From assembly GCF_037042905.1 (NCBI RefSeq), contig NC_087250.1, positions 19,718,001-19,782,000 of the forward strand: a stretch of DNA of 64,000 nucleotides, given 5' to 3'. This document shows positions 1-64,000 of this stretch, piece by piece. Both the position numbers and the translations under genes were made by a program. The number at the start of each line of letters is the position of its first letter. Position 1 is the stretch's first letter. Source of the stretch: Lytechinus pictus (Eukaryota). Under the pieces are notes generated by a model that was given only the letters and a program-made list of their open reading frames with translations, searched no databases and was not told where the DNA came from.

Positions 1-224
1 AACTACGTAGATTACGTCATTCTCTACCATCATGCAAATTTTCGTTGTGATCGTGCAATCCACGGCCGAGATCTTATAAGGGGGGGGGCAATAATACCCC
101 CCCCCCCCCCCCGGGAATGACAAGAATCAAAATACCCCGGTAGATTTAGGATTTAAAAAATTGTCAGTACGGTATATCATCGAGGATCTACATAGTCAGA
201 TAGTAGTACATGTAGATCTGGTAC

Positions 225-1540
225 CAGTGGCGTAGCTACGGGGGGGCCTGGGGGGCACGTGCCCCCCCTGAGATTTGGTGTGCCCCCCCAGAAAAAAATG
301 GCAGAGCAAAAAAAAATTTAAAAAGGGAGAAAGAAGAAAAGAAAAAAGGAAAAGAAGAAGAAAGACAGAAGAAAAAAAAGAAGAAGAAAATAAGAGGAGG
401 AAGACGAGTGAATGAAATAATGTAATTAAAAAACAAATCTCTTCATGTTACTATATAAAATTTTTGCTGGCGCTTCGCGCCAGAATTGCCTGTTCGATGA
501 GATTCATATCTTGCTCGATAGGCTGATATGGAGCAAATTTTGAAGTCAATATGCAACAAATATTTTAGCTCGGACATCAAGCTTTTATTATTATTTTTTT
601 CATTTACAAATTTAAGTGCTCTGTAAAATGTCCGTTTTATGGTCTACATATATCAGCATTTTAAGCTCAAGCTGCTTGGTCACATTGTTTGATTTGCGAA
701 GTTCATATTGTCTACGTGTATTCCATAATGTTCCATTAAACAAATGTATTCAGAATGCCCAGATTCTATAGGTCTAAATCTACAACACGCGCGATAGCCT
801 GCATGTTCTTTATTTAAAATGTACATGTACTTAAATTATCCAGTTTCACATCAGAATATCAATAATTGTCTGCTCACGCTTCACGATCGCATTATTAATG
901 ATACCCCATTGACTATATCCTATTTATGATTTACAAAATGTGAATAGAGTGTCCCGCTTTTAGGTCTAAAATCTCAATTTCTTCCTCTCGCGCTTCGCGC
1001 TCGCATCAATTTTTTAGTTACATACCTATCCCATTTATTAATACAAAAAGTGCTTAGAATGATCATTTTTTAGGTCGGAATGTAAAAAAAATTTGCTCGC
1101 GCTTCGCGCTCGCATTATTGAAATATATACCGTCTTCGTGGGTAACTGTAAGCAGTCCTTAACAGGTCCCTTTTCGATAATGCTAGAACAGTTGATAAAA
1201 ATTTCTGTTCGCGCTTGGCGTTCGCAGTACCCATCTAGTTACATACGAATCTTGTTCAGGATCACACATAACATCGCCCAGAAAATTAGATTAAAAATAC
1301 ATGAAAGTAAAAAAAAAAATCGCTCGCGCTTCGCGCTCGCACTTTTTATTAGGCTTATGAGATTATTTCATGTTTATGTCGTTTTATAAGAATAAAACTA
1401 AGAAGTGACTGATATAGGTGAAGATAATTTCGCGCCCCGTTCCCTATTGACGAAAGTCGGATCCGCCCTTGTGACACATACGCACACACCGGAAAAATGG
1501 TCGGTGCCCCCCCGGGAAAAAAATCCTAGCTACGCCACTG
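225..1540. mobile_element. Non-autonomous hAT-like element (CAGTGGCGTAGCTA termini) with internal GCGCTTCGCGCTCGC repeats
   Basis: TIR cagtggcgtagcta / tagctacgccactg; exact 8-bp TSD TCTGGTAC at 217-224 and 1541-1548; no ORF. Confidence 0.85.
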
Positions 1541-1679
1541 TCTGGTACAGTTACATATATAAACTAAACTTTGTGAAATCTTGAAATCTACACTGAAAAA
1601 TGTTCAAACTGAAGATCACCAACACAGATAAGAGCACGTGGGACAGTAACCCAGAGAGCTCCCGCCCGCGCAGCGGGCG

Positions 1680-2141
1680 GGAGCCCAGAAGCTCACAGTG
1701 TATTCTACCATTGCCACCGAACAAGGGTGATTTATGGTCTAAATATTTCTCCAAATGAATTGTGAAAACAAAAAGTGTACAATTACCACGATTATATGGA
1801 TGAAGGTCTAGCGAGTGGCAGATTCCTGACATCTGAGCACAGTCTGGAACCTCAAAAAAACCAAAAGTTCTCTCCTTCTACCCAGTCTCGATCGGCCGTT
1901 TTGTTACGATTTTTAACAAAAATGGCCGATCGAGACGGGGTAGAAGCAGAGAACTTTTCGTTTTTTTGAGGTTCCAGACTGTGCTCAGATGTCAGGAATC
2001 TGCCACTCGCTAGACCTTCATCCATATAATCGTGGTAATTGTACACTTTTTGTTTTCACAATTCATTTGGAGAAATATTTAGACCATAAATCACCCTTGT
2101 CCGGTGGCAATGGTAGAATACACTGTGAGCTTCTGGGCTCC
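1680..2141. repeat. Long near-perfect palindrome (foldback), arms ~225 bp, centre ~1910
   Basis: ggagcccagaagctcacagtg... mirrored by ...cactgtgagcttctgggctcc; ORF track shows mirror ORFs (1775+/2046-, 1832-/1989+). Confidence 0.9.
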
Positions 2142-5100
2142 GGCTCCCGCCCACGTACGTGCATAGCGCCAACTTAATGTGTTCCGCCATCTTGCTTGTT
2201 GGTTGCCGATAAAATGCGCATTTTCAGATTTTTTAACGCTCAGTTATTATCCATGACTGAAACATTGACCAATCAAAAACTAAGATTCTACAAGAAATAT
2301 GAATATTCATATACGAAAGTATAAACATAGATAATTCAGTTTTATGTGAAATTTAAACCCAATACTTCAAAATATGGTTAGTTTTATGTCTCTAAAATGA
2401 CCCTTAAAACCAGAATTTTATTAGTAAAAAATAAAGGTTTTCCCAAGTTGCCATGGTAACGCGGTCTGAGATATAAAAGCTTAGCAAACACTTCATTTCA
2501 GTGATCGAGGATGTATTTGTTTACGGTATACGTCTACATAAATTATAACATTTTTTTCCAGACCATGGATGAACTTTCAAAAAGAGACATTTTAGGCAAG
2601 TTTTTACGATTTCCGGCAATTTTCTGACACAGGCACTTTGAAGAGGTAATTTTTACAGAATTAGAAGAAGACATCATGGATTTTCCTAATTATCACGACG
2701 GATATGCAACTTACTTGTAAACAAATCAAACAAAGTCTATGATACATTTTCGATAATACAAAAAGAGACATTCAAGTCTCTGATTGAGAGCCGCAGATTG
2801 AACATTCGCACGGCGCAATGGTAGCGTTTTCGCCGAATTCGTCGGGGCGAAAACTCCAAGAGAGCCGTACCACTCACCAGTCCCGAACGCTGCGCTGTAT
2901 GTTTGATGATTTAACTGGTGCCATTTCGTGCTTATAAATTTGTTTTTTCTACAATGCCACTATCTCATTAAAATTGTTTGTCATGATAACATTGGAAATA
3001 TTATCGTTTAATGGCCCAAAGGATCGACTGTAATAAAAGATACTTTGAAATATTGTCAGAGAGTGATTAGTTAGGTGATGTTTATGGTCAGAATTTAGTC
3101 ATGGCTTCGGGTGAACTTACGCGAACGCGGTCACTTGCTCACGGGGCGAGTCGGCCTGGCCCTTTGGTGGAAGGCCGTTAGGCAACGTGCAGTGCAGCTA
3201 GAGCAGAGTTGGGGAGTTATAGGTATAAAAATGCTTTGAAATAAGTAATCTGCAAATATTTTTGTCTTATCCCTTTGGATTACTTAGATAAGAAATTCAA
3301 ATTCTCAAAGTTTAAATCAAATTTTAGACAGTGACAACAAAGAGTGGTGCTGTATGGGGGGGGGGGGGGTGGGGTCTTGCATGCCCCCAATTCACGAACA
3401 AGAAAAAAAAGGAAAAGGTAAGAGAATCTTGCGAAATTGTTCAATTGGATTTTTGTAACCAAAAGTCAAAATTATGCTTATGTCGCTTGCTTGCAACTAT
3501 ATATTTTATACATTTTGCCTGATACGCCATATCGTAGTACCCTCAATTATTTTCACTTGTTACGCCACTGACACGACTGATATAACATCTACTAGTTTAT
3601 GATAACATTATTTGGTTGCGGGATCAAAGCATCAGCTATATAGCTAAACATTTATACTTTATGCCTGTTCAACTTCCAATACAGGTTTAGGCCTGTATTT
3701 ATGAGATGTTAAGATCTATGGGTGCCTTTATTATTTTCATTTTCAATTAAAACAATTATTAATTATGTATTAATTTAGTATTAACCTCGATGATACATTT
3801 TATTGTATTAAATCGTACAATTTCTGTTGTATTAAGCCCCTTATTAAGCCCTTTTAAAAACATGCTCAGTAGCAGACCCCCCCCCCATATATAAAGACAA
3901 TAGAAGTGTATATAGAATTAATTGAACCCCCCCCCCTTATTGAGGACAAAATGAAAAAAAAATACTCAAAATAATCGACCGCCCCCCCCCCCCTTTGACG
4001 AGGCAGCTGTCGGTGGCCTGATGTCTTCATTGACTTCTTTTTGCTTGTAAAAATAATATTAAAGAAATAGGGGCTACTCTAAGTGTCCCCTGTGAAAATT
4101 GATTTGGATCTGCAAGTGCATGAGGCTGCGCCCCCTCCAACGTCATAGCTACCCCATATCTTTAGGTTCTAGCTCTCATATTTTTCAGCTCCCTGGTTTT
4201 TTGGAAGAAAAAAAAACGAGGCGAAAGAAAAGAGTGAAATAAATGAAATACGATTAATCAAAATTTGAGTTGTTTGAAAGAATTATACTTATCAGAGAAA
4301 CTAAATTAAATTCTACAACCATGAAGAATAACAGCAATCTTGATAAATTCTGTTTTTTTTTCAAAATCAGAACCAATCAACCTTTTTCTGATTATTCTGT
4401 CACTTTCCATATTTTGGAGAAAAAAATAAAAGTGTTCATTGACGCCCTGTACTGCATGATGAAACTGTATCCCCACTCGGCCCTCGTAACCCCCCCCCCC
4501 CTCTCTCTCCCTCTCCCCCTCCCCCACCACAATGCCCCTTGCTCATTTCTCTTATCTCACCTTGACCTTAATTAATTAATCTTAACTATTTGGCGGTACA
4601 GTCAAACGTGACTGGTCGCCATCATAGTTTCATCCCCAACAAACAAGGAACAAACAATAACAATTCTGTTTTTCGACCCAACATCATTCCTTTCAATACG
4701 CGTAAGGCTATACGTGGGCATGCACAAACAACGTGGGTTAACAAAAACTGACCCGCGTTTGGACTAAAATTGTGATTAAAATAAAAATGTTATAAATATG
4801 AAAAAAATATGTGTATAATGAAGGATATCTGATAAACGGAAAAACATCAATCGCTAATTCATAAAAATGCTGGAAAAGATTTGACAGAGGTTTTTAACAA
4901 CGGTAATCAAGGGGAATTAGTGTATGGGTGAATGGCGTTCGAGCTTTAGCCGGAGAGGGCGCGGGCCAAATCTGCCTGAATCTGGCAATATGGCGTCGTC
5001 CATTAAGCTGACGTTAGCCAGCGGCGACTGCACGTACGTGCGCCCGCTGCGCGGACGGGAGCTCTCTGGGTTAGTGGGACAGTTATTATTGCTCTGATTA

Positions 5101-5329
5101 ATGTCGGCCCGACGCTTGCCTTGGCTCGAGTTGACCCGAATCCTGTGCTTTTTTTGCTTATTTCGCAGCAATTACACAATTTCTTCCAGAATCCTTTGGC
5201 ACATACGGCATATTATTTATAAATATAGACAGACACTTTGGTGGTCATTTCATTGGATTCTGTACGAACTCATTTTGATATCGTTACCACAACTGGCATT
5301 TACCTAGTTAAAGTGTGCACTGTGTCTTT

Positions 5330-5760
5330 GCAGACTTGGGCCCTGAGCCCACCAGCGCAGCCTGTCCTATTCAGCATGCCGGCGCTCGGGGCAGCCACCC
5401 CGGCCGGGCAGTGTCAGTGCACGAAATCTAAAGCCAAAGGCAAGCCGCGCTCCGAAAAGAAAATCTTAGAAGATGGTTATCTAACTTACTGTTTGGTCTC
5501 CTGCGAATGCCTTCGAAGTCGTTATCCAAATCTGAACCTTGTTCTTAAAGTAGTAGAACTATTATTAACGGCCATCTTCGTCGCACTTAATTCTCGATCC
5601 AAAATTAGGCTGCAACGGCGAAAAACGAGGGCATTCCTTTTTCAAATTAAATGGTTGCGACTAGACTGCGCCAGTTGCATGCAGTGCAGCGCGCATGCGC
5701 AGGCTCGACGCCCGGCGGCGAATTAATTCTGCGGATCATGAATTTTTTATAGGGGGTGAG
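5330..5760 (-). promoter_or_regulatory. Putative promoter plus non-coding first exon module (inverted homologue of 8610-8657 + 10095-10500)
   Basis: NRF1-type palindrome GCGCATGCGC at 5691-5700, CpG-rich, GTAAGT donor on minus strand at 5484-5489; alignable to the copy near 10.1-10.5 kb. Confidence 0.5.
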
Positions 5761-6109
5761 CCCGGGGGGCGTGCATGGGGGGGGGGGGGGGTGAGCTAAC
5801 TAGATAGGGGGTTTGCATGACACCGGGGCATGACACCACTTGCGAAAAAAAAGTTTTAAAATAGATACAAACTTCTTTGACATATAAAGCTTCCTCTTGT
5901 TTGGTTTGGTTGGCAACCAGTTAAGAAATGATTATTTTTGCCACTGCTTTTGAAACTTTTTTTCTTTGAAGAATTATATACTTTACCTAAAATAAAAAAA
6001 TTCTGTACTATTTTTTTTAGTTTTACTTTTCCTTTTATAAGTAGAAATAGCCTTGCTAACATGGCAAGGTTGAAAAAATGGCAAAATAGTATGTGGCTTT
6101 GAAATTAAA

Positions 6110-6598
6110 CTTGTAAATTTCCTCGTCGTTGATTGGTAAAATTTGATGTCATAATCACGTCGTAATGTGGTCATATGAAAACGCAAATTTCTTTGTCGTT
6201 GTTTGCATGGTAAATAAATGATGTCATATCACGTCATAATGTGGTCATATAAAAATGCAAATTCATTTGTTGCAGATTGGTCGATAAATGACGTCGTAAT
6301 CACGTAATAATCTGGTCATATAAGAAAGCAAATTTACTTGTCGTAAATTGGTCAGTAAATGACGTCGTAATCACGTCATAATCTGGTCATATAAGCGAGC
6401 AAATTTACTTGTCGTAAATTGGTCAGTAAATGACGTCGAAATCACGTCATAATCTGGTCAAATAAAAATGCAAATGAAAGTTGCCATTCTAAGTCGTCAA
6501 AATGACGTCGTAAGAACGTCATAAATACGACGACATGACGAGTATTACCACTTTACGATCAGTTAATGACGTCATTACGACCGTGTCTGCTATCAGGG
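6110..6598 (-). mobile_element. Terminus of a CCC-ended (EnSpm/CACTA-like) element with ~62-bp subterminal GACGTC/CACGTC repeats
   Basis: Ends ...gtctgctatcaggg; repeated aaatgacgtcgtaatcacgtcataatctggtc units; other terminus not found in window. Confidence 0.55.
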
Positions 6599-6599
6599 A

Positions 6600-7410
6600 T
6601 ATTGCATTCAGTGTGGAGTTTCAGATCAGAATATCAAAAATTTTCTGCTCGCGCTTTGCGCTCACATTATTAATGTAAGAATATATCCAATTACCCATCA
6701 TTTTCTTGATTTTCAAAACATGAATAGAATGTCCCAATTATAGGTCTGAAATCTCAATTTTGTTTTCGCTCGCTCTTTGCGCTCGCATCAATTGTATAGT
6801 TATATACCTATCCTGTTCATGATTAGAAAAGTGCTTAAGATGTCCTGTTTTTAGGTCTGAAATCTCATTTTTAATTCCGCTCGCGCTTCGCGCTCGCATC
6901 AATTGTATATTTATATACCTATCCTGTTCTTGATTAGAAAAGTGCTTAGAATGTCTCGTTTTTTGGTCTGAAATCTCAATTTTGTTTCCGCTCGCGCTTC
7001 GCACTCGCATCTTATCCTGTTCATGATTGCAAAAAGTGCTTAGAATGTCCAGTATTTAGGTCGGAATGTCAATTTTTTCAGCTCGCGCTTCGCGCTCGCA
7101 TTATTTGATTGGTGATATATGAATCGTCTTAATGAGTAACTGCAAACATTCCTTATAACACTTCCCTTTCGATCAGACCAGAGCGTATATAAAAAATATC
7201 TGCTCGCACTGATCACGTTCGCAGTTATTATTTGTTACATACGCATCTTGTTCAGGACCACAAACATTGCTCAAAATATTCAATTTTTCAGGACAAAATA
7301 CATGATTTCCCCCCAAAAAAATAGCTCGCGTTTCGATCGCGCTCGACTTATCTCATTATATATCTATGTTCTTTTATAAGAAGAAAGCTAAGAAGTGACT
7401 GTCATATATT
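6600..7410. repeat. Partial copy of the GCGCTTCGCGCTCGC repeat family (as in 225-1540)
   Basis: Aligns by eye to ~845-1415 (cagaatatcaa...; ttttaggtctgaaatctc...; ataagaa..ctaagaagtgactg). Confidence 0.75.
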
Positions 7411-7743
7411 ATATGTATATATATATATATATGTGTGTGTGGGGGGAGGATTGGTTGGTGTGTGTGTGGTGCCCTTAGAGGTGTGTGTGTGTGTGTAATT
7501 ATGGAAAATTCAATTATTGTGTCCCCCCCACCTTTGAGGAGAGATTTCAGCACCCCTACTGAAAAAATCGTTCCCAGGTCCCTTACGAAAATGTCGTGTG
7601 GTATATCTGTGTGGTACCCGGCTTTACCACACGAATTACCACATGAATGTAGGTTACCACATGAACATCTGTGGTAATTTTCCATATCCTTGTGTGGTAA
7701 CGTCAGCTGGTGGCTGTGGTAATTTGTTGTCTATGTGGTACTT

Positions 7744-8570
7744 CTGTGGTAAATCAAAATTACCACATGAATGCATGTTACCTCATATGCCATTGTGTGG
7801 TAATGTAAATTCAAATATGTGGTATTTGTGTGGTATTGTTATATTTCTGTGGTAAATCAAAATTACCACATGAATGCATGTTACCTCATGATGCCATTGT
7901 GTGGTAATGTAAATTCAAATATGTGGTATTTGTGTGGTATTGTTATATTTCTTTGGTAAATCAAAATTACCACATGAATGCATGTTACCTCATGATGCCA
8001 TTGTGTGGTAATGTAAATTCAAATATGTGGTATGTGTGGTATTGTTATATTTCTGTGGTAAATCAAAATTACCACAGGAATGCATGTTACCTCATGATGC
8101 CATTGTGTGGTAATGTAAATTCAAATATGTGGTATTTGTGTATTGTATACTTCTGTGGTAAAACAAAATTACCACATGAATGCTTTACCTCATGATGCCA
8201 TTGTGTGGTAATGTAAATTCAAATATGTGGTATTTGTGTGGTATTTTTATACTGCTGTGGTAAATCAAAATTACCACATATGAAAGCATGTTTCCACATT
8301 AGCCCATTGTGTGGTAATGTAAATTCAAATATGTGGTATATTTGTGGTGTTATGCTCTGCGGTAAATCAAACTTACCGCATGAATGCAATACCACATGAT
8401 GCCATTGTGTGTCAATTCAAATATGTGGTATTTGTGTGGAATTATACTGCTGTGGTAAATCAAAATTACCACATGAAAGCATGTTACGTCATAGCCCATT
8501 GTGTAGTACTGTCAATTCAAATATGTGGTATTTGTGTGTTATTGCCCTTCTGTTGAAAATCAGAAATACC
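7744..8570. repeat. Tandem array, ~103-bp unit, about 8 copies, TGTGGT-rich (left subterminal repeat)
   Basis: ctgtggtaaatcaaaattaccacatgaatgcatg unit recurs at ~7744, 7847, 7951, 8053, 8153 and onward. Confidence 0.9.
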
Positions 8571-8657
8571 ACACAAAAAAAGTTTTCACACCCATAACTT
8601 AGACCCCCCTCAGCTCACCCCCTATCAAAATTAAAAATTGATTCGCCGGAGGGGGGG

Positions 8658-10094
8658 CAGGGTGACCAGACGTCCCGTATTTCCCGGGATTGTCCCGTAT
8701 TTTGCTTCTTTGTCCCGGCGTCCCGACAAACCCTTCCCGGGACGCCTATTTGTCCCGTATTTCAGAATATTGAACAAAATATATTTAAAAGTGACGAATT
8801 TTCATTAAAATAACCAACAGATGACGAAGCAGAGACAACAATAAAATCGATAAATAAACTTTTGCAAGGTGATTTTCTTGCTAACCCAATCGAACTGGCC
8901 TCCTGCCTTTGTGTGACAGGCTAGTACTAGCAAGGCATGTAGGATCGGAGCAGATTCTCTACACCAAACACAATGAAACATGCCAAAATAATCACAAAAT
9001 CGGCGGGAAATTTGTATAATTATATTATGGGTTCTCAGATTACTGATTTGGGGATGTAATCGGAGGAACAAGTTATTGAGTTTTCATAACTAGATCTAGT
9101 TGTTTCAACTTTCGTTTTGAGTCTTGTTCTATATAATGCCGCGATGTTTCATCTAATTTTTAAGTAAAAAAAGAATCACTTTGAAATTTTATTCATTTCT
9201 AAAACATTTTTTTAAAATATATTTTAAAAACACCAAATATCATTATGATTTTTGTTAGATGATTGGAATTTTTTGCTTGAAGTTTGAACTTTTCTATCCT
9301 TCTTTCTTCATCCTTCTATCCTTCCTGCTTGCCCGTTTTTGTTCCATCTATCTCTATTTCCTATTTGCCTTTCCTGATCCTTTCTCTCTCTCTGTGTTCA
9401 TTTTTTTTCCTCCCTTTTTCTTACCCGTCTTCTTTATCAAATTTCCTTTTTTTTATTTCCTCCATTCTTTCTTTCAACTTTTTTCTTCCCCTCCCTTCCT
9501 CTCCTTTTTATTTTAATTCTTTCTCTTCTTCCATTATGTTTTCACTCCTTCCTCACTTCATTCTTCCTCCCTCTCTTTCTTTCATTCTTTATTTCATTTT
9601 TCCTTATAATTCTTTCCCTTATTATTTCTCTCCCTCCCTTAATTCCTTCCTTCCCTCCTCCCTTACTGTTTCCTTCTTTCTTTGTTTCTTTCTTTCAAAG
9701 AATGAAGAAAACATTTTTCTTTCCTTCATTCTTTCTTTCCTCCTCCTTTTTCTTACTTTTTTTCTTTCTCTCCTTTATTTTGTCTTTCACACATGTATTC
9801 TTCTTCCATTTCTTTCTTTTTCTCTCTTTCTGTATTCAATTCAAAGAATGGCGGAAACTTTTTTTCTCTTTTTTATTCTAACTTTCTTTTATTCTTTTTT
9901 TATTTTTTCCTTCATTTTCCCCTTAATTTTTTTTCTTCTCTTTTCTTTCGCCTTTTCTTTCTTTCCTTCATTCTTTCGTTCACCCTCCCTTCCAATTTTT
10001 TTTAAGTTTTTTACAGGTGTAACACTGTGTAGCCTTCTTTGTTGATCTTTTTTCGATTGTCCCTTATTTCATTTTGTGAAATCTTGTCACCCTG
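8658..10094. mobile_element. hAT-like non-autonomous element (CAGGGTGAC termini) containing a CT-rich tract
   Basis: TIR cagggtgaccaga / tcttgtcaccctg; inserted in a poly-G run; removing it restores continuity with the 5330-5760 homologue. Confidence 0.7.
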
Positions 10095-10297
10095 GGGGGG
10101 GGGGGGGGGCGGCGACAGGCTTGCGCATGCGCACTTACCGCCAACATTTGAAAAGAATACCGTTTGCGTTGCGTTGCAGTTTATTGAGCTCGATCGAGAA
10201 GTGGGACGAAGAAGGCCGTTAATAATTCAACTACTTAAAGAATGCGGGTTAGATGTGGACGACTTCGAAGACATTTGCAGTAGGCTAAACAGTAAGT
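10095..10297 (+). promoter_or_regulatory. Putative promoter plus non-coding first exon inside the 10.8-kb element
   Basis: GCGCATGCGC at 10123-10132; donor CA|GTAAGT at 10292; both conserved in the inverted copy at 5.3-5.7 kb. Confidence 0.5.
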
Positions 10298-10472
10298 TAG
10301 ATAACCATTTTCTATGATTTTCTTTTCGTAGTTTGTTAAATGCCCCGGCTTGCAACTAGCTAAAGATTTCGTCAATGAAAATGACATGACACTGGCAATC
10401 CCATCCTGTCTAACCGGGCGCTCGCCCGGCCCCGAGCGCCTGCTCGCTGCTGTGATGTGGACCACTGGCTGG

Positions 10473-12487
10473 TGGTCTCAAGTCTGCACACAGTCACAGC
10501 ACACCTAAACGATTTGAGTTTAGATTTAACGTGAATTTCCTGTTATTTTACAAAATCTTTCAATTGATGATGTTCCTTGTATTCTTATGAGTAAGTGTGC
10601 AAAAAGTCTCATTAAAAATTAAGAGAAATAATTGATTTTCTTGGGAAAATATCTCGGCCAGTCATGGTCATTTACTTGCATTTTGATTGAACAAAATTAT
10701 TAAGTTAGTGCCGGTACTGGTACGGTAGCCCGACAGCAGATCAGAATGACATGAGAAATTGAGAATGAACGTTAAGAATATTACTTAGAAATTAGCGGGA
10801 AAATTACCACCCGGTATGTGGAACAATTCATTTTATTTTTATGATAAAAATTTCTTGATAACTATCGGGAAACGGTATCATGTAAAAATGAAAGGCTACG
10901 TCGGACCCGGGTCGCACCGCGGACAATTCAGTTTAACATGCATTGTAGCGTATAGCATGCATGTCCAGCTCAGCTAGGCGCGCTGGCAACGCAGGCTAGT
11001 GTGGCTGCTCAGCTCAGGCTTGGCTGGCTGGCTAGCCGGCTGGAAGTGGAAATGCGCCAGTTTCTATGCATGGATATTTTTCCGGTCATCAATAAGAAGA
11101 TCGTAGTTTGTTTGTTGCCGAAATGATTCTGAAACATCCTTTACTTTTGAGGATTGATGATGAATGATGCAACAATTATTTCCGATGACTTTTCCCCACT
11201 TTTTATGATTTTTTTTTGCCCGTGACGCATATAGAGCTTGTGGAATTTACGTATGTCGCATGCGACGCGTGTTCTACACTGGCGAGAACGTTGCTGGTAG
11301 GATGGGGGTCGGGTGTCCGGACAGTTTTATCTTTTTGAAGCCTTCCTTTTATCTTTGGATTACACTAAAAATATGAATTCAATACTTGTTATCATCTTCT
11401 ATTTTGTTCTTTATAATATTTCCTAATAATTTGTACTAAAAATTGATGGAACTTTGCTTTTTTTCCAAATGACTTTCTAAATGACACACAACCTGTCTGG
11501 ACACACAACAACTGGGTAATACTAATAGTGGCCGATGTCTGCGCACTTATTCACATGATGCGAAGATTTCGATAAGAAAGCACAGTCACAGAGGCTGCAT
11601 TTTGAGGACGTCACATGAAATGCCCTGGAAAGAATTCCATATGCAATTCCAATGTACCCCCCACCAACATGATAAAAAATAAGATTGTTGAGACTTAATT
11701 CCATTCCAGTTCGTTCACTTCAGATTTTTCTATAATTTTTTTACCCTTGTTTTGGCACCTTAGTTGGGACTTGAGATCACCTCGTTTTATTTGCAGTCAA
11801 GACCTGTTCCTGCTATGCTAGCAAGAAGTGCTGATGCCGGAAGGGGTATTTTAACGATTATCAGCCAATAGTTCGCCTAGACTTGACTCACAGACCCTTG
11901 AGTAAATAAACCGATGTCTATGGACAATTACACACACTAGATACATCCATACATGCTCGAAATTTGACGGAATAAAGCCATATTTTAGTATGTATTTCCA
12001 CTCCTAGTACTATCCACTACCCCATCATATATGTTCTATATTGTGCTAGATATATTATTCTGAACCTTCTTCATGTTTTTATTTTCAATTTTAGTGGGGT
12101 TGCATATGGAACTCTTGCCAATGCCCTAAATTCATTATTTTCCAACCATTTTAAGTCAGATTTTTTATGAATAGATCTGTTTATGACATTCCAGGAGAAA
12201 GAGAGGGAGACCCAAAACTACTTGTCCTGGCATCACATTTGAGGAGGAGATGAAGTCGGTGAATATGACCTAGCCCGGGGGAGTTTCCAGAAGACGGCCC
12301 AGAACCACTGGCCGCCAGGAGTGGAGGTCCTTTGTTGTTGCTCTACATGTCAGGAGGCATCGGGCAGTAGGTAAGACTAAGTACAGTAGGCTCTTTCAGG
12401 TGTAAAGTTTATTTTTTGTTTGGAGTCGTTGCGTATCTTCCATTATCAGAATCGCGCAGATTCGGATGTGCGCAATCTTAGGGCACC
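10473..12487. mobile_element. Longer, interrupted relative of the MITE at 37548-37990
   Basis: Three blocks (10510-10665, 11535-11628, 12427-12487) match the 37.5-38.0 kb element in the same order. Confidence 0.6.
12190..12385 (+). mobile_element. RTE-clade LINE 3' remnant
   Basis: Frameshifted translation RKRGRPKTT...FEEEMKSVNMT...KTAQN...WRSFVVALH, typical of RTE ORF C-termini. Confidence 0.65.
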
Positions 12488-13844
12488 TTATCTGTCAATG
12501 GTCCTAACTGTACTTAGAGGACTCTGTGATGATATTTTTAACATTTTTACATTGTACAAGGGGTATTTTCATTCACGGAGCTAGACAAGTCTCTGTTCCC
12601 TGTAGAACTTGGTACACAAAGATGGATTTCCCTTAAAAAATCCACCTTTCCCACAATAATTTTGGGCAAACATTTGATTTTTCCAATTTGTAAGCCTTTT
12701 GTTATCTAAATATACAAAATTAAGGCTTAAGAAATGTTACTTTTAAGCAGGTAAACATTTTGAAGGATCACTTGCTTGCAATTCCCAAGCTATATAACAC
12801 AATGACATGACCTTTAAGTCGAGAGACGTCCATATGCAAGAAAATACAGAGGGAATTGGTGCAAATGCATAGCTGATTGTGCTAGTACTAGATTCCTGGC
12901 TGACGTGTATCGGTTTGGACGTTCTAATGACAAGTTTAGAGTGTAATTTGGCGCTAATAGAGTTTCACAACGGTTGGCATGATTGAGGTTAACATTTTAT
13001 TTTTTTTTCTCTCTTTTGCAGCCCTGGTAGAAGCACCATCTTGATACCATCATTCAAACTCTCATCAGCTGTATCATTATAGGTGGACTAAAAGAACAAT
13101 ATTCATGCAGATATAATGGTGTGTACAAATTTATCCTTTGTGGAAGGTATTTTTTATAATTATTGTGTTATTTTGATTATTTACATGTGCATGAACATGA
13201 GATGCAGTTAAATAATTTTGATTTTGTAACCACTCTGATACAAAGCTTGTCTAATAATTAATGCCCTTACAAGGTTCATGCTGTTGTCAATTCAAACGTA
13301 TTAGATAGGCATAAGTGAAACATCAACATCTGACATGCATTTATTATCACATCAGAAGGGATCTTCGTTATGTGAAATTGGCAACTTGTAATTTCTTATT
13401 CAAACTGATGGAATTATCCCATAACCATTTAAAACACATTTAAAAAAAGCATGAATTAAAATCATGTTTAATTAAAATAAATATTTTTTTTTTAACTTTA
13501 AAATGTCCTTCCCTATACAGAGATGGTTTGGAGGTGCAGCAGATCTTGAGGGCATCAAGCCCCCCTCCCCCGACCTGACTTTACATGTTAATATTTGAAG
13601 TATAAATATGGAACAAACCCCACATTGTTTTTTAATCATTTTTTAAAAAGTTTGGAAATTGATATCGAAACCATGTAGTTTTTAATGAATATTAAATAGT
13701 TAATGCAGGAAAGGCTTTTATGTTTATCTTCTTCTGTTATTTATTGCAGATGCCTTAAGTTGAAATGGAAGGTGTCCTGAATCTGCACCCATTCATCTGG
13801 TTTCGTAACTCCTTTCATAGTGCTATTGGAACCTGCTCCCTACC

Positions 13845-14380
13845 AGTATAACATCAAACAGATTGGAAGAATAAAGGCCAATGGGAAGTGCCTTTTATAT
13901 TTCTACTTGCCACAAAGCAGTCCATGGTTTAGCGCTATCTAAACTGGACTATTGTAATGCTCTTCGTGCTTGAATTAGGGCGATCTGGACTGACTGCATA
14001 TAGTACAGAATGCTGCATCTATTGTGCCATTTGCCATACGCCAACTTCGCTGGCTGCAAGTCAAGGAAAGGATATACATGAACATCAGTGTCCGTCTCCT
14101 GATTTTCAAAGTCATTGACAGAGATCCAGATTACATGTTTTATAAGGAATCCCTTGTGCGTCATTTTCATTCTAGGCGCACTTGCCTTTTTATTTTTGTG
14201 ATCATTACGCACCTACGAATTACATGTAGCTACTGGTGATGCAACTTTCTCCACTACTGCTCCAAGGCCGTGGAATTAGCTCCTTCCTCTCCTCCAGTTG
14301 TCAACAACCTTGGATCAATCCAAATACAATTTGAGAAGACCTACCATCTTGATCTTTGCTCTGTACTTACAACAATACTG
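13845..14380 (+). mobile_element. L2/CR1-type LINE ORF2 C-terminal remnant
   Basis: Broken frames read YNIKQIGRI, LSKLDYCNAL, VQNAA, IRQLRWLQVKERI..LLIFK; typical L2 post-RT motifs. Confidence 0.75.
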
Positions 14381-15715
14381 TCACTGTCTGGTAATTTGAA
14401 TTTTTTTAAATCTCATGCGCTTTGTATCTCGCAAAATAACGTGTTGTGTAAAAGCGAACATGCATTGAGGTCAAGTTTAAGGGTAACCATGGATATTGCC
14501 TTTTATTACTTTTGAACAAAACTGAAAAATTCATCCAAATTAGACAAGGGATAATAAAGTAATGTATGACATTCTAACCTCTGCATTATTTTGGTGAAAG
14601 AGCTCTAAGCATATATATGCAAGTAGCAAGCTGATGATGTCATACTGACGTACATTGTACATGTACACGTATCCCCAACTTATTATTTTGTATATAAAAT
14701 TGTGCATTTAATTTTGTTTACCAAGAATGAAACAAATCGGATTGTAAACTGTATTGATGTGACTTACCTGTATTGATTATTGCTGGAAGTTCTTTTGCTA
14801 CATGGGATTGGAAGACATACTTATTACACACATGAAGTAAATTATTATTTTATCTGGTAACATGAGAACAATAAAAATGTGGGCATGATATCATAAACTT
14901 ACATGTATCTACTTGCATGTGTTGATGACCAATATTTTTGTAATTATTTTTTTTTAAATTTTATCTGATTTTGATAAAATTTTCACTATTTTGCATGGTA
15001 AAAATTACTTTATTTTAGATTATGTTGAGCCCGTATCATATACAAGTACAACTTTAAAGATAAATTACCAGTTGTAGTAACAATCTTAAAATGAGTTCAA
15101 ACAGAACCCAATAGAATTACCAGCAAAATATAAAAGACATGTGCCATAATTAATTATAGCTCGGGAAGAAAATGTGTAATTGCTGAGAAATGAGCAAAAT
15201 AAGCATGTAATTCTATCCAATGTCAGGTATTTTTCAAATCAATCATAATACACTGTCCTGTCCCACATGTTCTTTTCTGTGTTAGTGATCATCAAAATAA
15301 TTAATTTTAAGTTCAAAATTAGTGATTTTACAAAAATACAAGCTTACATTAATGTACCAGATCTAGAGATTATGTACAATATTTTGACAATTTCTCATGA
15401 AATAATTGTTTGCTGCAACTGCTGTCTTTTTAATACGTTTAAGTGATAGTGTAATACAACCACAAACTTTTCTTAAGAATTAATGTACATGTATGATTCT
15501 TTCACCCAAATTTACATGCATTGATACTGTTGACTACTTGCCAAAAGTTCCTGCTAAAAGCCTTTTTTAACGATGTACATGCTTTTATAGACGACCTGCC
15601 AAAACATTGTATTGTATTATATTCAAGGTCCAACCAAAAAGAGATGAATAAAATGTTTGAAGGAAATTGAAATTAACTTTAAAAATGATAGAGCTCTGTC
15701 AATGCAGTATTATTA

Positions 15716-16006
15716 CAGGGTTCCCACAGTCATGGAAAATCCTGGAAAAAAATTGGTCATGGAAAGTCAGGGATATGTGAAAAGTCATGGAATTGCATTT
15801 ACCTCTTGGCTATGACAGCTTTCTAGTTTTTTATGTCTCACAACTCTCATACTCTGTGATTATACTCTACTATTATAATTGGTGTTCATGATCATAACAT
15901 GTCTGATTTTGTAAACTGTGCCAGAAAGGAATTAAGTCATGGAAAGCAGCAATTTAGTCATGGAGAGGTCATGGAATTCTGTTTTCAAATTTCTGTGGGA
16001 ACCATG
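15716..16006. mobile_element. hAT-like MITE with repeated GTCATGGAA motifs
   Basis: Termini cagggttcccacag / ctgtgggaaccatg; TSD not clear. Confidence 0.55.
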
Positions 16007-16086
16007 AATAGGTTTGTGCACTTGACACAGTGTGCACTACAGATGAACTTTGTAATGCCATGATATAAACCAGTACAATATCTTAA

Positions 16087-16808
16087 AGGAAAATAAAAAC
16101 CAAAATATAATACCACATGATACCATTGATAAATACAGGACAATGAAAATGAATCCACTCATATACCCCCAATCCGATGTCCCAGTATGGAGTACCACCT
16201 TTTCAAAGTTGGCATCTTCTGGTACAAAGTCTATGGATGGGGATTATTCCGTCAGCGACGAACTACATCTCTAAACGTTTGGGCATTAAATATTCTATTT
16301 CATCGATAATAAATCAAATGTACAGATAAAACTCATAAAATATTAATTAAAATTTGTTTAATATTATATGATAGGTTCAAATTACGACTTGATGAGTTTT
16401 AATGATAAAAATTACACCCTAATCTACGATTTACAAATTGGCAGCGGAAATTGGGGTGTAAATCTTATCATTAAAACTCATCAAATTGTATTTTGAACCT
16501 ACCATATATTAAACAAATTTTAACTAATATTTTTATGAGTTTTATCTGTACATTTGATTTGTTATTGATAAAATAGAATATATAATGCCTAAACGTTTAG
16601 AGATGTAGTTCGTCGCTGATGTAATAATTTCCTAACTAACCCCGCGAAAATGGCGACCTCCATCCAGAAACTTCGAACCATACTGTAAGAGGCCAACTTT
16701 GAAAAGGTGGTACTCCGTAATTGGATTAGGGTATGAGTGGATTCATGTTGATTGTCCTGTATTTATCAATAATATCATGTGATATTATGTTTTGGGTGTT
16801 ATTTTCCT
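16087..16808. mobile_element. TTAA-flanked foldback MITE (Kolobok-like), palindromic over almost its whole length
   Basis: ttaa|aggaaaataa ... ttattttcct|ttaa; arms mirror each other to a centre near 16445. Confidence 0.85.
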
Positions 16809-17494
16809 TTAATTCAGATATTACATGCCAGGGTATTGTCCTAGTTTTCATTTTCTCCAAATACATATTATCATCTCTCGTCTATTTCTACTTGCCCTTC
16901 AGCCTTGAAGTAAACTTGGGATAATTATGCATTTTGTTATACGCAATTTTGAGTACAGTGCACTTTGCCGCAGCTACTTATATGATATTACCTATTGTAG
17001 ACACATCCTTATGTTTTGTTCATTTTCTTAAAAACGATTAAGAGTTTAATCATTTTTGTCTTTAAGCATAAAACAAAGAGTAAATCAGTCCATTCTGTAT
17101 GTGTGACCTGCAAAAAAACTACAATGGTCGTTAATTTGGTTTGCTGAAAAGCCAGATAACCTTTGAGGTAACTTTTTAAAGTATTTAGAAGAAATGTATC
17201 TGTTTTAAAAGTATTTATATGCACTGTAACTAATTTCTTTGATAGTTACTATTATGTTACACTGTTTGTACAGTAAAGCAGCTGTTACACAATTTTTGTC
17301 AATATCAAATCTAAACCAGTATTGTAAATTGATGACTCTATGAGCTAAATACCAGTACTTTCTATATCACTTGTAAAATCATTTGTTGTCTGTTCATTGA
17401 AGGTGTTGTATTTTCTTAATCTTATAAAAGTACATAGGGTCATGAACACATTCTACTGCTACCAAAATCATACCCATGATCTGTGATGTATCTA

Positions 17495-18375
17495 ACCAGT
17501 TACCACACACATTGCAACACACCAGTTGCAACATACATTATCATGCATCAGTTATCACACATCTAGTTACCACACACATTTTGGGTAATGACTCTGATGC
17601 ATGGTATTATGTGTATTATGTACAATATGTGTGGTAACTGGTTAGTGTTTACCACACACCATTTACCACACGAATTACCTCATATTTTACCACACACCAG
17701 TTACCACATGCATTACCACACACCAGTTACGTAACTGGTGTGTGGTAGTGTATGTGGTAACGTGTGTGGTAAATCGTGTGTAGTAATGCATGTGGTAACC
17801 GGTGTGTGGTAAAATGTGACGTAATTTGTGTGGTAAGGCATGTGGTAAAATATGAGGTAATTTGTGTGTGGTAACCCGTGTGGTAACCGGTGTGTGGTAA
17901 AATGTGAGGTAATTTGTGTGGTAAGGCGTGTGGTAAAATATGAGGTAATTCGTGTGGTAAATGATGTGTGGTAACGCGTGTGGTAACTGGTGTGCGGTAA
18001 AATGTGAGGTAATTTGTGTGGTAAATGGTGTGTGGTAATGCATGTCGTAACTGGTGTGTGGTAAATGGTGTGGTAAATGTCGTGTGATAATCTATGTGGT
18101 AAATGGTATGTGGTAAAAATTGTTACCATAAATTAATCCCTTGTGTGGTAAATGTTACCATATATTAATCCATTCATGTGGTATTCCTGTGGTAATGTTG
18201 TGTGGTAAATGTTCCAATTTACCACAGGACAATACCACACGACATTACCACACATTACCACACAATACCACAGGACATAAAGACATAGCATTACCACACA
18301 ACAATATATGTGGTAATCGTGTGGTACAGTCCTATGGTAATTATATGGTATTACCACAGGACATTTTTGTAAGGG
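17495..18375. repeat. TGTGGTAA/TTACCACA-rich right subterminal array of the 10.8-kb element
   Basis: Dozens of TGTGGTAA or TTACCACA motifs in both orientations, ending at the TIR. Confidence 0.85.
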
Positions 18376-18546
18376 GTCCCTGTTATATAGGCCCTATATA
18401 ATCGATTAAAAATCTTGATCACCACCAGCATGACTATGGTCCAACCATGGTCCCAGCTAGCAAGCTGACGTTGGTTGGGCCAATGCGGGGTGCCGATGTC
18501 GGCCACATTCGGCGAATATCGGATTCCATAGACCAATGAAAATTAG

Positions 18547-18806
18547 AATACTACGTACGTACGTAATAATACTGCGTACGTACGTAATAATACTGCGTAC
18601 GTACGTAATAATTATCACGTACGTACGTAATAATACTGCGTACGTACGTGATAATACTGCGTACGTACGTAATAATTATCACGTACGTACGCAATAATAC
18701 TGCGTACGTACGTAATAATTATCACGTACGTACGTAATAATACTACGTACGTACGTGATAATTTTTTTTTTTTGGTTGTCAAAAATGTCCGGTTTGAGGC
18801 TTCGTA
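18547..18806. repeat. CGTACGTACG tandem array ending in a probable transposon terminus (...ggtttgaggcttcgta)
   Basis: ~10 units of ~22 bp built on the palindrome cgtacgtacg. Confidence 0.75.
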
Positions 18807-18825
18807 GTTCTCGAATCAAAGTTAA

Positions 18826-19408
18826 AGGAAAATGAAACCCTTGAAACCAGCTGAATCCATATCAAAGAGAAAAATCAAAGAAACACATTGTTGAAAGTTT
18901 GAGGAAGATTGAATGAACAATAAGAAAGTTATGAGCATTTGAATATTGAGATCACTAATGCCATGTAGATCCTCCCATTGGCAATGCGACCAAGATCTGT
19001 GATGTCACACACGTACAACTCCCTCATTACTTTAGTACATATTTCACTTATATTCTCACTTTTATAGAGTCTGTCACAAGGTGAGGTGTTCTCTTTATGA
19101 GAGGACAAGTACAGAGGTTTCACAACATTATATCATTGATGAATCGTTTGTCATATGATTAGAATGAGCAAAAAGAGATGTTTTGGGGTATATTTTCAGT
19201 GTCCAAAAGGGGAGAGTTGTTCATCAGTGACATCTAGATCTTGGTCGCATTGCCAATGGGAGGATCTACATGGCATTAGTGATCTCAATATTCAAATGCT
19301 CATAACTTTCTTATTATTCATTCAATCTTCCTCAAACCTTCAACAATGTGTTTCTTTGATTTATCTCTTTGATATGGATTCAGCTGATTTCAAGGGTTTC
19401 ATTCTCCT
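18826..19408. mobile_element. TTAA-flanked MITE (Kolobok-like) with ~180-bp TIRs, ~125 bp upstream of the BET1L ATG
   Basis: ttaa|aggaaaatgaaacccttgaaa ... tttcaagggtttcattctcct|ttaa. Confidence 0.85.
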
Positions 19409-19534
19409 TTAACTTTTGTGAGAAAGAAACTGGGCATTGAATCAACGTTGCGGTCGGTGCTAATCTACGTGGAATTGAAAACGTAAACACAAATATCGGC
19501 AGCTTGAAATTAACTCACTATTTTCCCTGAAATA

Positions 19535-22500
19535 ATGTCTGACTGGGACTGGGGATCGAAGAAAACAGGTAAATATTTTGAAATTACTGGACTGATTTAT
19601 TCAACTCTATTTACTTTATTGCTTAACAAATAAGTTAATGGAAATCTTTCCTTTATTTTCTTGAAACTCTTCAAACAGTACTGCAACGTGTCCCACACGT
19701 ACAATTTTGTGTTTGTAAACTCTTCATAATCAACACCAGTTTTCTCACTCGTTGACAGATCGATTCCTCATTCCAACTCTTTTCTATATCATATGTAACA
19801 AATTATAGAATAAAGTGCTCAAATATAGGACACTTAAGCATGATTGGACCAAAACAAAAATATAGGCCTAATCATTGAAATATTGAATCAAATGAAATTA
19901 ATCATGTCTATTTGTGGTTGAAAACTTTAGTAGCCTAGTTTTATTTTTTTGTAAAAATCAAATTTTGAAAAAATGTGGTAGGCCTAAATGGAAATTATTC
20001 ACTTATACTACCAGAAGCTTTTTTTTGGCCAAATACAAGAAGTGTAAAGTTGTGCGCCGCGATCAATTTTGGCAATTTAAACTGCGCTCTAGGCCCTAAA
20101 GACTAAACCCCAAAATAATCGCTTGATTGTTGAGAAAACATTTTTTATTTCAGCTGCGCAAATGCCGATTTTGAATTATTTCTATTAATAATTTTGATGT
20201 AGAAATCTGTAAATGATAATTATTTACTTTCCATATGGACCTCTTTCGGCTCTAAATATCGGACGTCTTCGCTTAGCTCCGGGTGGCTTCGTTCTGAAAT
20301 GCGAGCGTGGGCGTGTGAACAGCACGCTTTCCAGTGCAATCGGACGAGATGTCCGATATTTGGGAGGGTGTTGAATTTCCCGCCGTGTGGAAACCCGCGA
20401 TGGCCATTGCAGATCTTTTTGCGATAGATTGAATATGTGTCATATTGGTGGCGATATTTCCTGCGAAAATCACTTCCCCCTTACAAGATTTTTTTTGGTC
20501 ATTGATCTTTTGGAGTTAAAAATTAGTGAGGGTCATAAGAATCTTAACCCCTGGAATAGCTTTTCTGAGCAGCAACCTGGATCTATTGTGTGTGCAGTTC
20601 AACAGTACATGTATCACATGTATGCAAGTCCCCCGCCAGTGTGGATCCCTGTAGTTGAAGTCTTTTTCGTCCAATATTTGGACACTACTCATTACTCAAG
20701 TCATTTACCGGCCAAATCATGGTTTTTGGAACCACTCGTTGATTTGTGCATGTGCACGTGTGTACAAAGTAAATGGAGGTGGAAAATAGGGAACCATGCG
20801 TTGTGACTGAACTATAAAGCGCTGCTGTACGAAGTAAACGGTGGTTCCCAATTTCACGATAATGACCATTTACCCAGTCTGTCCAAATCAGGAAGAAGTA
20901 GATTGAATTTGCAATTCAATATTGGGCCTGAGGCTTTTTAAGCTAATCACTCAGTCTTGGATTTAACCCACTTATTTATTGAACAAGGTTATGATATAAC
21001 AAGGTTAAACTGTTATGATAAAACCTTGTTCTCTGTTGGGACTGTTAGGACTCATCCGTTTTTGTCCGCATGATTTTAGTCGCCAACTTCAGTCCATTTC
21101 AAACTTGTAAAAGATTTTACCCGTCCCTATTGACCTGTGTGTGAATTAATTCCTTGTTATTTTTTTTTAATAGGTGGACAAAACAACCACGGTGGTAAAA
21201 TGAGTACGGAGGACATGCTTGAAGCCGAAAATGACCGAATGACACTCGGTCTAGCAGCTAAGGTCTCAACATTGAAATCTGTGAGTAGTCTATGGGTTCA
21301 TAATCACTTAGGTCTGAGTGGGCGCGTCGTGGTCTAGTGGTTCTGACTCTCGCCTTTCAAACAGAGGGTTGTGGGTTCGAATCCTAGCCATGGCGTGTTT
21401 TCCTTCAGCAAGAAATTTATCCACATTGTGCTGTGCTCGACCCAGGTGAGGTAAATGGGTATCAGCAGCAAGTAATTCCTCAAAAAGCTGTGCGCACCAG
21501 AATCGGTAGACCAGTTTAACCGGGGTAATATAGGAGCGCCTTGAGCACCTAGCAAGGTGGATACGTGCGCTATACAAATCCTATATTATTATTGTTATCA
21601 GATAATCTTATAACATATGGGCTGAATGCATTTGGTCCAATATCAAATTGAATCGCTATTTGTCTTACAGTACACTATCTAATACCATTTAGTCTAATCT
21701 AATTCTTGTGTAGTTAAATGCACAGAGGGCCCAATTTCCACTTGACATTAAGGTCGTTGGTCACATAGGTCGTTGGATGCCAGAAAAGTCCTTTTCTTTA
21801 ATATTTTTTTATGAATCATTTGATCAATCAGCTTTGGCAGACTGGCAGTGATACACTCAACTACAACTATGGAAAGCCAGCAGCATCAACAACTAAAATG
21901 CATGTTTGTTCAAAATATTTTCCAGATATGACGTATTCATCTTCACGCTTTCATATGTTTTTTGGCAATTCATCATGCTCTACGTATACAAAAGGCCAAT
22001 GTTTTGAATTTATCAGCTTATTTGGCACTTTACCTTTCAAAACTGTAAGAATAATATCGTAAATAGTTTTCTTTACCAGTCATGCATGGATACAGAACAC
22101 GGTATACATAAAAAAGGATGCAATCAATGTAAACAAAATCTTGACATTTTTTGCTTTTCATAATTTAACACCAACTTCAACCATGGTTTTAGTTAAACCA
22201 GACTTCAGAATAATGACCTTTACCTTTTTTCTTGTTTTCTTTCAGCTTGCCAAGGATATGGAGAATGACACAAATGACCAAAATGTTTATCTTGATGGAA
22301 TGGTAAGACAAGAGATATGTTTGATCTGGAAGGGGGGGGTAGAGTTAGGGACAGTCACCAAAGACACATCCATGACCAGGGGGGTGTTTCACAAAGTATG
22401 ACTAAAGTCGCACTTAAATGCTGACGCGTGCATGATATGCAACGCGCGATCTTATTGATAGATACACAGTAGTGCGCATCCTCTTGTCATGATCTGACCA

Positions 22501-23364
22501 ATGCGGTCAAGCCTTTTATACTGTACGCAACTCGGTATTATGTATATGTGACTTTAACTCACGCTTAAATCTTTGTGAAACACCCCCCATATTTAGGTAT
22601 CATTTTTTTAATATGATACACATTATTAAGTGAAAAAAGTCCTTGAGCTGGGCTATATCAGTTTATACTTGTTTAGGGGGGTAAAAGGAATACAGAAAGT
22701 ATTCGGAAGTAAATTATGTAAATAGAGTATTAATTTGGCAAGTTCAGAAGTAGAACACACCTAGAGAGGTTTAGAAGCATGTGGTGGCCATTAAAGACAG
22801 ATTTCCTTGTAGACTGGTGGCTGCTACCTGGCCCTGGGAAATGGGGATGCTAGGGGTGCTGAATAACCCCCAAGATTTTCCTACGGGGTGTTGCATGTGT
22901 TATTTTCCATAGGCAGCACCTCCTGAAACTCTGGAAGGTGTGACCCAGATGACCTTCATTTTGTAGTGAAACCCTTTTTTTTTGCTTTTCAAATTTACAT
23001 CAGCACCAACACTAAAAAAAAATCGTTCCCAGGCCCTGGGCCGCTATTCTGTTCATGCCCACAAGAAGGAATGACAATTTTACTCTTTACATCATCGATA
23101 ATGCTACAGGTCTTTTTCAAAGACACCAAATGAAAAACAGAGGTGAACTGTTTCACCCAAAATGTGTCTTTGTGTTCCTTTTTTCCTATCCAGGGTGATG
23201 ACTTCTCCAGCTCCGAAGGCCTCCTAAGCGGAACTGTAAAGCGGCTGGACGGCATGCTGTCGTCCGGCCGCGGCAATCGCAAGCTCATGTGCTACCTGAT
23301 CTTAGGACTCGTTCTATTGTTCGTCTTTGCGTATCTCCTGTTATCTCGAGTGACTGGGCACTGA
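19535..23364 (+). CDS. BET1L: BET1-like Golgi Qc-SNARE (GS15), 122 aa; exons 19535-19568, 21174-21280, 22246-22302, 23194-23364
   Basis: All introns GT-AG with consistent phases (1,0,0); protein MSDWDWGSKKTGG...EDMLEAENDRMTLGLAAKVSTLKSLAKDMENDTNDQNVYLDGMGDDFSSSEGLLSGTVKRLDGMLSSGRGNRKLMCYLILGLVLLFVFAYLLLSRVTGH has a SNARE coil and C-terminal TM and resembles vertebrate BET1L. Confidence 0.93.
21320..21592 (+). mobile_element. tRNA-derived SINE in BET1L intron 2
   Basis: A box tggtctagtgg, B box ggttcgaatcc, central cacattgtgctgtgctcgacccaggtgaggtaaatgggta (CORE/Meta-like), 3' gcgctatacaaat plus (TAT)n tail. Confidence 0.85.
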
Positions 23365-23649
23365 CAGTGGATGAGTGTCGAACATTGAGATTGAGGATCA
23401 GATATGATTATATTTTTTTCAGGACTACTTCGCTCTTTTTAGTGGGACTCTGAATTGGCACCTAGAGACAGACTTCTCTACTGCGATGGAGTTGAACGAG
23501 ATCATTGTGCGGAGATCACTGTGAACTTCTGTACGCTGAAGATTTGTATAATTTCGAAAGCTGGACACGACTCTACCATTCTGAGTCCTACTACTTCTGT
23601 ACAGATGCAGCATATAGAGACTGACTTTCTATTTATTGCTTATTTCTAT

Positions 23650-24215
23650 CGAGTATGAATACAATCAATGCCGGTTCTTGTGCAGAGAAGATTCAGAATT
23701 GTGGAAAGGATGATTATAGTACTTCTTCTGCACTAATCTGCATCTCATAGAGACATTCATCCTGTTTATTGCTAAGAAGTATTATTGCGATCATGGACGG
23801 CTCCTGTACGTGGAAGATTCAGATTGTAGAAAAGCTGTTTATGGGGACTCTTGTCCGTACTTATCCTAATCTTCTGCACTAATCTCCATCAGGTAGAATC
23901 ATACATCCTATTTATTTCAATCAAGTATTAACGTGATCATGGATGGCTCATGTACGAGGAAGATTCCGATCGCGAAAAAGATTAGTAGCGTTCATTCTTA
24001 CACTTTTCTCCCGTTCTCATCAGCATCACATAGCGACATACATCTTATTTGTTCATAGTGTCAAGTATTAATGCGAGCATCGACGGATCCTGTACGTGGA
24101 AGATGCAGATTGTGGAAAAGATTGGTATAATTCATTCTCACACTTTTCTCCTGTACTGAGCAGCACCACGTAATGATATAGTTCCTATTTATTGCTATCA
24201 AGTAGTAACCTGTGG
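23650..24215 (+). repeat. Degenerate tandem repeat (~130-140-bp unit, 4 copies) downstream of the BET1L stop
   Basis: Recurring ctcctgtacgtggaagattcagattgtggaaaag-like unit at ~23675, 23801, 23946, 24087. Confidence 0.7.
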
Positions 24216-24244
24216 GAGACTGAATCTGTATATTTGTGGGCTGT

Positions 24245-24638
24245 AAACTGCCGATTCGTCTATTGCCAACTCATCCACTCATCACATGGTCTACCTTCAT
24301 TTAGTCTAATGCCATTACATCTATCAACATTTCGTCTAACAACCATTTGGTTGTATTATCACTTCGTCTAATCACCAGTTCATAATGACCATTTTGTCGA
24401 AAAACCAGTTGGTCTTATACCCATTTTTTTTTCATTCATTTTGCCCAATTAACACTTGTCCAATTAGACCAAATGGTTTATGGACTAAATGGCTATTGGA
24501 CCAACCAGTTATTAGACGAAATGGTGAGTGGACGAAATGGCAGTTAGACCATGTGGGTAGTGGACGAATTGATGATAGTAGACGAGTTCACTTGGTAATT
24601 AGACAAATTGGCTTTAGAGACCAATTGGAAATAAACCA
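24245..24638. mobile_element. MITE family with TTCGTCTA/TTGGTC internal repeats; other copies at 30836-31200 and from 63955
   Basis: Shared start gccaattcgtcta.tgccaactc.tccactca.cacatggtctac and end gaattggaaataaacc. Confidence 0.7.
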
Positions 24639-24861
24639 TGCGGGCTGGGGGTCCATGGAAAATATAGTATAGTTATAGCAAAATCATTCAGTCTCGAATG
24701 GGTTAAGGTAATCATTAGACTGTACATGACTACATGGAGGAGTTGTATAAGTAGAAAAATGGATATGATACTGCCATTTTTTGCCCTTTTACTTCTGTAC
24801 TCATCTGCAGCAAATAGAAACCATCTTTCTGTTTATCTCTAATGGACATCATATTGTATTA

Positions 24862-25275
24862 AGGCCACTGCACACCTTACAACCTGACTGGCTTGCAACT
24901 GAGTGAGGGGAGATATGATGTCACAGCTCTTGTCAGCTTTAGAGTCGCAGACTGGTCAGATACAAGTCGCAAGGAAAATCTTAAGGATTTGACATGTCGA
25001 ATCCTTATGACTGGATCGCAAGCTCAATCCAACTTCCAGCCAATCAGACAGCAGAGTTGCACAACATGTATATGATAAACAACACGCATACGCAGTAGTA
25101 AGCGCCATTTTCTCAGTTGCTATGGCAATAAGTGCATAAGTGAGTCGCAGACAGAATGGTAGTCGGATCGAAAGGTGTGCAGTGTCAAGGCTTACGACTA
25201 CCTTGCGATTCATCTCTACTCACTCAGTCGCAAGCCGATCGTAGACCAGTCGGGTCGTAAGGTGTGCGGTGGCCT
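24862..25275. mobile_element. PIF/Harbinger-like MITE
   Basis: TIR aggccactgcacaccttacaacctgactgg / ccagtcgggtcgtaaggtgtgcggtggcct; TTA/TAA flanks. Confidence 0.7.
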
Positions 25276-25672
25276 TAACATGTAATACAATCCTTGCCTT
25301 TTCTAGCATGCATATGTAATTAGTCTTGTGGAAAATAGAATTTCGGCTGGAAAATAGAATTTCGGCTGAATATTTGCCTTTTTCTCCTTTCAGTCTTACA
25401 TGTAACTAATTAGTTGTAATAGAGTGGGCCATCAATGAGAGGTTACAGGTATGTATGCAGAACTGAGTATTTAGATGGTCATGGCCTCTTCCTGCATGCA
25501 TAATAGTTTAGTGGAGAAGATGATTTTGATTTTGAAGTGGCACTGATCGAGTGGGCCATCAATGACAGCTTATGTATGCAGGTGGGTGTTTTATAAAGTT
25601 GTTCGTAACTTGCGACCGACTTTACGAACGACTGGGGACCCTTATGGTAAATGATACAATGATACACACCAG

Positions 25673-25839
25673 GGGGCCGTTTCATAAAGCTGTTCTTGAG
25701 TTAAGAGCGACTTTAAGAACGACTGGTGAACCCTTACGCGCTAAACCATCGCCAATTCAATACCATTTACCTCAAGAAAGGATCACCAGTCGTTCTTAAA
25801 ATCGCTCTTAACTTATGAACAGCTTCATGAAACACCCAC
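25673..25839. mobile_element. Harbinger-like palindromic MITE nested in a related element (~25582-25936); second copy at ~48090-48261
   Basis: CAG 3-bp TSD; internal IR tttcataaagctgttc...taagagcgactttaagaacgactggtga. Confidence 0.75.
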
Positions 25840-26371
25840 CAGGTTTTCATTGGTGTTTATTTAGTTCCAAAGGGAGAGTCACCAGTCGTTCATACAGTCA
25901 CTTGTAATTTGTGAGCAGCTTTGTGGAACACCCACCTAAAATATTAATGGAAGTGTCATGGTGTAGTTGCTCTTGCCTTTCATTTTTAAACGGAGGATCA
26001 AGGCATCAATTCCATTCAGCAAGGAATTCATCCATATTGCATTGCACCAAACCCAGGTTTTGGTTATTGGGACCTGGCAGGATCTTTTGTATTGATACAA
26101 AGGTCACATGACAGTTTTGTAAGGCCAGTGGGGCAATGTCATATTTCAGTTAGACTTAAGTACATATAGCACTTCTACAATTATGGTACATTTAGTGTAA
26201 TTATTTTTGTTATTTGTGTTGTGGAAATGATGGTAACAATTCATTGTAAGCTGCCTTTCTGTGAAACACTAAACCGAAACTTACTATCACAATAACTTTT
26301 AGCGCGGCGGTTCCGGCACCGACGGCATGCAGCTTACGGTATAAAAGGCGCACGCAGCGATTGTCCACTTC

Positions 26372-26414
26372 ATTGCCTGACGAAGACTAGCAGGTGCAGT
26401 CGAAATGTCGCAAT
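26372..26414 (+). ncRNA. Minimal type I hammerhead ribozyme motif (Penelope-like LTR context, ~26270-26495)
   Basis: Stem I attgc/gcaat, core CTGACGA, stem II gact/agtc, GAAA, GTC triplet; TATAAAA ~30 bp upstream. Confidence 0.7.
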
Positions 26415-27274
26415 TTCAGTTTGCCGCATCGTGAGACAACGGATTATTTCCTTTACCAAATCTATACTACCACGATGATCAACATCTTCCGTACAAACTT
26501 TTATTCTTATAAACATTTACATGTATGATTGTGCCATGAATTTGCTTTGATTTGTAATTGTTTTGGTGACTTACGCTCCTCACCTGGCTTCTGTAACACA
26601 AAAGTTTGCAATCTCTATTGACCAATCAAGATCATTGTTGCATGCTCACCTTGTTGCAAACACTGGCCAGTAACCAATCAGAATCGTTCTTTTATATTTG
26701 AAATCCTTCACAAAAAATGTGTTATGGGGTTGAGGGATTCTCCTTTTCTGACAAATGAAATTAAAATTCTAGTAATTTCAGACATATTTTAGCCATCAAA
26801 AAGTTTTTTTTATTAACCGGAAGGCTCATTCTAAATCATTTTTGCACTTAACTTAATTTTGATGTGGGCAACTGGTAAAGGGTTTGCTTAGCAGACTAGC
26901 TCATGAAATTCATTGAGAGCTACAATCTTTGGCATTTATTAGTTCAATTCCCATTTGACAGATGTAGGTCTATTGAATAAATAAATTCCATGCTGTTTTC
27001 ACTTTACACTGTTCATTTACAGCGGGCATTCAAGAGTAGGCTTATTTTTGACACCCATATATTTTAGATATTTTAGATAAAATAAAATGGAAATAATCCT
27101 TCTGCAGAATACCCTTCTTCGAATGATATATATTTTTTATTATGTGCATGTAAAGAATAAATTACTGTAATATAATCCATTACTAGTGTATAAAATTTCA
27201 TTTCTTAGCGCTTTCGATAGATGGGATGGCTGTGGATATGATCTGTATACTTGGGACAGATATTGGTGGGAACA

Positions 27275-28070
27275 TGGGAGTGGGAGATTAAGAGAGAGAG
27301 AGAGAGAGGGGGGGGGGGGGCTAGAGAGAGAAAGAGTGAGAGAGTGCATGGGGAATTGATAGAGACAGGGTAGGAGAAAGAGCATTAGACAGAGACAGGG
27401 GTAGGGAGCGGGAGGAAGAGAGAGGGTTGGAGTGAGAGAGTGCATGGGGGAACTGATAGAGACAGGGTAGAAGAAAGAGAATGAGAGAAGGGTGGGGGAA
27501 GGGAGGGAGCGAGAGGGTTTGAGTGAGAGAGAGCATGTGGAATTGACAGAGACAGGGTAGAAGAAAGAGAATGAGAGAGAGAGACAGAGGGGTGGGGGGG
27601 GGGAGGGAGGAAGCGAGAGGGTTTGAGTGAGAGAGTGCCAATTGATAGGGACAGGGTAGAAGAAAGTGAATGAGAGAGAGACAGAGGGGTGGAGAAGAGG
27701 GTTGGAGTCAGAAAGTGCATGGGGGAATTGATAGAGACAGGGAAGAAGAAAGATAATGAGAGAGAGACAGAGGGGTGGGGGGAGGGAGGAAGCGAGATGG
27801 TTTGAGTGAGAGAGTGTCAATTGATAGGGACAGGGTAGAAGAAAGAGAATGAGAGAGAGACAGAGGGGTGGTGGGGGGAAGGGAGGTTCAAGCGAGAGGG
27901 GTTGGAGTCAGAAAGTGCATGGGGGAATTGATAGAGACATGGTAGAAGAAAGAGAATGAGATAGAGACAGAGGGGGGGGGGGGGGGTAGACATCGGGAAG
28001 AGGGAATGAGAAAAGATAGACACAGGGAGGGAGAGATGGTGAAAGACTGATGGAAAGAGAGAGTAACTTG
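27275..28070. repeat. Purine-rich imperfect tandem repeat with G tracts
   Basis: Recurring gatagagacagggtagaagaaagagaatgagagagagacagaggggtgggg. Confidence 0.85.
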
Positions 28071-28965
28071 GCGAAGGGGAGGGGTAGATAATTAGGGTGA
28101 GAGACACAAGGGATGGGTGGAGGTTGATGATACTCTCAATACAAATTTATCTTTTCTCGCAGTGGCACATATCCCCTCTCTCTCTTCTCCCCCCCCCCCC
28201 ACCCCCGGATTGCCCACCCTTACGGAATATTATTGTGTTCAAATATAAATTCAATGTTTACTTCCCGATTGAATGACTGAGCGAAAAACTTTTGTTAACA
28301 TGTTTTGTCTCATAAGAAAACATTTGGTTCAGCCGTTTGATATTCACATTGTAACTTCTTATCTGATTAGTATTCCGTAACGGTTGGCATCTCCTCTGCC
28401 CCCTCCCCTCTATCTCTCCCTTTCATAGGAATTGTCTGTGTTAGGGATCACGCTCCCTCTCACATGGATATCTCTAAAACAAAACAAAACAATTAAAGAA
28501 TAAAAATCCTCTCAAGAAGTTCCAAGATGATGCAGTGGATTGAATTGTTATTATTTCTGAACCACGAATATTTCTGTTAGTGAAGCAATGCAGTTATAAC
28601 AACCAGAATCATGCGATAAACAATCAGACATCAATGTTGATCGTTCACGCCCTTTAGACTATGGATATTGATACGACGAATAAATTAATACAATGATCAT
28701 TTCTTAACAAATGCACTTTGTCCTAACACAAATGTTCATTTACTTAGACCGATAATGTACATAATTATCTTAAATATTATCTCAGTAGTAGGTATATATC
28801 TATAGACCTCAGTTACGTATCTATCATTATTATGAAGCATCGTTATGATCAAGTTTAGATAAAGACAGTTTTGCTGTTTAGGTATTCAAAAGTGCAACAC
28901 TTTAATGATCGTGTCTGCTTGCAGCACTTGCAGTGACAAACAGCAAGTGAAGCATTACACTAAGC

Positions 28966-30708
28966 CACTGGCGTAAATCCCGGGGGGGGGGGGATGGGGG
29001 GGATATATCCCCCCCTCCACTTTTCGAGGAGGGGGGGGATGGCCTGTACAATCATCCCCCCACTTTTTACGAAAGAAATTTTTAAAAAATCACAAGAGAT
29101 AATTGTTTTATTGGTGAAAATTCTTCCTAAAATACCGCTTAACAAATAAAACAATATTATTGAATCATAAAATGCAAATAAAGAGCCAGTTCACCATTTC
29201 CAAACGAAATACTTATGTCCTTATTATAACATTGAAGAGAAACCCCCGTTTCTTCTAATTCATCAATGTTGGGGCCTTTGGGAAGGGATTAAGATGGAAT
29301 GTCAAAAATGTTTGAATGTAATCTCTAATAAAACCATTAAACCATCATGGGGTAAAAAGATAATGATATTGGAGGGGTATTTGCCATATGGACATACAGT
29401 GGCGTAACTACGGGGGGGGGGGGGCATGAAAGGCACATGCTCCCCCCATCGGCTGACCAAAAAAAAAAAAACGGGGAAATGGGGAAAAAGAGAAAAGAGG
29501 GAGAAAGGAAAAGAAACGTAGTGGGAAAGAAGAAAGTATTATTCATTATAATGTTATATTATATTATAATTATGTTATGTTACATTACATAAGAAACATT
29601 TTTATCATAACTTTATGAAACATAATTTGCCCAGGGCCTACGTCTTCATTGTTCCTGGTGCTCGCATTGTCTGTTCAACGAGATATATAATCCTGTTGTA
29701 CTAAAACATCCCATTTTCAAGTCAATATAAACCAAATATATTTCCTAGCACTTGAGTTATCATTGTTTTATGTAGTGACATATGCTTCTTTTTTATGACT
29801 CAAAAAGTGATTGCCCCATGTTAAGGTCTTCGTATATATAAAAACATTTCCTGTCCGTGATTACGTTCGCATTAGTGGATTGGTGAGATATGTCTGCTCT
29901 TCATGAATTCCTAAAATCAGTCCTTAAAATTTCCCTTTTTCTGATCTGAATATCAAAAATTTTCAGCTCGCGCTTCGCACTCGCATCATTTTGGTTAATG
30001 AAATACGTATGGTCCAAGTTAATTCCTACAAAGAAACATTAGAATGCCCCACTTCAGTTCTGAATTATCTAACTTATCTAAATTTTCTGCTCGCGCTTCA
30101 CGCTCGCAATATTTTATTAGTGAGATGCGTATGATAATCATGATTGCAATGACTACAAAAAGTGTTTCATGTTTTCAGATGTAATTCTAATAAAATCAGC
30201 AAGCGCTTGGCACTCGCATTAGATGACTATGGTGAGATATGCATACTCTTAATGGATTCCTAAAATATATTCCTTAAAATCTCGCTGTTTGGGGTCAAAA
30301 TATACGAAAATTTCAGCTCGCGCTTCGCGCTCGCATTGCTTAGCGAGACAGGTACCTATCATGATTACACAAATTTTATTATAATGTCCCTTTTTAGGTG
30401 TGAATATAAAAAAAAATCAGCTCGCGCTTCGCGCTCGCATTATTTGATCAGTGAGATACATATCCGTTCAATGACATTGTCCTTAAAATGTCTCTATTAG
30501 GTCAGAATAACTAGCAACTGAGCGCGCTTCGCGCGCTCACTCAGTGATTCAAAAATTTTGATGGTGCCCTCACAATGCCGTGACCCACGGTACGCCACTG
30601 TGGACATATCAATTACAATTCCTTGCATATCTAAAAACATGATTGCAAAAAAAAGGCCAAAATATTTCAGTCATCCCCCCCACCCCTCAACACGGATTTA
30701 CGCCAGTG
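28966..30708. mobile_element. hAT-like element (CACTGGCGTAAATCC termini) hosting a nested element
   Basis: TIR cactggcgtaaatcc / ggatttacgccagtg; 8-bp TSD CACTAAGC at 28958-28965 and 30709-30716. Confidence 0.88.
29397..30600. mobile_element. hAT-like element of the CAGTGGCGTA / GCGCTTCGCGCTCGC family
   Basis: TIR cagtggcgta / tacgccactg; 8-bp TSD TGGACATA at 29389-29396 and 30601-30608. Confidence 0.88.
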
Positions 30709-31433
30709 CACTAAGCACAAAGTGCTAAAAAATAACACCTATGGGCGTGTATTCTCTATACGAGCTCTCAAAAGTACTTAGAGCGTATCTCACTTTTGTA
30801 TAGGCCCTAATAGAAATTACGACTTTCATACGGTAATTAATTGCCAATTAGTCTACTGCCAACTCCTCCCCTCACCACATGGTCTACTTTTATTTAGTCT
30901 ATTCCGTCTATCAACATTTCGTCTAACAACCATTTGGTCCATTAACCATTTGGTCCAATCATCGCTTCGTCTAATCACCATTTCATCTCATAACCAGTTT
31001 GTCTAATATCCATTTCATTTTCATTCATTTTGCACAATTTAACACTTAGTGTTAGTGATTTAGTCCAATTAGACCAAATGGTATATGCACTAATTGGCTA
31101 TTGGATCAACTGGTTATTAGACGGGATGGCAGTAGACTAAATGAAAGTAGACCATGTCGAACTGATGGTCGAATTGGCATTAGACGAATTGGAAATAAAC
31201 CCTTCCATACATGATATGCCATAATCTTTTACAAATAAATGATGTATATGAATAATGAGATGAAAGTTTGACAATAAATCACATGGCATCGCATATACTG
31301 TCACATAATTACAGGTATAGTTTCTATGAGTGCCATCAGCCTGTGCACAGATTAAACATGTTTCATCTTCTGCCGATAGAGGCACTAGGTCCCCCTTTCC
31401 CCATATAAAAAAGTACTATGGTATTACCAAAAT

Positions 31434-32465
31434 AAATTGACAGATGAAGGCAGTACATTTATCATGGTAAAAAAAATCAATGGTAGAAATACCATGGTAA
31501 TACCATAGTGTTACTAAATTGACAGATGAAGGCAGTACATTTACCATGGTAAATCAATGGTAAAAATACCATGGTATTTACTAAGTTGACAGACGAAGGC
31601 AGTACATTTACCATGGTAAATCAATGGTAGATATACCATGGTAATACCATAGTATTACTAAATTGACAGATGAAGGCAGTACATTTACCATGGTAAATCA
31701 ATGGTAAAAATATCATGGTATTTACTAAGTTGACAGATGAAGGCAGTACATTTACCATGGTAAATCAATGGTAGATATACCATGGTAATACCATAGTATT
31801 ACTAAATTGACAGATGAAGGCAGTACATTTACCATGGTAAATCAATGGTAAAAATATCATGGTATTTACTAAGTTGATAGATGAAGGCAGTACATTTACC
31901 ATGGTAAATCAATGGTAGATATACCATGGTAATACCATAGTATTACTAAATTGACAGATGAAGGCAGTACATTTACCATGGTAAATCAATGGTAAAAATA
32001 TCATGGTATTTACTAAGTTGACAGATGAAGGCAATACATTTACCATGGTAAATCAATGGTAGATATACCATGGTAATACCATAGTATTACTAAATTGACA
32101 GATGAAGGCAGTACATTTACCATGGTAAATCAATGGTAAAAATATCATGGTATTTACTAAGTTGACAGATGAAGGCAGTACATTTACCATGGTAAATCAA
32201 TGGTAGATATACCATGGTAATACCATAGTATTACTAAATTGACAGATGAAGGCAGTACATTTACCATGGTAAATCAATGGTAAAAATATCATGGTATTTA
32301 CTAAGTTGATAGATGAAGGCAGTACATTTACCACGGTAAATCAATGGTGAAAAGACCATGGTAATACCATAGTATTACTAAATTGACAGATGAAGGCAGC
32401 ACATTTACCATGGTAAATCAATGGTAAGAATACCATGGTAATACCATAGTATTACTCTAGTTGTA
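31434..32465. repeat. Higher-order tandem array of alternating 67- and 77-bp monomers (144-bp dimer), ~14 monomers, within a CCATGG-rich element (~31400-33531)
   Basis: aa(a/g)ttgacagatgaaggcagtacatttaccatggtaaatcaatggta at 31516, 31583, 31660, 31727, 31804, 31871, 31948 ... 32380. Confidence 0.92.
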
Positions 32466-34014
32466 CCATGTACCATTCATTACCATGGTACTTTCATTCT
32501 TTCATAATCCGCGTGGGTTGGCCATTTAGGTTCCATGTGGGTCCCAAAAATGGGTTTATTAAAAAGAATAATAATTAAATGTCAAGTTCATTGAAGCACA
32601 TTTTTACAATTCCATACTCTAAGCCATATCACCTTATTCTATCCTACAATCATACATTCTAATCCTAAATGCTAATCCCCTCCTTCACCTATCCACAGAG
32701 ACCTGTCATTGACTTCTATATAGGCCTATTAAGCGAGTTCACAAAACTTGAAAAATATGGTTAACAATTTTCCATATTTGACCCCAAAACATTCTTCCAA
32801 AATTAATTGTCATGATTATGAATAATATAATTTATAAACCACACATTTTTCTGAAAATTTTCGTGGTGGAATCATTGCATAAACATAAACACATCAATTG
32901 TCAAAGCTACATACATATTAGCTAAAATTTTGGTCATTTATTGTTGTAATGAATATTCATGAGTGCAGTCCAAACCAAGGGATACCATAGTAATACCGTG
33001 GTTACTATGGTAATACCATATTAACACCATAGTACTTGATTTTTTTTACAAGGGATCACGGTAGCAGTACCATAATTATGCCAGTCAAAAAAGTATCATA
33101 AAGTACCAAGAAATTACCATAGAGAACTGTGTAAGTACCACGAAGTGCAATGACAGTGTCCAAGAGAGCTAAAGTACCATGGAGTAGGCCTACTAAGTAT
33201 CACAGAGAACCATGAAAGTACTATGGAGTACCATGAAAGTATATCATGTGTGAGGATGGCACTCTTTTCAGTATAAACATTAACCATATAAACAATTTTG
33301 AAATTTCATTGTAATACGTAACATCTATGGTACATTCATGGTAGTACTATGGTACATTATGGTACTTCTGCATTTTCAAATAGTACTTTCCTATTCCGTA
33401 TGGTACTTCTGTGGTACACTATGGTCGTACTATGGTACAAATTAATTTACCATGGGTACTGGTCATTGAGCTACAATACCATGATAATACCATAGTAATA
33501 CTATGGTACTTAATGCTACTATTTTACAAGGTCCCCCTTTTAATACTCACTGTTCTTTTTCACTAATACTCCCCAATATTATTTTGCGATATTCTAGGTC
33601 ATAATCCTGCTAATAATTTATGATTTAATATCGTTTGAACATTGGACTTTCGTTATAGAGTGTCACATGTATTTACCAGGAAGTAAATTTAAAATGTGGA
33701 GAAAGAGAGGTGAGAGAGAGGGGAAGAGAGAGAGAGAGGGGAAGAGAGAGAGAGAGGAAGAGAGAATCAATCCTGTGTATTTCCGTGTAAGCATGCATGA
33801 AACATAATGACAAAAGCATATTCTGCATGCATGCGCTATGGGGAGATTCTATTTTACTTTTCTTGGCAAACGAGGAATAAACAACACAATAATGGGGAAT
33901 TCCATCCATGCCACTGGAAATATGGTTTTAACTAAAATATAACCCGGTCGCCTCACTGGATCCAATGATAAAACGTTCATCTTTTAGGAATTCTTGAAAA
34001 AAGCATATATAACG

Positions 34015-37000
34015 ATGGATGAGAATCCACCTGCTATAGGACTTATCTCTTTAAGTGCCATGGAGGAGATTGAGCAATCATTAATCGCCAAGTACATTAC
34101 TGCTAGCGGACTGACACCGGTTTCGAAGCGGATCTCCGCGGCGGAGGTTCCGGGTTTTAGGCCGCCCAGGGAGTGGAAGGCGGTGTTCCTTTTCCATCAG
34201 AGCAGTCATGGGAGATTTTCAATCGGAATATCAGACGTCATTTCGAATCAATATGATGTTTTGATTCCGAAATTAGCAGAAGCATACGGTAGGCTGAAAA
34301 GTTTTTATGATATTTATTATTTATTTATTATTGGTAGATTTGAACTTTTTATAGGCTTATCATGCACGGCAGCAGTATGCCTTTAGTGGATTGGTATAGT
34401 ATATGCCTATACTGTTTTATTGTTATTGTATCATCATTTCCTTATTGCTAAAATCATCAATATTATTATTATCATTATTGTTATTATAATCATATTGTAT
34501 TATTACATTATATTTTTAATTGTTATTATCATTATTTGTATTTGTTTATTATATGTGATATATGTTTATCATCAATTGTTATGTAAATGTCACAAATTGT
34601 GATTTGATCAATATTGTACTTTCTTTAAAGTATATACATTATTATTATTACTGTGATTTTTTATGTTTTGAATTATCAATGATTGCCGATTTAAACACCT
34701 GCTAAATTATTATTATCATTAATATCATTATTGTTATTATGATTATTATTACATTTATTCTCATAATCATTCTTATCGTCATTATTATCATTTTAATCCC
34801 AATGTTCTCTACGCTCATTTAATTCCACCTTCATTTATACTTGGCAGGCAATAAAGCAGTGTGTTTCACTGTTTGTGACGTAATTGAGGAGATTACTGAT
34901 CGAATGCGAGCCCGCCAATTTCAAATCTTGAAGAGAGACCAGCCCGCCCTCATTCGACACACATCGGGCAATGTGGTCTTCTGCAGCGAGGTGGATACAA
35001 TTCATGAAAAGGACTCGATAAGAATTAAAAATATAATCAACGAGATTTGTGAGGCTTGGAGCAAGAGACAAGAGGAAATATCAAGACTTAAGAAGGTTTG
35101 GATGACATTGAGGGATTTCAAGTCCGGTGTTGGCATTAGTGTTGGCGTTGGAATTTGTATTACTTCCCCTAGCTCAAAAATCTATTCTGAGTTTGTAAAA
35201 CTGATCCAGATCACGTTATTGACATCTCAAAAACTATAGTGGGTGACTTTTCAGGACCATCTTCTTTTTAATGTTTGGTGTTATACTCGTGTAAAAACTG
35301 ACCTAACACCAACACTAAAAGGTCAACACTGAACTTGAAATCACCCATTCTACTTTGTTTCGATGATGAAAATAATAGTTACATTTATATAACGCTTCAT
35401 GCTTTGCGATTCTAAGCAATTAAAATGTAAATAGGGAGTTTCGCAACCACTACACAGATGATTTCTGGAACGCAGAGAATCTATTGTCAATAGCCCTTCA
35501 TGACAAAGCAGTCTTTGTCGAAAATCGGTGAAACAAAACAGCAGTCCGTCCTGGACTCTGGTCAAACCACTTATTTGCAATTTTTCATCAGCTCCGCATC
35601 TTACGACGATCGATGATGTCCCCGTTCACCACTTTTCGACAAAGACCTCTAAGCTGTAAATCGTGTGATTCAACGGGCATTTTCAATAGATTTACTATGT
35701 CGTAGATTCCGTTCCCGTTGCGATCCCGAACACTCGCTATTTTAATAATCGCGATGATAGTAAAAGAAAATAGCAATGGCGTTGATGAATACGTTCAAGT
35801 TGGTGAATAGGTTGATTATGCTGATATTGAATAGAATCAGAATCCAACCGTTGATAAGGGTAATACTAATGACAGCAGGATTAGTGCAACAAGAAATATA
35901 ACAACAATTACGTTGATAATAATACTATCAATAGTAACGATGGTATTTCAAACTTTGCTATAGTCTACTAATAATAACAATAATACTTAGTAAATATGGT
36001 GCTTACATAGCACATTAATTCATGATCTCTATGTGCTTTACCGATGAATTATATACATTACATTACAAGAAATCGAACGAGTTATTAAAGGGGAATCCAG
36101 CCTTGGCCATTAAATGTTGTGTTGGGAAGGAGAAAAATAAATTAAACAGAATGGTGAAAGTTTGACAGAAATCGGACAAGCAATAAGAAAGTTATAGCTG
36201 ATTTAAAATTGAGATCACTAATACTATGTAAATTTCAAATTGGCAACTGGGTAAGTAAATTTTGACAAGGGGCAAGGACAACTTTCCCATAGGCCATGTA
36301 CTTTATTATCAGGGATTTGTGGTTTTCTCCTAAGTACCCATTCCCCTGGGGCAGTAATCTAGATATAATCCAGGTAGTATATTGTTTTATGTCCTCATGA
36401 AAGAAAAATATAATTTGCAATAACATTTTTGGGAATAATGACATTTTAGCCATAATATGTATTGGAGTACATGGAAGAGTAGTCCTTGCCTTACATCACT
36501 ATTACATCCCATATGCGGCCAATTTGAAGTCTCCATGGGTATAGTGATTACCAATATTTACAACTTTTAAAAATGCATAACTTTCTTGTTGTTTGTCCAA
36601 TATTGTTCAAACTTTCACCTATCAACTTGTCTGATTTTTCTTTTCCTTATAAAAACAAGTTTTTATTCGGGTTGGATTCCCCTTTAATTCAAGTTCCACT
36701 AAATTCCAATAGTATCCTACATTATAATGATAACGACGATAATGATGAAAATAGAATCAAAACAATATTAAATCGGATTCATAATGACAGTATTGACAAA
36801 TTATAAATTTTGATGAAAAATGATAGTACTTCAATAACCTAAAACTCACAACAGTAAAAATAATATTTATGATAAATTGTGATATTAGAAATGATATGAT
36901 TTTCATATCGATAATTATATAAATGCGAACATTACTTATGGAAAGTGAATTATAACTGAAGAAGGGTGAAACCACCAAGACTGGTTGAATTTTATTAAAA

Positions 37001-38909
37001 GAGAACAATCAAATAAACAGATCAATGATTTAATAATAAAAAAGTTACACTCTGGTAATCAACGATTTAAAATTAATCCAGATCGGCTGTGGATAGTGAC
37101 CAGCCGAATGTTGAATTTATTTTAAATCTTTAGGATTAATTTTCAATTCTCAAAACATTTAAATTCAAATCTTTTAGATTTATATTTAAATCTTCAAGGT
37201 TTAAAAATAAATCTAATATTCGGCTGGTCATTATTCACAGCCGATCTGGATTTATTTTAAATCCTTGAATTTTAGAGTATATGAGTATTTGAACAATGAT
37301 GCCATGTGGATCCTCCCATTAGGAGGCTGCACTCTACAAGCTCCGCTTTTTAGCATCCTCCTCCAATTCCAACCTGATATGTAATAATCTTGAATATAAT
37401 TTTTGTACAGGGATACTTGTAATATGATTTGTTATTTGTATGTCAAAATGTACAAAACAAACTGTAATTGTTGAAAATAGAAATAAACGAAATGAAATGA
37501 AATGAAAAAAATTGCAACGCGACCTGTCACACACTATTGTATGATGGTGGGCCCTAAGTCTGCGCACCTAACAATTTGAGTTAAGATTTAACATGAATTT
37601 CTTCTTATTTCACAAAATCTTTTGGATAATAATGTTCTTTATATTATTGAGAGTAAGTATACCAAATTTCTCATTAAAAAATGAAAGAGAATATAGGATT
37701 TTCTTGAAAAAACCTTGGGCAGTCATTTTCAGATTGAAAAAAAAAATGGTACCCCATGCCTGCGCACTCATTCACTTTGCACACGATTCGGAGATTTTGA
37801 TGAGAAAGGCTGTATTTTGAGGCCGTCACATGAAATGCCCTGAATTCATTATTTTTTCACCATTTTGAGTCGGATTTTTTTATGAATAGCTGTCTATGTA
37901 TTGCATGTGTAAAGACTAAAGTTCGTGCTCGTTGCGTATCTTCTTTTACTAGAATCGCGCAGATACGCGGGTGCGCAGACTTGGGAGACCGCGCAGACAT
38001 GGGGGAACTGACCATACAGTGCGTCCCAGAAACAAAGAAAACCGTGATTCACATGTCACTTTCCTTCATAGCAAAATAAATTACGATATTTAATTTACAT
38101 CATCATATAATTCAATTCTTCTTTATTTTGATACATAATTATGAGACGAACAGTCCACGGATTTGTGTGCTCGACAAAATAATTTGAAATTTTCATGTCA
38201 AAATCAGGTTGCGCAGAAAAAAATGACAACCGTGATTATTCGCCGATTGGCTCATTAGCATTTATTATTTATTCTTTGTTACGATTTTCTCTCACTGATC
38301 CCCGCCTGAAATGAGAGTGGATTCAGAATCCTACGTGAGTTTCTGCGTAAATGGTGTCTGATATGCCTCAATATTTATTGCTTTTTTATTTTAAACTGCC
38401 ATGCGGGGACGATTTGCTAAGCTTTTGGTATGAAATTAAAGATGAGATTCCACTCTTACCATAAGTATGAAATTTATAGTGGAAACATATTTAATGATTA
38501 TGAAATATATCTCACGTAAAAAAATATTTCACCCTTCTCTTTTTTTTTCTTGATCGTGATTTTTTTTTGTTTTTTGGGTGGGGCAAGTGTCCCCAAGCAC
38601 CCCATCTGTACGTCACTGACATTTGTGTTTACAACTTTTAAATGCTCATAACTTTCTTATTGCTTGTCCAGTTAGTCTCCTTTTATTGATTATCATTTTA
38701 TAATTATCTAGACCTATCTGTTTCACGTAAGCTTACTTGCTCCGATCCAATGGTTTTATTCTCCTTCAATAAAAATGCTTATCTGTTTGCTTGTTTTTTA
38801 TCAGCAATACGCACGTGACTCGAATGACCAACGATTCGAAACATTGAATGGGTCAAGAAAACCACCAATACCAGCAAAACCAGCAATAAAACGATCCCAG
38901 TGGGTTTAA
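34015..38909 (+). CDS. Uncharacterised ~208-aa protein with a possible TIR-like domain; exons 34015-34288, 34848-35095, 38805-38909 (last exon less certain)
   Basis: GC-richer open frames joined by phase-compatible GT-AG introns (phase 1 then 0); acceptor at 33987 just upstream of the ATG; alternating beta/alpha pattern; Pro/Lys tail RKPPIPAKPAIKRSQWV. Confidence 0.65.
36089..36683. mobile_element. TTAA-flanked MITE (Kolobok-like); second copy at 47812-48570
   Basis: ttaa|aggggaatccagcc ... ggttggattcccct|ttaa. Confidence 0.85.
37320..37506 (+). mobile_element. Probable LINE 3' end with (GAAAT)n tail; second copy at 59551-59714
   Basis: Two similar copies taggaggctgcactctacaa...gaaataaa.gaaatgaaatgaaa. 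Confidence 0.55.
37548..37990. mobile_element. MITE with AAGTCTGCGCACC TIRs
   Basis: gggccctaagtctgcgcacc / ggtgcgcagacttgggagacc. Confidence 0.6.
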
Positions 38910-40714
38910 GAGAAGACAGCATGCACTATAGCTTGAAACAGGTTAGTCAATAATTTTACAAGAAAGCTATTTTTTATGAAAGAACGTAAAGGATGTTTTA
39001 CCCAACGTGTTTTACAGACTGCCGTTTGTACATTGTTAACTTGTTATCTAATTAATTTGAATGATGTATATTGTTTTACAATACGCCAAATGAGATGTTA
39101 CTTGAATTATATCTGTCTGTTGGATATGAAGATAAATAGAATGAATGAAATTAAATGTGTTATCGGACACAGTCCGTTTCATCCAACAATACCACATTAA
39201 GTAGCTTCACACCTATATGCTACAGTACAACCACTCAAAATCAAATATAAATATCAGGGTCCCGTCTTACAAAGAGTTGTGATTGATCCAATCAACCACA
39301 TGCAATTACGGAAAGCCAGCCGGGCCAACATCAACTTTTTAGGCACGTTTGCTCAAAATGTTTTTCTAGATAAGATCACTGGCGGATCAAGGAGGAAGGG
39401 GTGCACATCCGGCCCGTGCCCCGCTTTTGAGAGCCATAGTCATTTTTTAAAAATGTAAATATGCCGTTCTTACACACGTGTGTCCCCTCCCCTTTTCGAG
39501 TCACATAATGCGACTATGCCGTTCAAGCACAGGATTTTTTTTGGTAAAATTTTTCTCGGGAAAATTTCCCCCCCCCCTTTTTGGAAATCCTGGATTCGCC
39601 CCTGGATAAAATTTATACTATACATTCATTGTTGCGTTGACAATTTGATGTTCTCCTCTTTGTTTACAAGAGAACGTTGTGCAAAAATTCGTTAGGAAAA
39701 TTACGACACTGGTGGATTTCCATATAGTTGAGATTGATCGATTCAATCGTAACTCTTTGTAAGACAGGACCCTGGGGCCCGTTGCAGAAAGAGTTGCGAT
39801 CAAACGCAACTAAAATAAAATTTTGAGCAACTTGATTTTCAGCCAATGAAGCACTTGACTTGCGCTTGATATTTTGACTTGCGTTTAATCGCAACTCTTT
39901 CTGCAACAGCTAGGCACCTGGGGAGCGTTTCATGAAAGGATTTTATCCGACAAGTCCTGTTTTATCCGACAATTACCATAGTAATAGTACCTCTCAGCCA
40001 ATCAGAATCAGAGAAAGTTGTCTGATCCGAGTGTCGGACAAAAATGTTGATGAAACGCTCCCCTGATCCCCCTGATGTAACAAATATTATACGACGACAA
40101 ATGTTGATGAAACGCGCTCGGACCATCATGCCCGTTGAGTGAAAATAGCCTACTTCCAGACAGTCTGTGAGCGTGACACGATAATAAAATAAGCAAGCGT
40201 TTATAGAATCCTGCGAACAATTATTCATAATTGCTTCAAAGTTATTCCCAACAATATTGATAGAAGCAAACGATCACTATTACCTTTCTTCTATATCATA
40301 GTTTATTATTCGGGGGCAAACGATCTTTCTACCATATTTTTTCATACCTACTCACACTGGCGAATCCAGGGGGGGGGGGTGCACCGCCGGCCAGTGCCCC
40401 CCCCCCTTGAGAGGCACAATTAAAAATTGTATGTAAAAATGCCATTAAAACAGAAAAACAGAAGTGTGCCCCCCCCCCCCTTTGAAAGTGAATACTTTTT
40501 TTTGCTTGCCAAATTCCTAGGGATAATGTGCCCCCCCCCTTTGGGAAATCCTGGATCCACCCCTGCCTATAAGTTACCAGACATAATTATCCCTGACCAT
40601 TTATTTTTATGGATAATTTTCAATTCATCTGGTCCCCACTCGCCAATTTCGATGAAAAATTAACATTTATAGCTCCATCATTCTTTGATATACCTTGCAT
40701 TTATTTTCTTGACT

Positions 40715-42037
40715 CTAGGCCTTGGATCCGTTGACCTTTGAAACTGATTCTTTCACATTTGTACTTATTACCGCGGACTCCGGATTATGACCAAATAGCG
40801 GAGCGCCATTCCGAGGTGATCCGATCGGCCCTGCACAGAATAACTGCTTAAGCGCCTTCCGGAACGGAGGATGACGGATGGTATAGATAATCGGGTTAGC
40901 GCAGGAATTGATGAACATGAGCAGGATTAAGCTAGAACTCAAGGGACTCCAAATGTAAGTAATGGGTAAGACGCCCATGTTCACCAGGAAATAGGCTGTC
41001 ATGTTCGGGGTGAAGCAAATGATGTAGGCGCTGACAACGATTAGCATGAGTTTGAGGACGCGGTTCCTGGCGACGACATGGAACGTTGGTCTGTCGGTCT
41101 TCTGGATCTGTGCGTTCTTAGCGATCTTGCGTTGATTGTGAAGGGAACATGCCGTGAGACTTTGAGTAATGAGGAGGGTCGTGATCGGGAGGACTACGGT
41201 CACCAGGTAATTGAAGATTCCAATGGGGAGGACAACGCTCGGGACAGCTCTGTAGAGGCATGTGCACTGGGGAGTTATCACAAAGACAAAGGGGATGAAC
41301 AACGCGGAAAGTATGCCAGCTACCCAGATAAGCATGATGGCCATCTTGCTGCGTCGAGGGGTAAATACGAACATGTGGTGAAGAGGATTCGCAACAGCCA
41401 TGTAACGTTCGATTCCCATTGCCATGAGAATGTAGGACGATGTCCGCAGTCCATGAAATAGGAAATACCGAGAGTCTATCATCTTGCAGAAGAAGAACCC
41501 TAGCGGCGAGCGCGGTATCCTCTTCGATGTTGGCACTGGGATGATAAAGACGGAGCTGACCAAGTCGGCAATGGCTAACGCACCCACCATGATATCCATT
41601 GAGTGCAAGGCCTCACGACGTTTGGCTAGGACGACAATAACAAGAAGGTTCCCAGTGATGCCGACGACACCGATGAGTACCTGGATACAGTCGAATATTC
41701 CCCATCTTAGTACATTCCATTCCCAAGAATCACAGGACTTTGTGGTGTGGTCCATGTCACTTCCGTTGATCAGGTTTCTCTCTATCCTTACAGGAAACAT
41801 ACTTTCTTCTCTATCCATCGCAATACCCCCTCTTGCTGTTACCCATGCGAAGGCATCGTAGCCCTCCGTCGTCATGGTGTAATTGAGAAACACATCGTTA
41901 AGAACAGCTCTTTCACTTGTCAGTGTGACGCCCTCTACGATGGAACTTGTATTTTGGCTGTTTTTAAATGAGATGTCGTCTGCCATACTCCCATAAAGTT
42001 TGATCAGGAAGAAAATCAAAGCTACTTGATTTTTCAT
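40715..42037 (-). CDS. Class A (rhodopsin-family) 7TM GPCR, peptide-receptor-like (galanin/allatostatin-A-like), 440 aa, intronless CDS
   Basis: Signal-peptide-like MKNQVALIFFLIKLYGSMA; TM1 GN, TM2 LAIAD, TM3 C and ERY, TM4 W, TM6 CFTP, TM7 NSCANPIIY, helix 8 FRKALKQLF; splice acceptor at ~42073 upstream of the ATG. Confidence 0.93.
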   Translation of the reverse strand: MKNQVALIFFLIKLYGSMADDISFKNSQNTSSIVEGVTLTSERAVLNDVFLNYTMTTEGYDAFAWVTARGGIAMDREESMFPVRIERNLINGSDMDHTTKSCDSWEWNVLRWGIFDCIQVLIGVVGITGNLLVIVVLAKRREALHSMDIMVGALAIADLVSSVFIIPVPTSKRIPRSPLGFFFCKMIDSRYFLFHGLRTSSYILMAMGIERYMAVANPLHHMFVFTPRRSKMAIMLIWVAGILSALFIPFVFVITPQCTCLYRAVPSVVLPIGIFNYLVTVVLPITTLLITQSLTACSLHNQRKIAKNAQIQKTDRPTFHVVARNRVLKLMLIVVSAYIICFTPNMTAYFLVNMGVLPITYIWSPLSSSLILLMFINSCANPIIYTIRHPPFRKALKQLFCAGPIGSPRNGAPLFGHNPESAVISTNVKESVSKVNGSKA

Positions 42038-42349
42038 GATGAGTTCTTGCCGTCTGAAGCACCCAACGAAATCTGTCAAAATCGAAAAAAAAAAAAAAAA
42101 ACACATCTACACCTAAAATGTTATAAGACAAAAAGTATCTGTGTGTTGATAACATTAATAATGCATATTAATAGGTAAGCTTTATAGTGCGCCAAATCCA
42201 TTCTGCAGAGTGCCCAAGGCGCAAAAGAAAAAAAAAGAAAGAGGGTGAAAGGAAGTATACACATTTATGTAATTATGAAACAGGGAAGTGGGAATTTAGA
42301 AACTCTTACTTCCTTCATGTCCTTGATAAACAGAACGAGCTATCATTAA

Positions 42350-42688
42350 AGGGATTCTCTGGGCTGAAGATATTTATATCTCAATAAATAGAGTAAACTT
42401 CCAAAGGGAAAATTCTAAAATTTGATCAAGATGGGATAACAAATAATGAACAATTACGATTTCATGTAATAACATAAGAAAAAGGAAAGTTGGGATGTGC
42501 CATCATCAGCCCACGTAATGAATGTTCATGAAGACATACCTAGAACTGTTTTACCAGAATAATGCAAATCTTTAAAGGTCAAAAGCTTTGTTATTTGTCA
42601 TCCGATTTAGATCAAATTTCCAGCATTTTGCTCTGTGAATCTTACTCTATTTGTTTAAATATAAATACCTTCAGCCTGGAGCATCCCT
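42350..42688. mobile_element. TTAA-flanked MITE (Kolobok-like), diverged
   Basis: ttaa|agggattctctgggctgaag ... cttcagcctggagcatccct|ttaa. Confidence 0.7.
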
Positions 42689-43029
42689 TTAAGAGTAGGA
42701 AGAATTGAAAAGACGCGTCTTTTGTTAGGTAAAGTTTGTAAAAGCGGAAGCATTCTCGGATAGCCAGAAGAGAACAGTACCAGCGTGAGCAAAAGCCCAT
42801 ACCCGAAAGATTTTGGAACAACTAGGGAACCAAAGTTGGATGAACGTGGGGACCAGGGGTCCATTTCATAAAGAGTTACAACTGTTATAACTTTGCCATT
42901 ATGGCAACTACCATGGCAAGAGGGCTCGGCAGCCAATCAAAATCAAGGTTACCATGGTAGTAAATTGCTATAATGGCAAAGTTACAACAGTTGCAACCCT
43001 TAATGAAACTGGCCCCAGACTAGAGTGTA

Positions 43030-43350
43030 TATGTTATTATTGTAATGTGGAGCAGAACCGTCGATCGCATAGAATACAAGGAGAAATATTTTGAAGATGA
43101 TGGAGTCATTGACTTGTAACCAAAGTAGAGATTTCATAATGGGTGTGATATGAATATGTTTTTTTTTAGATTGGGAGAGCACTCATGCTACAGTACGTGT
43201 TTTTTTTAGCTTTGGGAGTTTTAAAAACTGGGTATTTGCATAGCAAAGCATTCCCAAAATTGAGTCGCGAAGAAATTAGGGGGTGAACTGGAACTAATAT
43301 TTCAGATTTTTACAATTATTTCCTGATGAACCCAATATTGCGGAGTTGAT
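43030..43350 (-). mobile_element. L2-type LINE ORF2 C-terminal remnant
   Basis: Minus-strand frames read LISSRLNFGNALL and HITPIMKSLLWLQVNDSIIFKIFLLVFYAIDGSAPHY. Confidence 0.75.
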
Positions 43351-43706
43351 ACCTTACAGATTTACAGATGCTAGTGATTTGATTGACATTCATTTTTTGA
43401 CGTTTCACAATTAAATGGGTACTCCAGGCCGAAAATAATTATATCTATATTCTAGTGGTTCTCAAAGATTGGTGAATCCCACCAGAAAATGATCATAATT
43501 AGTTCAGGTGTTCAAGTTGTTCTGCCATGGTTTAGATATTCATTTGTGAAATCAGGTGATAAAATATTACTTTCAAAATAAAGTTTGTTTCCCTCGGCTC
43601 GCCGAACGTTGTTGTCTACATACAGCACTCAGCATGAAGGATTGCATTCTGTGGTGGTGCTCGTCTAACTTTTGGGCACAAACAGAGTAAAATTCACGGA
43701 TCAAAA

Positions 43707-45495
43707 GGCAGTTTATAATCACTCGCGTCGCGTTCTGGTTCGTAATCACTCGCGTTTTGAATTTTTGGCGATTTTTTTTATTTCGGTGCGATTTTTTTTT
43801 AACGGTGTCTTCAATGGGACAGACATGCAGGGAAATTTGAGTTTCGTTTTAAGCCGGCAATTAAAGAATAGAAAACAAGCTTGATCCGCCCCAGACAGCT
43901 GGCAGCAGTCTGTTTCGAGGAGTTTTTTTCAAACATTTTTAATTTTTTTTTGAATTTCTCTGTATTTGGTGAGTGGAGCCAACGGAGTTCAGCGGAACAA
44001 CCAACATAATAATTAATAGACACAAAGACCGAAGCTTTTGGTCAAGATCCGCCCCTGTGGCTGTGCGCGCTCTCACGGTAAAAATTCGCGCGACGATCAA
44101 AGCCAAGGTACCGTACCGTCCCGGTGCCTTCCTGAAAACAGAAGTTGTCGGCTACGTCATTTATCCAGGCCCCTTAAACAACTCCAAGCACGAGGTAACT
44201 CAGATTGAGTCAGAAATAATGGATTGGAAAACAGAAGACATGGCTTCAGGGAGTCACAGTAGGCTGGATACATAAACATAAATAAAACATTGTGATCAAC
44301 AACAAATATACACTTGTAAATACATTACAATACAAATTACAATACAGTGTAGATTTCTTGTCCTTGATAACCCCCAAATTTTTTCATATTTTTCACCCTG
44401 CAACGTCCTGCAAGATTAATGAAAATCCATTTTACCATTTTTAAATTTTGTTCAGTGCACCATCACTGTATAAAAAAAACTTATATCACACACACACACG
44501 ATTATTTGTATAAAGGAACAATTTTGTTGGTCCCTCGGACTTCTTTATAACCAGAGTGCACTTTACTCCCCCTCCTACTTCTCAGTCTTCTTTTTATTCC
44601 CATTATTATGTCATCTTATTCTTCTCCCTGTTCTTCTACTTCTCAATTTCTTCCCTTTCTCCTTATTGTTCATCTCCCTTCTCACTTCTTCCTTTTCTCT
44701 TCTCAGTCTTCCCCTTATTTTATCTTCTCTTTCTCTTCTTCTACATCCTCCCCTCAATTTTCTCTTTTTAGTTTCATTTTTACCCCCTTATGTCCTCCAT
44801 CTTCTTTTTTCTTCTTCTACTTCTCCTCCTCCTTCCTTCTTGCTTTTCTTCTTCAGCACTTTTTTCCTCCCTGATTTTTACGTTAGTGTAGAATAATTCA
44901 CAAAGAAAGGGAGAAGCAAATAAATAGTGATATTATGAAATTGTAGCACCTCGCTATGCTTTATAAAGAATACCACAGACTTCAGGAAAATCCTCCAAAG
45001 GCAAAGCTAAATCGAGAGTAGCCTTTCCTCCTTTTTCTTCTTTATTCCTTTTCTCCTTTCTTTCTCCTTTTTCCCTTGCTTCTTTCTTTCTGTCTGTCTT
45101 TTTTTTCTTTCTCTTTTCTCCCTCTTTCCCTTCCTTTCTCCCCCCTCTCTCTTTTTTTAGGGGGAGCCCCCCCCCCCGCTTCCGCCGCCTATGGCTCTAA
45201 GATTTAAGATGTGGAATGTGATTATGTTAAAACAGTAGTCAAAATTTGCTTGTTATCTTAAAACAGTGGTCGAGAACGTTTTATTTAAGGCACTTACCAG
45301 CTTAAAATAAAACGAAACTCGAATTTCAATTTCATTTTATTTTTCCAGTACGTTTGTCCCATTGAAGACACCGTTAGAAAAAAAATCGCAGAAGAAGAAG
45401 AAGCACCGAAAAAAAAAAAATCGCCAAAAATAAAAAACGCGTGTGATTACCAACCCGACGCGAGTGATTACGAACGCGAGTGAATATAATAAGCC
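43707..45495. mobile_element. GGC-ended element with ~170-bp TIRs and 8-bp TSD (Merlin-like), nested in a decayed TTAA element (~43411-46030)
   Basis: TSD GATCAAAA at 43699-43706 and 45496-45503; TIR ...tata.tcactcgcgt...caatgggaca.ac. Confidence 0.75.
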
Positions 45496-46756
45496 GATCA
45501 AAATGCTGACATTTGTATCAAAATCTGATGAAAAAATAACGAAGTTATTGAATTTAAAGCTAAGCAATATTTTGTGAAAACAGATATACATAACATGTAT
45601 GCACGTCGTCATGAATATTCATTAAGTGGGCTGATGAGTCATTTCCCCGCCTAATATGTGAAATCATGATTATTTCATGTGTGTATGATAATTATGTCAT
45701 ATTTTGAGTTGCAGCAATGGATATTCATTGGATTAAATCATTTGCCAATTCATATTGTTTTTTAATTCTAGGAGGACAAGACTTGAATAAAAATGATTTT
45801 GTATAATAAAATACAGTAGAACAAGTTGGGATATGACATCATCAGTTTGCTCATTGAATATTCATGAAGACATGCCTAGCACTGTTTCAATGCACAGTGC
45901 AAAATTAATCTTTAAAATGTCTTTAATTTGCTATTACTTGTCCGATTTTAATAATATTTCCAATTGTGTTGTTGGTCTGATTTTGGTTAAAATTATGTTT
46001 TTTTCATCCTGGAGTAATTAAACCCTTTAATTCAGACCTGTATAGGTATATAATGTATATAGAAAGCCCGGCCTTTGCAATAATGTAAAATGAATATAGC
46101 TAATATAATCTTTGATTGTTATATTTATTTCAAACGATCTCGTTATGTGTAATATTTGGCGAGTTTGGTTCACTAAAAATGACTTAACAATAAAATCTTA
46201 TACAACTTTTTATAGTTCCGTATTTTATCATAGGACTCGCTTATCATGCTTACTGAGTTTTGTATAATTAAACGTAAAGCAAAACTAATGAGTCGTTAGT
46301 CTGCAACCGCCGTGTTCGAATAAAAAAGATACCGTAAAAACCTTGGGCGAAAAGCAACACCAGATTTTATTCTAATATAAAAAAAAGTGTTATTTCTAGA
46401 TTTTGACAGATGTCACGAGAAAAGATACTTTCATTGCATCTCTTTTCTCTCGATTCCCGCACTGTAAAAACATTGTTTAAAATGTCATACAACGCTGTCT
46501 ATACAATATTTAGTAGTTTAAACGTTTTAACAAGTGTTAATTTATTGAAAATTAATTAAGAATTAAACTTTTATTGTTTAAGATTTGAAACTGTTTAAAC
46601 TGCATTAAGAACTACTGTGAATTTCATGTCGTAAAGAGCGTTGTATAAACATTTTAAACAACAATGTTACTGTGTACAAAACATAATAGGGCTATAAACA
46701 TCCTGTAAAATCATACATTTGTTATATCCTGAAAATTTTTCCACATGTTAACATTG

Positions 46757-49700
46757 TAGTCCGGTCTGTTAGCGTAAAAAACACCCTACTTGTGGACACG
46801 GTGGACAAAAGCATGATTTTTTCTCCAGACCTTTGTTTATGTATAAGAATTAAAAATTGGGTATGCTCCAAAAAATCTGGCTGCAGGAACAGTGAAAAAA
46901 TGGGTGAAAGAGTCAGAATTTATGAGTTTAGATTGGTCTGATATATAGACTAGCGCTAGTGCAAAACTCAATAGCAGTGCATTATTTTGCATTGATTTAG
47001 TTCTTGAATTCAGACCCTTTTTTAACATATGTTCTGTTTGTCCTCGCATCTCAATGCACCAAATATCTGAATGCAGATGCTAAACAAGCCGAAGGGTGGC
47101 GGTGGAGGGGGTTGGATGTTGGTATGTATGTACATATTTTGGTCTTGGGGTAAAGATGTGCAAAACACATTTTTGCATGTGTTGGAAATGGTGTTGCCAT
47201 GGTAACAGTGTATTATGGCAAAAATAAGGTAAAAATCTTGCAGTTAGAACTACTTCCTCTGTTTTCATCCGATTCTAATGAAATTCGGCACACACATTGG
47301 TCTTGAGGTGAAGATGTCTAAGACACATTTTTGTGGGTCTTTCAGAAATCTCGTTGCCATGGTAACAACATATTATATGGTGAAAATTGGGAAAAAAATT
47401 ACAATTCAAACTGCTTTATCAGTTTTCAATCAATTCACATGAAATTCGGCACACACATTGGTATTTAAGTAAAGATGTACAAGGCACTTTTTGTGTGTTT
47501 CAGAAATTGTGTTGCCATGGTAACAACATATTATATGGCAAGATTTAGGTAAAAACCTTGCAATTTGAACTACTTCATCAGTTTTGAAACAATTTTTATG
47601 AAATACGGCTCACACATTGCCCTGGGGTAAAGATGTGCAAGAACCTTTTTTTTTTGCATTTGTCAGAGAGTGCATTGCCAGGGTAACCACATATGATAGC
47701 TAGAAATGCAGGAAAACTCATCGTGGATCAATCTACTTCTCAGTTTTCAGCCTGTACTCATAAATATGACACACATATTAATTTTGGGTAAAGATTCATA
47801 TTCAGTGTTAAAGGGGAATCCAGCCTTGGTCATAACATGTTGTGTGGAAAAGGAGAAAAATAAGAATGGTGAAAGTTTGAAAGAAATCGGACAAGCAAAA
47901 TTTATGGCAGCTTTAAAATTAAGATCCCTAAGACTGCTAGTATGTAGATTTCAAATTGGCAACTGGGTAAGTAAATTATGACAAGGGGCGAGGCTGCAAG
48001 GACAACTTTCCCATAGGGCTTGTACTTAATTATCAGGATTTTTGGTTTTCTCCTAAATCCCTATTCCATTGGGGCCGTAATATAAACCCGGGGGCCGTTT
48101 CATAAAGCTGTTCGTAAGTTAAGAGCGACTTTAAGAACGACTGGTGATCATTTCTTATGCGCTAAACCATCGCCAATGAATATACCATTTACCACAAGAA
48201 AGGATCTCCAGTCGTTCTTAAAGTCGCTCTTAACTTACGAACAGCTTTATGAAACACCCACCTGGTAGTATATTGTTTTTTGTCCTCATGAAAGAAAGAT
48301 ATAATTTGAAGTAAAACTTTTGAAAAAGACATTTTAGCCACTTAATTACTCCAGTACATGGAAGTGTGGTCCTTGCCTTACATCACTATGACATCACATA
48401 TGCGGCCAATTTGAAGTCTTCATGGGTATGGTGATTACCAATGTTTACAACTTTTATATATTCACAAATTTCTTATGGTTTGTCCGATATAGTTCAAACT
48501 TTGACCTATAAACTTGTCTGATTTTTCCTTTTCCTCTAAAAACAAGTGTTTATTTGGGTTGGATTCCCCTTTAACGACATAGCGCAGGGTATTAATCACT
48601 TTCAATAATATTTATAGGTTCTTTTTTTTGGGGGGGGGGCGGAGGAGGTCCTTAAAAACTGACAACATAAAAATATAGAAGGTTAAAGGCCATGACCATT
48701 AGGAACTTAAACACTCTTTTTAAAAAGCACCCCTTCCATTTTTTTTTTTTGGGGGGGGGGGGGCTTTAGAAAATTGCCACATAAAGAGTAAAAGGAAATT
48801 ATTACTAGGAACTTAACCCCCCCAAAAAAAAAGGGGGGGAGAAAAATCCTTTACACTTCAGCGTATTAATTTAAAGCCTAAAACATTCTGCTTTGATAAA
48901 AGATCGTTTTCGGTGCCCAATTAATCAATGTTTTATTCATCTTCTTCTGCTCAGTCTTTGTTCATTTCAGTTCCTACTCTGACATTCTTACATCACTTTT
49001 TGTACTTTTGATCTTTACCATACGTTCTTGTTTTGTTTCCTTTCTCCCCCTCTTTGTCTCCCTCTCTAAGTACATTTTTCTTAGCTATTTTAATTCATTA
49101 TTATCTAGCAACAATTATTCCATTTTGAATACTTACACCTACACCGAAATATAATAACATGACATTCATTTTTTTCACAATCTTTTAAACTCCATTTTGG
49201 CTACACTCTGTCCTGAATAATACTATTAGCAATATTTAATGTCTAGTTTAAAGAATTGAAGAAATTACTGTCATGGATTTAGTTATTTTCCAAAAATTAT
49301 CTGTGAAAATTTTAGTTTTATCACTGAGTTTTCCCATTCCTGCAGTTACCACCATCTGAAAGGGATATGACTAGAATATAAGTATATGTAGAGAAATAAA
49401 AGTCACCATTTGCTCAATGAACAGTGAATAAGTTTGTCTTTACTCCAATGGAAAATTATTTGCATTTTTTTAATGACAGTCAGAGTTTGCATCCAACAAT
49501 TTTGCTACTGAAACATAATATTCATTTTTTGACAATGGGAGATGTAGGATAAAGCAGGGGCTGTTGCAGAAATATACTGAAAAAATTAAATGAAAGAAAA
49601 AAGAAGGCTAAAATCTATTGTGCACATATGGATATTTTTGATATGGTATGTTATTGAGTCATGGATTTGCAAGTGAATTTCTGAAACAAGTGCAGAGATT

Positions 49701-51680
49701 TTTGTATGTATTTGTATTTCTATAATTAGTTGCATGATAAAAGGCACACTTTAAAATATGTCAGAAAAAATATACTTGGAGAGAGAGTAAAACAAAAAGG
49801 AGAGAGGAAACAGAAGGAGATGGTATGGTGAAGCTCAAAATCAAGAGTGATGTGATAAAGTTAAAAAGAAAGAGTAGGAACGGAATATGAATAAAAGACG
49901 GAGTATGAGAATATAAATAAACAATGATTAATTGGGTACCGCAAACAATTTTGTATCAAATCAGAATGCATTAAACTTCAAATGAATGGTCTGAAGTGCA
50001 AAGGACTCTTCTTACCTTTTAAGGGGGGGGGGGGCATTTTTCTGCTCAAAAATATATCAGCCCCCTATTTTATCGGGGGGGGGGGGTTAAGTTCCTAGTC
50101 ATAATTCTTTAACTTTTACTTTTTTGAGGTCATTTTCTAAAGACCCCCCCCAAAAAAAAAAAAAAAAAAAAATAGGGGGCTGATATATTTTTAATGTCTC
50201 GCTTTAAAAATGCAAACACCCCTGAGGGGCAAAGGCGTAGACTGGTTTAAGCATGGGGAGGTAGAACTAAAAGTGGTATGGGGAGGGGTGCACATCTTGG
50301 GGAGGTGGAACTGAGGTTTGGAAAATCAGCTGTTGAAAGTAGAAGGGGTACACATTTCGTTTTGCTTGCCAGTGTTGGAACTCCTCTGCCTCAGCGAAAT
50401 GTTTGACATTCACCCAGTGTACTCCCAGCCTATGCCCTTGAGGGGATGCTTATTTTAAGAGTGTTTATCATTTTTATGTTCCTAATGGCCACTGCCTTTA
50501 ACCTTCTTTATTTTGATGTCAGATTTTACGGACCAATCCCGCCCCTCCCCCCAAAACCTAGAAATATTAATGAAGGTGATTTATACCCCCACACTCTGGC
50601 GTGAACATTTTTATGCAGAAAAGACATTTGGAATTTAATATGAATCTTTACCCCAAGATGAATATTTCTTCCAACTTTTATGAGCACTGACTAAAAACAG
50701 GGGAAGTAGTTTGATCCACAATGAGTTTTCCTGCATTTCTGGCTATCATATGTGGTTACCATGGCAATGCACTCTCTGACAAATGCACAGAAAAATGGTT
50801 CTTGCACATCTTTACCCCAAGGCAAATGTGTGAGCCAAATTTCATGAGAATTGGTTCAAAACTGATGAAGTAGTTCAAATTGCAACATTTTTACCTAAAC
50901 TTTTCCATATAACATGATGTTACCATGGCAACACAAATTCTGAAACACACACAAAAAGTGCCTTATACATCTTTACTTTAATACCAATGTGTGTGCCGAA
51001 TTTCATGAGCAATGATTGAAAACTGATGAAGCAGTTTGAATTGTAAGTTTTTTTCCCAATTTTCACCGTATAATACATTGTTACCATGGCAACAAGATTT
51101 CTGAAAGACACACAGAAATGTGTCTTAGACATCTTCACCTCAAGACCAATGTGTGTGCCGAATTTCATGAGAATCGGTTAAAAACAGAGGAAGTAGTTCT
51201 AACTGTAAGATTTTTACCTTATTTTTGCCATAATACACTGTTACCATGGCAACACAATTTCCAACACATTCAAAAAATGTGTCTTGCACATCTTTACCCC
51301 AAGACCAAAATATGTACATACACACCAACATTCAACCCCCTCCACCGCCACCCTTCGGCTTGTTTAGCATCTGCATTCAGATATTTGGTGCATTGAGATA
51401 TATGTGAGGACAAACAGAACATTAAAAAAGGGTCTGAATTCAAGAACTAAATCAATGCAAAATAATGCACTGCTATTGAGTTTTGCACTAGCGCTAGTCT
51501 ATATATCAGACCTATCTAAACTCATAAATTCTGACTCTTCCACCCATTTTTTCACTGTTCCTGCAGCCAGATTTTTTGGAGCATACCCCATTTTTAATTC
51601 TTATACATAAACAAAGGTCTGGAGAAAAAATTATGCTTTTGTCCACCGTGTCCACATAATTCCGCTAACAGACCAGACTA
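46757..51680. mobile_element. 4.9-kb foldback transposon with very long TIRs (Academ-like TAGT termini, 3-bp TSD), non-coding
   Basis: tagtccggtctgttagcg / cgctaacagaccagacta; TTG on both flanks; arms alignable inward to ~49080/49765; mirror ORFs 46837-/51404+. Confidence 0.85.
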
Positions 51681-51714
51681 TTGGTACAGATCCATTTAAG
51701 CAAATGACAATATA

Positions 51715-52557
51715 ACTGTCGAAAAATATTTCCGCTTGAGTGAGCACCACTTACTTTTGAAAAGTTAGTGAAAAATGATTTGCGCAGAACTTTGAGATAG
51801 TCATGCGAATAAAAGTAGACCTTAAGCATGAAGAACACGGGTAATTTAGCTAAAATGAGTAAAATTGATTTGAAGATATCTTTTACCTTTTTTTAACTTG
51901 TTTCCTTGCCCAAAATACTTCAAAGAGTGCATTGCGCCCCACACCACTCCTCAACACACCGAGGCCATCGTGACGATATTTGCTTTACACTGAGCTGTGA
52001 TTTACATGAAATGGCTTAGGCTTTATTTTCATTTTGTTAATCATTGTCAAGCTTGGGAAAAGTGTGGAGAAACAAGTATTAAATGAAAAAAGAAATGTAA
52101 AGTGAAAAATGCTGGAGATGTCTGATATAAACTTTTGTTCAGATTCAGTTATGTCCTCAGATCCAGCTGGCACAGAAAGGGTAAAGGTGCTTACTTAGTG
52201 TTGAAATTTAAATTTGGGTGGCAAAATCGTTAGAAAATGCTTGAATCTATCCGTTTTATTTCAATTGAGTAAAAGAGCTAGGGAAATGTATGAGAAATGT
52301 TTCGCAGGGTAAGTTTGATTTCGCCCTTTCCCTTTGACACAGCGTGAAAATGAGTATATCTGCGCGAACAGATTTCTGCGAGCTTTACAAAAATGGACAG
52401 TGCTCACTCAAGGATAACATTCTGTCAAAACTTTTACTTTCATTGGATAGATGAGACCCAAACCCAAGAATATATGTGAAAAAATTACCCACATGTTGTT
52501 TATTTTTAATTCCCATGGCTTTTTCACAATGTAAACTTTTTTTTTTATACGCACTGT
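51715..52557. mobile_element. Probable Tc1/mariner-like non-autonomous element (only the right terminus is clear)
   Basis: Ends ...tgtaaactttttttttttatacgcactg|ta (CAGTG terminus plus TA); left end approximate. Confidence 0.45.
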
Positions 52558-53656
52558 ATAGTAATGCACCTATAAACGGAAGATCAATACTTTTAAAATA
52601 CCTACAGTATCATCAGTACGCAAATGTGACTGAAATATACCACTTGATTGTATAATATTGGAGTGGTGTCTTGGGAGCTCTGGATCTTATGACCAAGGAT
52701 AAAAAAAAAAGGGGGGGGGGGGGTTGGTGCTCAGTGAGGGCAATGGACGGTATACTTCCAGAACCATAAGCAAGAAAACAAATCGAAAATGAAAGAAAAC
52801 CAAAGGGAAATGCTTGAAGCTAGAGGTCATGTATCAAATAAAAAACTGCCGATTCCTGTTAAAATCTAATATCATAACAACTCTCACGAGATTTTCTTTT
52901 CTTTTTTTACCAATGTCAACTGAGTTGCGCCCCTCTTTATTTTTATTTATTTTTATTTTTTGCTCATATACTCAAAGAAAAACATTCATTAATCAAAATA
53001 ATTCGTTATTTCGAATGCGGTGTGAATCAAACCATAGTTATTGACTAAATATTAAATAAGACCATTTTAAACAGAAAATAATTAGATGAAGAAAATAATT
53101 TCATGAAATGGCGTAAACTGAAAATTGCACTTACCGATGTTAATAATAGGCTTCTTCGACACTAGAAACAGGAGACACTATATCTGATTGATATTTTCTT
53201 GCTGCTTCTTCCAAGATAATAGGTGTGACAAAGAAAATTATCTGGTTGTTTTTGATGCGACACCCCTTTTAAATGCCCTTGTGTTGAGATAACTCGCTAC
53301 TGCGCATGCGCGAATCTCCAAAACTTATTTGCATGCATATACAGTACGTTATTCTTACATAATAACGGTCTTCACACACACGTCTGTGAGTAATTGACAT
53401 GGATATATTTATTTTTTTTGTAAAAGTTTATTTCTATTATCATTGATAGTATTATTGCCATATAATAGATGTTGTTGTTAGTATCATAATAATAATTATT
53501 ATTATTGTTGTTATTATTATCATCATCATCAATATCATCATCATCATAGTAGTGAAATATTAAATAAAGATGAGAATATTGGAGATGTTAATACAATGAA
53601 AATGTTGAATAAAACAAAACAGTAATATCACGGGTTATACAAATAAAAAATCACAA

Positions 53657-54125
53657 ATATGTGGCCCCTCAAAATGTTTGCCTCATTACGCCATCGCCTG
53701 TTCACGCCATAGGACCGGGAAATGTTTGGCTCTTGCCCCCCCCCCTCCCCCCGGCGGCGCATGTTACGCCCCTAGCTGTCCTGATGATACAGTCACACTG
53801 AATGAAACCGACTCCAAAACGACCGATGATATAATTAATGTCATTGCTATTAACATTATCAGCTTTGATCGGACTGGAGACGATTTCACCAATTTGAGTG
53901 TAGTATAAGAGTGCAGATAATATTGAGCTTTGCCGTGTGATAGAATATCTCTATTCAAAGTACTTTGAATTGTGTTTTCATTGTCATAAGATGTCATGGC
54001 AATGGCATCAATTAAATAAAGTAGCAACGTACTATATGATGTCCCTGGGCGTATACTTAAGTCTATGAAACTGTGTGTCTATAAAACTGTAATTTTGTCC
54101 TCCAACTTCCGTTAGTGGCGATATC
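53657..54125 (+). repeat. Direct duplication of ~470 bp; second copy at 55690-56758 is interrupted by a MITE
   Basis: atatgtggcccctcaaaatgtttgcctcattacgcc ... ccgttagtggcgatatc in both copies. Confidence 0.92.
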
Positions 54126-55867
54126 CACATCATGTCAATATTCCTATAATTTCACCGGGAAAATAAACAAAAAAACGGGGGAAAAAGAAAAGGGAGAAAA
54201 AAAGAAAGAAGGAAAGAAAGAAAGAAAAAAAGAAGGAAAGAAAGAAAGAAATGAAGGGAGAAAGAAAGAAAGAAAGAAAGAAAGGAAGAAAGAAAGAAAG
54301 AAAGAAAGAAAAAAAAAAAAAAGAAAGAGGGGAAGAAAAGGATGAAACGGAAAGGGGGGAAAAGTGAAAAGAAAACCAAAAAAAGGCATCAGGAAAAACA
54401 GAAGGAAAACGGAAAAAGGAAGGAATGAAAAACATGACTGTCAAAAAGAAAAATACTAATACATTAGCATGGTTAATAAGAAAGGGAAATCAATTAAAAG
54501 ATGACAAAAAGCAAACAAAAGCGGGAAATAAAGGTAAAATGGAATAAGCCAAAATCTAAATTGTAAAATGAAGAAAAGGGACAAAATAACGACCGGGCTG
54601 CCGAGGATTGAAAATAAAGAACGGGAAGAAAAATGGATAGAATATAACATCATGAACATCATGTATGGAGTCCATCAGAAGCTTGCTAAATCTCCAAAGC
54701 TACCGGGGGTTCTGCCCAAGACCCAGTGCAGTGTGGGCTCTTCATCTGTAACCTTCAAAGGGGTCTGTAACGGGCCCCTACATGTATGGACCCCTTCCTG
54801 CATTAAATTTTACATTGAAGCACTGGCGGGGGGGGGGGTTCCACAGCCAAGGGGAAATAAAAGAAAATAAAGGAGGCAACGAAGTGAGAAGAATGGAAAA
54901 CAATGAAATACGACATGTTATTTGATATTATGATGTGAAAATCTATTACATAACTAGAATTTCATTTCAAAAGGCCATTTTTCTTTCTGGCTCGCTTCGC
55001 TGGCTGGCGACTTTTTACAAATTTTCCCACATTTACTATAGTTTGCCCTCTCAAAATATTTGGATGATTACGCATGCTGCGTTGAATTATTGTGTTATGT
55101 GAAAGCTAAATACATACACATGCGATTTGATTAAAATAGCAGCCATCTGTAAAGTTTAAAATGGCTTGAATATCAAGAAGTTCCGGGGCTCCGCCCCCCA
55201 TATCCTACCCGCATAGCACTGTTGTATGGATAGGATTGGACCATTGCCCCAAAAAGTTCTACAACAAAACAAAAAAAGAAAAGCAAAGAAAATTGTAAGA
55301 TATTTTTCTGAATATCACGTAAAAATCTATCTCAAAATTATATTATCATGAAAGAGTTATTTTTTTCTCGCTCGCTCGGGACTTATATTATGCAAATTTC
55401 TGCAATACGCCCCGGAGCTGTGCCCCCTCTTTTTTTTTAGGGCGAAGCATAGAGCCTCGCCCTAATGCTTGCGCACAATCGTAAAAAATCCTGTTCACCA
55501 TGGCGACCAGATTAAGAAAAAAAAGAGAAAAGGAAAGAGAGAAGGTTGAAATATGATATTATTTCCCACATATTATGTCAAAATAAATCACAAAATTGAA
55601 TTCTTATAATAAAAATTTTAATAGAAATTTTACCCGCTAGCTTCCCTTGCTCGCAACTTTTTATAAAGATTATTTTCACCCGATACGCCATATGTGGCCC
55701 CTCAAAATGTTTGCCTCATTACGCCATTGCCTGTTCACGCCATAGGACCGGGAATTTTTTGGCTCTTGCCCCCCCCCCCCCAGCGGCGCATGTTACGCCC
55801 CTAGCTGTCCTGATGATACAGTCACACGGAATGAAACCGACTCCAAAACGACCGATGATATCATTAA

Positions 55868-56470
55868 AGGACAAGTCCACCCCAACACAAAGTTGATTTG
55901 AATAAAAAGAGAAAAATTCAACAAGCACAACACTGAAAATTTCATCAAAATCGGATGTAAAATAAGAAAGTTATGACATTTTAAAGTATCGCTTAATTTT
56001 CACAATACAGTTATATGCACATCCTGGTCGGTATGCAAATGAGGAGACTGATGATGTCATCCACTCACTAATTCTTTTTATTTTATTATATGAAATATGA
56101 AATATTATAATTTTCTCCTCATTGCCAAGTGAAACAATGATTAATTCCTCCCTGTACATGCGTAATTAGCATTGTTTTATACTATATGGTTCAGTCAAGT
56201 TGGTCCTTATTGTCAAATCTGTAAAAAATGAAATATTGTATAATTCAAACAATAAAAAACAAAAGAAATAGTGAGTGAGGGACATCATCGTCTGTTTCAT
56301 TTGCATGTCACTGAGTTGTGCATATCACTGTTTTGTGAAAAAATGGCGAAACTTAAAAATGTCATAACTTTCTTATTTTACATCCGATTTTGATGAAACT
56401 TTCAGTGTTATGCAAGTTTGATTTTTCTCTATTTATTCAGATCAACATTTTTCTGGGGTGGACTTGACCT
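55868..56470. mobile_element. TTAA-flanked MITE (Kolobok-like); inverted relative at ~61031-61891
   Basis: ttaa|aggacaagtccacccca ... tggggtggacttgacct|ttaa; empty site with a single TTAA at 53835-53838. Confidence 0.92.
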
Positions 56471-56868
56471 TTAATGTCATTGCTATTAACATTATCAGCT
56501 TTGATCGGACTGGAGACGATTTCACCAATATGAGTGTAGTATCAGAGTGCAGATAATATTGAGCTTTGCCGTGTGATAGAATATCTCTATTCAAAGTACT
56601 TTGAATTATGTTTTCATTGTCATAAGATGTCATGGCAATGGCATCAATTAAATAAAGTAGCACGTACTATGATGTCCCTGGGCGTATACTTATGTCTATG
56701 AAACTGTGTGTCTATAAAACTGTAATTTTGTGCTCCAACTTCCGTTAGTGGCGATATCATGGAGTGAAGTGTGCTTATACTCCCTGAAAGTGATTTAATC
56801 GGAGCTCAAATCATCCCGCTCATGATCACGCCAGTCCCGAGACGATCGACTGCAAAACATCTGATCTA

Positions 56869-57604
56869 TATGAGGCGCCGAATGTACCAATATTATATAG
56901 AACAATTATTTGTTATATAATCATTATTTATTAAATAATAACTATTATTTATATATAATTTACATTTTATTTGTAAATAACTACTATTATATAAAATATC
57001 ATTTCTAATTATTTATATATAATTCCAAGTAATACTTCATTATTTGTAAATAATAATAGTTCGACATTCCATTATTTATAAATAAAGAAATGTGCACTGG
57101 CATTGATAATAAATAATTATTATTTATAAATAATAGAAAACTTATTTATAAATAACGGAAAAACGAATATTATTTATAAATAATGAAGTATGTAGTGTCA
57201 TTATTTATAAATAATATAAAAACAAATAATCATTATTTATAAATAATGAAAAACAAATAATCATTATTTATAAATAATGAAAAACAAATATTCATTATTT
57301 GTAAATAATGAAAAACAAATAATCATTATTTGTAAATAATGAAAAACAAATAATCATTATTTGTAAATAATGAAAAACAAATAATCATTATTTATAAATA
57401 ATGGAATGTCGAACTATTATTATTTACAAATAATGAAGTATTACTTGGAATTATATATAAATAATTAGAAATGATATTTCATATAATAGTAGTTATTTAC
57501 AAATAAAATGTAAATTATATATAAATAATAGTTATTATTTAATAAATAATGATTATATAACAAATAATTGTTCTATATAATATTGGTACATTCGGCGCCT
57601 CATA
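56869..57604. mobile_element. Foldback element with ~210-bp near-perfect TIRs, 6-bp TSD and an internal ~31-bp AT-rich array (IS3EU-like)
   Basis: tatgaggcgccgaatgtacc / ggtacattcggcgcctcata; TSD GATCTA at 56863-56868 and 57605-57610. Confidence 0.85.
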
Positions 57605-58907
57605 GATCTATGTCAGTTGAAGGATATCACGATCGTCCTCTTCCGCGCATGTACTGTTTCACCTTTCCAATGATAATGCTATGACAGTCACACTAACCCA
57701 CTTAGACTTACCAAAGCTAATACGTTCTAATGACATACGATCGGTTGGTTTGCTTTGTGTGGCTGCTGCATGAAGTTACGTGATTGACTCACTCACTCAC
57801 TTGTTTGAGATTGTTATTATTTGTGTTAACCTTCTCTCGTAAAAATTGTGAAAAATTAATTTTCTGAGTATGATTCAGGAAGATAATCAACACAAAGTAG
57901 TATTTTTCTACCATCGACGTTTGTCGACGACATGGAGGTTGACACGCGCTGCCACGGATGCAGGCGCGTAGCCAGGGGGGGGGGCGGTGGGGGCGGTCGC
58001 CCCCCCCCAAAAAAAAAAAAAACGTCCCCAAAAAGAAACAAAAGAAGGAAAAAAAGAGAGGAGAAAAGGAAAAGCGAAGGGAGGAAAGGGAAGAAAGGTA
58101 GCTTTGTGGGTTTTCCTTTTTGTTCTTTAACTTTTTTTCTCAAAAGAAGTAGTACCTTAACGAAACTACTTAACTCTAAAACAAATACTCATACAAGACG
58201 GTTACATGCAAGGATCCAATCACCATTAAAAACAATAAAAGCGAAGGAAAACTGATTTCACTCTGTTTGTGCCCCATTAATAAGAATGAATTCACAAAAT
58301 TGAAAAATACCTGAAATTAAAACAGCGTTTCAGCATAAATTTATTATAGGAACATTTTTGAAAGAATAAAATTCATGCCCATTGCAAATGTAAGAAAATT
58401 ATATATACACTATGTAAGACATCAAGTTGATAATATTTTACATGGATCATGAACAACAGTATATGGGATATATGGTGTAATTTTTTCCCTTATATTTGTA
58501 TAATTATTTGGAATAAAGCATGAACAAGGAACGGGAAACTATGGTGGTGGATCATACACAATAAAATGCGGGTTAAAACTGAATTCAAACTTAATCATGG
58601 CAACTATATGCCGAAATTTTAAGTCGTGGAAATAAGAGTAATATACATGTATTCGTCCATTCGTAGATATTGCTGTCTCATCGCGAGATTTGGAAAGGAT
58701 TTGTCAAGACAATAGTCACTATGAACACTAAGTTCGCCTATATCCATCATGAGCATTGCTTCATGAGCATTGCTTATGGCGTAATGAATACAGTAAGTAG
58801 AAAAAATATAGGCCTTCTGAAGAAAAATCATGGGTGAGGCCCCGATGGAAAACTTGTCTGCATAGCCAGATTTTTAGAGCCATTTTGAAGGTGCTTAGAG
58901 AAAAATA

Positions 58908-59146
58908 CACAGCAAAAACTGTGGTGCTAACCGGTGTACATAGAAGACCACACCAGTTATTTTACACCGGTGTTAAATTGACAGTGTTAGTTTAACACCT
59001 ATAGGTGTTATTACAACACCTTTGGTTGTTACTTTTACACTCTTTGGTGTTATGTTCAATCTCTAGGGTGTAATTTCAACACCTCAGGGTGTGGTCCTCT
59101 ATTAACACCAACTGGTGTCAGTTTTAACACCACAATTTTTACAGTG
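58908..59146 (+). mobile_element. 239-bp CACWG-ended MITE (EnSpm/CACTA-like)
   Basis: cacagcaaaaactg ... tttttacagtg; 2-bp TSD TA. Confidence 0.85.
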
Positions 59147-59749
59147 TACTAGTATGACGAATGTCTTGTATTCCATAGGAATACCCAGCATATTTAAATG
59201 ATCGGATCCTGAGAAAATTATAATAGTGTGTGTGTGTGTGTGAGTAAGGGGGGGGGGGGGGGCTTACGTATAGTTTCTCCCAGATAACCATTGAATTAAC
59301 TCTTCATCACTCAAACTCTTGTATTTAAACATGAATATCATGTGACGTACACTTTTCCATCTCTTTCGTTTTCCTGTTGATCAGCGAGGTCTGTCTGTGA
59401 GTACTTGGGCTGGATTCTGGAGACCTTTAATCTCTCTTTTTCTTATTTCCTTTTCTATTTAAATTTCCCCCTATTTCTTTTAATTTAACTGGTTTATGCT
59501 CAAGTTGTTATTTTGATTTTTATATGCTATGTAACTACAAGAATATTTATTAGGAGGCTGCACTCTACAAACTCCGCTTTTTAACCTGATATGTAATAAT
59601 CTTTAATATATTTTTTGTACATGGATACTTGAAATATGTTTTGTTATTTGTATGTCAAAATGTATAAAACAAACTGTAATTGCTGAAAATGGAAATAAAA
59701 GAAATGAAATGAAACGTATTTGCAGTATGGGTATGTGCGACCCTTAAGA

Positions 59750-59970
59750 TAGTCTAGTTCTAGACGATATTAAACGAATTTATTTGCACCGATATATACG
59801 TTCTATTCCGTGCGTACGCCCAGCCGAGTGTGCGCGCAAAACCGAGAACCTGTACTCCGAGGAAATACAGGTTCTCGGTTTTGCGCGCACACTCGGCTGG
59901 GCGTACGCACGGAATAGAACGTATATATCGGTGCAAATAAATTCGTTTAATATCGTCTAGAACTAGACTA
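59750..59970. mobile_element. 221-bp perfect hairpin MITE with 9-bp TSD (AcademH- or Mutator-like)
   Basis: 105-bp arms with no mismatch seen, 11-nt loop at 59855-59865; TSD CCCTTAAGA at 59741-59749 and 59971-59979. Confidence 0.92.
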
Positions 59971-60036
59971 CCCTTAAGACCACTTTTCACGCCCTGCTAG
60001 CAGTTCCCACGCATAATCTTTTTCACCATTTTCGAA

Positions 60037-60275
60037 CACTGTAAAAACTGTGGTGTTAAAACTGACACCAGTGGGTGTTAATAGAGGACCACACCCTCTG
60101 GTGTTAAAATTACACCCTAGCGATTGAATATAACACCAAAGAGTGTACATGCAACAACCAAAGGTGTTGCAATAACACCTATAGGTGCTAAACTAACACT
60201 GTCAATTTAACACCGGTGTAAAATAACTGGTGTGGTCCTCTATGTACACCGGTTAACACCGCAGTTTTTGCTGTG
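60037..60275 (-). mobile_element. Second, inverted copy of the 239-bp CACWG MITE
   Basis: cactgtaaaaactg ... cagtttttgctgtg; 2-bp TSD AA. Confidence 0.85.
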
Positions 60276-61457
60276 AATGATCAAACCGTTTTCCCCGGTT
60301 CTCAAGCCCCTCAATTCAAGCGTCAGCTCTCAAGACCCCCATTTCATGTTAACTTACATTACTTAGTATAGCCCCCATTCGCAGAGGGCCATCTAACTTG
60401 TAAGCCCTTTATTTAAAATTCCTACTCTTTTAGTGCCCCGGGATTACGGTAAAACAAGTATACTAATAGAAATCAACTTATAAACCTCAGGTTCTGAGGA
60501 TTGAATGGATTTATTAAGCTACTATTACATTCAGTGGCGGATCCATGGGGTGGGGGGGGGGGGGCACATCTGGCCCATGCGCCCCCTTTTGAGAGCCATA
60601 ATACAATTTTCAATGTAAATATACCGTTTTTACACCAGTGTGCCCCCCCCCCCCCTTTGAAAGTCACTGTATATATTTTTATGGTAATATGTCGCTCACA
60701 CACACACAAGTGAGGATCTTTTTTTTTTTGCTTTACAAATTTTACGTGGACGAAATGACCTTCAATATTTAGTGAAAACCTATTTTTTTGCTCGTCATAT
60801 TTTCCTCAGATAAATGTGTGCCCCCCCCCCTTGGAAAATCCTGGATCTGCCCCTTACTACATTTGCAATTATGGCTATTTCCATGTAATGAAGAAAAAAA
60901 AATACGATCAATCTACATACAATATATGGTGTACAATATTTTAACCAGTGCAAGTGCAATAAGAGATATTATACATGCGACAAGGAGGCAACATCTGTAG
61001 CATCTATCAATATGTATGCACAGAACTTAAAGGCCAAGTCCACCCCAGGGAAATGCTGACTTGAATAAATAGAGAAAATCAAACTAGCAGAGTGCTGAAA
61101 ATTTCATCAAAATCGGATTAAAATAAGACATTTTAAAGTTTTGCTTATTTTTCACAAAACAGGGATATGCAAAACTAGGTAAGTCAGTCGATGATGTCCA
61201 TCACTCAGTATTTCTTTTCTTCTTTTATTGTTTGAATTATACAATATTTAATTTTTTATAGATTTGACAATAAGGACCAACTTGACTGAACCATATAGTA
61301 TTGAACAATGCTAATTCCACATGTTCAGGGAGGAATTAATCGTTGTATCACTTGACGATGAGGAGAAAATTAGAATATTTCATATAATAAAATAGAAGAG
61401 AAATAGTGAGTGGATGACGTCATAGTCTCCTCATTTGCATACCAGCCAGGATGTGCA

Positions 61458-61739
61458 CACTGTTAGAAAATTTATCCTTAAAATAAAAGAAGTTCCTGCA
61501 GCAGAGTCTCGAGAACACCTGTAATCTTACCAGATTGCGTAATCTTACAGGAAATTGGTAGTTGGTGTATGGAATCTTAAAAATTTTCTGAAATAAAACA
61601 CCCTTTTCCCCTTTTTAAACAGACCTTTTCTGTTACATTGCAGAAAAAATCCTGTTTTATGAATTTACAGTCTGATTCTGTCATTCCTTTCTGCAAAATC
61701 TTTTTTTGTTGTTGTAAAATCACGTTTTTTTTAACAGTG
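61458..61739. mobile_element. CACTG-ended MITE nested in the TTAA MITE at ~61031-61891
   Basis: cactgtta / taacagtg; TSD CA; the uninterrupted host sequence gatgtgcatataac is present (reverse strand) at ~56010-56023. Confidence 0.85.
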
Positions 61740-62257
61740 CATATAACAGTTTTGTGAAATTAAGGGAAACTTTTTTAAAATGTCACAACATTCTTATTTT
61801 GCTTCCGATTTTGATTTAATTTTCATTTTTATGCTTGTTGGATTTTTCTATTTTTATTCAAATCAACTTTTTGTTGGGGTGCACTTGTCCTTAAAGTTTT
61901 CGCATAATGCGTTATACAGAGTCTGAAGTCGTGAGACTAGATTATTCACTACTGTACCGTAGCTGCTTATTTGACACAAACAGCGATTTTTAAATTTAGT
62001 CTTTACTCTAGACATGGCTTTTTTTTCAAAGTGTTAAATTCGAGTCTGTAGTTGCAGACTATTACTGTGCTGCAGCTTCAACGATCTAATTCTGATATGA
62101 ATGTATAATGTATCGCTTATCCTTCAACCGAGCTTGTAACAAACATGAATACATTTTTGGAATCCCGGAAACGCATGAAGATGCAAACACAGCTTCATGG
62201 TGAATATCAGGGTCCCGTAACACAAAGGTTAGAGATCAATCATACGCTTAATTTGTA

Positions 62258-62420
62258 TACCTTGGTCACATTTGCTCTACGGCGGCCGTACAGCGAGTCG
62301 AAAACAGCCGTTTTAACAATTTTTGTACCAACTACATATTAGGTGGTTTGAATCAAAATTAATAAAACGGCTGTTTTCGACTCGCCGTACGGCCGCCGTA
62401 GAGCAAATGTGACCAAGGTA
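62258..62420. mobile_element. Hairpin MITE nested in a Harbinger-like MITE (~62208-62491)
   Basis: ~57-bp arms taccttggtcacatttgctctacggcggccgtac.gcgagtcgaaaacagccgtttt mirrored; host ends cagggtcccgtaacacaaag / ctttgtgttacgggcccctg. Confidence 0.8.
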
Positions 62421-64000
62421 TTACGGTTAATGCAATCAATCGTAGAAAAATGTTCCACGATCATTGCTAAGCTTTGTGTTACGGGCCCCTGATCATTCGC
62501 TTTTACGACGCATTTTCGAACATAGCTAATGTATTGCCAAATGTCCTTCATGACAATGAGGTCTTTGTCGATAGCTGAAATTAAAAAAAGAAGTTTCGTC
62601 CTGTACTAACCGCACAGAAACGTTGTTAGCGCTAACAGTGCACTAACGGCGGTCCTGTTACAACCGGTAATGTGGCAGCGATGTCTAATGTTACAACAAT
62701 GCATTGCTTAATATTGAAATAAATGTTCAACAATCCGAAAGATATGACTGGGCTTACTGTTGGCGCTCTGTTAGGCTAACAACGTTTCTGTGCGGTCGGC
62801 ACGGGACAAATTTTCGACAAAGACCTCCTAGCTGTGCATTGTTGACGGGCATTTAATTGTGTTCTAGAATTCATTCTGCTTGTTTGTGGGGGAAACTAGC
62901 TAATGCCGCTGTACGAGGGCGCTATTCAACAAGTCAGGGTACACGAATCAAGTCAATGCAAAGTGTCCCTTTATAAAAGTTTAATCAATCAGAATCGTGA
63001 TCTGTTAACCGCTAGAATATTACAGGTAGAAGTATGGTTTCGGACGTCTCTCTTCCCTTTCTGCTACTTCCCTGACTTCAGGTCCCGGGTTAGACTGAAA
63101 GGAAAATGAAAAAAAAAAATCATATTAAGCTAATAATCGTCCCACCATGTGGATTATTCGAATCACATGACTAAGTCATCACTTTTTTTTTCAAATTTAA
63201 GTTAAATTCAAATTTATTTCACCAAAGCAACAACTGACATGGCATTATAAACATTGGTTCCTTGGGAGCGTTTCATGAAAGGACCTGTCGGTCGTTTTAT
63301 CCGACAAGTCCCATTTTATCCGACAGTTACCATAGTAACAGTGCTTCTCAGCCAATCAGAATCAAGAAAAGTTGAAAGATCTGACAACCTGTCGACCGGG
63401 ACGAAAAAGTTGATGAACGCTTTCCAGATTAAACAGAGATACGTACAAGAAACATTAGGGAGCATGATTTAGTAGCGTACCAGTAGAGCGTTGTGGGGGG
63501 GGGGGGGAGGGGGGGCGGTAGTGGCGTACCTGTAGAGCGTTGTGGGGGGTATATCACGACAACTACTTAAAGATCAGGGGGCTATTTGAGGGTTTGAAAC
63601 TGTTGTAAATTTTCCATTATGGCAACTACCATGGTAACCTTGATTTTGATTGGCTGCTGAGTCATGTTTCTATGGTAGTTGCCATAATTGCAAAGTTACA
63701 ACAGAAACGAGCCCCGGATTTAAATGTCAATGACATTAATCATGAGATATCATGATATAGTAGTTGCCAAAACATGAGCTCAGCAAGTTAGCCAGAGTTT
63801 GATGTGACGGTGGGGGGGGGGGGGGTTCTTAGAGGAAGACTTTGTCCCCATTCCCTTTAGAATATGTTTCTTATCTAAGTGGAACACTTTCTAAAATGAA
63901 GTCAATGTAAGGGCGTGGTATGTAGGCATTTTATTTCCATAACGATAAAATGACAAATTGCCAATTCGTCTCCTGCCACCTCGTCCACTCACCACATGGT

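Follow-up and report, generated by a model that had tools for sequence, protein, structure and literature searches.

How did two transposable elements with different ends come to carry the same interior? The question is raised by a 64-kb window of Lytechinus pictus DNA (the whole stretch analyzed), in which two elements with CCC-type ends lie back to back and each contains, pointing inward, a version of one promoter-like and first-exon module. Element 2 (7580..18375, plus strand) is a complete non-autonomous En/Spm-like element with CCCTTAC ends. Its left terminus and a 102-104-bp TGTGGT subterminal array occupy 7580..8578 (plus), and the right TGTGGT array and right terminus lie at 17497..18375 (minus). 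The terminal inverted repeats are alike at 15/17 and 22/26 positions, a 2-bp duplication (GT) stands on either side, and the empty site rebuilds the terminus of the host repeat. This host, which received both CCC elements, is part of an older hAT-like repeat with a 111-bp satellite (6600..7579, plus), its terminus being completed by 18378-18382. A Pfam search of 10300-17501 in all six frames found no family, transposases included, in keeping with a non-autonomous element. Element 1 (6115..6598, minus) has its CCCTGATAGC terminus at 6598 and a 71-bp GACGTC subterminal array. Neither a second end nor a target duplication of element 1 was found within the 64-kb window, and we therefore infer both its extent and its tie to the neighboring module.

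In animals, EnSpm families have ends of the CCC type and duplicate 2 bp of target. Among the features of the EnSpm/CACTA (CMC) group, element 2 has short terminal inverted repeats, a 2-bp duplication and, at either end, direct and inverted subterminal repeats, and element 1 has the GACGTC array at its one visible end. The group is further characterized by a DDE transposase bearing C(2)C and H(3-4)H motifs, which either the element itself or an autonomous partner encodes. We file both elements as En/Spm-like and not as members: their ends are CCC...GGG, and neither CACTA nor CA..TG was found at them; termini of the group read CACTA, or CA..TG in most lineages, and its target duplications measure 2-5 bp, according to part of one survey (PMC12730594). 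A literature search, with most subscription papers and Repbase outside it, returned no specific paper on CCC-ended animal EnSpm elements or on two families with a common interior.

The initial annotation had proposed that the two modules can be aligned once a hAT-like insert is removed from module 2, and this proved correct. Module 1 (5307-5769, minus) and module 2 (8605-10512, plus) are 78-81% identical, with 326 of 419 ungapped columns matching and an alignment score of 280, compared to a maximum of 39 in 200 shuffles; cheaper gap extension gave 324/399. The insert (8658..10094) has 9-bp inverted ends, CAGGGTGAC, and 8-bp flanks that are alike at 7/8 positions. The portion of module 2 that lies 5' of it (8605..8657, plus) carries CTCACCCCCTAT at 8614. 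The main portion (10095..10512, plus) contains GCGCATGCGC at 10123-10132, the end of the first exon at 10291, the splice donor at 10292, the start of the intron and the tip of the AAGTCTG inverted-repeat family. Module 1 comprises a GC-rich promoter-like stretch with CTCACCCCCTAT at 5760 (minus) and the NRF1 consensus GCGCATGCGC at 5691..5700, a putative first exon, a putative donor (5480..5489, minus; GT from 5489), an intron start and an AAGTCTG tip, so the motifs lie where they had been annotated. Only these two copies of the module were seen in the window, 2.8 kb apart and inverted. A third GCGCATGCGC at 53302 has no module, and a third donor-like match (55263-55310) was rejected because it is AT-rich on inspection. 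The exact donor string had no match in metagenome contigs or in prokaryote genome contigs, and Rfam gave no match over 1-24000.

Evidence that the module can act as a promoter and first exon comes from RNA. Donor 10292 was spliced to 12195 (10291 -> 12195, GT..AG) in three of four RNA runs. The product is a four-exon non-coding transcript, with no reading frame over 91 codons, that continues through exon 2 (12195..12370), exon 3 (13022..13118) and exon 4 (13750 to at least 14182), all on the plus strand. Reads were placed at 85% likeness, so the junctions may stem from close relatives of the module 2 copy. The promoter/first-exon reading thus holds for module 2 or such a relative, and transcription, whose absence would by the annotation's own account have told against it, is visible as splicing at this donor. 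No start site near 10140 stood out in the RNA reads. Eight read ends at 10094 in one run were discarded as a start site, since they coincide with the insert terminus. The identification of GCGCATGCGC as an NRF1-type site was also sound: it matches the NRF1 consensus, and NRF1 has a sea-urchin homologue, P3A2 (both from part of PMC10810270). As in the NRF1/P3A2 promoters covered there, the exact consensus precedes a donor that is used and lies in sequence rich in GC and CpG. By inference, NRF1/P3A2 would drive the RNA. The module may have originated as a captured host promoter; no source gene turned up in the sequences searched. A coding role for exon 1 was rejected, as a 52-residue open frame of module 2 has three stops in module 1. 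Exon 1 mismatches are spread evenly by codon position (6, 5 and 4 of 30), and the frame has no homologue among longer proteins; among representative proteins, the single match, a weak one over 17 residues in a repetitive protein of 1423 residues, was set aside.

We then asked whether the motif and donor have been kept better than their flanks, as a constrained cassette would imply. There was no significant excess, an outcome that the initial annotation had itself named as counting against it. Divergence is even along the stretch, with 89/110 identical positions in the exon and 81% identity elsewhere. The GCGCATGCGC motif is identical at 10/10 positions (p 0.12) and the donor at 9/9 (p 0.15), in tests of low power because such scores cannot reach significance at an 81% background. 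The first 34 intron columns past the donor are identical at 31 (p 0.09), the longest identical run is 22 (P 0.54), and the best 73-column window has P 0.13. The donor region is kept best, at 89% over 73 nt. The exon core has two indels close to the donor, each of 3 nt, and transitions account for only 25 of the 75 mismatches between the modules. The 3-nt indels and few transitions could reflect deeper divergence with kept blocks.

The AAGTCTG family is a third repeat, and both modules finish in the same one of its tips; four of its pieces lie in intron 1 and past it in element 2 (10477..12487, plus). About 11 nt are common to the two module tips and absent from a compact solo copy of this family at ~37550-37990, which has no module beside it. 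The same repeat tip and the shared ~11 nt point to one ancestral copy. The left edge falls at most ~30 nt from element 2's array; it is C-rich in both copies, not placeable to the base, and shows no clear microhomology. The 3' edge is a cut made in element 1, inside the tip of the third repeat, by a nested insertion stack (157..5310, minus). This stack is a Kolobok-like element broken up by a 3.4-kb element at 1647-5073 (duplication of 9 bp) and a hAT-like one at 225-1540 (duplication of 8 bp). Module 1 had been considered a short truncated copy, a view that was dropped once the stack was resolved. Because the homology enters the third repeat and stops at the insertion cut, what is seen may be just the leading part of a longer body common to both elements, and the shared piece may reach well past 460 nt, into the body of element 1 beyond the window. 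Pfam searches of six frames of 1-5702 and 10300-17501 gave only one Connexin match, below cut-off, and no passing stretch.

The annotation had placed each module just inside its terminus and had called both termini and arrays unrelated. The termini do differ, since CCCTGATAGC at 6598 (minus) and CCCTTAC at 7580 (plus) match at only 8/17 positions. "Just inside" proved to be 838 nt in element 1 and 1034 nt in element 2. The array lies 36 nt from the shared motif in element 2 and 355 nt from it in element 1, whose 320-nt spacer has no counterpart in element 2. The arrays themselves are not wholly unrelated. The left arrays do not align (score 31, shuffle mean 34), and a TGGT(A/C)A core is present in the arrays of both elements. 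The array of element 1 scored 66 against the right array of element 2, above all 100 shuffles; scores of 70-84 came from an array at 31.4-32.4 kb that is unrelated, so this likeness is generic. Metagenome contig L001, which has a right-type end only, keeps the right end of element 2 at 26/26 positions, and its arrays are ~69-74% like those of element 2 over long stretches, a likeness that comes from a single contig and is possibly motif-level only. Retention of this end despite array divergence indicates that the ends of element 2's family are stable at comparable internal divergence.

We lean slightly towards a reading in two joined parts: both elements are non-autonomous, En/Spm(CACTA)-like and drawn from two families with different ends, and one old copying event brought the body of one lineage, promoter included, to lie behind the other family's left end. 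An interior at 78-81% identity over ~400 columns, set against ends that agree at 8/17, counts in its favor. The event is best read, by analogy, as resembling Pack-CACTA or Pack-TIR capture. The copy would have arisen via template-switch gap repair, or via Pack-CACTA-type pairing of neighboring ends. The breakpoint would fall at the array edge in element 2, and the RNA would be a by-product of a promoter that still works. A local event was considered because the copies are close together and inverted, and we judge it and an event elsewhere in the genome equally probable. We see nothing to show that a specially conserved, swappable cassette, and not an old copying event, lies behind the shared piece.

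Plain descent from one ancestral En/Spm-like family would make the module a native part of that family, serving as its promoter and untranslated first exon; ends and arrays would have been replaced stepwise as the binding protein changed. We consider this rather unlikely, although the module has the same position and inward orientation in both elements and both arrays contain TGGT(A/C)A. The transcript also extends across the interior from just inside the left array, an arrangement known from maize En/Spm. Within the portion of PMC2613891 that treats CACTA families of one species, subterminal repeats diverge widely, yet the families are still 76% alike over 1 kb of tnp2. Here no transposase remnant joins the two elements, element 1's spacer is unmatched, and the terminal 17 nt agree at only 8 while L001 retains its end intact; moreover, a passage of a soybean paper names the inverted repeats as the conserved part of CACTA elements. 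An alternative that we find distinctly unlikely is that the module and AAGTCTG repeat together make up a mobile element of their own, spanning 8604-12511 in element 2, and that this third element entered near each of the two CCC ends in separate insertions. ACTTAGA occurs on both sides of that span, at 8597 by the left homology edge and at 12512 by the right edge of the repeat; RNA joints suggest a boundary near 12515, and the repeat can stand alone, as at 37550-37990. However, the first 20 kb contain four ACTTAGA sites, the ends of 8604-12511 are not inverted repeats, the solo copy adjoins no module, and two separate insertions would need the same orientation and position.

The proposal of the initial annotation, that transposons reuse a constrained promoter cassette with exchangeable ends by design, fares worse and is in our view very improbable. 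Motif, donor and the next intron bases are indeed kept in both copies, donor 10292 is used, and two different ends flank the module. Yet there is no significant conservation peak, the module was missing inside all seven other CCC-type ends tested, a 1.4-kb insert splits module 2, and the 3' edge was set by an insertion and is no designed boundary; an RNA without a longer reading frame offers no clear product for selection. It is extremely improbable that element 1 is only 550 bp long (6051-6598) and module 1 a separate relic, outside any CCC element on that side. With queries of 22-30 nt, the weak terminus look-alike at 6051 ranks 19th to 24th in the window, but with a 12-nt query only 223rd; there is no matching 2-bp duplication at 6051, and the host satellite does not resume to its left.

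The locus is a tidy animal example of a DNA transposon with a working promoter and a spliced non-coding RNA made of repeat debris. It also illustrates how two families can differ in their ends and have an interior in common. For such families, a tree drawn from the ends will conflict with one drawn from the interiors, which is useful for repeat annotation, and such elements are a source of lineage-specific long non-coding RNAs. The finding would carry greater weight if end-swapping were repeated and selected, which two copies cannot show. It is unlikely, but conceivable, that transcribed non-autonomous bodies in this genome are repackaged inside the termini of any CCC family that happens to be active, with the same promoter behind at least three unrelated termini under selection. 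A promoter-driven non-coding gene would then survive by moving from an old to a new end pair.

Comparable arrangements are known from other systems. Maize En/Spm and plant CACTA elements likewise have short inverted ends, several hundred nucleotides of subterminal repeats at both ends with family-specific motifs, and a multi-exon transcript across the interior, such as tnpA of maize (parts of PMC2613891 and PMC8978399, the former for tnpA). The elements described here differ in having CCC...GGG ends and a 2-bp duplication instead of CACTA and 3 bp, and element 2 has no transposase or TnpA-like frame and makes a non-coding RNA. Pack-CACTA hybrids of Arabidopsis are also non-autonomous, insert side by side, lose one end and gain new interiors, and hybrid ends have been proposed for them (part of PMC6379663). 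Their neighbors belong to one family and are in direct orientation in 27/28 cases, whereas here the neighbors come from two families and stand back to back, and what they share is a promoter with its first exon. Animal Pack-TIRs capture mostly nearby DNA by template switching, with 57% within 15 kb of the source, and many are transcribed (part of PMC8277862). The captured DNA in that account is host sequence with a median of 224 bp, whereas the source here seems to be the body of another transposon and the piece is at least 460 nt long.

The sequences from 5769 to 5307 (module 1, minus strand) and from 8605 to 10512 (module 2, plus strand, insert included) are diverged copies of one promoter/first-exon stretch, embedded in animal DNA of about 36% G+C that is packed with nested DNA transposons. 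All counts cover the 64-kb window unless otherwise given. After removal of the hAT-like insert that splits module 2 (8658-10094; 9-bp inverted ends, 8-bp flanks alike at 7/8 positions), pairwise alignment bore out the homology proposed in the initial annotation, with a score of 280, where the highest of 200 shuffles reached 39, and 326 of 419 ungapped columns identical. Cheaper gap extension gave 324/399 identical columns with 22 gaps and paired the GCGCATGCGC sites of both modules. This motif occurs three times in the window (0.02 expected), and the third copy, at 53302, has no module. The motifs listed originally were all found in place. The shared module is real and is partly confirmed by RNA.

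Four of 11 listed sequencing runs were mapped onto 10030-17480 at 85% likeness, using about 6% of each raw run. Use of the module 2 splice donor at 10292, which the initial annotation had put forward for RNA-seq, was detected in three of the four, where it is spliced to 12195. This GT..AG joint (10291-12195; shorter side 49, 33 and 29 letters) is supported by four reads in X9 and by contigs in X1 (depth 184) and X5 (depth 70), with none in X11. Joints 12370-13022 and 13118-13750 were found in 4/4 and 3/4 runs, respectively. First mates at the joints lie on the minus strand, as expected under the usual stranded protocol for a plus-strand RNA. X1 and X5 carry no RNA label on record, and their GT..AG joints suggest that they are RNA. 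Contigs with one or two differences over 200-870 letters indicate that the module 2 locus or a very close copy is the probable source, and variant exon 4 starts indicate that more diverged relatives are probably transcribed as well. Exon 4 includes what we take to be a LINE 3' fragment. In the spliced model, the longest stop-free stretch is at most 91 codons and the longest Met-started frame at most 53; a coding reading of exon 1 was tested and failed. No transcription start site was resolved in the four runs over 10030-17480. A backward joint (13462 to 12515), in which 32 other letters separate the two positions, was seen in three of the four runs and may reflect a circular form or a rearranged relative. 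Contig depth is high at 16790-17340 (262 in X1, 90 in X5, with one or two differences), and X9 and X11 have no reads at 17002-17250; the 3' part of the RNA may be stage- or tissue-specific and end near the right array.

Module 2 lies within element 2 (7580-18375), whose ends are alike at 15/17 positions, carry TGTGGT arrays and are flanked on both sides by a duplicated GT. Its excision in silico restores the terminus of an older, satellite-bearing host repeat. Other repeats make up a patchwork interior, whose six frames gave no Pfam match. Element 1 has a single visible end, which lies at 6598 and carries a 71-bp GACGTC array. From 5310 to the left window edge the DNA is a nested insertion stack throughout, with a separate repeat at 1-152; an insertion therefore cuts the homology off at its 3' edge, and the remainder of element 1 is outside the window or lost. 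A terminus look-alike at 6051 leaves a low probability that element 1 is a short element with module 1 outside it, but this look-alike is weak (rank 19-24) and lacks a duplication. Within the stack, a Kolobok-like element is broken by a 3.4-kb element (1647-5073) and a hAT-like element (225-1540; 8-bp duplication). Joined up again, the three pieces of the Kolobok-like element form a single unit, for which an alignment with a relative at about 15037-15433 scored 265 (shuffle maximum 84); the junction of this element with module 1 has no clean TTAA. The 1647-5073 element has inverted ends of about 33 bp and a perfect 9-bp duplication (GTGGGACAG), a pattern that makes it appear Mutator-like. A near-perfect 468-bp palindrome (1677-2144) overlaps its left terminus by the outer edge, and a decayed, protein-like frame at 2560-2950 gave no Pfam match with stops read as X. 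The hAT-like, Kolobok-like and En/Spm-like labels derive from the patterns of termini and duplications rather than from transposases; PMC12730594 describes 8-bp duplications for hAT, and PMC9587614 describes Kolobok elements as having TTAA and RR ends.

Both modules finish in the tip of an AAGTCTG inverted-repeat family, which takes up their final 40-55 nt. In element 2 this repeat continues from the module tip in four pieces (10477-12487), and a solo copy at about 37550-37990 has no module beside it. About 11 nt common to both tips are missing from the solo copy. That both share this nested insertion argues for a single ancestral copy of the body. No clear ends or duplication of the family were found in the 37550-37990 and 10477-12487 copies. 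An X1 contig joins 10649-11594 to 11625-12426, resembling the compact solo form. Module and repeat could form one mobile unit bounded by the 7-bp ACTTAGA at 8597 and 12512, but ACTTAGA occurs four times in 20 kb and such a unit has no inverted ends.

The ends of the two families are alike at 8 of their first 17 positions. Their arrays had been called unrelated, which holds for the element 1 end against the left end of element 2 (score 31, not above the shuffle mean of 34) but not against the right array (score 66, reached by 0/100 shuffles and by 0/200 in both block-shuffle sets). A still higher score (70-84) was obtained with an unrelated array at 31.4-32.4 kb, however, and the resemblance comes down to a TGGT(A/C)A core present in several CCC-type arrays of the window. 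Scanning with the element 2 terminus recovered one metagenome contig, L001, which matches the right end at 26/26 positions, with arrays about 69-74% alike over long stretches; the module is not present in L001. At 331-1250 this contig has the exact right terminus of element 2 and an array organised differently. The module was scored just inside eight ends, over 2 kb each or, for L001, over 1.6 kb. Element 1 alone was positive (280); scores at the remaining seven, three of which represent one element region, were 24-48. The CCC-type region at 31395-33531, in which the module was not found, carries a 144-bp array (seven copies, 97% matches) with TACCATGGTA motifs. Single CCC-type ends at 18452 and 59992 (CCCAGCTAGCA and CCCTGCTAGCA) resemble the element 1 terminus, and no partner ends were found for them in the window.

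A single, old copying event between two families of En/Spm-like elements would explain the data most simply. The copy would have arisen when repair switched template or when neighbouring ends paired, and its breakpoint would lie at the border of the element 2 array. The promoter would have remained active, now driving a non-coding RNA through repeat debris, and its consensus points to possible NRF1/P3A2 control (PMC10810270). A local event would fit the closeness and inverted orientation of the copies, as would a capture elsewhere with later insertion at one repeat-rich spot. Animal TIR elements capture nearby DNA, 57% within 15 kb (PMC8277862), and hybrid Pack-CACTA elements have been described (PMC6379663). 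The main rival to a copying event is simple descent from a common ancestor, the ends having been replaced over time. Plant CACTA arrays do diverge fast, but the same source describes terminal repeats as the conserved part (PMC2613891), and L001 suggests that ends are conserved here too.

Elements 1 and 2 would work like non-autonomous En/Spm elements with a captured interior. They are not filed as CACTA members because their termini are CCC rather than CA and no transposase is tied to them. Animal EnSpm elements have CCC ends with 2-bp duplications, for which our literature search found no published statement. No description of an interior shared between two families was found, a result of little weight in view of the limited coverage, and PMC11219922 and PMC8978399 contributed general features only.

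The initial annotation also held that motif and donor are kept better than their flanks. No significant excess was found in the 399-column alignment, a weak test with two sequences only: identity was 10/10 columns for the motif (Fisher p 0.12), 9/9 for the donor (p 0.15), 89/110 for the exon (p 0.60), 31/34 for intron positions +7 to +40 (p 0.09) and 103/136 for the later intron. The longest identical run was 22 columns (P 0.54), and the best windows, gaps counted, had P 0.67 (30 columns), 0.41 (50 columns) and 0.13 (73 columns). The module may still be under mild constraint, since tests on two sequences have little power and no other part is as well kept as the donor region.

Elsewhere, a small spliced gene at 19530-23365, which from its exons we take to encode the SNARE BET1, has its first exon about 1.1 kb past the right end of element 2. 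A single-exon frame of 463 codons at 40715-42106 (minus) presumably encodes a rhodopsin-type receptor. Two exon-like open frames at 33988-35239 (132 and 138 codons) matched no convincing Pfam family. At 53657-56758 lies a recent direct duplication whose copies are 94-97% alike; one of them carries an inserted TTAA-type palindromic element.

Follow-up and report, generated by a model that had tools for sequence, protein, structure and literature searches.

Two blocks of TGTGGTA repeats that look like separate satellites in the 64-kb window (i.e. the whole stretch of DNA analysed), from a sea urchin of the genus Lytechinus, are the subterminal arrays of one transposon, which occupies 7580-18375 (10,796 bp) with exact termini. 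As originally predicted, the apparent satellites unite into a single element: its inverted ends are outermost, GT is duplicated beside both, and the tip of the host repeat is rejoined across it. Judged from its ends and duplication, it is very likely one non-autonomous cut-and-paste transposon of the animal TRC group (CCC-ended CACTA/EnSpm, CMC). Repeat finders would report two satellites and several small repeats for this one element, and animal CACTA/TRC elements are thinly described.

Termini, insertion site, and subterminal arrays

The element's boundaries, host repeat, and arrays are listed below.

6599..7577, + strand: hAT-like repeat that hosts the insertion (its body and the bulk of its 3' tip), split by the 10.8-kb element
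7578..7579 (left) and 18376..18377 (right), unstranded: 2-bp target-site duplication GT, directly outside both ends
7580..7603, + strand: left terminal inverted repeat, 24 bp, CCC at its start
7604..8580, unstranded: left subterminal array, TGTGGTA (30 forward and 12 reverse copies)
17491..18351, unstranded: right subterminal array, TGTGGTA (28 forward, 14 reverse), periods 12/26/38/88
18352..18375, - strand: right terminal inverted repeat, 24 bp
18378..18382, + strand: final 5 nt of the host repeat, CCCTG, left on the element's far side

The two 24-bp ends, whose end sequence is CCCTT, match in inverted orientation at 22 of 24 positions, beyond which identity between them falls off; 15 of their 16 outermost nucleotides match, and these lie outside the TGTGGTA motif. 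Inverted matches between the arrays are inflated because this motif is common to both, and 71 of the 1,319,901 position pairs compared across the two array regions reach at least 19/24; the outermost pair is the only one to reach 22/24. The matching inverted termini and GT duplication of the original prediction are thus both present. A second terminus for each array, named beforehand as evidence against a single element, was looked for between 6,000 and 20,000, and no inner terminus (≤4 mismatches to the 16-nt end) was found.

When the element and one GT are deleted, the flanks join into the tip of a hAT-like repeat, aligned in register with an intact copy at 22827-23038; this paralog is complete and has its own 8-bp duplication (7/8). 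Across the join, the outer flanks agree with the paralog's end at 23010-23038, in line with the predicted fit near 23015-23038. In an ungapped fit of the junction to the paralog's 5' end, the 2-bp model reaches 11/18 and the 0-, 1-, and 3-bp models reach 7, 9, and 7/18, respectively, a small margin that comes from a single paralog whose own 3' end carries a 1-nt deletion. GTCCCTG is found at 3 of the window's 128,000 strand positions. The host repeat is 70% identical to another hAT-like copy at 916-1416, and its 5' end, which should carry the matching 8-bp duplication, was not found in 3,000-7,580. Together, the junctions indicate that a TRC-type element inserted into the final bases of this repeat, duplicating GT.

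The left array consists mostly of 8 copies of a 102-bp unit (87% matches). Its period differs from those of the right array, which has the same strand bias and no mirror relation to it. Both array regions (7580-8580 and 17491-18375) contain 42 copies of TGTGGTA, against one copy in the 8,910-bp interior and 6 in the remaining 53 kb of the window. By analogy with maize En/Spm, transposase from an autonomous relative would cut at the 24-bp ends, and a TnpA-like partner may bind the repeated TGTGGTA and bring the ends together. With its 84 copies, the 7-bp motif offers a convenient bait in the search for an animal protein equivalent to TnpA.

The same end elsewhere

A metagenome contig (L001) carries the same 24-bp end next to an unrelated flank, matching the element's right end at 24/24 positions and its left end at 22/24. 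Its similarity to the window begins exactly at the terminus, and the next 900 bp hold 43 TGTGGTA copies. Twelve viral-contig matches to the 16-nt end were rejected as chance, as none (0/12) is followed by any motif copy. The 24-nt end has no match in GTDB genomes, and no second copy of the element's ends lies within the 64-kb window. Of 20 sequencing runs listed for 9000-18999, 15 contain this stretch or part of it, with a word share of 0.34-0.53 in 9 rows (3 studies) and 0.06-0.10 in 6 rows, shares that are not taken here as evidence on copy number, expression, or an empty allele; no RNA run containing 9000-18999 is among the matches listed. No paper describing the family was found in the literature, and the family may already be catalogued in Repbase/Dfam.

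Coding content and interior

We find no transposase within the element, in line with the predicted lack of a transposase ORF and with its non-autonomous status. Specifically, none of 69 stop-to-stop frames has a Pfam match near the curated cut-off, in a scan that covered all but the T/C-rich portion of the hAT-like insert at 8658..10094, and a six-frame read-through of 10095-17490 gives no match (0/6 frames). Weak Pfam matches in 8 of the 69 frames (E 0.028-0.28) fall far below the cut-off and were discarded. Neither a Transposase_21 (Tnp2) gene, the mark of an autonomous TRC/CACTA element, nor a gene for a TnpA-like partner protein was found in the element, and searches of the window and of proteins turned up neither a captured host gene nor a parental host copy of any interior segment.

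The interior is composed as follows.

8581..8657, + strand: shared module, first part, severed from the remainder by the hAT-like insert
8658..10094, unstranded: nested hAT-like non-autonomous element, 13-bp ends (12/13), 8-bp duplication (7/8)
10095..10498, + strand: shared module, main part, CpG-rich (o/e 0.99), with an exon-like stretch and a GTAAGT donor at 10292
10499..12490, unstranded: nested MITE-like repeat with further inserts, paralog at ~37554-37990, borders approximate
~12185-12380: RTE-like tail inside the MITE-like repeat, labelled by a motif in translation
12491..13749, unstranded: unassigned body, depleted in CpG, strong splice-acceptor-like site at 13022
13750..14400, + strand: decayed L2/CR1-like retrotransposon tail, borders approximate, motif in translation without Pfam match
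14481..15340, unstranded: nested repeat beginning after TTAA, matching 5146-5301 and 1570-1646, right border loose
15716..15996, unstranded: small nested MITE-like repeat with CAGGG ends
16087..16808, unstranded: nested TTAA-flanked foldback, inner foldback at 16243-16628

Nested repeats, at least 6 in number and with partly approximate borders, make up ~67% of the interior. The hAT-like element and TTAA foldback of the original prediction were recovered, while its RTE and L2 elements are presumptive labels from C-terminal motifs that we recognised in the translations, with no database match behind them. We take the repeat at 14481..15340, which begins after TTAA, to be Kolobok-like. No target-site duplication was found for the CAGGG-ended repeat at 15716..15996.

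The non-nested body has a CpG o/e of 0.37 (24 observed, 64 expected); the host flank has 1.14 and the sequence downstream 1.24. CpG is also low in other repeats of the window (31-33 kb and 47-51 kb), so this depletion does not mark out a transcribed body. The foldback at 16.1-16.8 kb is not CpG-depleted (o/e 0.95) and so appears to have inserted late; its arms have 132 identical and 18 mismatched positions (16087..16808) and 104 and 8, i.e. an arm divergence of 7-12%.

A module shared with a neighbouring repeat

The module beside the left array has a second copy in the following neighbour.

5300..6598, - strand: neighbouring CCC-ended repeat end, module copy at ~5300-5790, own terminus at 6598

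Aligned with the reverse of 5440-5605, the module shows 122 identities, 18 mismatches, and 10 gap positions, with a core that is 87% identical and collinearity over ~400 bp. The severed first part (8581..8657) matches the reverse of ~5710-5770 with a score of 44, which 0 of 2,000 random window segments reach. A profile search found no third copy in the window. The main part also holds a GCGCATGCGC box at 10123, which we take to be NRF1-like.

The neighbour's terminus differs from that of the 10.8-kb element, and it has a 71-bp TGACGTC array (6115-6475) of its own. Because the module also lies inside this CCC-ended repeat, it reads as the element's own body and not as captured host DNA, and we infer that 10095..10498 may be the promoter and first exon of the element. 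The neighbour's other end was not found in 1-6100; with one end visible, the module may alternatively represent an independent repeat or a local inverted duplication. Among 1.84 billion proteins, none matches the exon-like stretch at E 0.001, its best atlas score (0.87) is to unnamed clusters, and stops occur in every frame in one or both copies, so that "first exon" leans on the donor consensus and motif. A coding role was rejected; substitutions, as we read the alignment, also lack third-position bias, though both indels are 3 nt. The 22-nt donor motif has 0 matches in viral contigs.

Unrelated neighbouring termini and motifs (TGTGGTA and TGACGTC) thus flank one core. It is conceivable, though unlikely, that sea-urchin TRC elements are modular, keeping a promoter/first-exon core and exchanging the terminus and subterminal motif, hence the binding protein. 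If so, the 10.8-kb copy would be a mobile, possibly still-transcribed non-coding unit moving a housekeeping-type promoter, and a shared core under different ends, if true genome-wide, would bear on how new non-autonomous families switch partners.

Origin of the interior

The shared module suggests that the interior is what is left of a transcription unit belonging to the element itself, i.e. a CpG-rich promoter and first exon beside the left array, followed by a CpG-depleted body that would have lost its coding exons. Younger and older repeats would then be nested in this body; nothing but the ends is required in cis, which leaves the interior open to further insertions. We lean slightly towards an element that arrived near its present size over one that swelled in place.

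That a 3-5-kb TRC-type element landed long ago and inflated in place, so that the 10.8-kb unit never moved, is a tentative but credible alternative. The 2/24 mismatch of the ends is similar to the 7-12% divergence of the nested foldback arms, as ageing in place would have it; the neighbourhood is an insertion pile-up, with repeats also stacked at 18376-19534 and upstream; and the foldback at 16.1-16.8 kb is late. However, the duplication is intact, the right end is identical to that of L001, and the L2-like remnant appears far more decayed than the ends. Moreover, of the two differences at the left end, one is seen again as a variant of the motif in the right array, and so may be characteristic of the family instead of a sign of decay. 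In-place growth overlaps with the main explanation, timing being the sole difference.

Gap-repair capture of host DNA between the ends, with a host promoter and first exon as part of the cargo, as in Pack-type elements, is improbable. About 2.5 kb of the interior has no assignment, and the module's near copy is 2.8 kb away, as might suit the bias of Pack-TIRs to nearby donors (PMC8277862). Yet this copy lies just inside another CCC-ended array and not ahead of a recognisable gene, there is no host protein match, and the median length of the pieces captured by animal Pack-TIRs is 224 bp (PMC8277862). The element resembles animal Pack-TIRs in being an inverted-repeat element with a non-transposase interior; in those, a parental host copy is identified and the pieces captured are small (PMC8277862), and none was identified here. 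The description of the element as cargo-carrying is therefore not upheld, given an interior of mostly nested repeats, a module common to the neighbour, and no captured host gene found.

Relation to known transposons

The predicted CMC/EnSpm type is borne out by CCC ends, a 2-bp duplication, and subterminal arrays, and can be narrowed to the animal TRC branch. With no transposase or partner gene found in the element, this assignment stands on ends and duplication, as does that of CMC-NA MITEs (PMC6004678). TRC elements are defined by a CCC terminal core and 2-bp duplication, verified against a paralogous empty site (PMC1636069), and this signature is known from a flatworm and insects (PMC1636069) and Hydra (PMC4298943). 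In its CCC core, short ends, and paralog-supported 2-bp duplication, the new element agrees with SmTRC1 of Schistosoma, the Tribolium and Aedes TRCs (PMC1636069), and Hydra Spongebob/EnSpm-4N1_HM (PMC4298943). Its 24-bp ends compare with 10-54 bp in known TRC elements and its 10.8 kb with 4.5-9.2 kb; unlike them, it lacks a Transposase_21 gene and has ~1 kb of array per end and an interior of mostly nested repeats. It belongs to a known group; TRC transposases have been reported in the sea urchin S. purpuratus (PMC1636069).

In plant CACTA elements, subterminal direct and inverted motifs are bound by TNPA (PMC2613891). Maize En/Spm, soybean Tgm, and their deletion derivatives likewise have short ends and asymmetric one-motif arrays in both orientations; their non-autonomous copies are moved in trans, and the motif varies among families of one genome (PMC2613891). 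In contrast, the present element has CCC instead of CACTA, a 2-bp instead of a 3-bp duplication, and no TnpA/TnpD gene seen; the CCCTT end and 2-bp duplication exclude the plant type. The zebrafish EnSpm-N49/N49B hybrid is also a non-coding animal CMC-EnSpm with a 2-bp duplication and, like the present element, signs of exchange between related families; it has a CACTC end, is 2.5 kb long, is active, and alters a host gene (PMC13189230), whereas ours is known from sequence.

It is very improbable that the ends come from a different superfamily that makes 2-bp duplications (Mirage, or an ISL2EU/PHIS relative). Harbinger-related elements can yield 2-bp duplications and most CMCT lineages have CA..TG ends (PMC12730594), which are absent here, and no transposase is present in the element; nevertheless, the combination of CCC and 2 bp is what has been published for TRC elements, and CACTA elements are characterised by long subterminal motif arrays. 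Two independent satellites or small elements around ordinary DNA, with ends matched by chance, are extremely unlikely: the arrays do differ in period, are not mirror copies, and share a motif that inflates inverted matches, but the best pair is outermost and its first nucleotides match outside that motif (15/16), the duplication and host tip fit, no inner termini occur, and L001 sets the same boundary.

Foldback elements (Drosophila FB, sea-urchin TU) have long mirror-copy arms and 8-11-bp duplications. They resemble the present element in being large and non-coding with repeat arrays at either end, and are excluded here, as only 24 bp are mirrored, the duplication is 2 bp, and the arrays differ in period (FB4 features are described in PMC8277862).

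Right flank and SNARE gene

The ATG of a SNARE gene, presumably BET1L, lies at 19535, 1,160 bp from the element's right end. The predicted position ~1.2 kb upstream of BET1L holds for the distance, and other insertions lie between.

18547-18762: ACGT-palindrome array
~18818-19416: young TTAA foldback

We find no support for an effect of the element on BET1L. A single excision or insertion of the element would create a structural variant of 10.8 kb at a distance of 1.2 kb upstream from the SNARE gene.

Ends and subterminal arrays of the focal element

The focal element spans 7580 to 18375 (10,796 bp) and is a well-bounded, non-autonomous transposon of the TRC type, i.e. of the animal branch of CACTA/EnSpm (CMC) transposons. 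The two ends are inverted repeats of 24 nt that agree at 22 of 24 positions, with identity at background level beyond, and a GT lies outside each. Because the TGTGGTA motif is common to both arrays (7604-8580 and 17491-18351), we scored every possible pairing of positions between the array regions (1,319,901 in all) for a 24-nt inverted match. At least 19 of 24 positions match in 71 pairs, and the sole top pair (22/24) is the outermost. The match holds at 15 of the first 16 nt, a stretch outside the motif. TGTGGTA itself is present 42 times per array, counting both orientations; the 8,910-bp interior has a single occurrence and the remaining 53 kb of the window have 6. The left array consists of a 102-bp unit repeated 8 times, while periods in the right array range from 12 to 88 bp. 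A search of 6,000-20,000 allowing up to 4 mismatches finds no inner terminus, which eliminates a second terminus for each array. As such, the two arrays are the ends of one element, as the original prediction had proposed.

A foldback identity is ruled out, as the arrays are not mirror copies of each other and the inverted match ends after 24 nt, and so is a plant-type CACTA identity, given ends that begin with CCC and a 2-bp duplication. These two features form the animal TRC signature, which has been checked on paralogous empty sites (available text of PMC1636069 and PMC4298943), in agreement with the predicted CMC/EnSpm type. TRC relatives are described in S. purpuratus (PMC1636069, in part), and ends plus duplication are the routine basis for assigning CMC elements without coding sequence (PMC6004678, excerpt). 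Most CMCT lineages have CA..TG ends (PMC12730594, excerpt), so CCC marks the TRC subset. Standard tools often miss large animal CMC elements (10.1101/2024.04.05.588311, available text). Our literature search found no publication on this family; Repbase, Dfam or paper supplements may list it. For a Pack-TIR (cf. PMC8277862, in part), a parental host copy of an interior segment would be expected; none is found in the window or by protein search.

Empty site and an independent copy of the end

To the left, the element abuts the tip of a hAT-like repeat (6599-7577 and 18378-18382), and the last bases of this repeat lie in the right flank. The host repeat has a complete paralog at 22827-23038, itself flanked by an 8-bp duplication (7/8). 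Compared without gaps with the reversed 5' end of this paralog, the junction minus one GT matches at 11 of 18 positions, vs 7, 9 and 7 under models with 0-, 1- and 3-bp duplications, a modest margin from a single paralog, which is missing a base at its own 3' end. The 2-bp model is therefore best, in line with the prediction that the outer flanks rejoin into a repeat end. Across both strands of the window (128,000 positions) GTCCCTG is found 3 times, and chance completion of the host tip is thus unlikely. A related, complete non-autonomous hAT-like element with a perfect 8-bp duplication lies at 225-1540.

The exact right-hand 24-mer is also present in one metagenome contig, L001 (1,960 bp), where the next 900 bp hold 43 copies of the motif. 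The contig resembles the window from the terminus onwards, its array sharing 66-79% identity with the right array in the longer alignments; no second end is found in its 1,960 bp. At L001 1260-1550 a SINE-like insert splits the subterminal array of this related end, so such arrays gather insertions at other sites too. Matches to the 16-nt end in viral contigs were rejected, the motif following in 0 of 12, and the 24-nt end has no match in GTDB genomes.

Interior and nested repeats

No transposase is found, as predicted: 69 frames of at least 44 aa give no Pfam match near the cut-off, and six read-through frames of 10095-17490 give none. The following repeats are nested in the element:

8658-10094, hAT-like element with an 8-bp duplication
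MITE-like repeat enclosing an RTE-like tail; its paralog lies at 37.6-38.0 kb
L2-like remnant
TTAA-started repeat
Small CAGGG repeat
TTAA foldback with a second foldback inside

By our own partition, in which several borders are approximate, nested repeats make up 5,950 of the 8,910 interior bases (67%). The predicted hAT-like element and TTAA foldback are present, and the predicted RTE and L2 elements correspond to the RTE-like tail and L2-like remnant; the labels RTE, L2 and Kolobok (the last for the TTAA-started repeat) are presumed assignments. Of the proposed large, cargo-carrying non-autonomous element, the structure stands and the cargo has no support, the interior looking instead like a decayed body of the element itself with other repeats nested in it.

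Apart from the nested repeats and the shared module described below, the interior comprises 2,479 bp with a CpG o/e of 0.37, compared with values of 1.14 for the host flank, 0.97 for upstream and 1.24 for downstream sequence, which shows that it has been methylated for a long time. Equally low values are seen in other repeats of the window, and invertebrate methylation covers gene bodies, plus transposons in some species (PMC11292947, in part), so CpG depletion does not prove transcription.

A shared promoter-like module

Directly inside the left array, and interrupted by the hAT-like insert, lies a module (8581-8657 and 10095-10498) collinear with the reverse of ~5300-5790 across some 450 bp. 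The core alignment comprises 122 identical, 18 mismatched and 10 gap positions. For the piece to the left of the insert the score is 44, a value that none of 2,000 random segments attains. CpG is abundant in both copies (o/e 0.99 and 0.98), and each keeps a GTAAGT donor and contains a GCGCATGCGC box, which we take to be NRF1-like (2 of its 3 occurrences in the window). Protein searches give no match for the exon-like stretch. We read the module as the elements' putative own promoter and non-coding first exon, a placement that is also that of En/Spm.

The second copy sits inside a different CCC-ended repeat end, at 6598, whose terminus is unrelated and whose array has the motif TGACGTC. This neighbour shows a single end, and the module may therefore be a repeat in its own right or a local duplication in inverted orientation. 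A modular reading, in which sea-urchin TRC elements keep one promoter-like core under different sets of ends, seems unlikely to us. A hybrid between two EnSpm families is known in zebrafish (PMC13189230, excerpt).

The neighbour itself (5300-6598, minus strand; 71-bp TGACGTC array) also interrupts the host hAT-like repeat, ~1 kb away and back to back with the focal element. Its other end is absent from 1-6100.

Mobility and history

The element has paired ends, a duplication and arrays, and it lacks a transposase. By analogy with En/Spm, a TRC transposase would work in trans on the 24-bp ends and a putative TnpA-like protein would bind the TGTGGTA arrays; in En/Spm, subterminal repeats are cis signals and deletion derivatives are mobilised in trans (PMC2613891, available text). 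Constraint would then be limited to the ends, so the interior would decay and gather insertions. The element may have moved at 10.8 kb, since its duplication is intact, one end is identical to that of L001 and the inner L2-like remnant is much more decayed. However, the 8% mismatch between its ends resembles the divergence of nested arms (7-12%), and insertions have piled up throughout the neighbourhood.

The downstream gene

The gene downstream, which we take to be BET1L, has a SNARE domain match in its last exon only (E 6.9e-05, below the cut-off). Its ATG is 1,160 bp from the right end of the element, consistent with the ~1.2 kb predicted. Two other repeats separate the two, the element's putative promoter is 9 kb from the gene, and an effect on BET1L has no support.

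The intervening 18376-19534 contains:

Near 18452, CCCAG-type end
18547-18762, palindromic ACGT array
Young TTAA foldback (arms with 176 identical and 5 mismatched positions) that stops ~120 bp before the ATG

Other features of the window

31400-33533, a further element with CCC ends, which carries a 144-bp ACCATGGTA array (97% matches); one right end lies inside it at 33054 and a second, right-type end near 33532, and the direct repeat on either side of the outer unit is 11-12 nt, exceeding a 2-bp duplication
33988-35239, putative gene represented by two exon-like open frames (132 and 138 aa), with no Pfam match near the cut-off
40715-42106, minus strand, rhodopsin-family GPCR in a single frame, whose 90% cluster includes Lytechinus pictus and L. 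variegatus proteins, which assigns the window to a sea urchin of this genus
46791-51656, 4.9-kb element low in CpG, with inverted arms of 235 nt at 98%, then 161-bp arrays on both sides
53690-54070 and 55690-56600, two copies of one stretch at a distance of ~2 kb, with a TTAA foldback interrupting the second (by eye)
58908-60275, CAC-ended element with 257-nt arms, differing flanking dinucleotides and an inner, near-perfect 105-bp hairpin at 59750-59970

What the first reader, a model, noticed from the sequence alone, without database searches (positions are those of the whole stretch)
33988..38909. Unannotated small gene with a possible TIR-like fold
Seen: exons splice in frame to ~208 aa with strands AIGLISLS, AVFLFH, VCFTVCD and VVFCS separated by amphipathic helices, then a basic PxxP tail. 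From memory, unverified: the motif FLFH..SHGR..I.ISDV....YD..L....G...V resembles an uncharacterised domain family (H...GR..ITDV..LYD) seen in echinoderm and amphibian predicted proteins. Inference: a stand-alone TIR/flavodoxin-like domain, possibly an innate-immune adaptor or nucleotide-processing enzyme. No obvious catalytic Glu occurs at the start of the helix after strand C (YDVLIPKL), so it may be non-enzymatic.
Basis: partly seen in the sequence, partly recalled or inferred. Interest (0 to 1): 0.7.

Follow-up and report, generated by a model that had tools for sequence, protein, structure and literature searches.

The report
Sea-urchin gene, unnamed alpha/beta domain family
This is a real, spliced sea-urchin gene, already predicted but unnamed in public databases, whose protein belongs to an undescribed family with a predicted five-stranded fold resembling both disabled GTPases and TIR immune domains; it lacks the catalytic signatures of both, so it is likely a small binding module rather than a known enzyme.

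Summary
The gene is real: three GT-AG exons give 208 aa, identical to RefSeq XP_063957223.1 (Lytechinus pictus LOC129263174, 'uncharacterized'), so it is not unannotated. An RNA-derived contig shows junction 1 directly and junction 2's donor indirectly. The protein belongs to a family with no Pfam model, found here in three sea-urchin species and unnamed records. Four lineages only 29-40% identical keep S12, H61, G66-R67, S69, D74 and Y80; rows that end at exon 1 stop at the same Tyr-Gly. Two AlphaFold models give five strands alternating with helices. Structure searches tie between degenerate GTPase domains (IRGQ N-terminal domain, CENP-M), the RRS1/RPS4 TIR and flavodoxins (Z about 10-11), so 'TIR-like' is one of three readings and not the leading one. 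The TIR catalytic Glu and CC-loop aromatic, the GTPase G motifs and the flavodoxin phosphate loop are all absent. Best reading (0.4): a non-catalytic binding module whose conserved polar loop grips a partner or ligand, with an SH3-type proline tail. A new His/Arg/Asp/Tyr enzyme site is not excluded. No amphibian member was retrieved and no immune link was shown.

The parts
34015..34288 (+). Coding exon 1 (M1 to the first base of G92): strands 1-3, two helices and the conserved loop; phase-1 donor GTAGGC
   Evidence: in X1 contig; 88 of 92 aa identical to the L. variegatus orthologue
34048..34056 (+). S12-x-S14 at the C-terminal end of strand 1 (S12 invariant in 14 of 14 rows; position 14 is S in 13 and T in 1)
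34195..34254 (+). Family signature H61-x4-G66-R67-x-S69-x(2-4)-D74-[VI]-x4-Y80, from the end of strand 3 into the third helix; low confidence in both models
34289..34847 (+). Intron 1, 559 nt, GT..AG, phase 1 inside the Gly92 codon; five short relatives (P0004, P0006, P0014-P0016) lose similarity at the same Gly
34848..35095 (+). Coding exon 2: strands 4-5 and most of the long last helix; 69 of 82 aa identical to the L. variegatus orthologue
35096..38804 (+). Intron 2, 3709 nt, GT..AG, phase 0, rich in interspersed repeats; donor use inferred from the X1 contig; the older RefSeq model reads through it to a stop at 35239
38805..38909 (+). Coding exon 3: end of the helix and a disordered basic tail (pLDDT under 50 for residues 189-208), stop TAA; matched by the L. 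variegatus model
38862..38879 (+). PxxPx[KR] motif (residues 194-199), class II SH3-ligand pattern (pattern recalled); kept in L. variegatus; arises in 6.5% of shuffled tails
38835..38846 (+). F185-x-x-L188, a bare LIR core; fails the stricter xLIR pattern (recalled) and arises in 30% of shuffled tails; probably chance
32959..33009 (+). Possible upstream 17-codon exon used only by the older model XP_054757068.1 (16 of 17 aa match; GT donor follows; acceptor before 33988); not supported by the reads laid

Best explanation
The gene encodes a 208-aa protein with one predicted five-stranded alpha/beta domain that lacks the catalytic motifs of GTPases, TIR NADases and flavodoxins, and that likely works as a non-catalytic binding module, in the way the stripped-down G domains of CENP-M and IRGQ do. 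Steps. (1) Shown: three exons, RefSeq model, junction 1 spliced in RNA, no hydrophobic stretch long enough for a membrane anchor. (2) Predicted: residues 5-165 fold as five strands and helices; the tail is disordered. (3) Shown: S12, H61, G66, R67, S69, D74 and Y80 are invariant across lineages only 29-40% identical. (4) Inferred: S12 and H61 end strands 1 and 3, which are neighbours in this fold class, so these residues line one polar cleft that binds a partner peptide or a small anionic ligand and orders the flexible 64-77 loop. (5) Inferred, weak: the basic PxxPxK tail recruits an SH3 protein, making the protein a small adaptor. Long paralogues reach a two-ended layout with a linker and a second, motif-less copy of the domain.
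For: Fold: pLDDT 79, pTM 0.72; same element order in S. purpuratus P0013 (pLDDT 67). Foldseek's best hit for the P0013 model is the IRGQ N-terminal domain (8q6q, E 1.6e-5, TM 0.57 by target), with CENP-M at E 1e-4, TM 0.59; both also appear for the window's protein (E 6.9e-4 and 2.6e-3). VIA: IRGQ Z 11.1, rmsd 3.2, 144 of 167 aligned; CENP-M Z 9.9, rmsd 3.2, 132 of 148. CENP-M is a five-stranded parallel sheet that lost strand 2 and the G motifs and does not bind GTP (PMC4080450, passages); the IRGQ N-terminal G fold forms a pocket for GABARAPL2 (PMC13172515, passages). No G1 motif in 16 of 16 family proteins. No Glu after H61 in 14 of 14 rows. 16 of 84 columns are identical in four lineages against 3.4 expected, maximum 10 in 20,000 permutations. 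The motif exon is better kept than exon 2 between the two Lytechinus species (4 of 92 against 13 of 82 differences, Fisher p 0.019). The second domain of long paralogues aligns in register but weakly (hhalign E 0.018, 83 columns) and lacks the motif.
Against: The structural ranks are ties: the RRS1/RPS4 TIR scores Z 10.5 and 10.9 with 132-135 of 141 residues aligned, within 1 Z of the G domains, and FMN reductases top Foldseek for the window's own model (E 3.7e-5). Profile comparison with 15 bacterial GTPases gives nothing (E 0.47); only flavodoxins align in register, weakly (E 0.017). Six invariant polar residues (S, H, R, S, D, Y) fit an enzyme site at least as well as a binding site. The conserved loop is the least confident part of both models. 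Relatives were found through these same residues, which inflates their invariance. The proline tail exists only in the two Lytechinus orthologues. No partner or ligand was identified, and I could not view coordinates, so strand order and the cleft are inferred from the matched folds.
Confidence: 0.4

Rival explanations
1. The domain is a small enzyme of a new kind: His61, Arg67, Ser69, Asp74 and Tyr80, with Ser12, form an active site at the strand ends where TIR, MilB/DNPH1 and flavodoxin folds carry theirs, probably acting on a nucleotide or another phosphorylated metabolite.
For: Six of the 16 columns invariant in four lineages are polar. They cluster at the ends of strands 1 and 3 and the start of the next helix. 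D74 to Y80 is six residues, the spacing of S to catalytic E in the S-x-W-x-x-x-E pattern of my TIR_2 sample (13 of 29 rows match a strict form). A low-confidence conserved loop is what a substrate-ordered loop would give. Viral nucleoside 2-deoxyribosyltransferases appear at Foldseek E 2-3e-3.
Against: [quoted passage not shown] No enzyme stands above the tie in any fold search. The second domain of paralogues lost the motif. The register against TIR could not be fixed by alignment.
Confidence: 0.27
2. It is a highly diverged, catalytically dead TIR domain that works as an innate-immune adaptor or decoy through TIR-TIR assembly.
For: 4c6t_A (RRS1/RPS4 TIR) ranks 2 and 3 in the wide searches, with about 95% of the target aligned; SIGIRR, TIR-STING, MyD88 and TIRAP reach Z 8.7-9.3 for the window's model. 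Strand 1 reads F-x-S-x-S in 9 of 14 rows, like the F-i-S-y-S of my TIR_2 sample. E75 is rare in MyD88 and TIRAP (PMC7075850 section 10), so its lack does not bar an adaptor.
Against: No aromatic residue lies 1-5 positions after H61 in 14 of 14 rows, so the S/T63-F/Y66 element kept by most TIRs is missing. No Pfam TIR or SEFIR match at E up to 1-10. hhalign against 29 TIR_2 domains E 0.33, inside the shuffled range, whereas TIR_2 against flavodoxin gives E 0.005. Only 1 TIR is in the top 50 for the second model. No death, LRR or other immune domain is attached in any member seen.
Confidence: 0.15
3. It is an IRGQ-like autophagy receptor: a degenerate G domain followed at once by an ATG8-binding LIR (F185-x-x-L188).
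For: The IRGQ N-terminal domain is the top or near-top structural match, and IRGQ's LIR1 lies at 186-189, just behind that domain; the motif is kept in L. variegatus.
Against: Fails the xLIR pattern; a bare core arises in 30% of shuffled tails; it lies at the end of a predicted helix (H145-188); other members have no such motif there; identity to IRGQ is only 10-14%.
Confidence: 0.05
4. It is a flavodoxin-derived flavin-binding protein.
For: Flavodoxins and FMN reductases fill the Foldseek lists with the highest identities, up to 15-18%; the only in-register profile alignment is to 25 flavodoxins (81 columns, score 20.6 against a maximum of 19.0 in 25 block shuffles).
Against: The S-x-T-G-x-T phosphate loop aligns with S-T-E-S-S-T or S-A-M-E-E-I and has lost its Thr-Gly; HH probability 2.7%, no better than TIR_2 against flavodoxin; in VIA flavodoxins rank below G domains and TIR (Z up to 8.7).
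Confidence: 0.05
5. It is an active TIR-type NADase.
For: TIR-like shape; cADPR-producing TIRs occur in echinoderms (10.64898/2026.04.20.719644, passages); an invariant Asp lies 11-13 residues after the end of strand 3.
Against: Activity depended on the catalytic Glu in all cases in that study; no Glu here in 14 of 14 rows; under either plausible register the position holds Q/K/R or Y.
Confidence: 0.03
6. It is a decaying paralogue or a prediction artefact without function.
For: Zero raw reads on exons 1-2 in 2 of 2 runs; very long branch to the other members; no close orthologue outside Lytechinus among 115 candidates.
Against: Intact frame in two species, exact splicing in an RNA contig, all 14 family-invariant residues kept, 96% identity over the motif exon.
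Confidence: 0.03

Closest known systems
IRGQ N-terminal G-like domain (PDB 8q6q)
   Same: Best Foldseek hit for the S. purpuratus relative (E 1.6e-5) and Z 9.7-11.1 with 144-151 of 167 residues aligned; a long last helix followed by a short motif at about residue 186
   Different: 10-14% identity; no G1 loop here; no second GTPase domain; LIR-like motif not above chance; the H-GR-S-D-Y signature is peculiar to this family
CENP-M pseudo-GTPase (PDB 4p0t, 4wau)
   Same: Stand-alone five-stranded alpha/beta domain without G motifs (PMC4080450); Z 9.9, rmsd 3.2, 132 of 148; TM 0.54-0.59 by target
   Different: 13-15% identity, no sequence-level match; CENP-M's GTPase origin rests on relatives with an intact P-loop, and none was found for this family
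TIR domains (RRS1/RPS4 4c6t; SIGIRR, MyD88, TIRAP, TIR-STING)
   Same: Z 10.5-10.9 to 4c6t_A over 132-135 of 141 residues; strand-1 F-x-S-x-S in most members
   Different: No CC-loop aromatic, no Glu, invariant His at the end of the central strand, short second helix, no profile match; other TIRs score Z 9.3 or less
Flavodoxins, WrbA and FMN reductases (PF00258)
   Same: Same fold class; top Foldseek rows; weak in-register profile alignment that places G66 on the flavodoxin loop after strand 3
   Different: FMN phosphate loop not kept; lower Z than G domains or TIR
Pfam PF15443 DUF4630 clusters of chordates (recalled to include human C2orf72)
   Same: Nearest named clusters in ESM feature space (0.80-0.85; family on 18% and 43% of members)
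   Different: Below the 0.9 mark; no PF15443 match by hmmscan for any of 14 members; no sequence in hand to compare
Sea-urchin paralogues LOC121420628, LOC121420675, LOC129266937, LOC129266586, LOC115920784, LOC105437816 (all 'uncharacterized')
   Same: Same domain at the N-terminus with the same signature (23-30% identity)
   Different: Most add a long Ser/Thr-rich linker and a second motif-less domain; the window's gene has a 2-residue insertion in the signature loop and a short proline tail

Membership tests
TIR domain | Five-stranded alpha/beta flavodoxin-like fold | tested here: met
   Models align to 4c6t_A at Z 10.5-10.9, rmsd 3.3-3.4; predicted, and shared with other superfamilies
TIR domain | S/T63 at the end of strand C with aromatic F/Y66 in the CC loop (PMC7075850 section 10) | tested here: not met
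   Invariant His ends the strand; no F/Y/W at +1 to +5 in 14 of 14 rows
TIR NADase / MilB-DNPH1 | Catalytic Glu in helix C (E75; present in over 70% of TIRs, rare in adaptor TIRs) | tested here: not met
   No Glu from H+6 to H+23 in 14 of 14 rows
TIR / SEFIR | Match to Pfam TIR, TIR_2, TIR_3 or SEFIR profiles, or to a TIR profile by HMM-HMM | tested here: not met
   No such family listed for 3 proteins at E up to 10 or 14 members at E up to 1; hhalign to 29 bacterial TIR_2 domains E 0.33; shallow profiles, and no animal TIR profile was in hand
TIR domain | Homotypic TIR-TIR assembly | not testable with these tools
   Needs experiments
P-loop GTPase | G1 GxxxxGK[ST], G3 DxxG, G4 [NT]KxD | tested here: not met
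   G1 absent in 16 of 16; no DxxG in P0001 or P0002; no G4 at the end of strand 4
Pseudo-GTPase (CENP-M, IRGQ N-terminal type) | G-domain shape with five strands and lost G motifs | tested here: met
   Z 9.7-11.1 to IRGQ, 9.9 to CENP-M; G domains dominate both wide lists; tied within 1 Z with one TIR
Pseudo-GTPase (CENP-M, IRGQ N-terminal type) | Descent from GTPases, shown by relatives with an intact P-loop or by profile similarity | tested here: inconclusive
   No such relative among 16 proteins; hhalign to 15 E. coli GTPases E 0.47; family sampling is shallow
Flavodoxin | S-x-T-G-x-T FMN phosphate loop after strand 1 | tested here: not met
   The in-register alignment keeps only the Ser; no such motif after strand 1 in 16 of 16
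CheY-like receiver | Acidic pair after strand 1 and phospho-accepting Asp ending strand 3 (recalled) | tested here: not met
   Ser and His hold those places; hhalign to 20 receiver domains E 0.12, out of register
DUF4630 (PF15443) | Pfam profile match | tested here: not met
   Not listed for any of 14 members at E up to 1; ESM feature likeness 0.80-0.85 only
LIR-type autophagy receptor | Extended LIR in a disordered, acidic context, with ATG8 binding | tested here: inconclusive
   Core F-x-x-L present, xLIR pattern absent, chance rate 30%; no ATG8 sequence was in hand to model

The most novel reading that the evidence does not exclude
The founding member of an unrecognised animal (possibly deuterostome-wide) enzyme or nucleotide-sensor family that sits structurally between TIR domains and stripped-down GTPases and has replaced the TIR/MilB catalytic glutamate with a His-Arg-Asp-Tyr site, giving a new small-molecule signalling chemistry.
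Probability: 0.18. Interest if true: 0.72.

Novelty: new variant of a known kind. Interest (0 to 1): 0.4.

Why it matters
The fold is common, but the family has no Pfam, NCBIfam or PADLOC model, and none of six locus ids occurs in the paper library. A 160-residue stand-alone domain with six invariant polar residues is an easy biochemical target in a laboratory sea urchin. If it is an enzyme or nucleotide sensor it would add a chemistry to the TIR/flavodoxin fold, where new animal NADases are still being found. If it is a pseudo-GTPase it would be a further case of a G domain reduced to five strands. As it stands it is one more uncharacterised urchin gene with no demonstrated function.

Tried and rejected
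Pfam on single exons and whole proteins, NCBIfam and PADLOC: nothing over a cut-off; best was tRNA-synt_1c at E 0.001, below its cut-off and in 1 of 14 members. PDB sequence searches with one protein and two profiles: best E 0.084-0.62. Prokaryotic or viral relatives: none confirmed among 175, 27 and 159 pattern matches, none in 301 sampled genomes of one phylum or in E. coli K-12; 'not found in those searched', without a positive control. BFVD fold search: only generic alpha/beta hits. Homodimer prediction of residues 1-170: no verdict, score 0.00; not used as evidence. Forced global hhalign to TIR_2 and GTPase profiles gave no usable register. A recalled likeness to the BCAP/BANK1 TIR and to the GIMAP conserved-box Arg: BCAP was not among the listed rows, and GIMAP2 appeared only at Z 8.7; both remain untested leads. 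No second copy of the gene in the window. No whole genome is held, so paralogue number and synteny were not examined. No holder on record as RNA was listed by the run index. Literature: DUF4630 0 papers; six LOC ids 0 papers; C2orf72 44 papers, none of the 20 listed structural by title; searches listed nothing on this family. Earlier findings by sequence, place and words: nothing on this gene. P0003 (older model) and P0009 (isoform) were left out of alignment A2. Supplements were not read; the TIR tables of 10.64898/2026.04.20.719644 could bear on whether this protein has been classed as a TIR.
Full report
Observation. A search with exon 1 alone returned a 208-aa protein identical to this product (P0001) and an 88% identical 225-aa protein (P0002). 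They are RefSeq XP_063957223.1, Lytechinus pictus LOC129263174, and XP_041467243.1, L. variegatus LOC121417574, both 'uncharacterized'. So the gene is annotated, though unnamed. An older model (247 aa) adds an upstream exon at 32959-33009 and reads through intron 2.

RNA evidence. Of four runs laid on 32500-43500, the contig set X1 holds a 556-nt record with no other letters that covers 34009-34287 and continues at 34847-35093, which is junction 1 shifted left by its one ambiguous base. It stops at 35093, exactly the left-shifted position for a joint from donor 35095 to an AG acceptor; its last 30 letters are not listed, so junction 2 is inferred, with support from the two RefSeq models. X5 covers parts of exons 1 and 2 with differences. 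The two raw RNA runs (about 6% and 25% read) show zero depth on exons 1-2, so expression is low or restricted in those samples. The tissue is unknown.

Family. phmmer over 1.84 billion representatives gave 4 hits at E up to 0.001: the query, two unnamed short proteins (P0004, P0006) and an L. variegatus paralogue. A profile of these found 13 proteins among 8000 scored candidates: 9 named from L. pictus, L. variegatus and Strongylocentrotus purpuratus, and 4 unnamed. In the 14-row alignment S12, I24, P50, V57, L59, H61, G66, R67, S69, D74, Y80, L83, L87 and G92 are invariant. Four lineages that are 29-40% identical over exon 1 share 16 of 84 columns, against 3.4 expected; the relatives were found through these residues, so this is partly circular. 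Five short records lose similarity at the Gly that ends exon 1, which suggests a shared intron. Long paralogues carry a Ser/Thr-rich linker and a second domain that aligns weakly and in register but lacks the motif (E 0.018). No vertebrate sequence was retrieved; ESM Atlas neighbours include an echinoderm cluster (0.89) and chordate clusters (0.80-0.88), two with DUF4630 on a minority of members, all under the 0.9 mark. No prokaryotic or viral relative was found in what was searched.

Fold. AlphaFold2 gives E7-12, H17-31, E34-39, H42-47, E54-63, a low-confidence loop, H78-91, E96-102, H109-129, E134-137, H145-188 and a disordered tail (pLDDT 79, pTM 0.72). The S. purpuratus relative P0013 gives the same order. 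For the window's model, Foldseek lists FMN reductases first (E 3.7e-5), IRGQ at 6.9e-4, CENP-M at 2.6e-3 and the RPS4/RRS1 TIR at 3.6e-3. The wide VIA search ties a probable GTPase chain (Z 10.7, rmsd 3.7, 159 aligned), that TIR (10.5, 3.3, 132) and IRGQ (9.7, 4.8, 151); by entry title I count 32 G domains, 6 TIRs and 5 receiver domains in the top 50. For P0013, Foldseek puts IRGQ first (E 1.6e-5), and VIA ties EngA (11.2), IRGQ (11.1, 3.2, 144 of 167) and the TIR (10.9, 3.4, 135 of 141), with about 44 G domains and 1 TIR in the top 50; CENP-M scores 9.9. A G domain that has lost strand 2 is a five-stranded parallel sheet (PMC4080450, passages), which explains the tie. GTPases are abundant in the PDB, so the counts are not independent votes.

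Motif tests. TIRs in general keep S/T63 with an aromatic residue three places on, and E75 in over 70% of cases (PMC7075850, outline and section 10). Here an invariant His ends the strand, no aromatic follows within five residues, and no Glu lies from H+6 to H+23 in 14 of 14 rows. Animal TIR activity needed that Glu in all cases tested (10.64898/2026.04.20.719644, passages), and TIR and MilB/DNPH enzymes share it (10.64898/2026.09.21.753143, abstract and section 5). No G1 motif occurs in 16 of 16 proteins. Profile-profile comparison of the family with 29 TIR_2, 25 flavodoxin, 15 GTPase and 20 receiver domains gave E 0.33, 0.017, 0.47 and 0.12. Only the flavodoxin alignment is in register and above all 25 block shuffles (20.6 against 19.0), but TIR_2 against flavodoxin scores higher (23.0), so this shows a fold class, not membership, and the FMN loop is not kept. 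One TIR-like trait remains: F-x-S-x-S on strand 1 in 9 of 14 rows.

Tail. Residues 194-199 match PxxPx[KR] in both Lytechinus species (6.5% of shuffled tails). F185-x-x-L188 is a bare LIR core at the same position as IRGQ's LIR1, 186-189 (PMC13172515, passages), but it fails the xLIR pattern and arises in 30% of shuffles. There is no membrane-length hydrophobic stretch (maximum 19-residue mean 1.05).

How it most likely works. Shown: a spliced, conserved gene whose product lacks NADase, GTPase and flavodoxin signatures but keeps its own polar signature. Predicted: one five-stranded alpha/beta domain and a disordered tail. Inferred: the signature lines a cleft at the ends of strands 1 and 3 and binds a partner or small anionic ligand, while the tail recruits an SH3 protein; it would work like the non-catalytic G-like domains of CENP-M and IRGQ (0.40). 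The main rival is an enzyme with a His/Arg/Asp/Tyr site (0.27), then a dead TIR adaptor (0.15). It is not filed as a TIR, GTPase or flavodoxin, since a defining feature of each was tested and not met; pseudo-GTPase descent is unproven.

Novelty. The gene model is public; the family has no profile in the libraries searched and no paper in the searches named (listings only). It is a new family-level variant of a very common fold with no shown function: interest 0.4, rising to about 0.7 if it proves to be a new enzyme or nucleotide sensor.

Noticed in passing
window 40715-42106 (-): Single-ORF rhodopsin-family GPCR (7tm_1, E 2.3e-31), tail to tail with the gene and about 1.8 kb from its stop; covered by contigs in X1 and X5 at similar low depth.
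   Followed up: partly
window 31433-32440: Young tandem array of 7 copies of a 144-bp unit, 97% matches, with related CCATGGTA-rich sequence running on towards 33500.
   Followed up: no
window 33884-34101: An X5 contig runs straight across the AG at 33986-33987, so that acceptor may be unused or the intron retained; the transcript's 5' end is unresolved.
   Followed up: partly
P0005, P0007, P0009-P0012 C-terminal 140-160 aa: A second alpha/beta domain with its own conserved end (W-L-x-D-[CS]) and without the family signature; never folded on its own.
   Followed up: partly
P0001/P0002 against S. purpuratus: No close S. purpuratus orthologue of this gene turned up (2 hits among 115 candidates), although the long paralogues have S. 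purpuratus members; loss, missing annotation or fast divergence.
   Followed up: no
window 35100-38700 and 39250-40500: Intron 2 and the 3' flank hold several high-copy interspersed repeats with very high read depth and inverted joints.
   Followed up: no
window 17687-18132 (-) and 27140-27907: Long open frames made by His/Thr-rich and purine-rich tandem repeats; most likely non-coding satellites.
   Followed up: no
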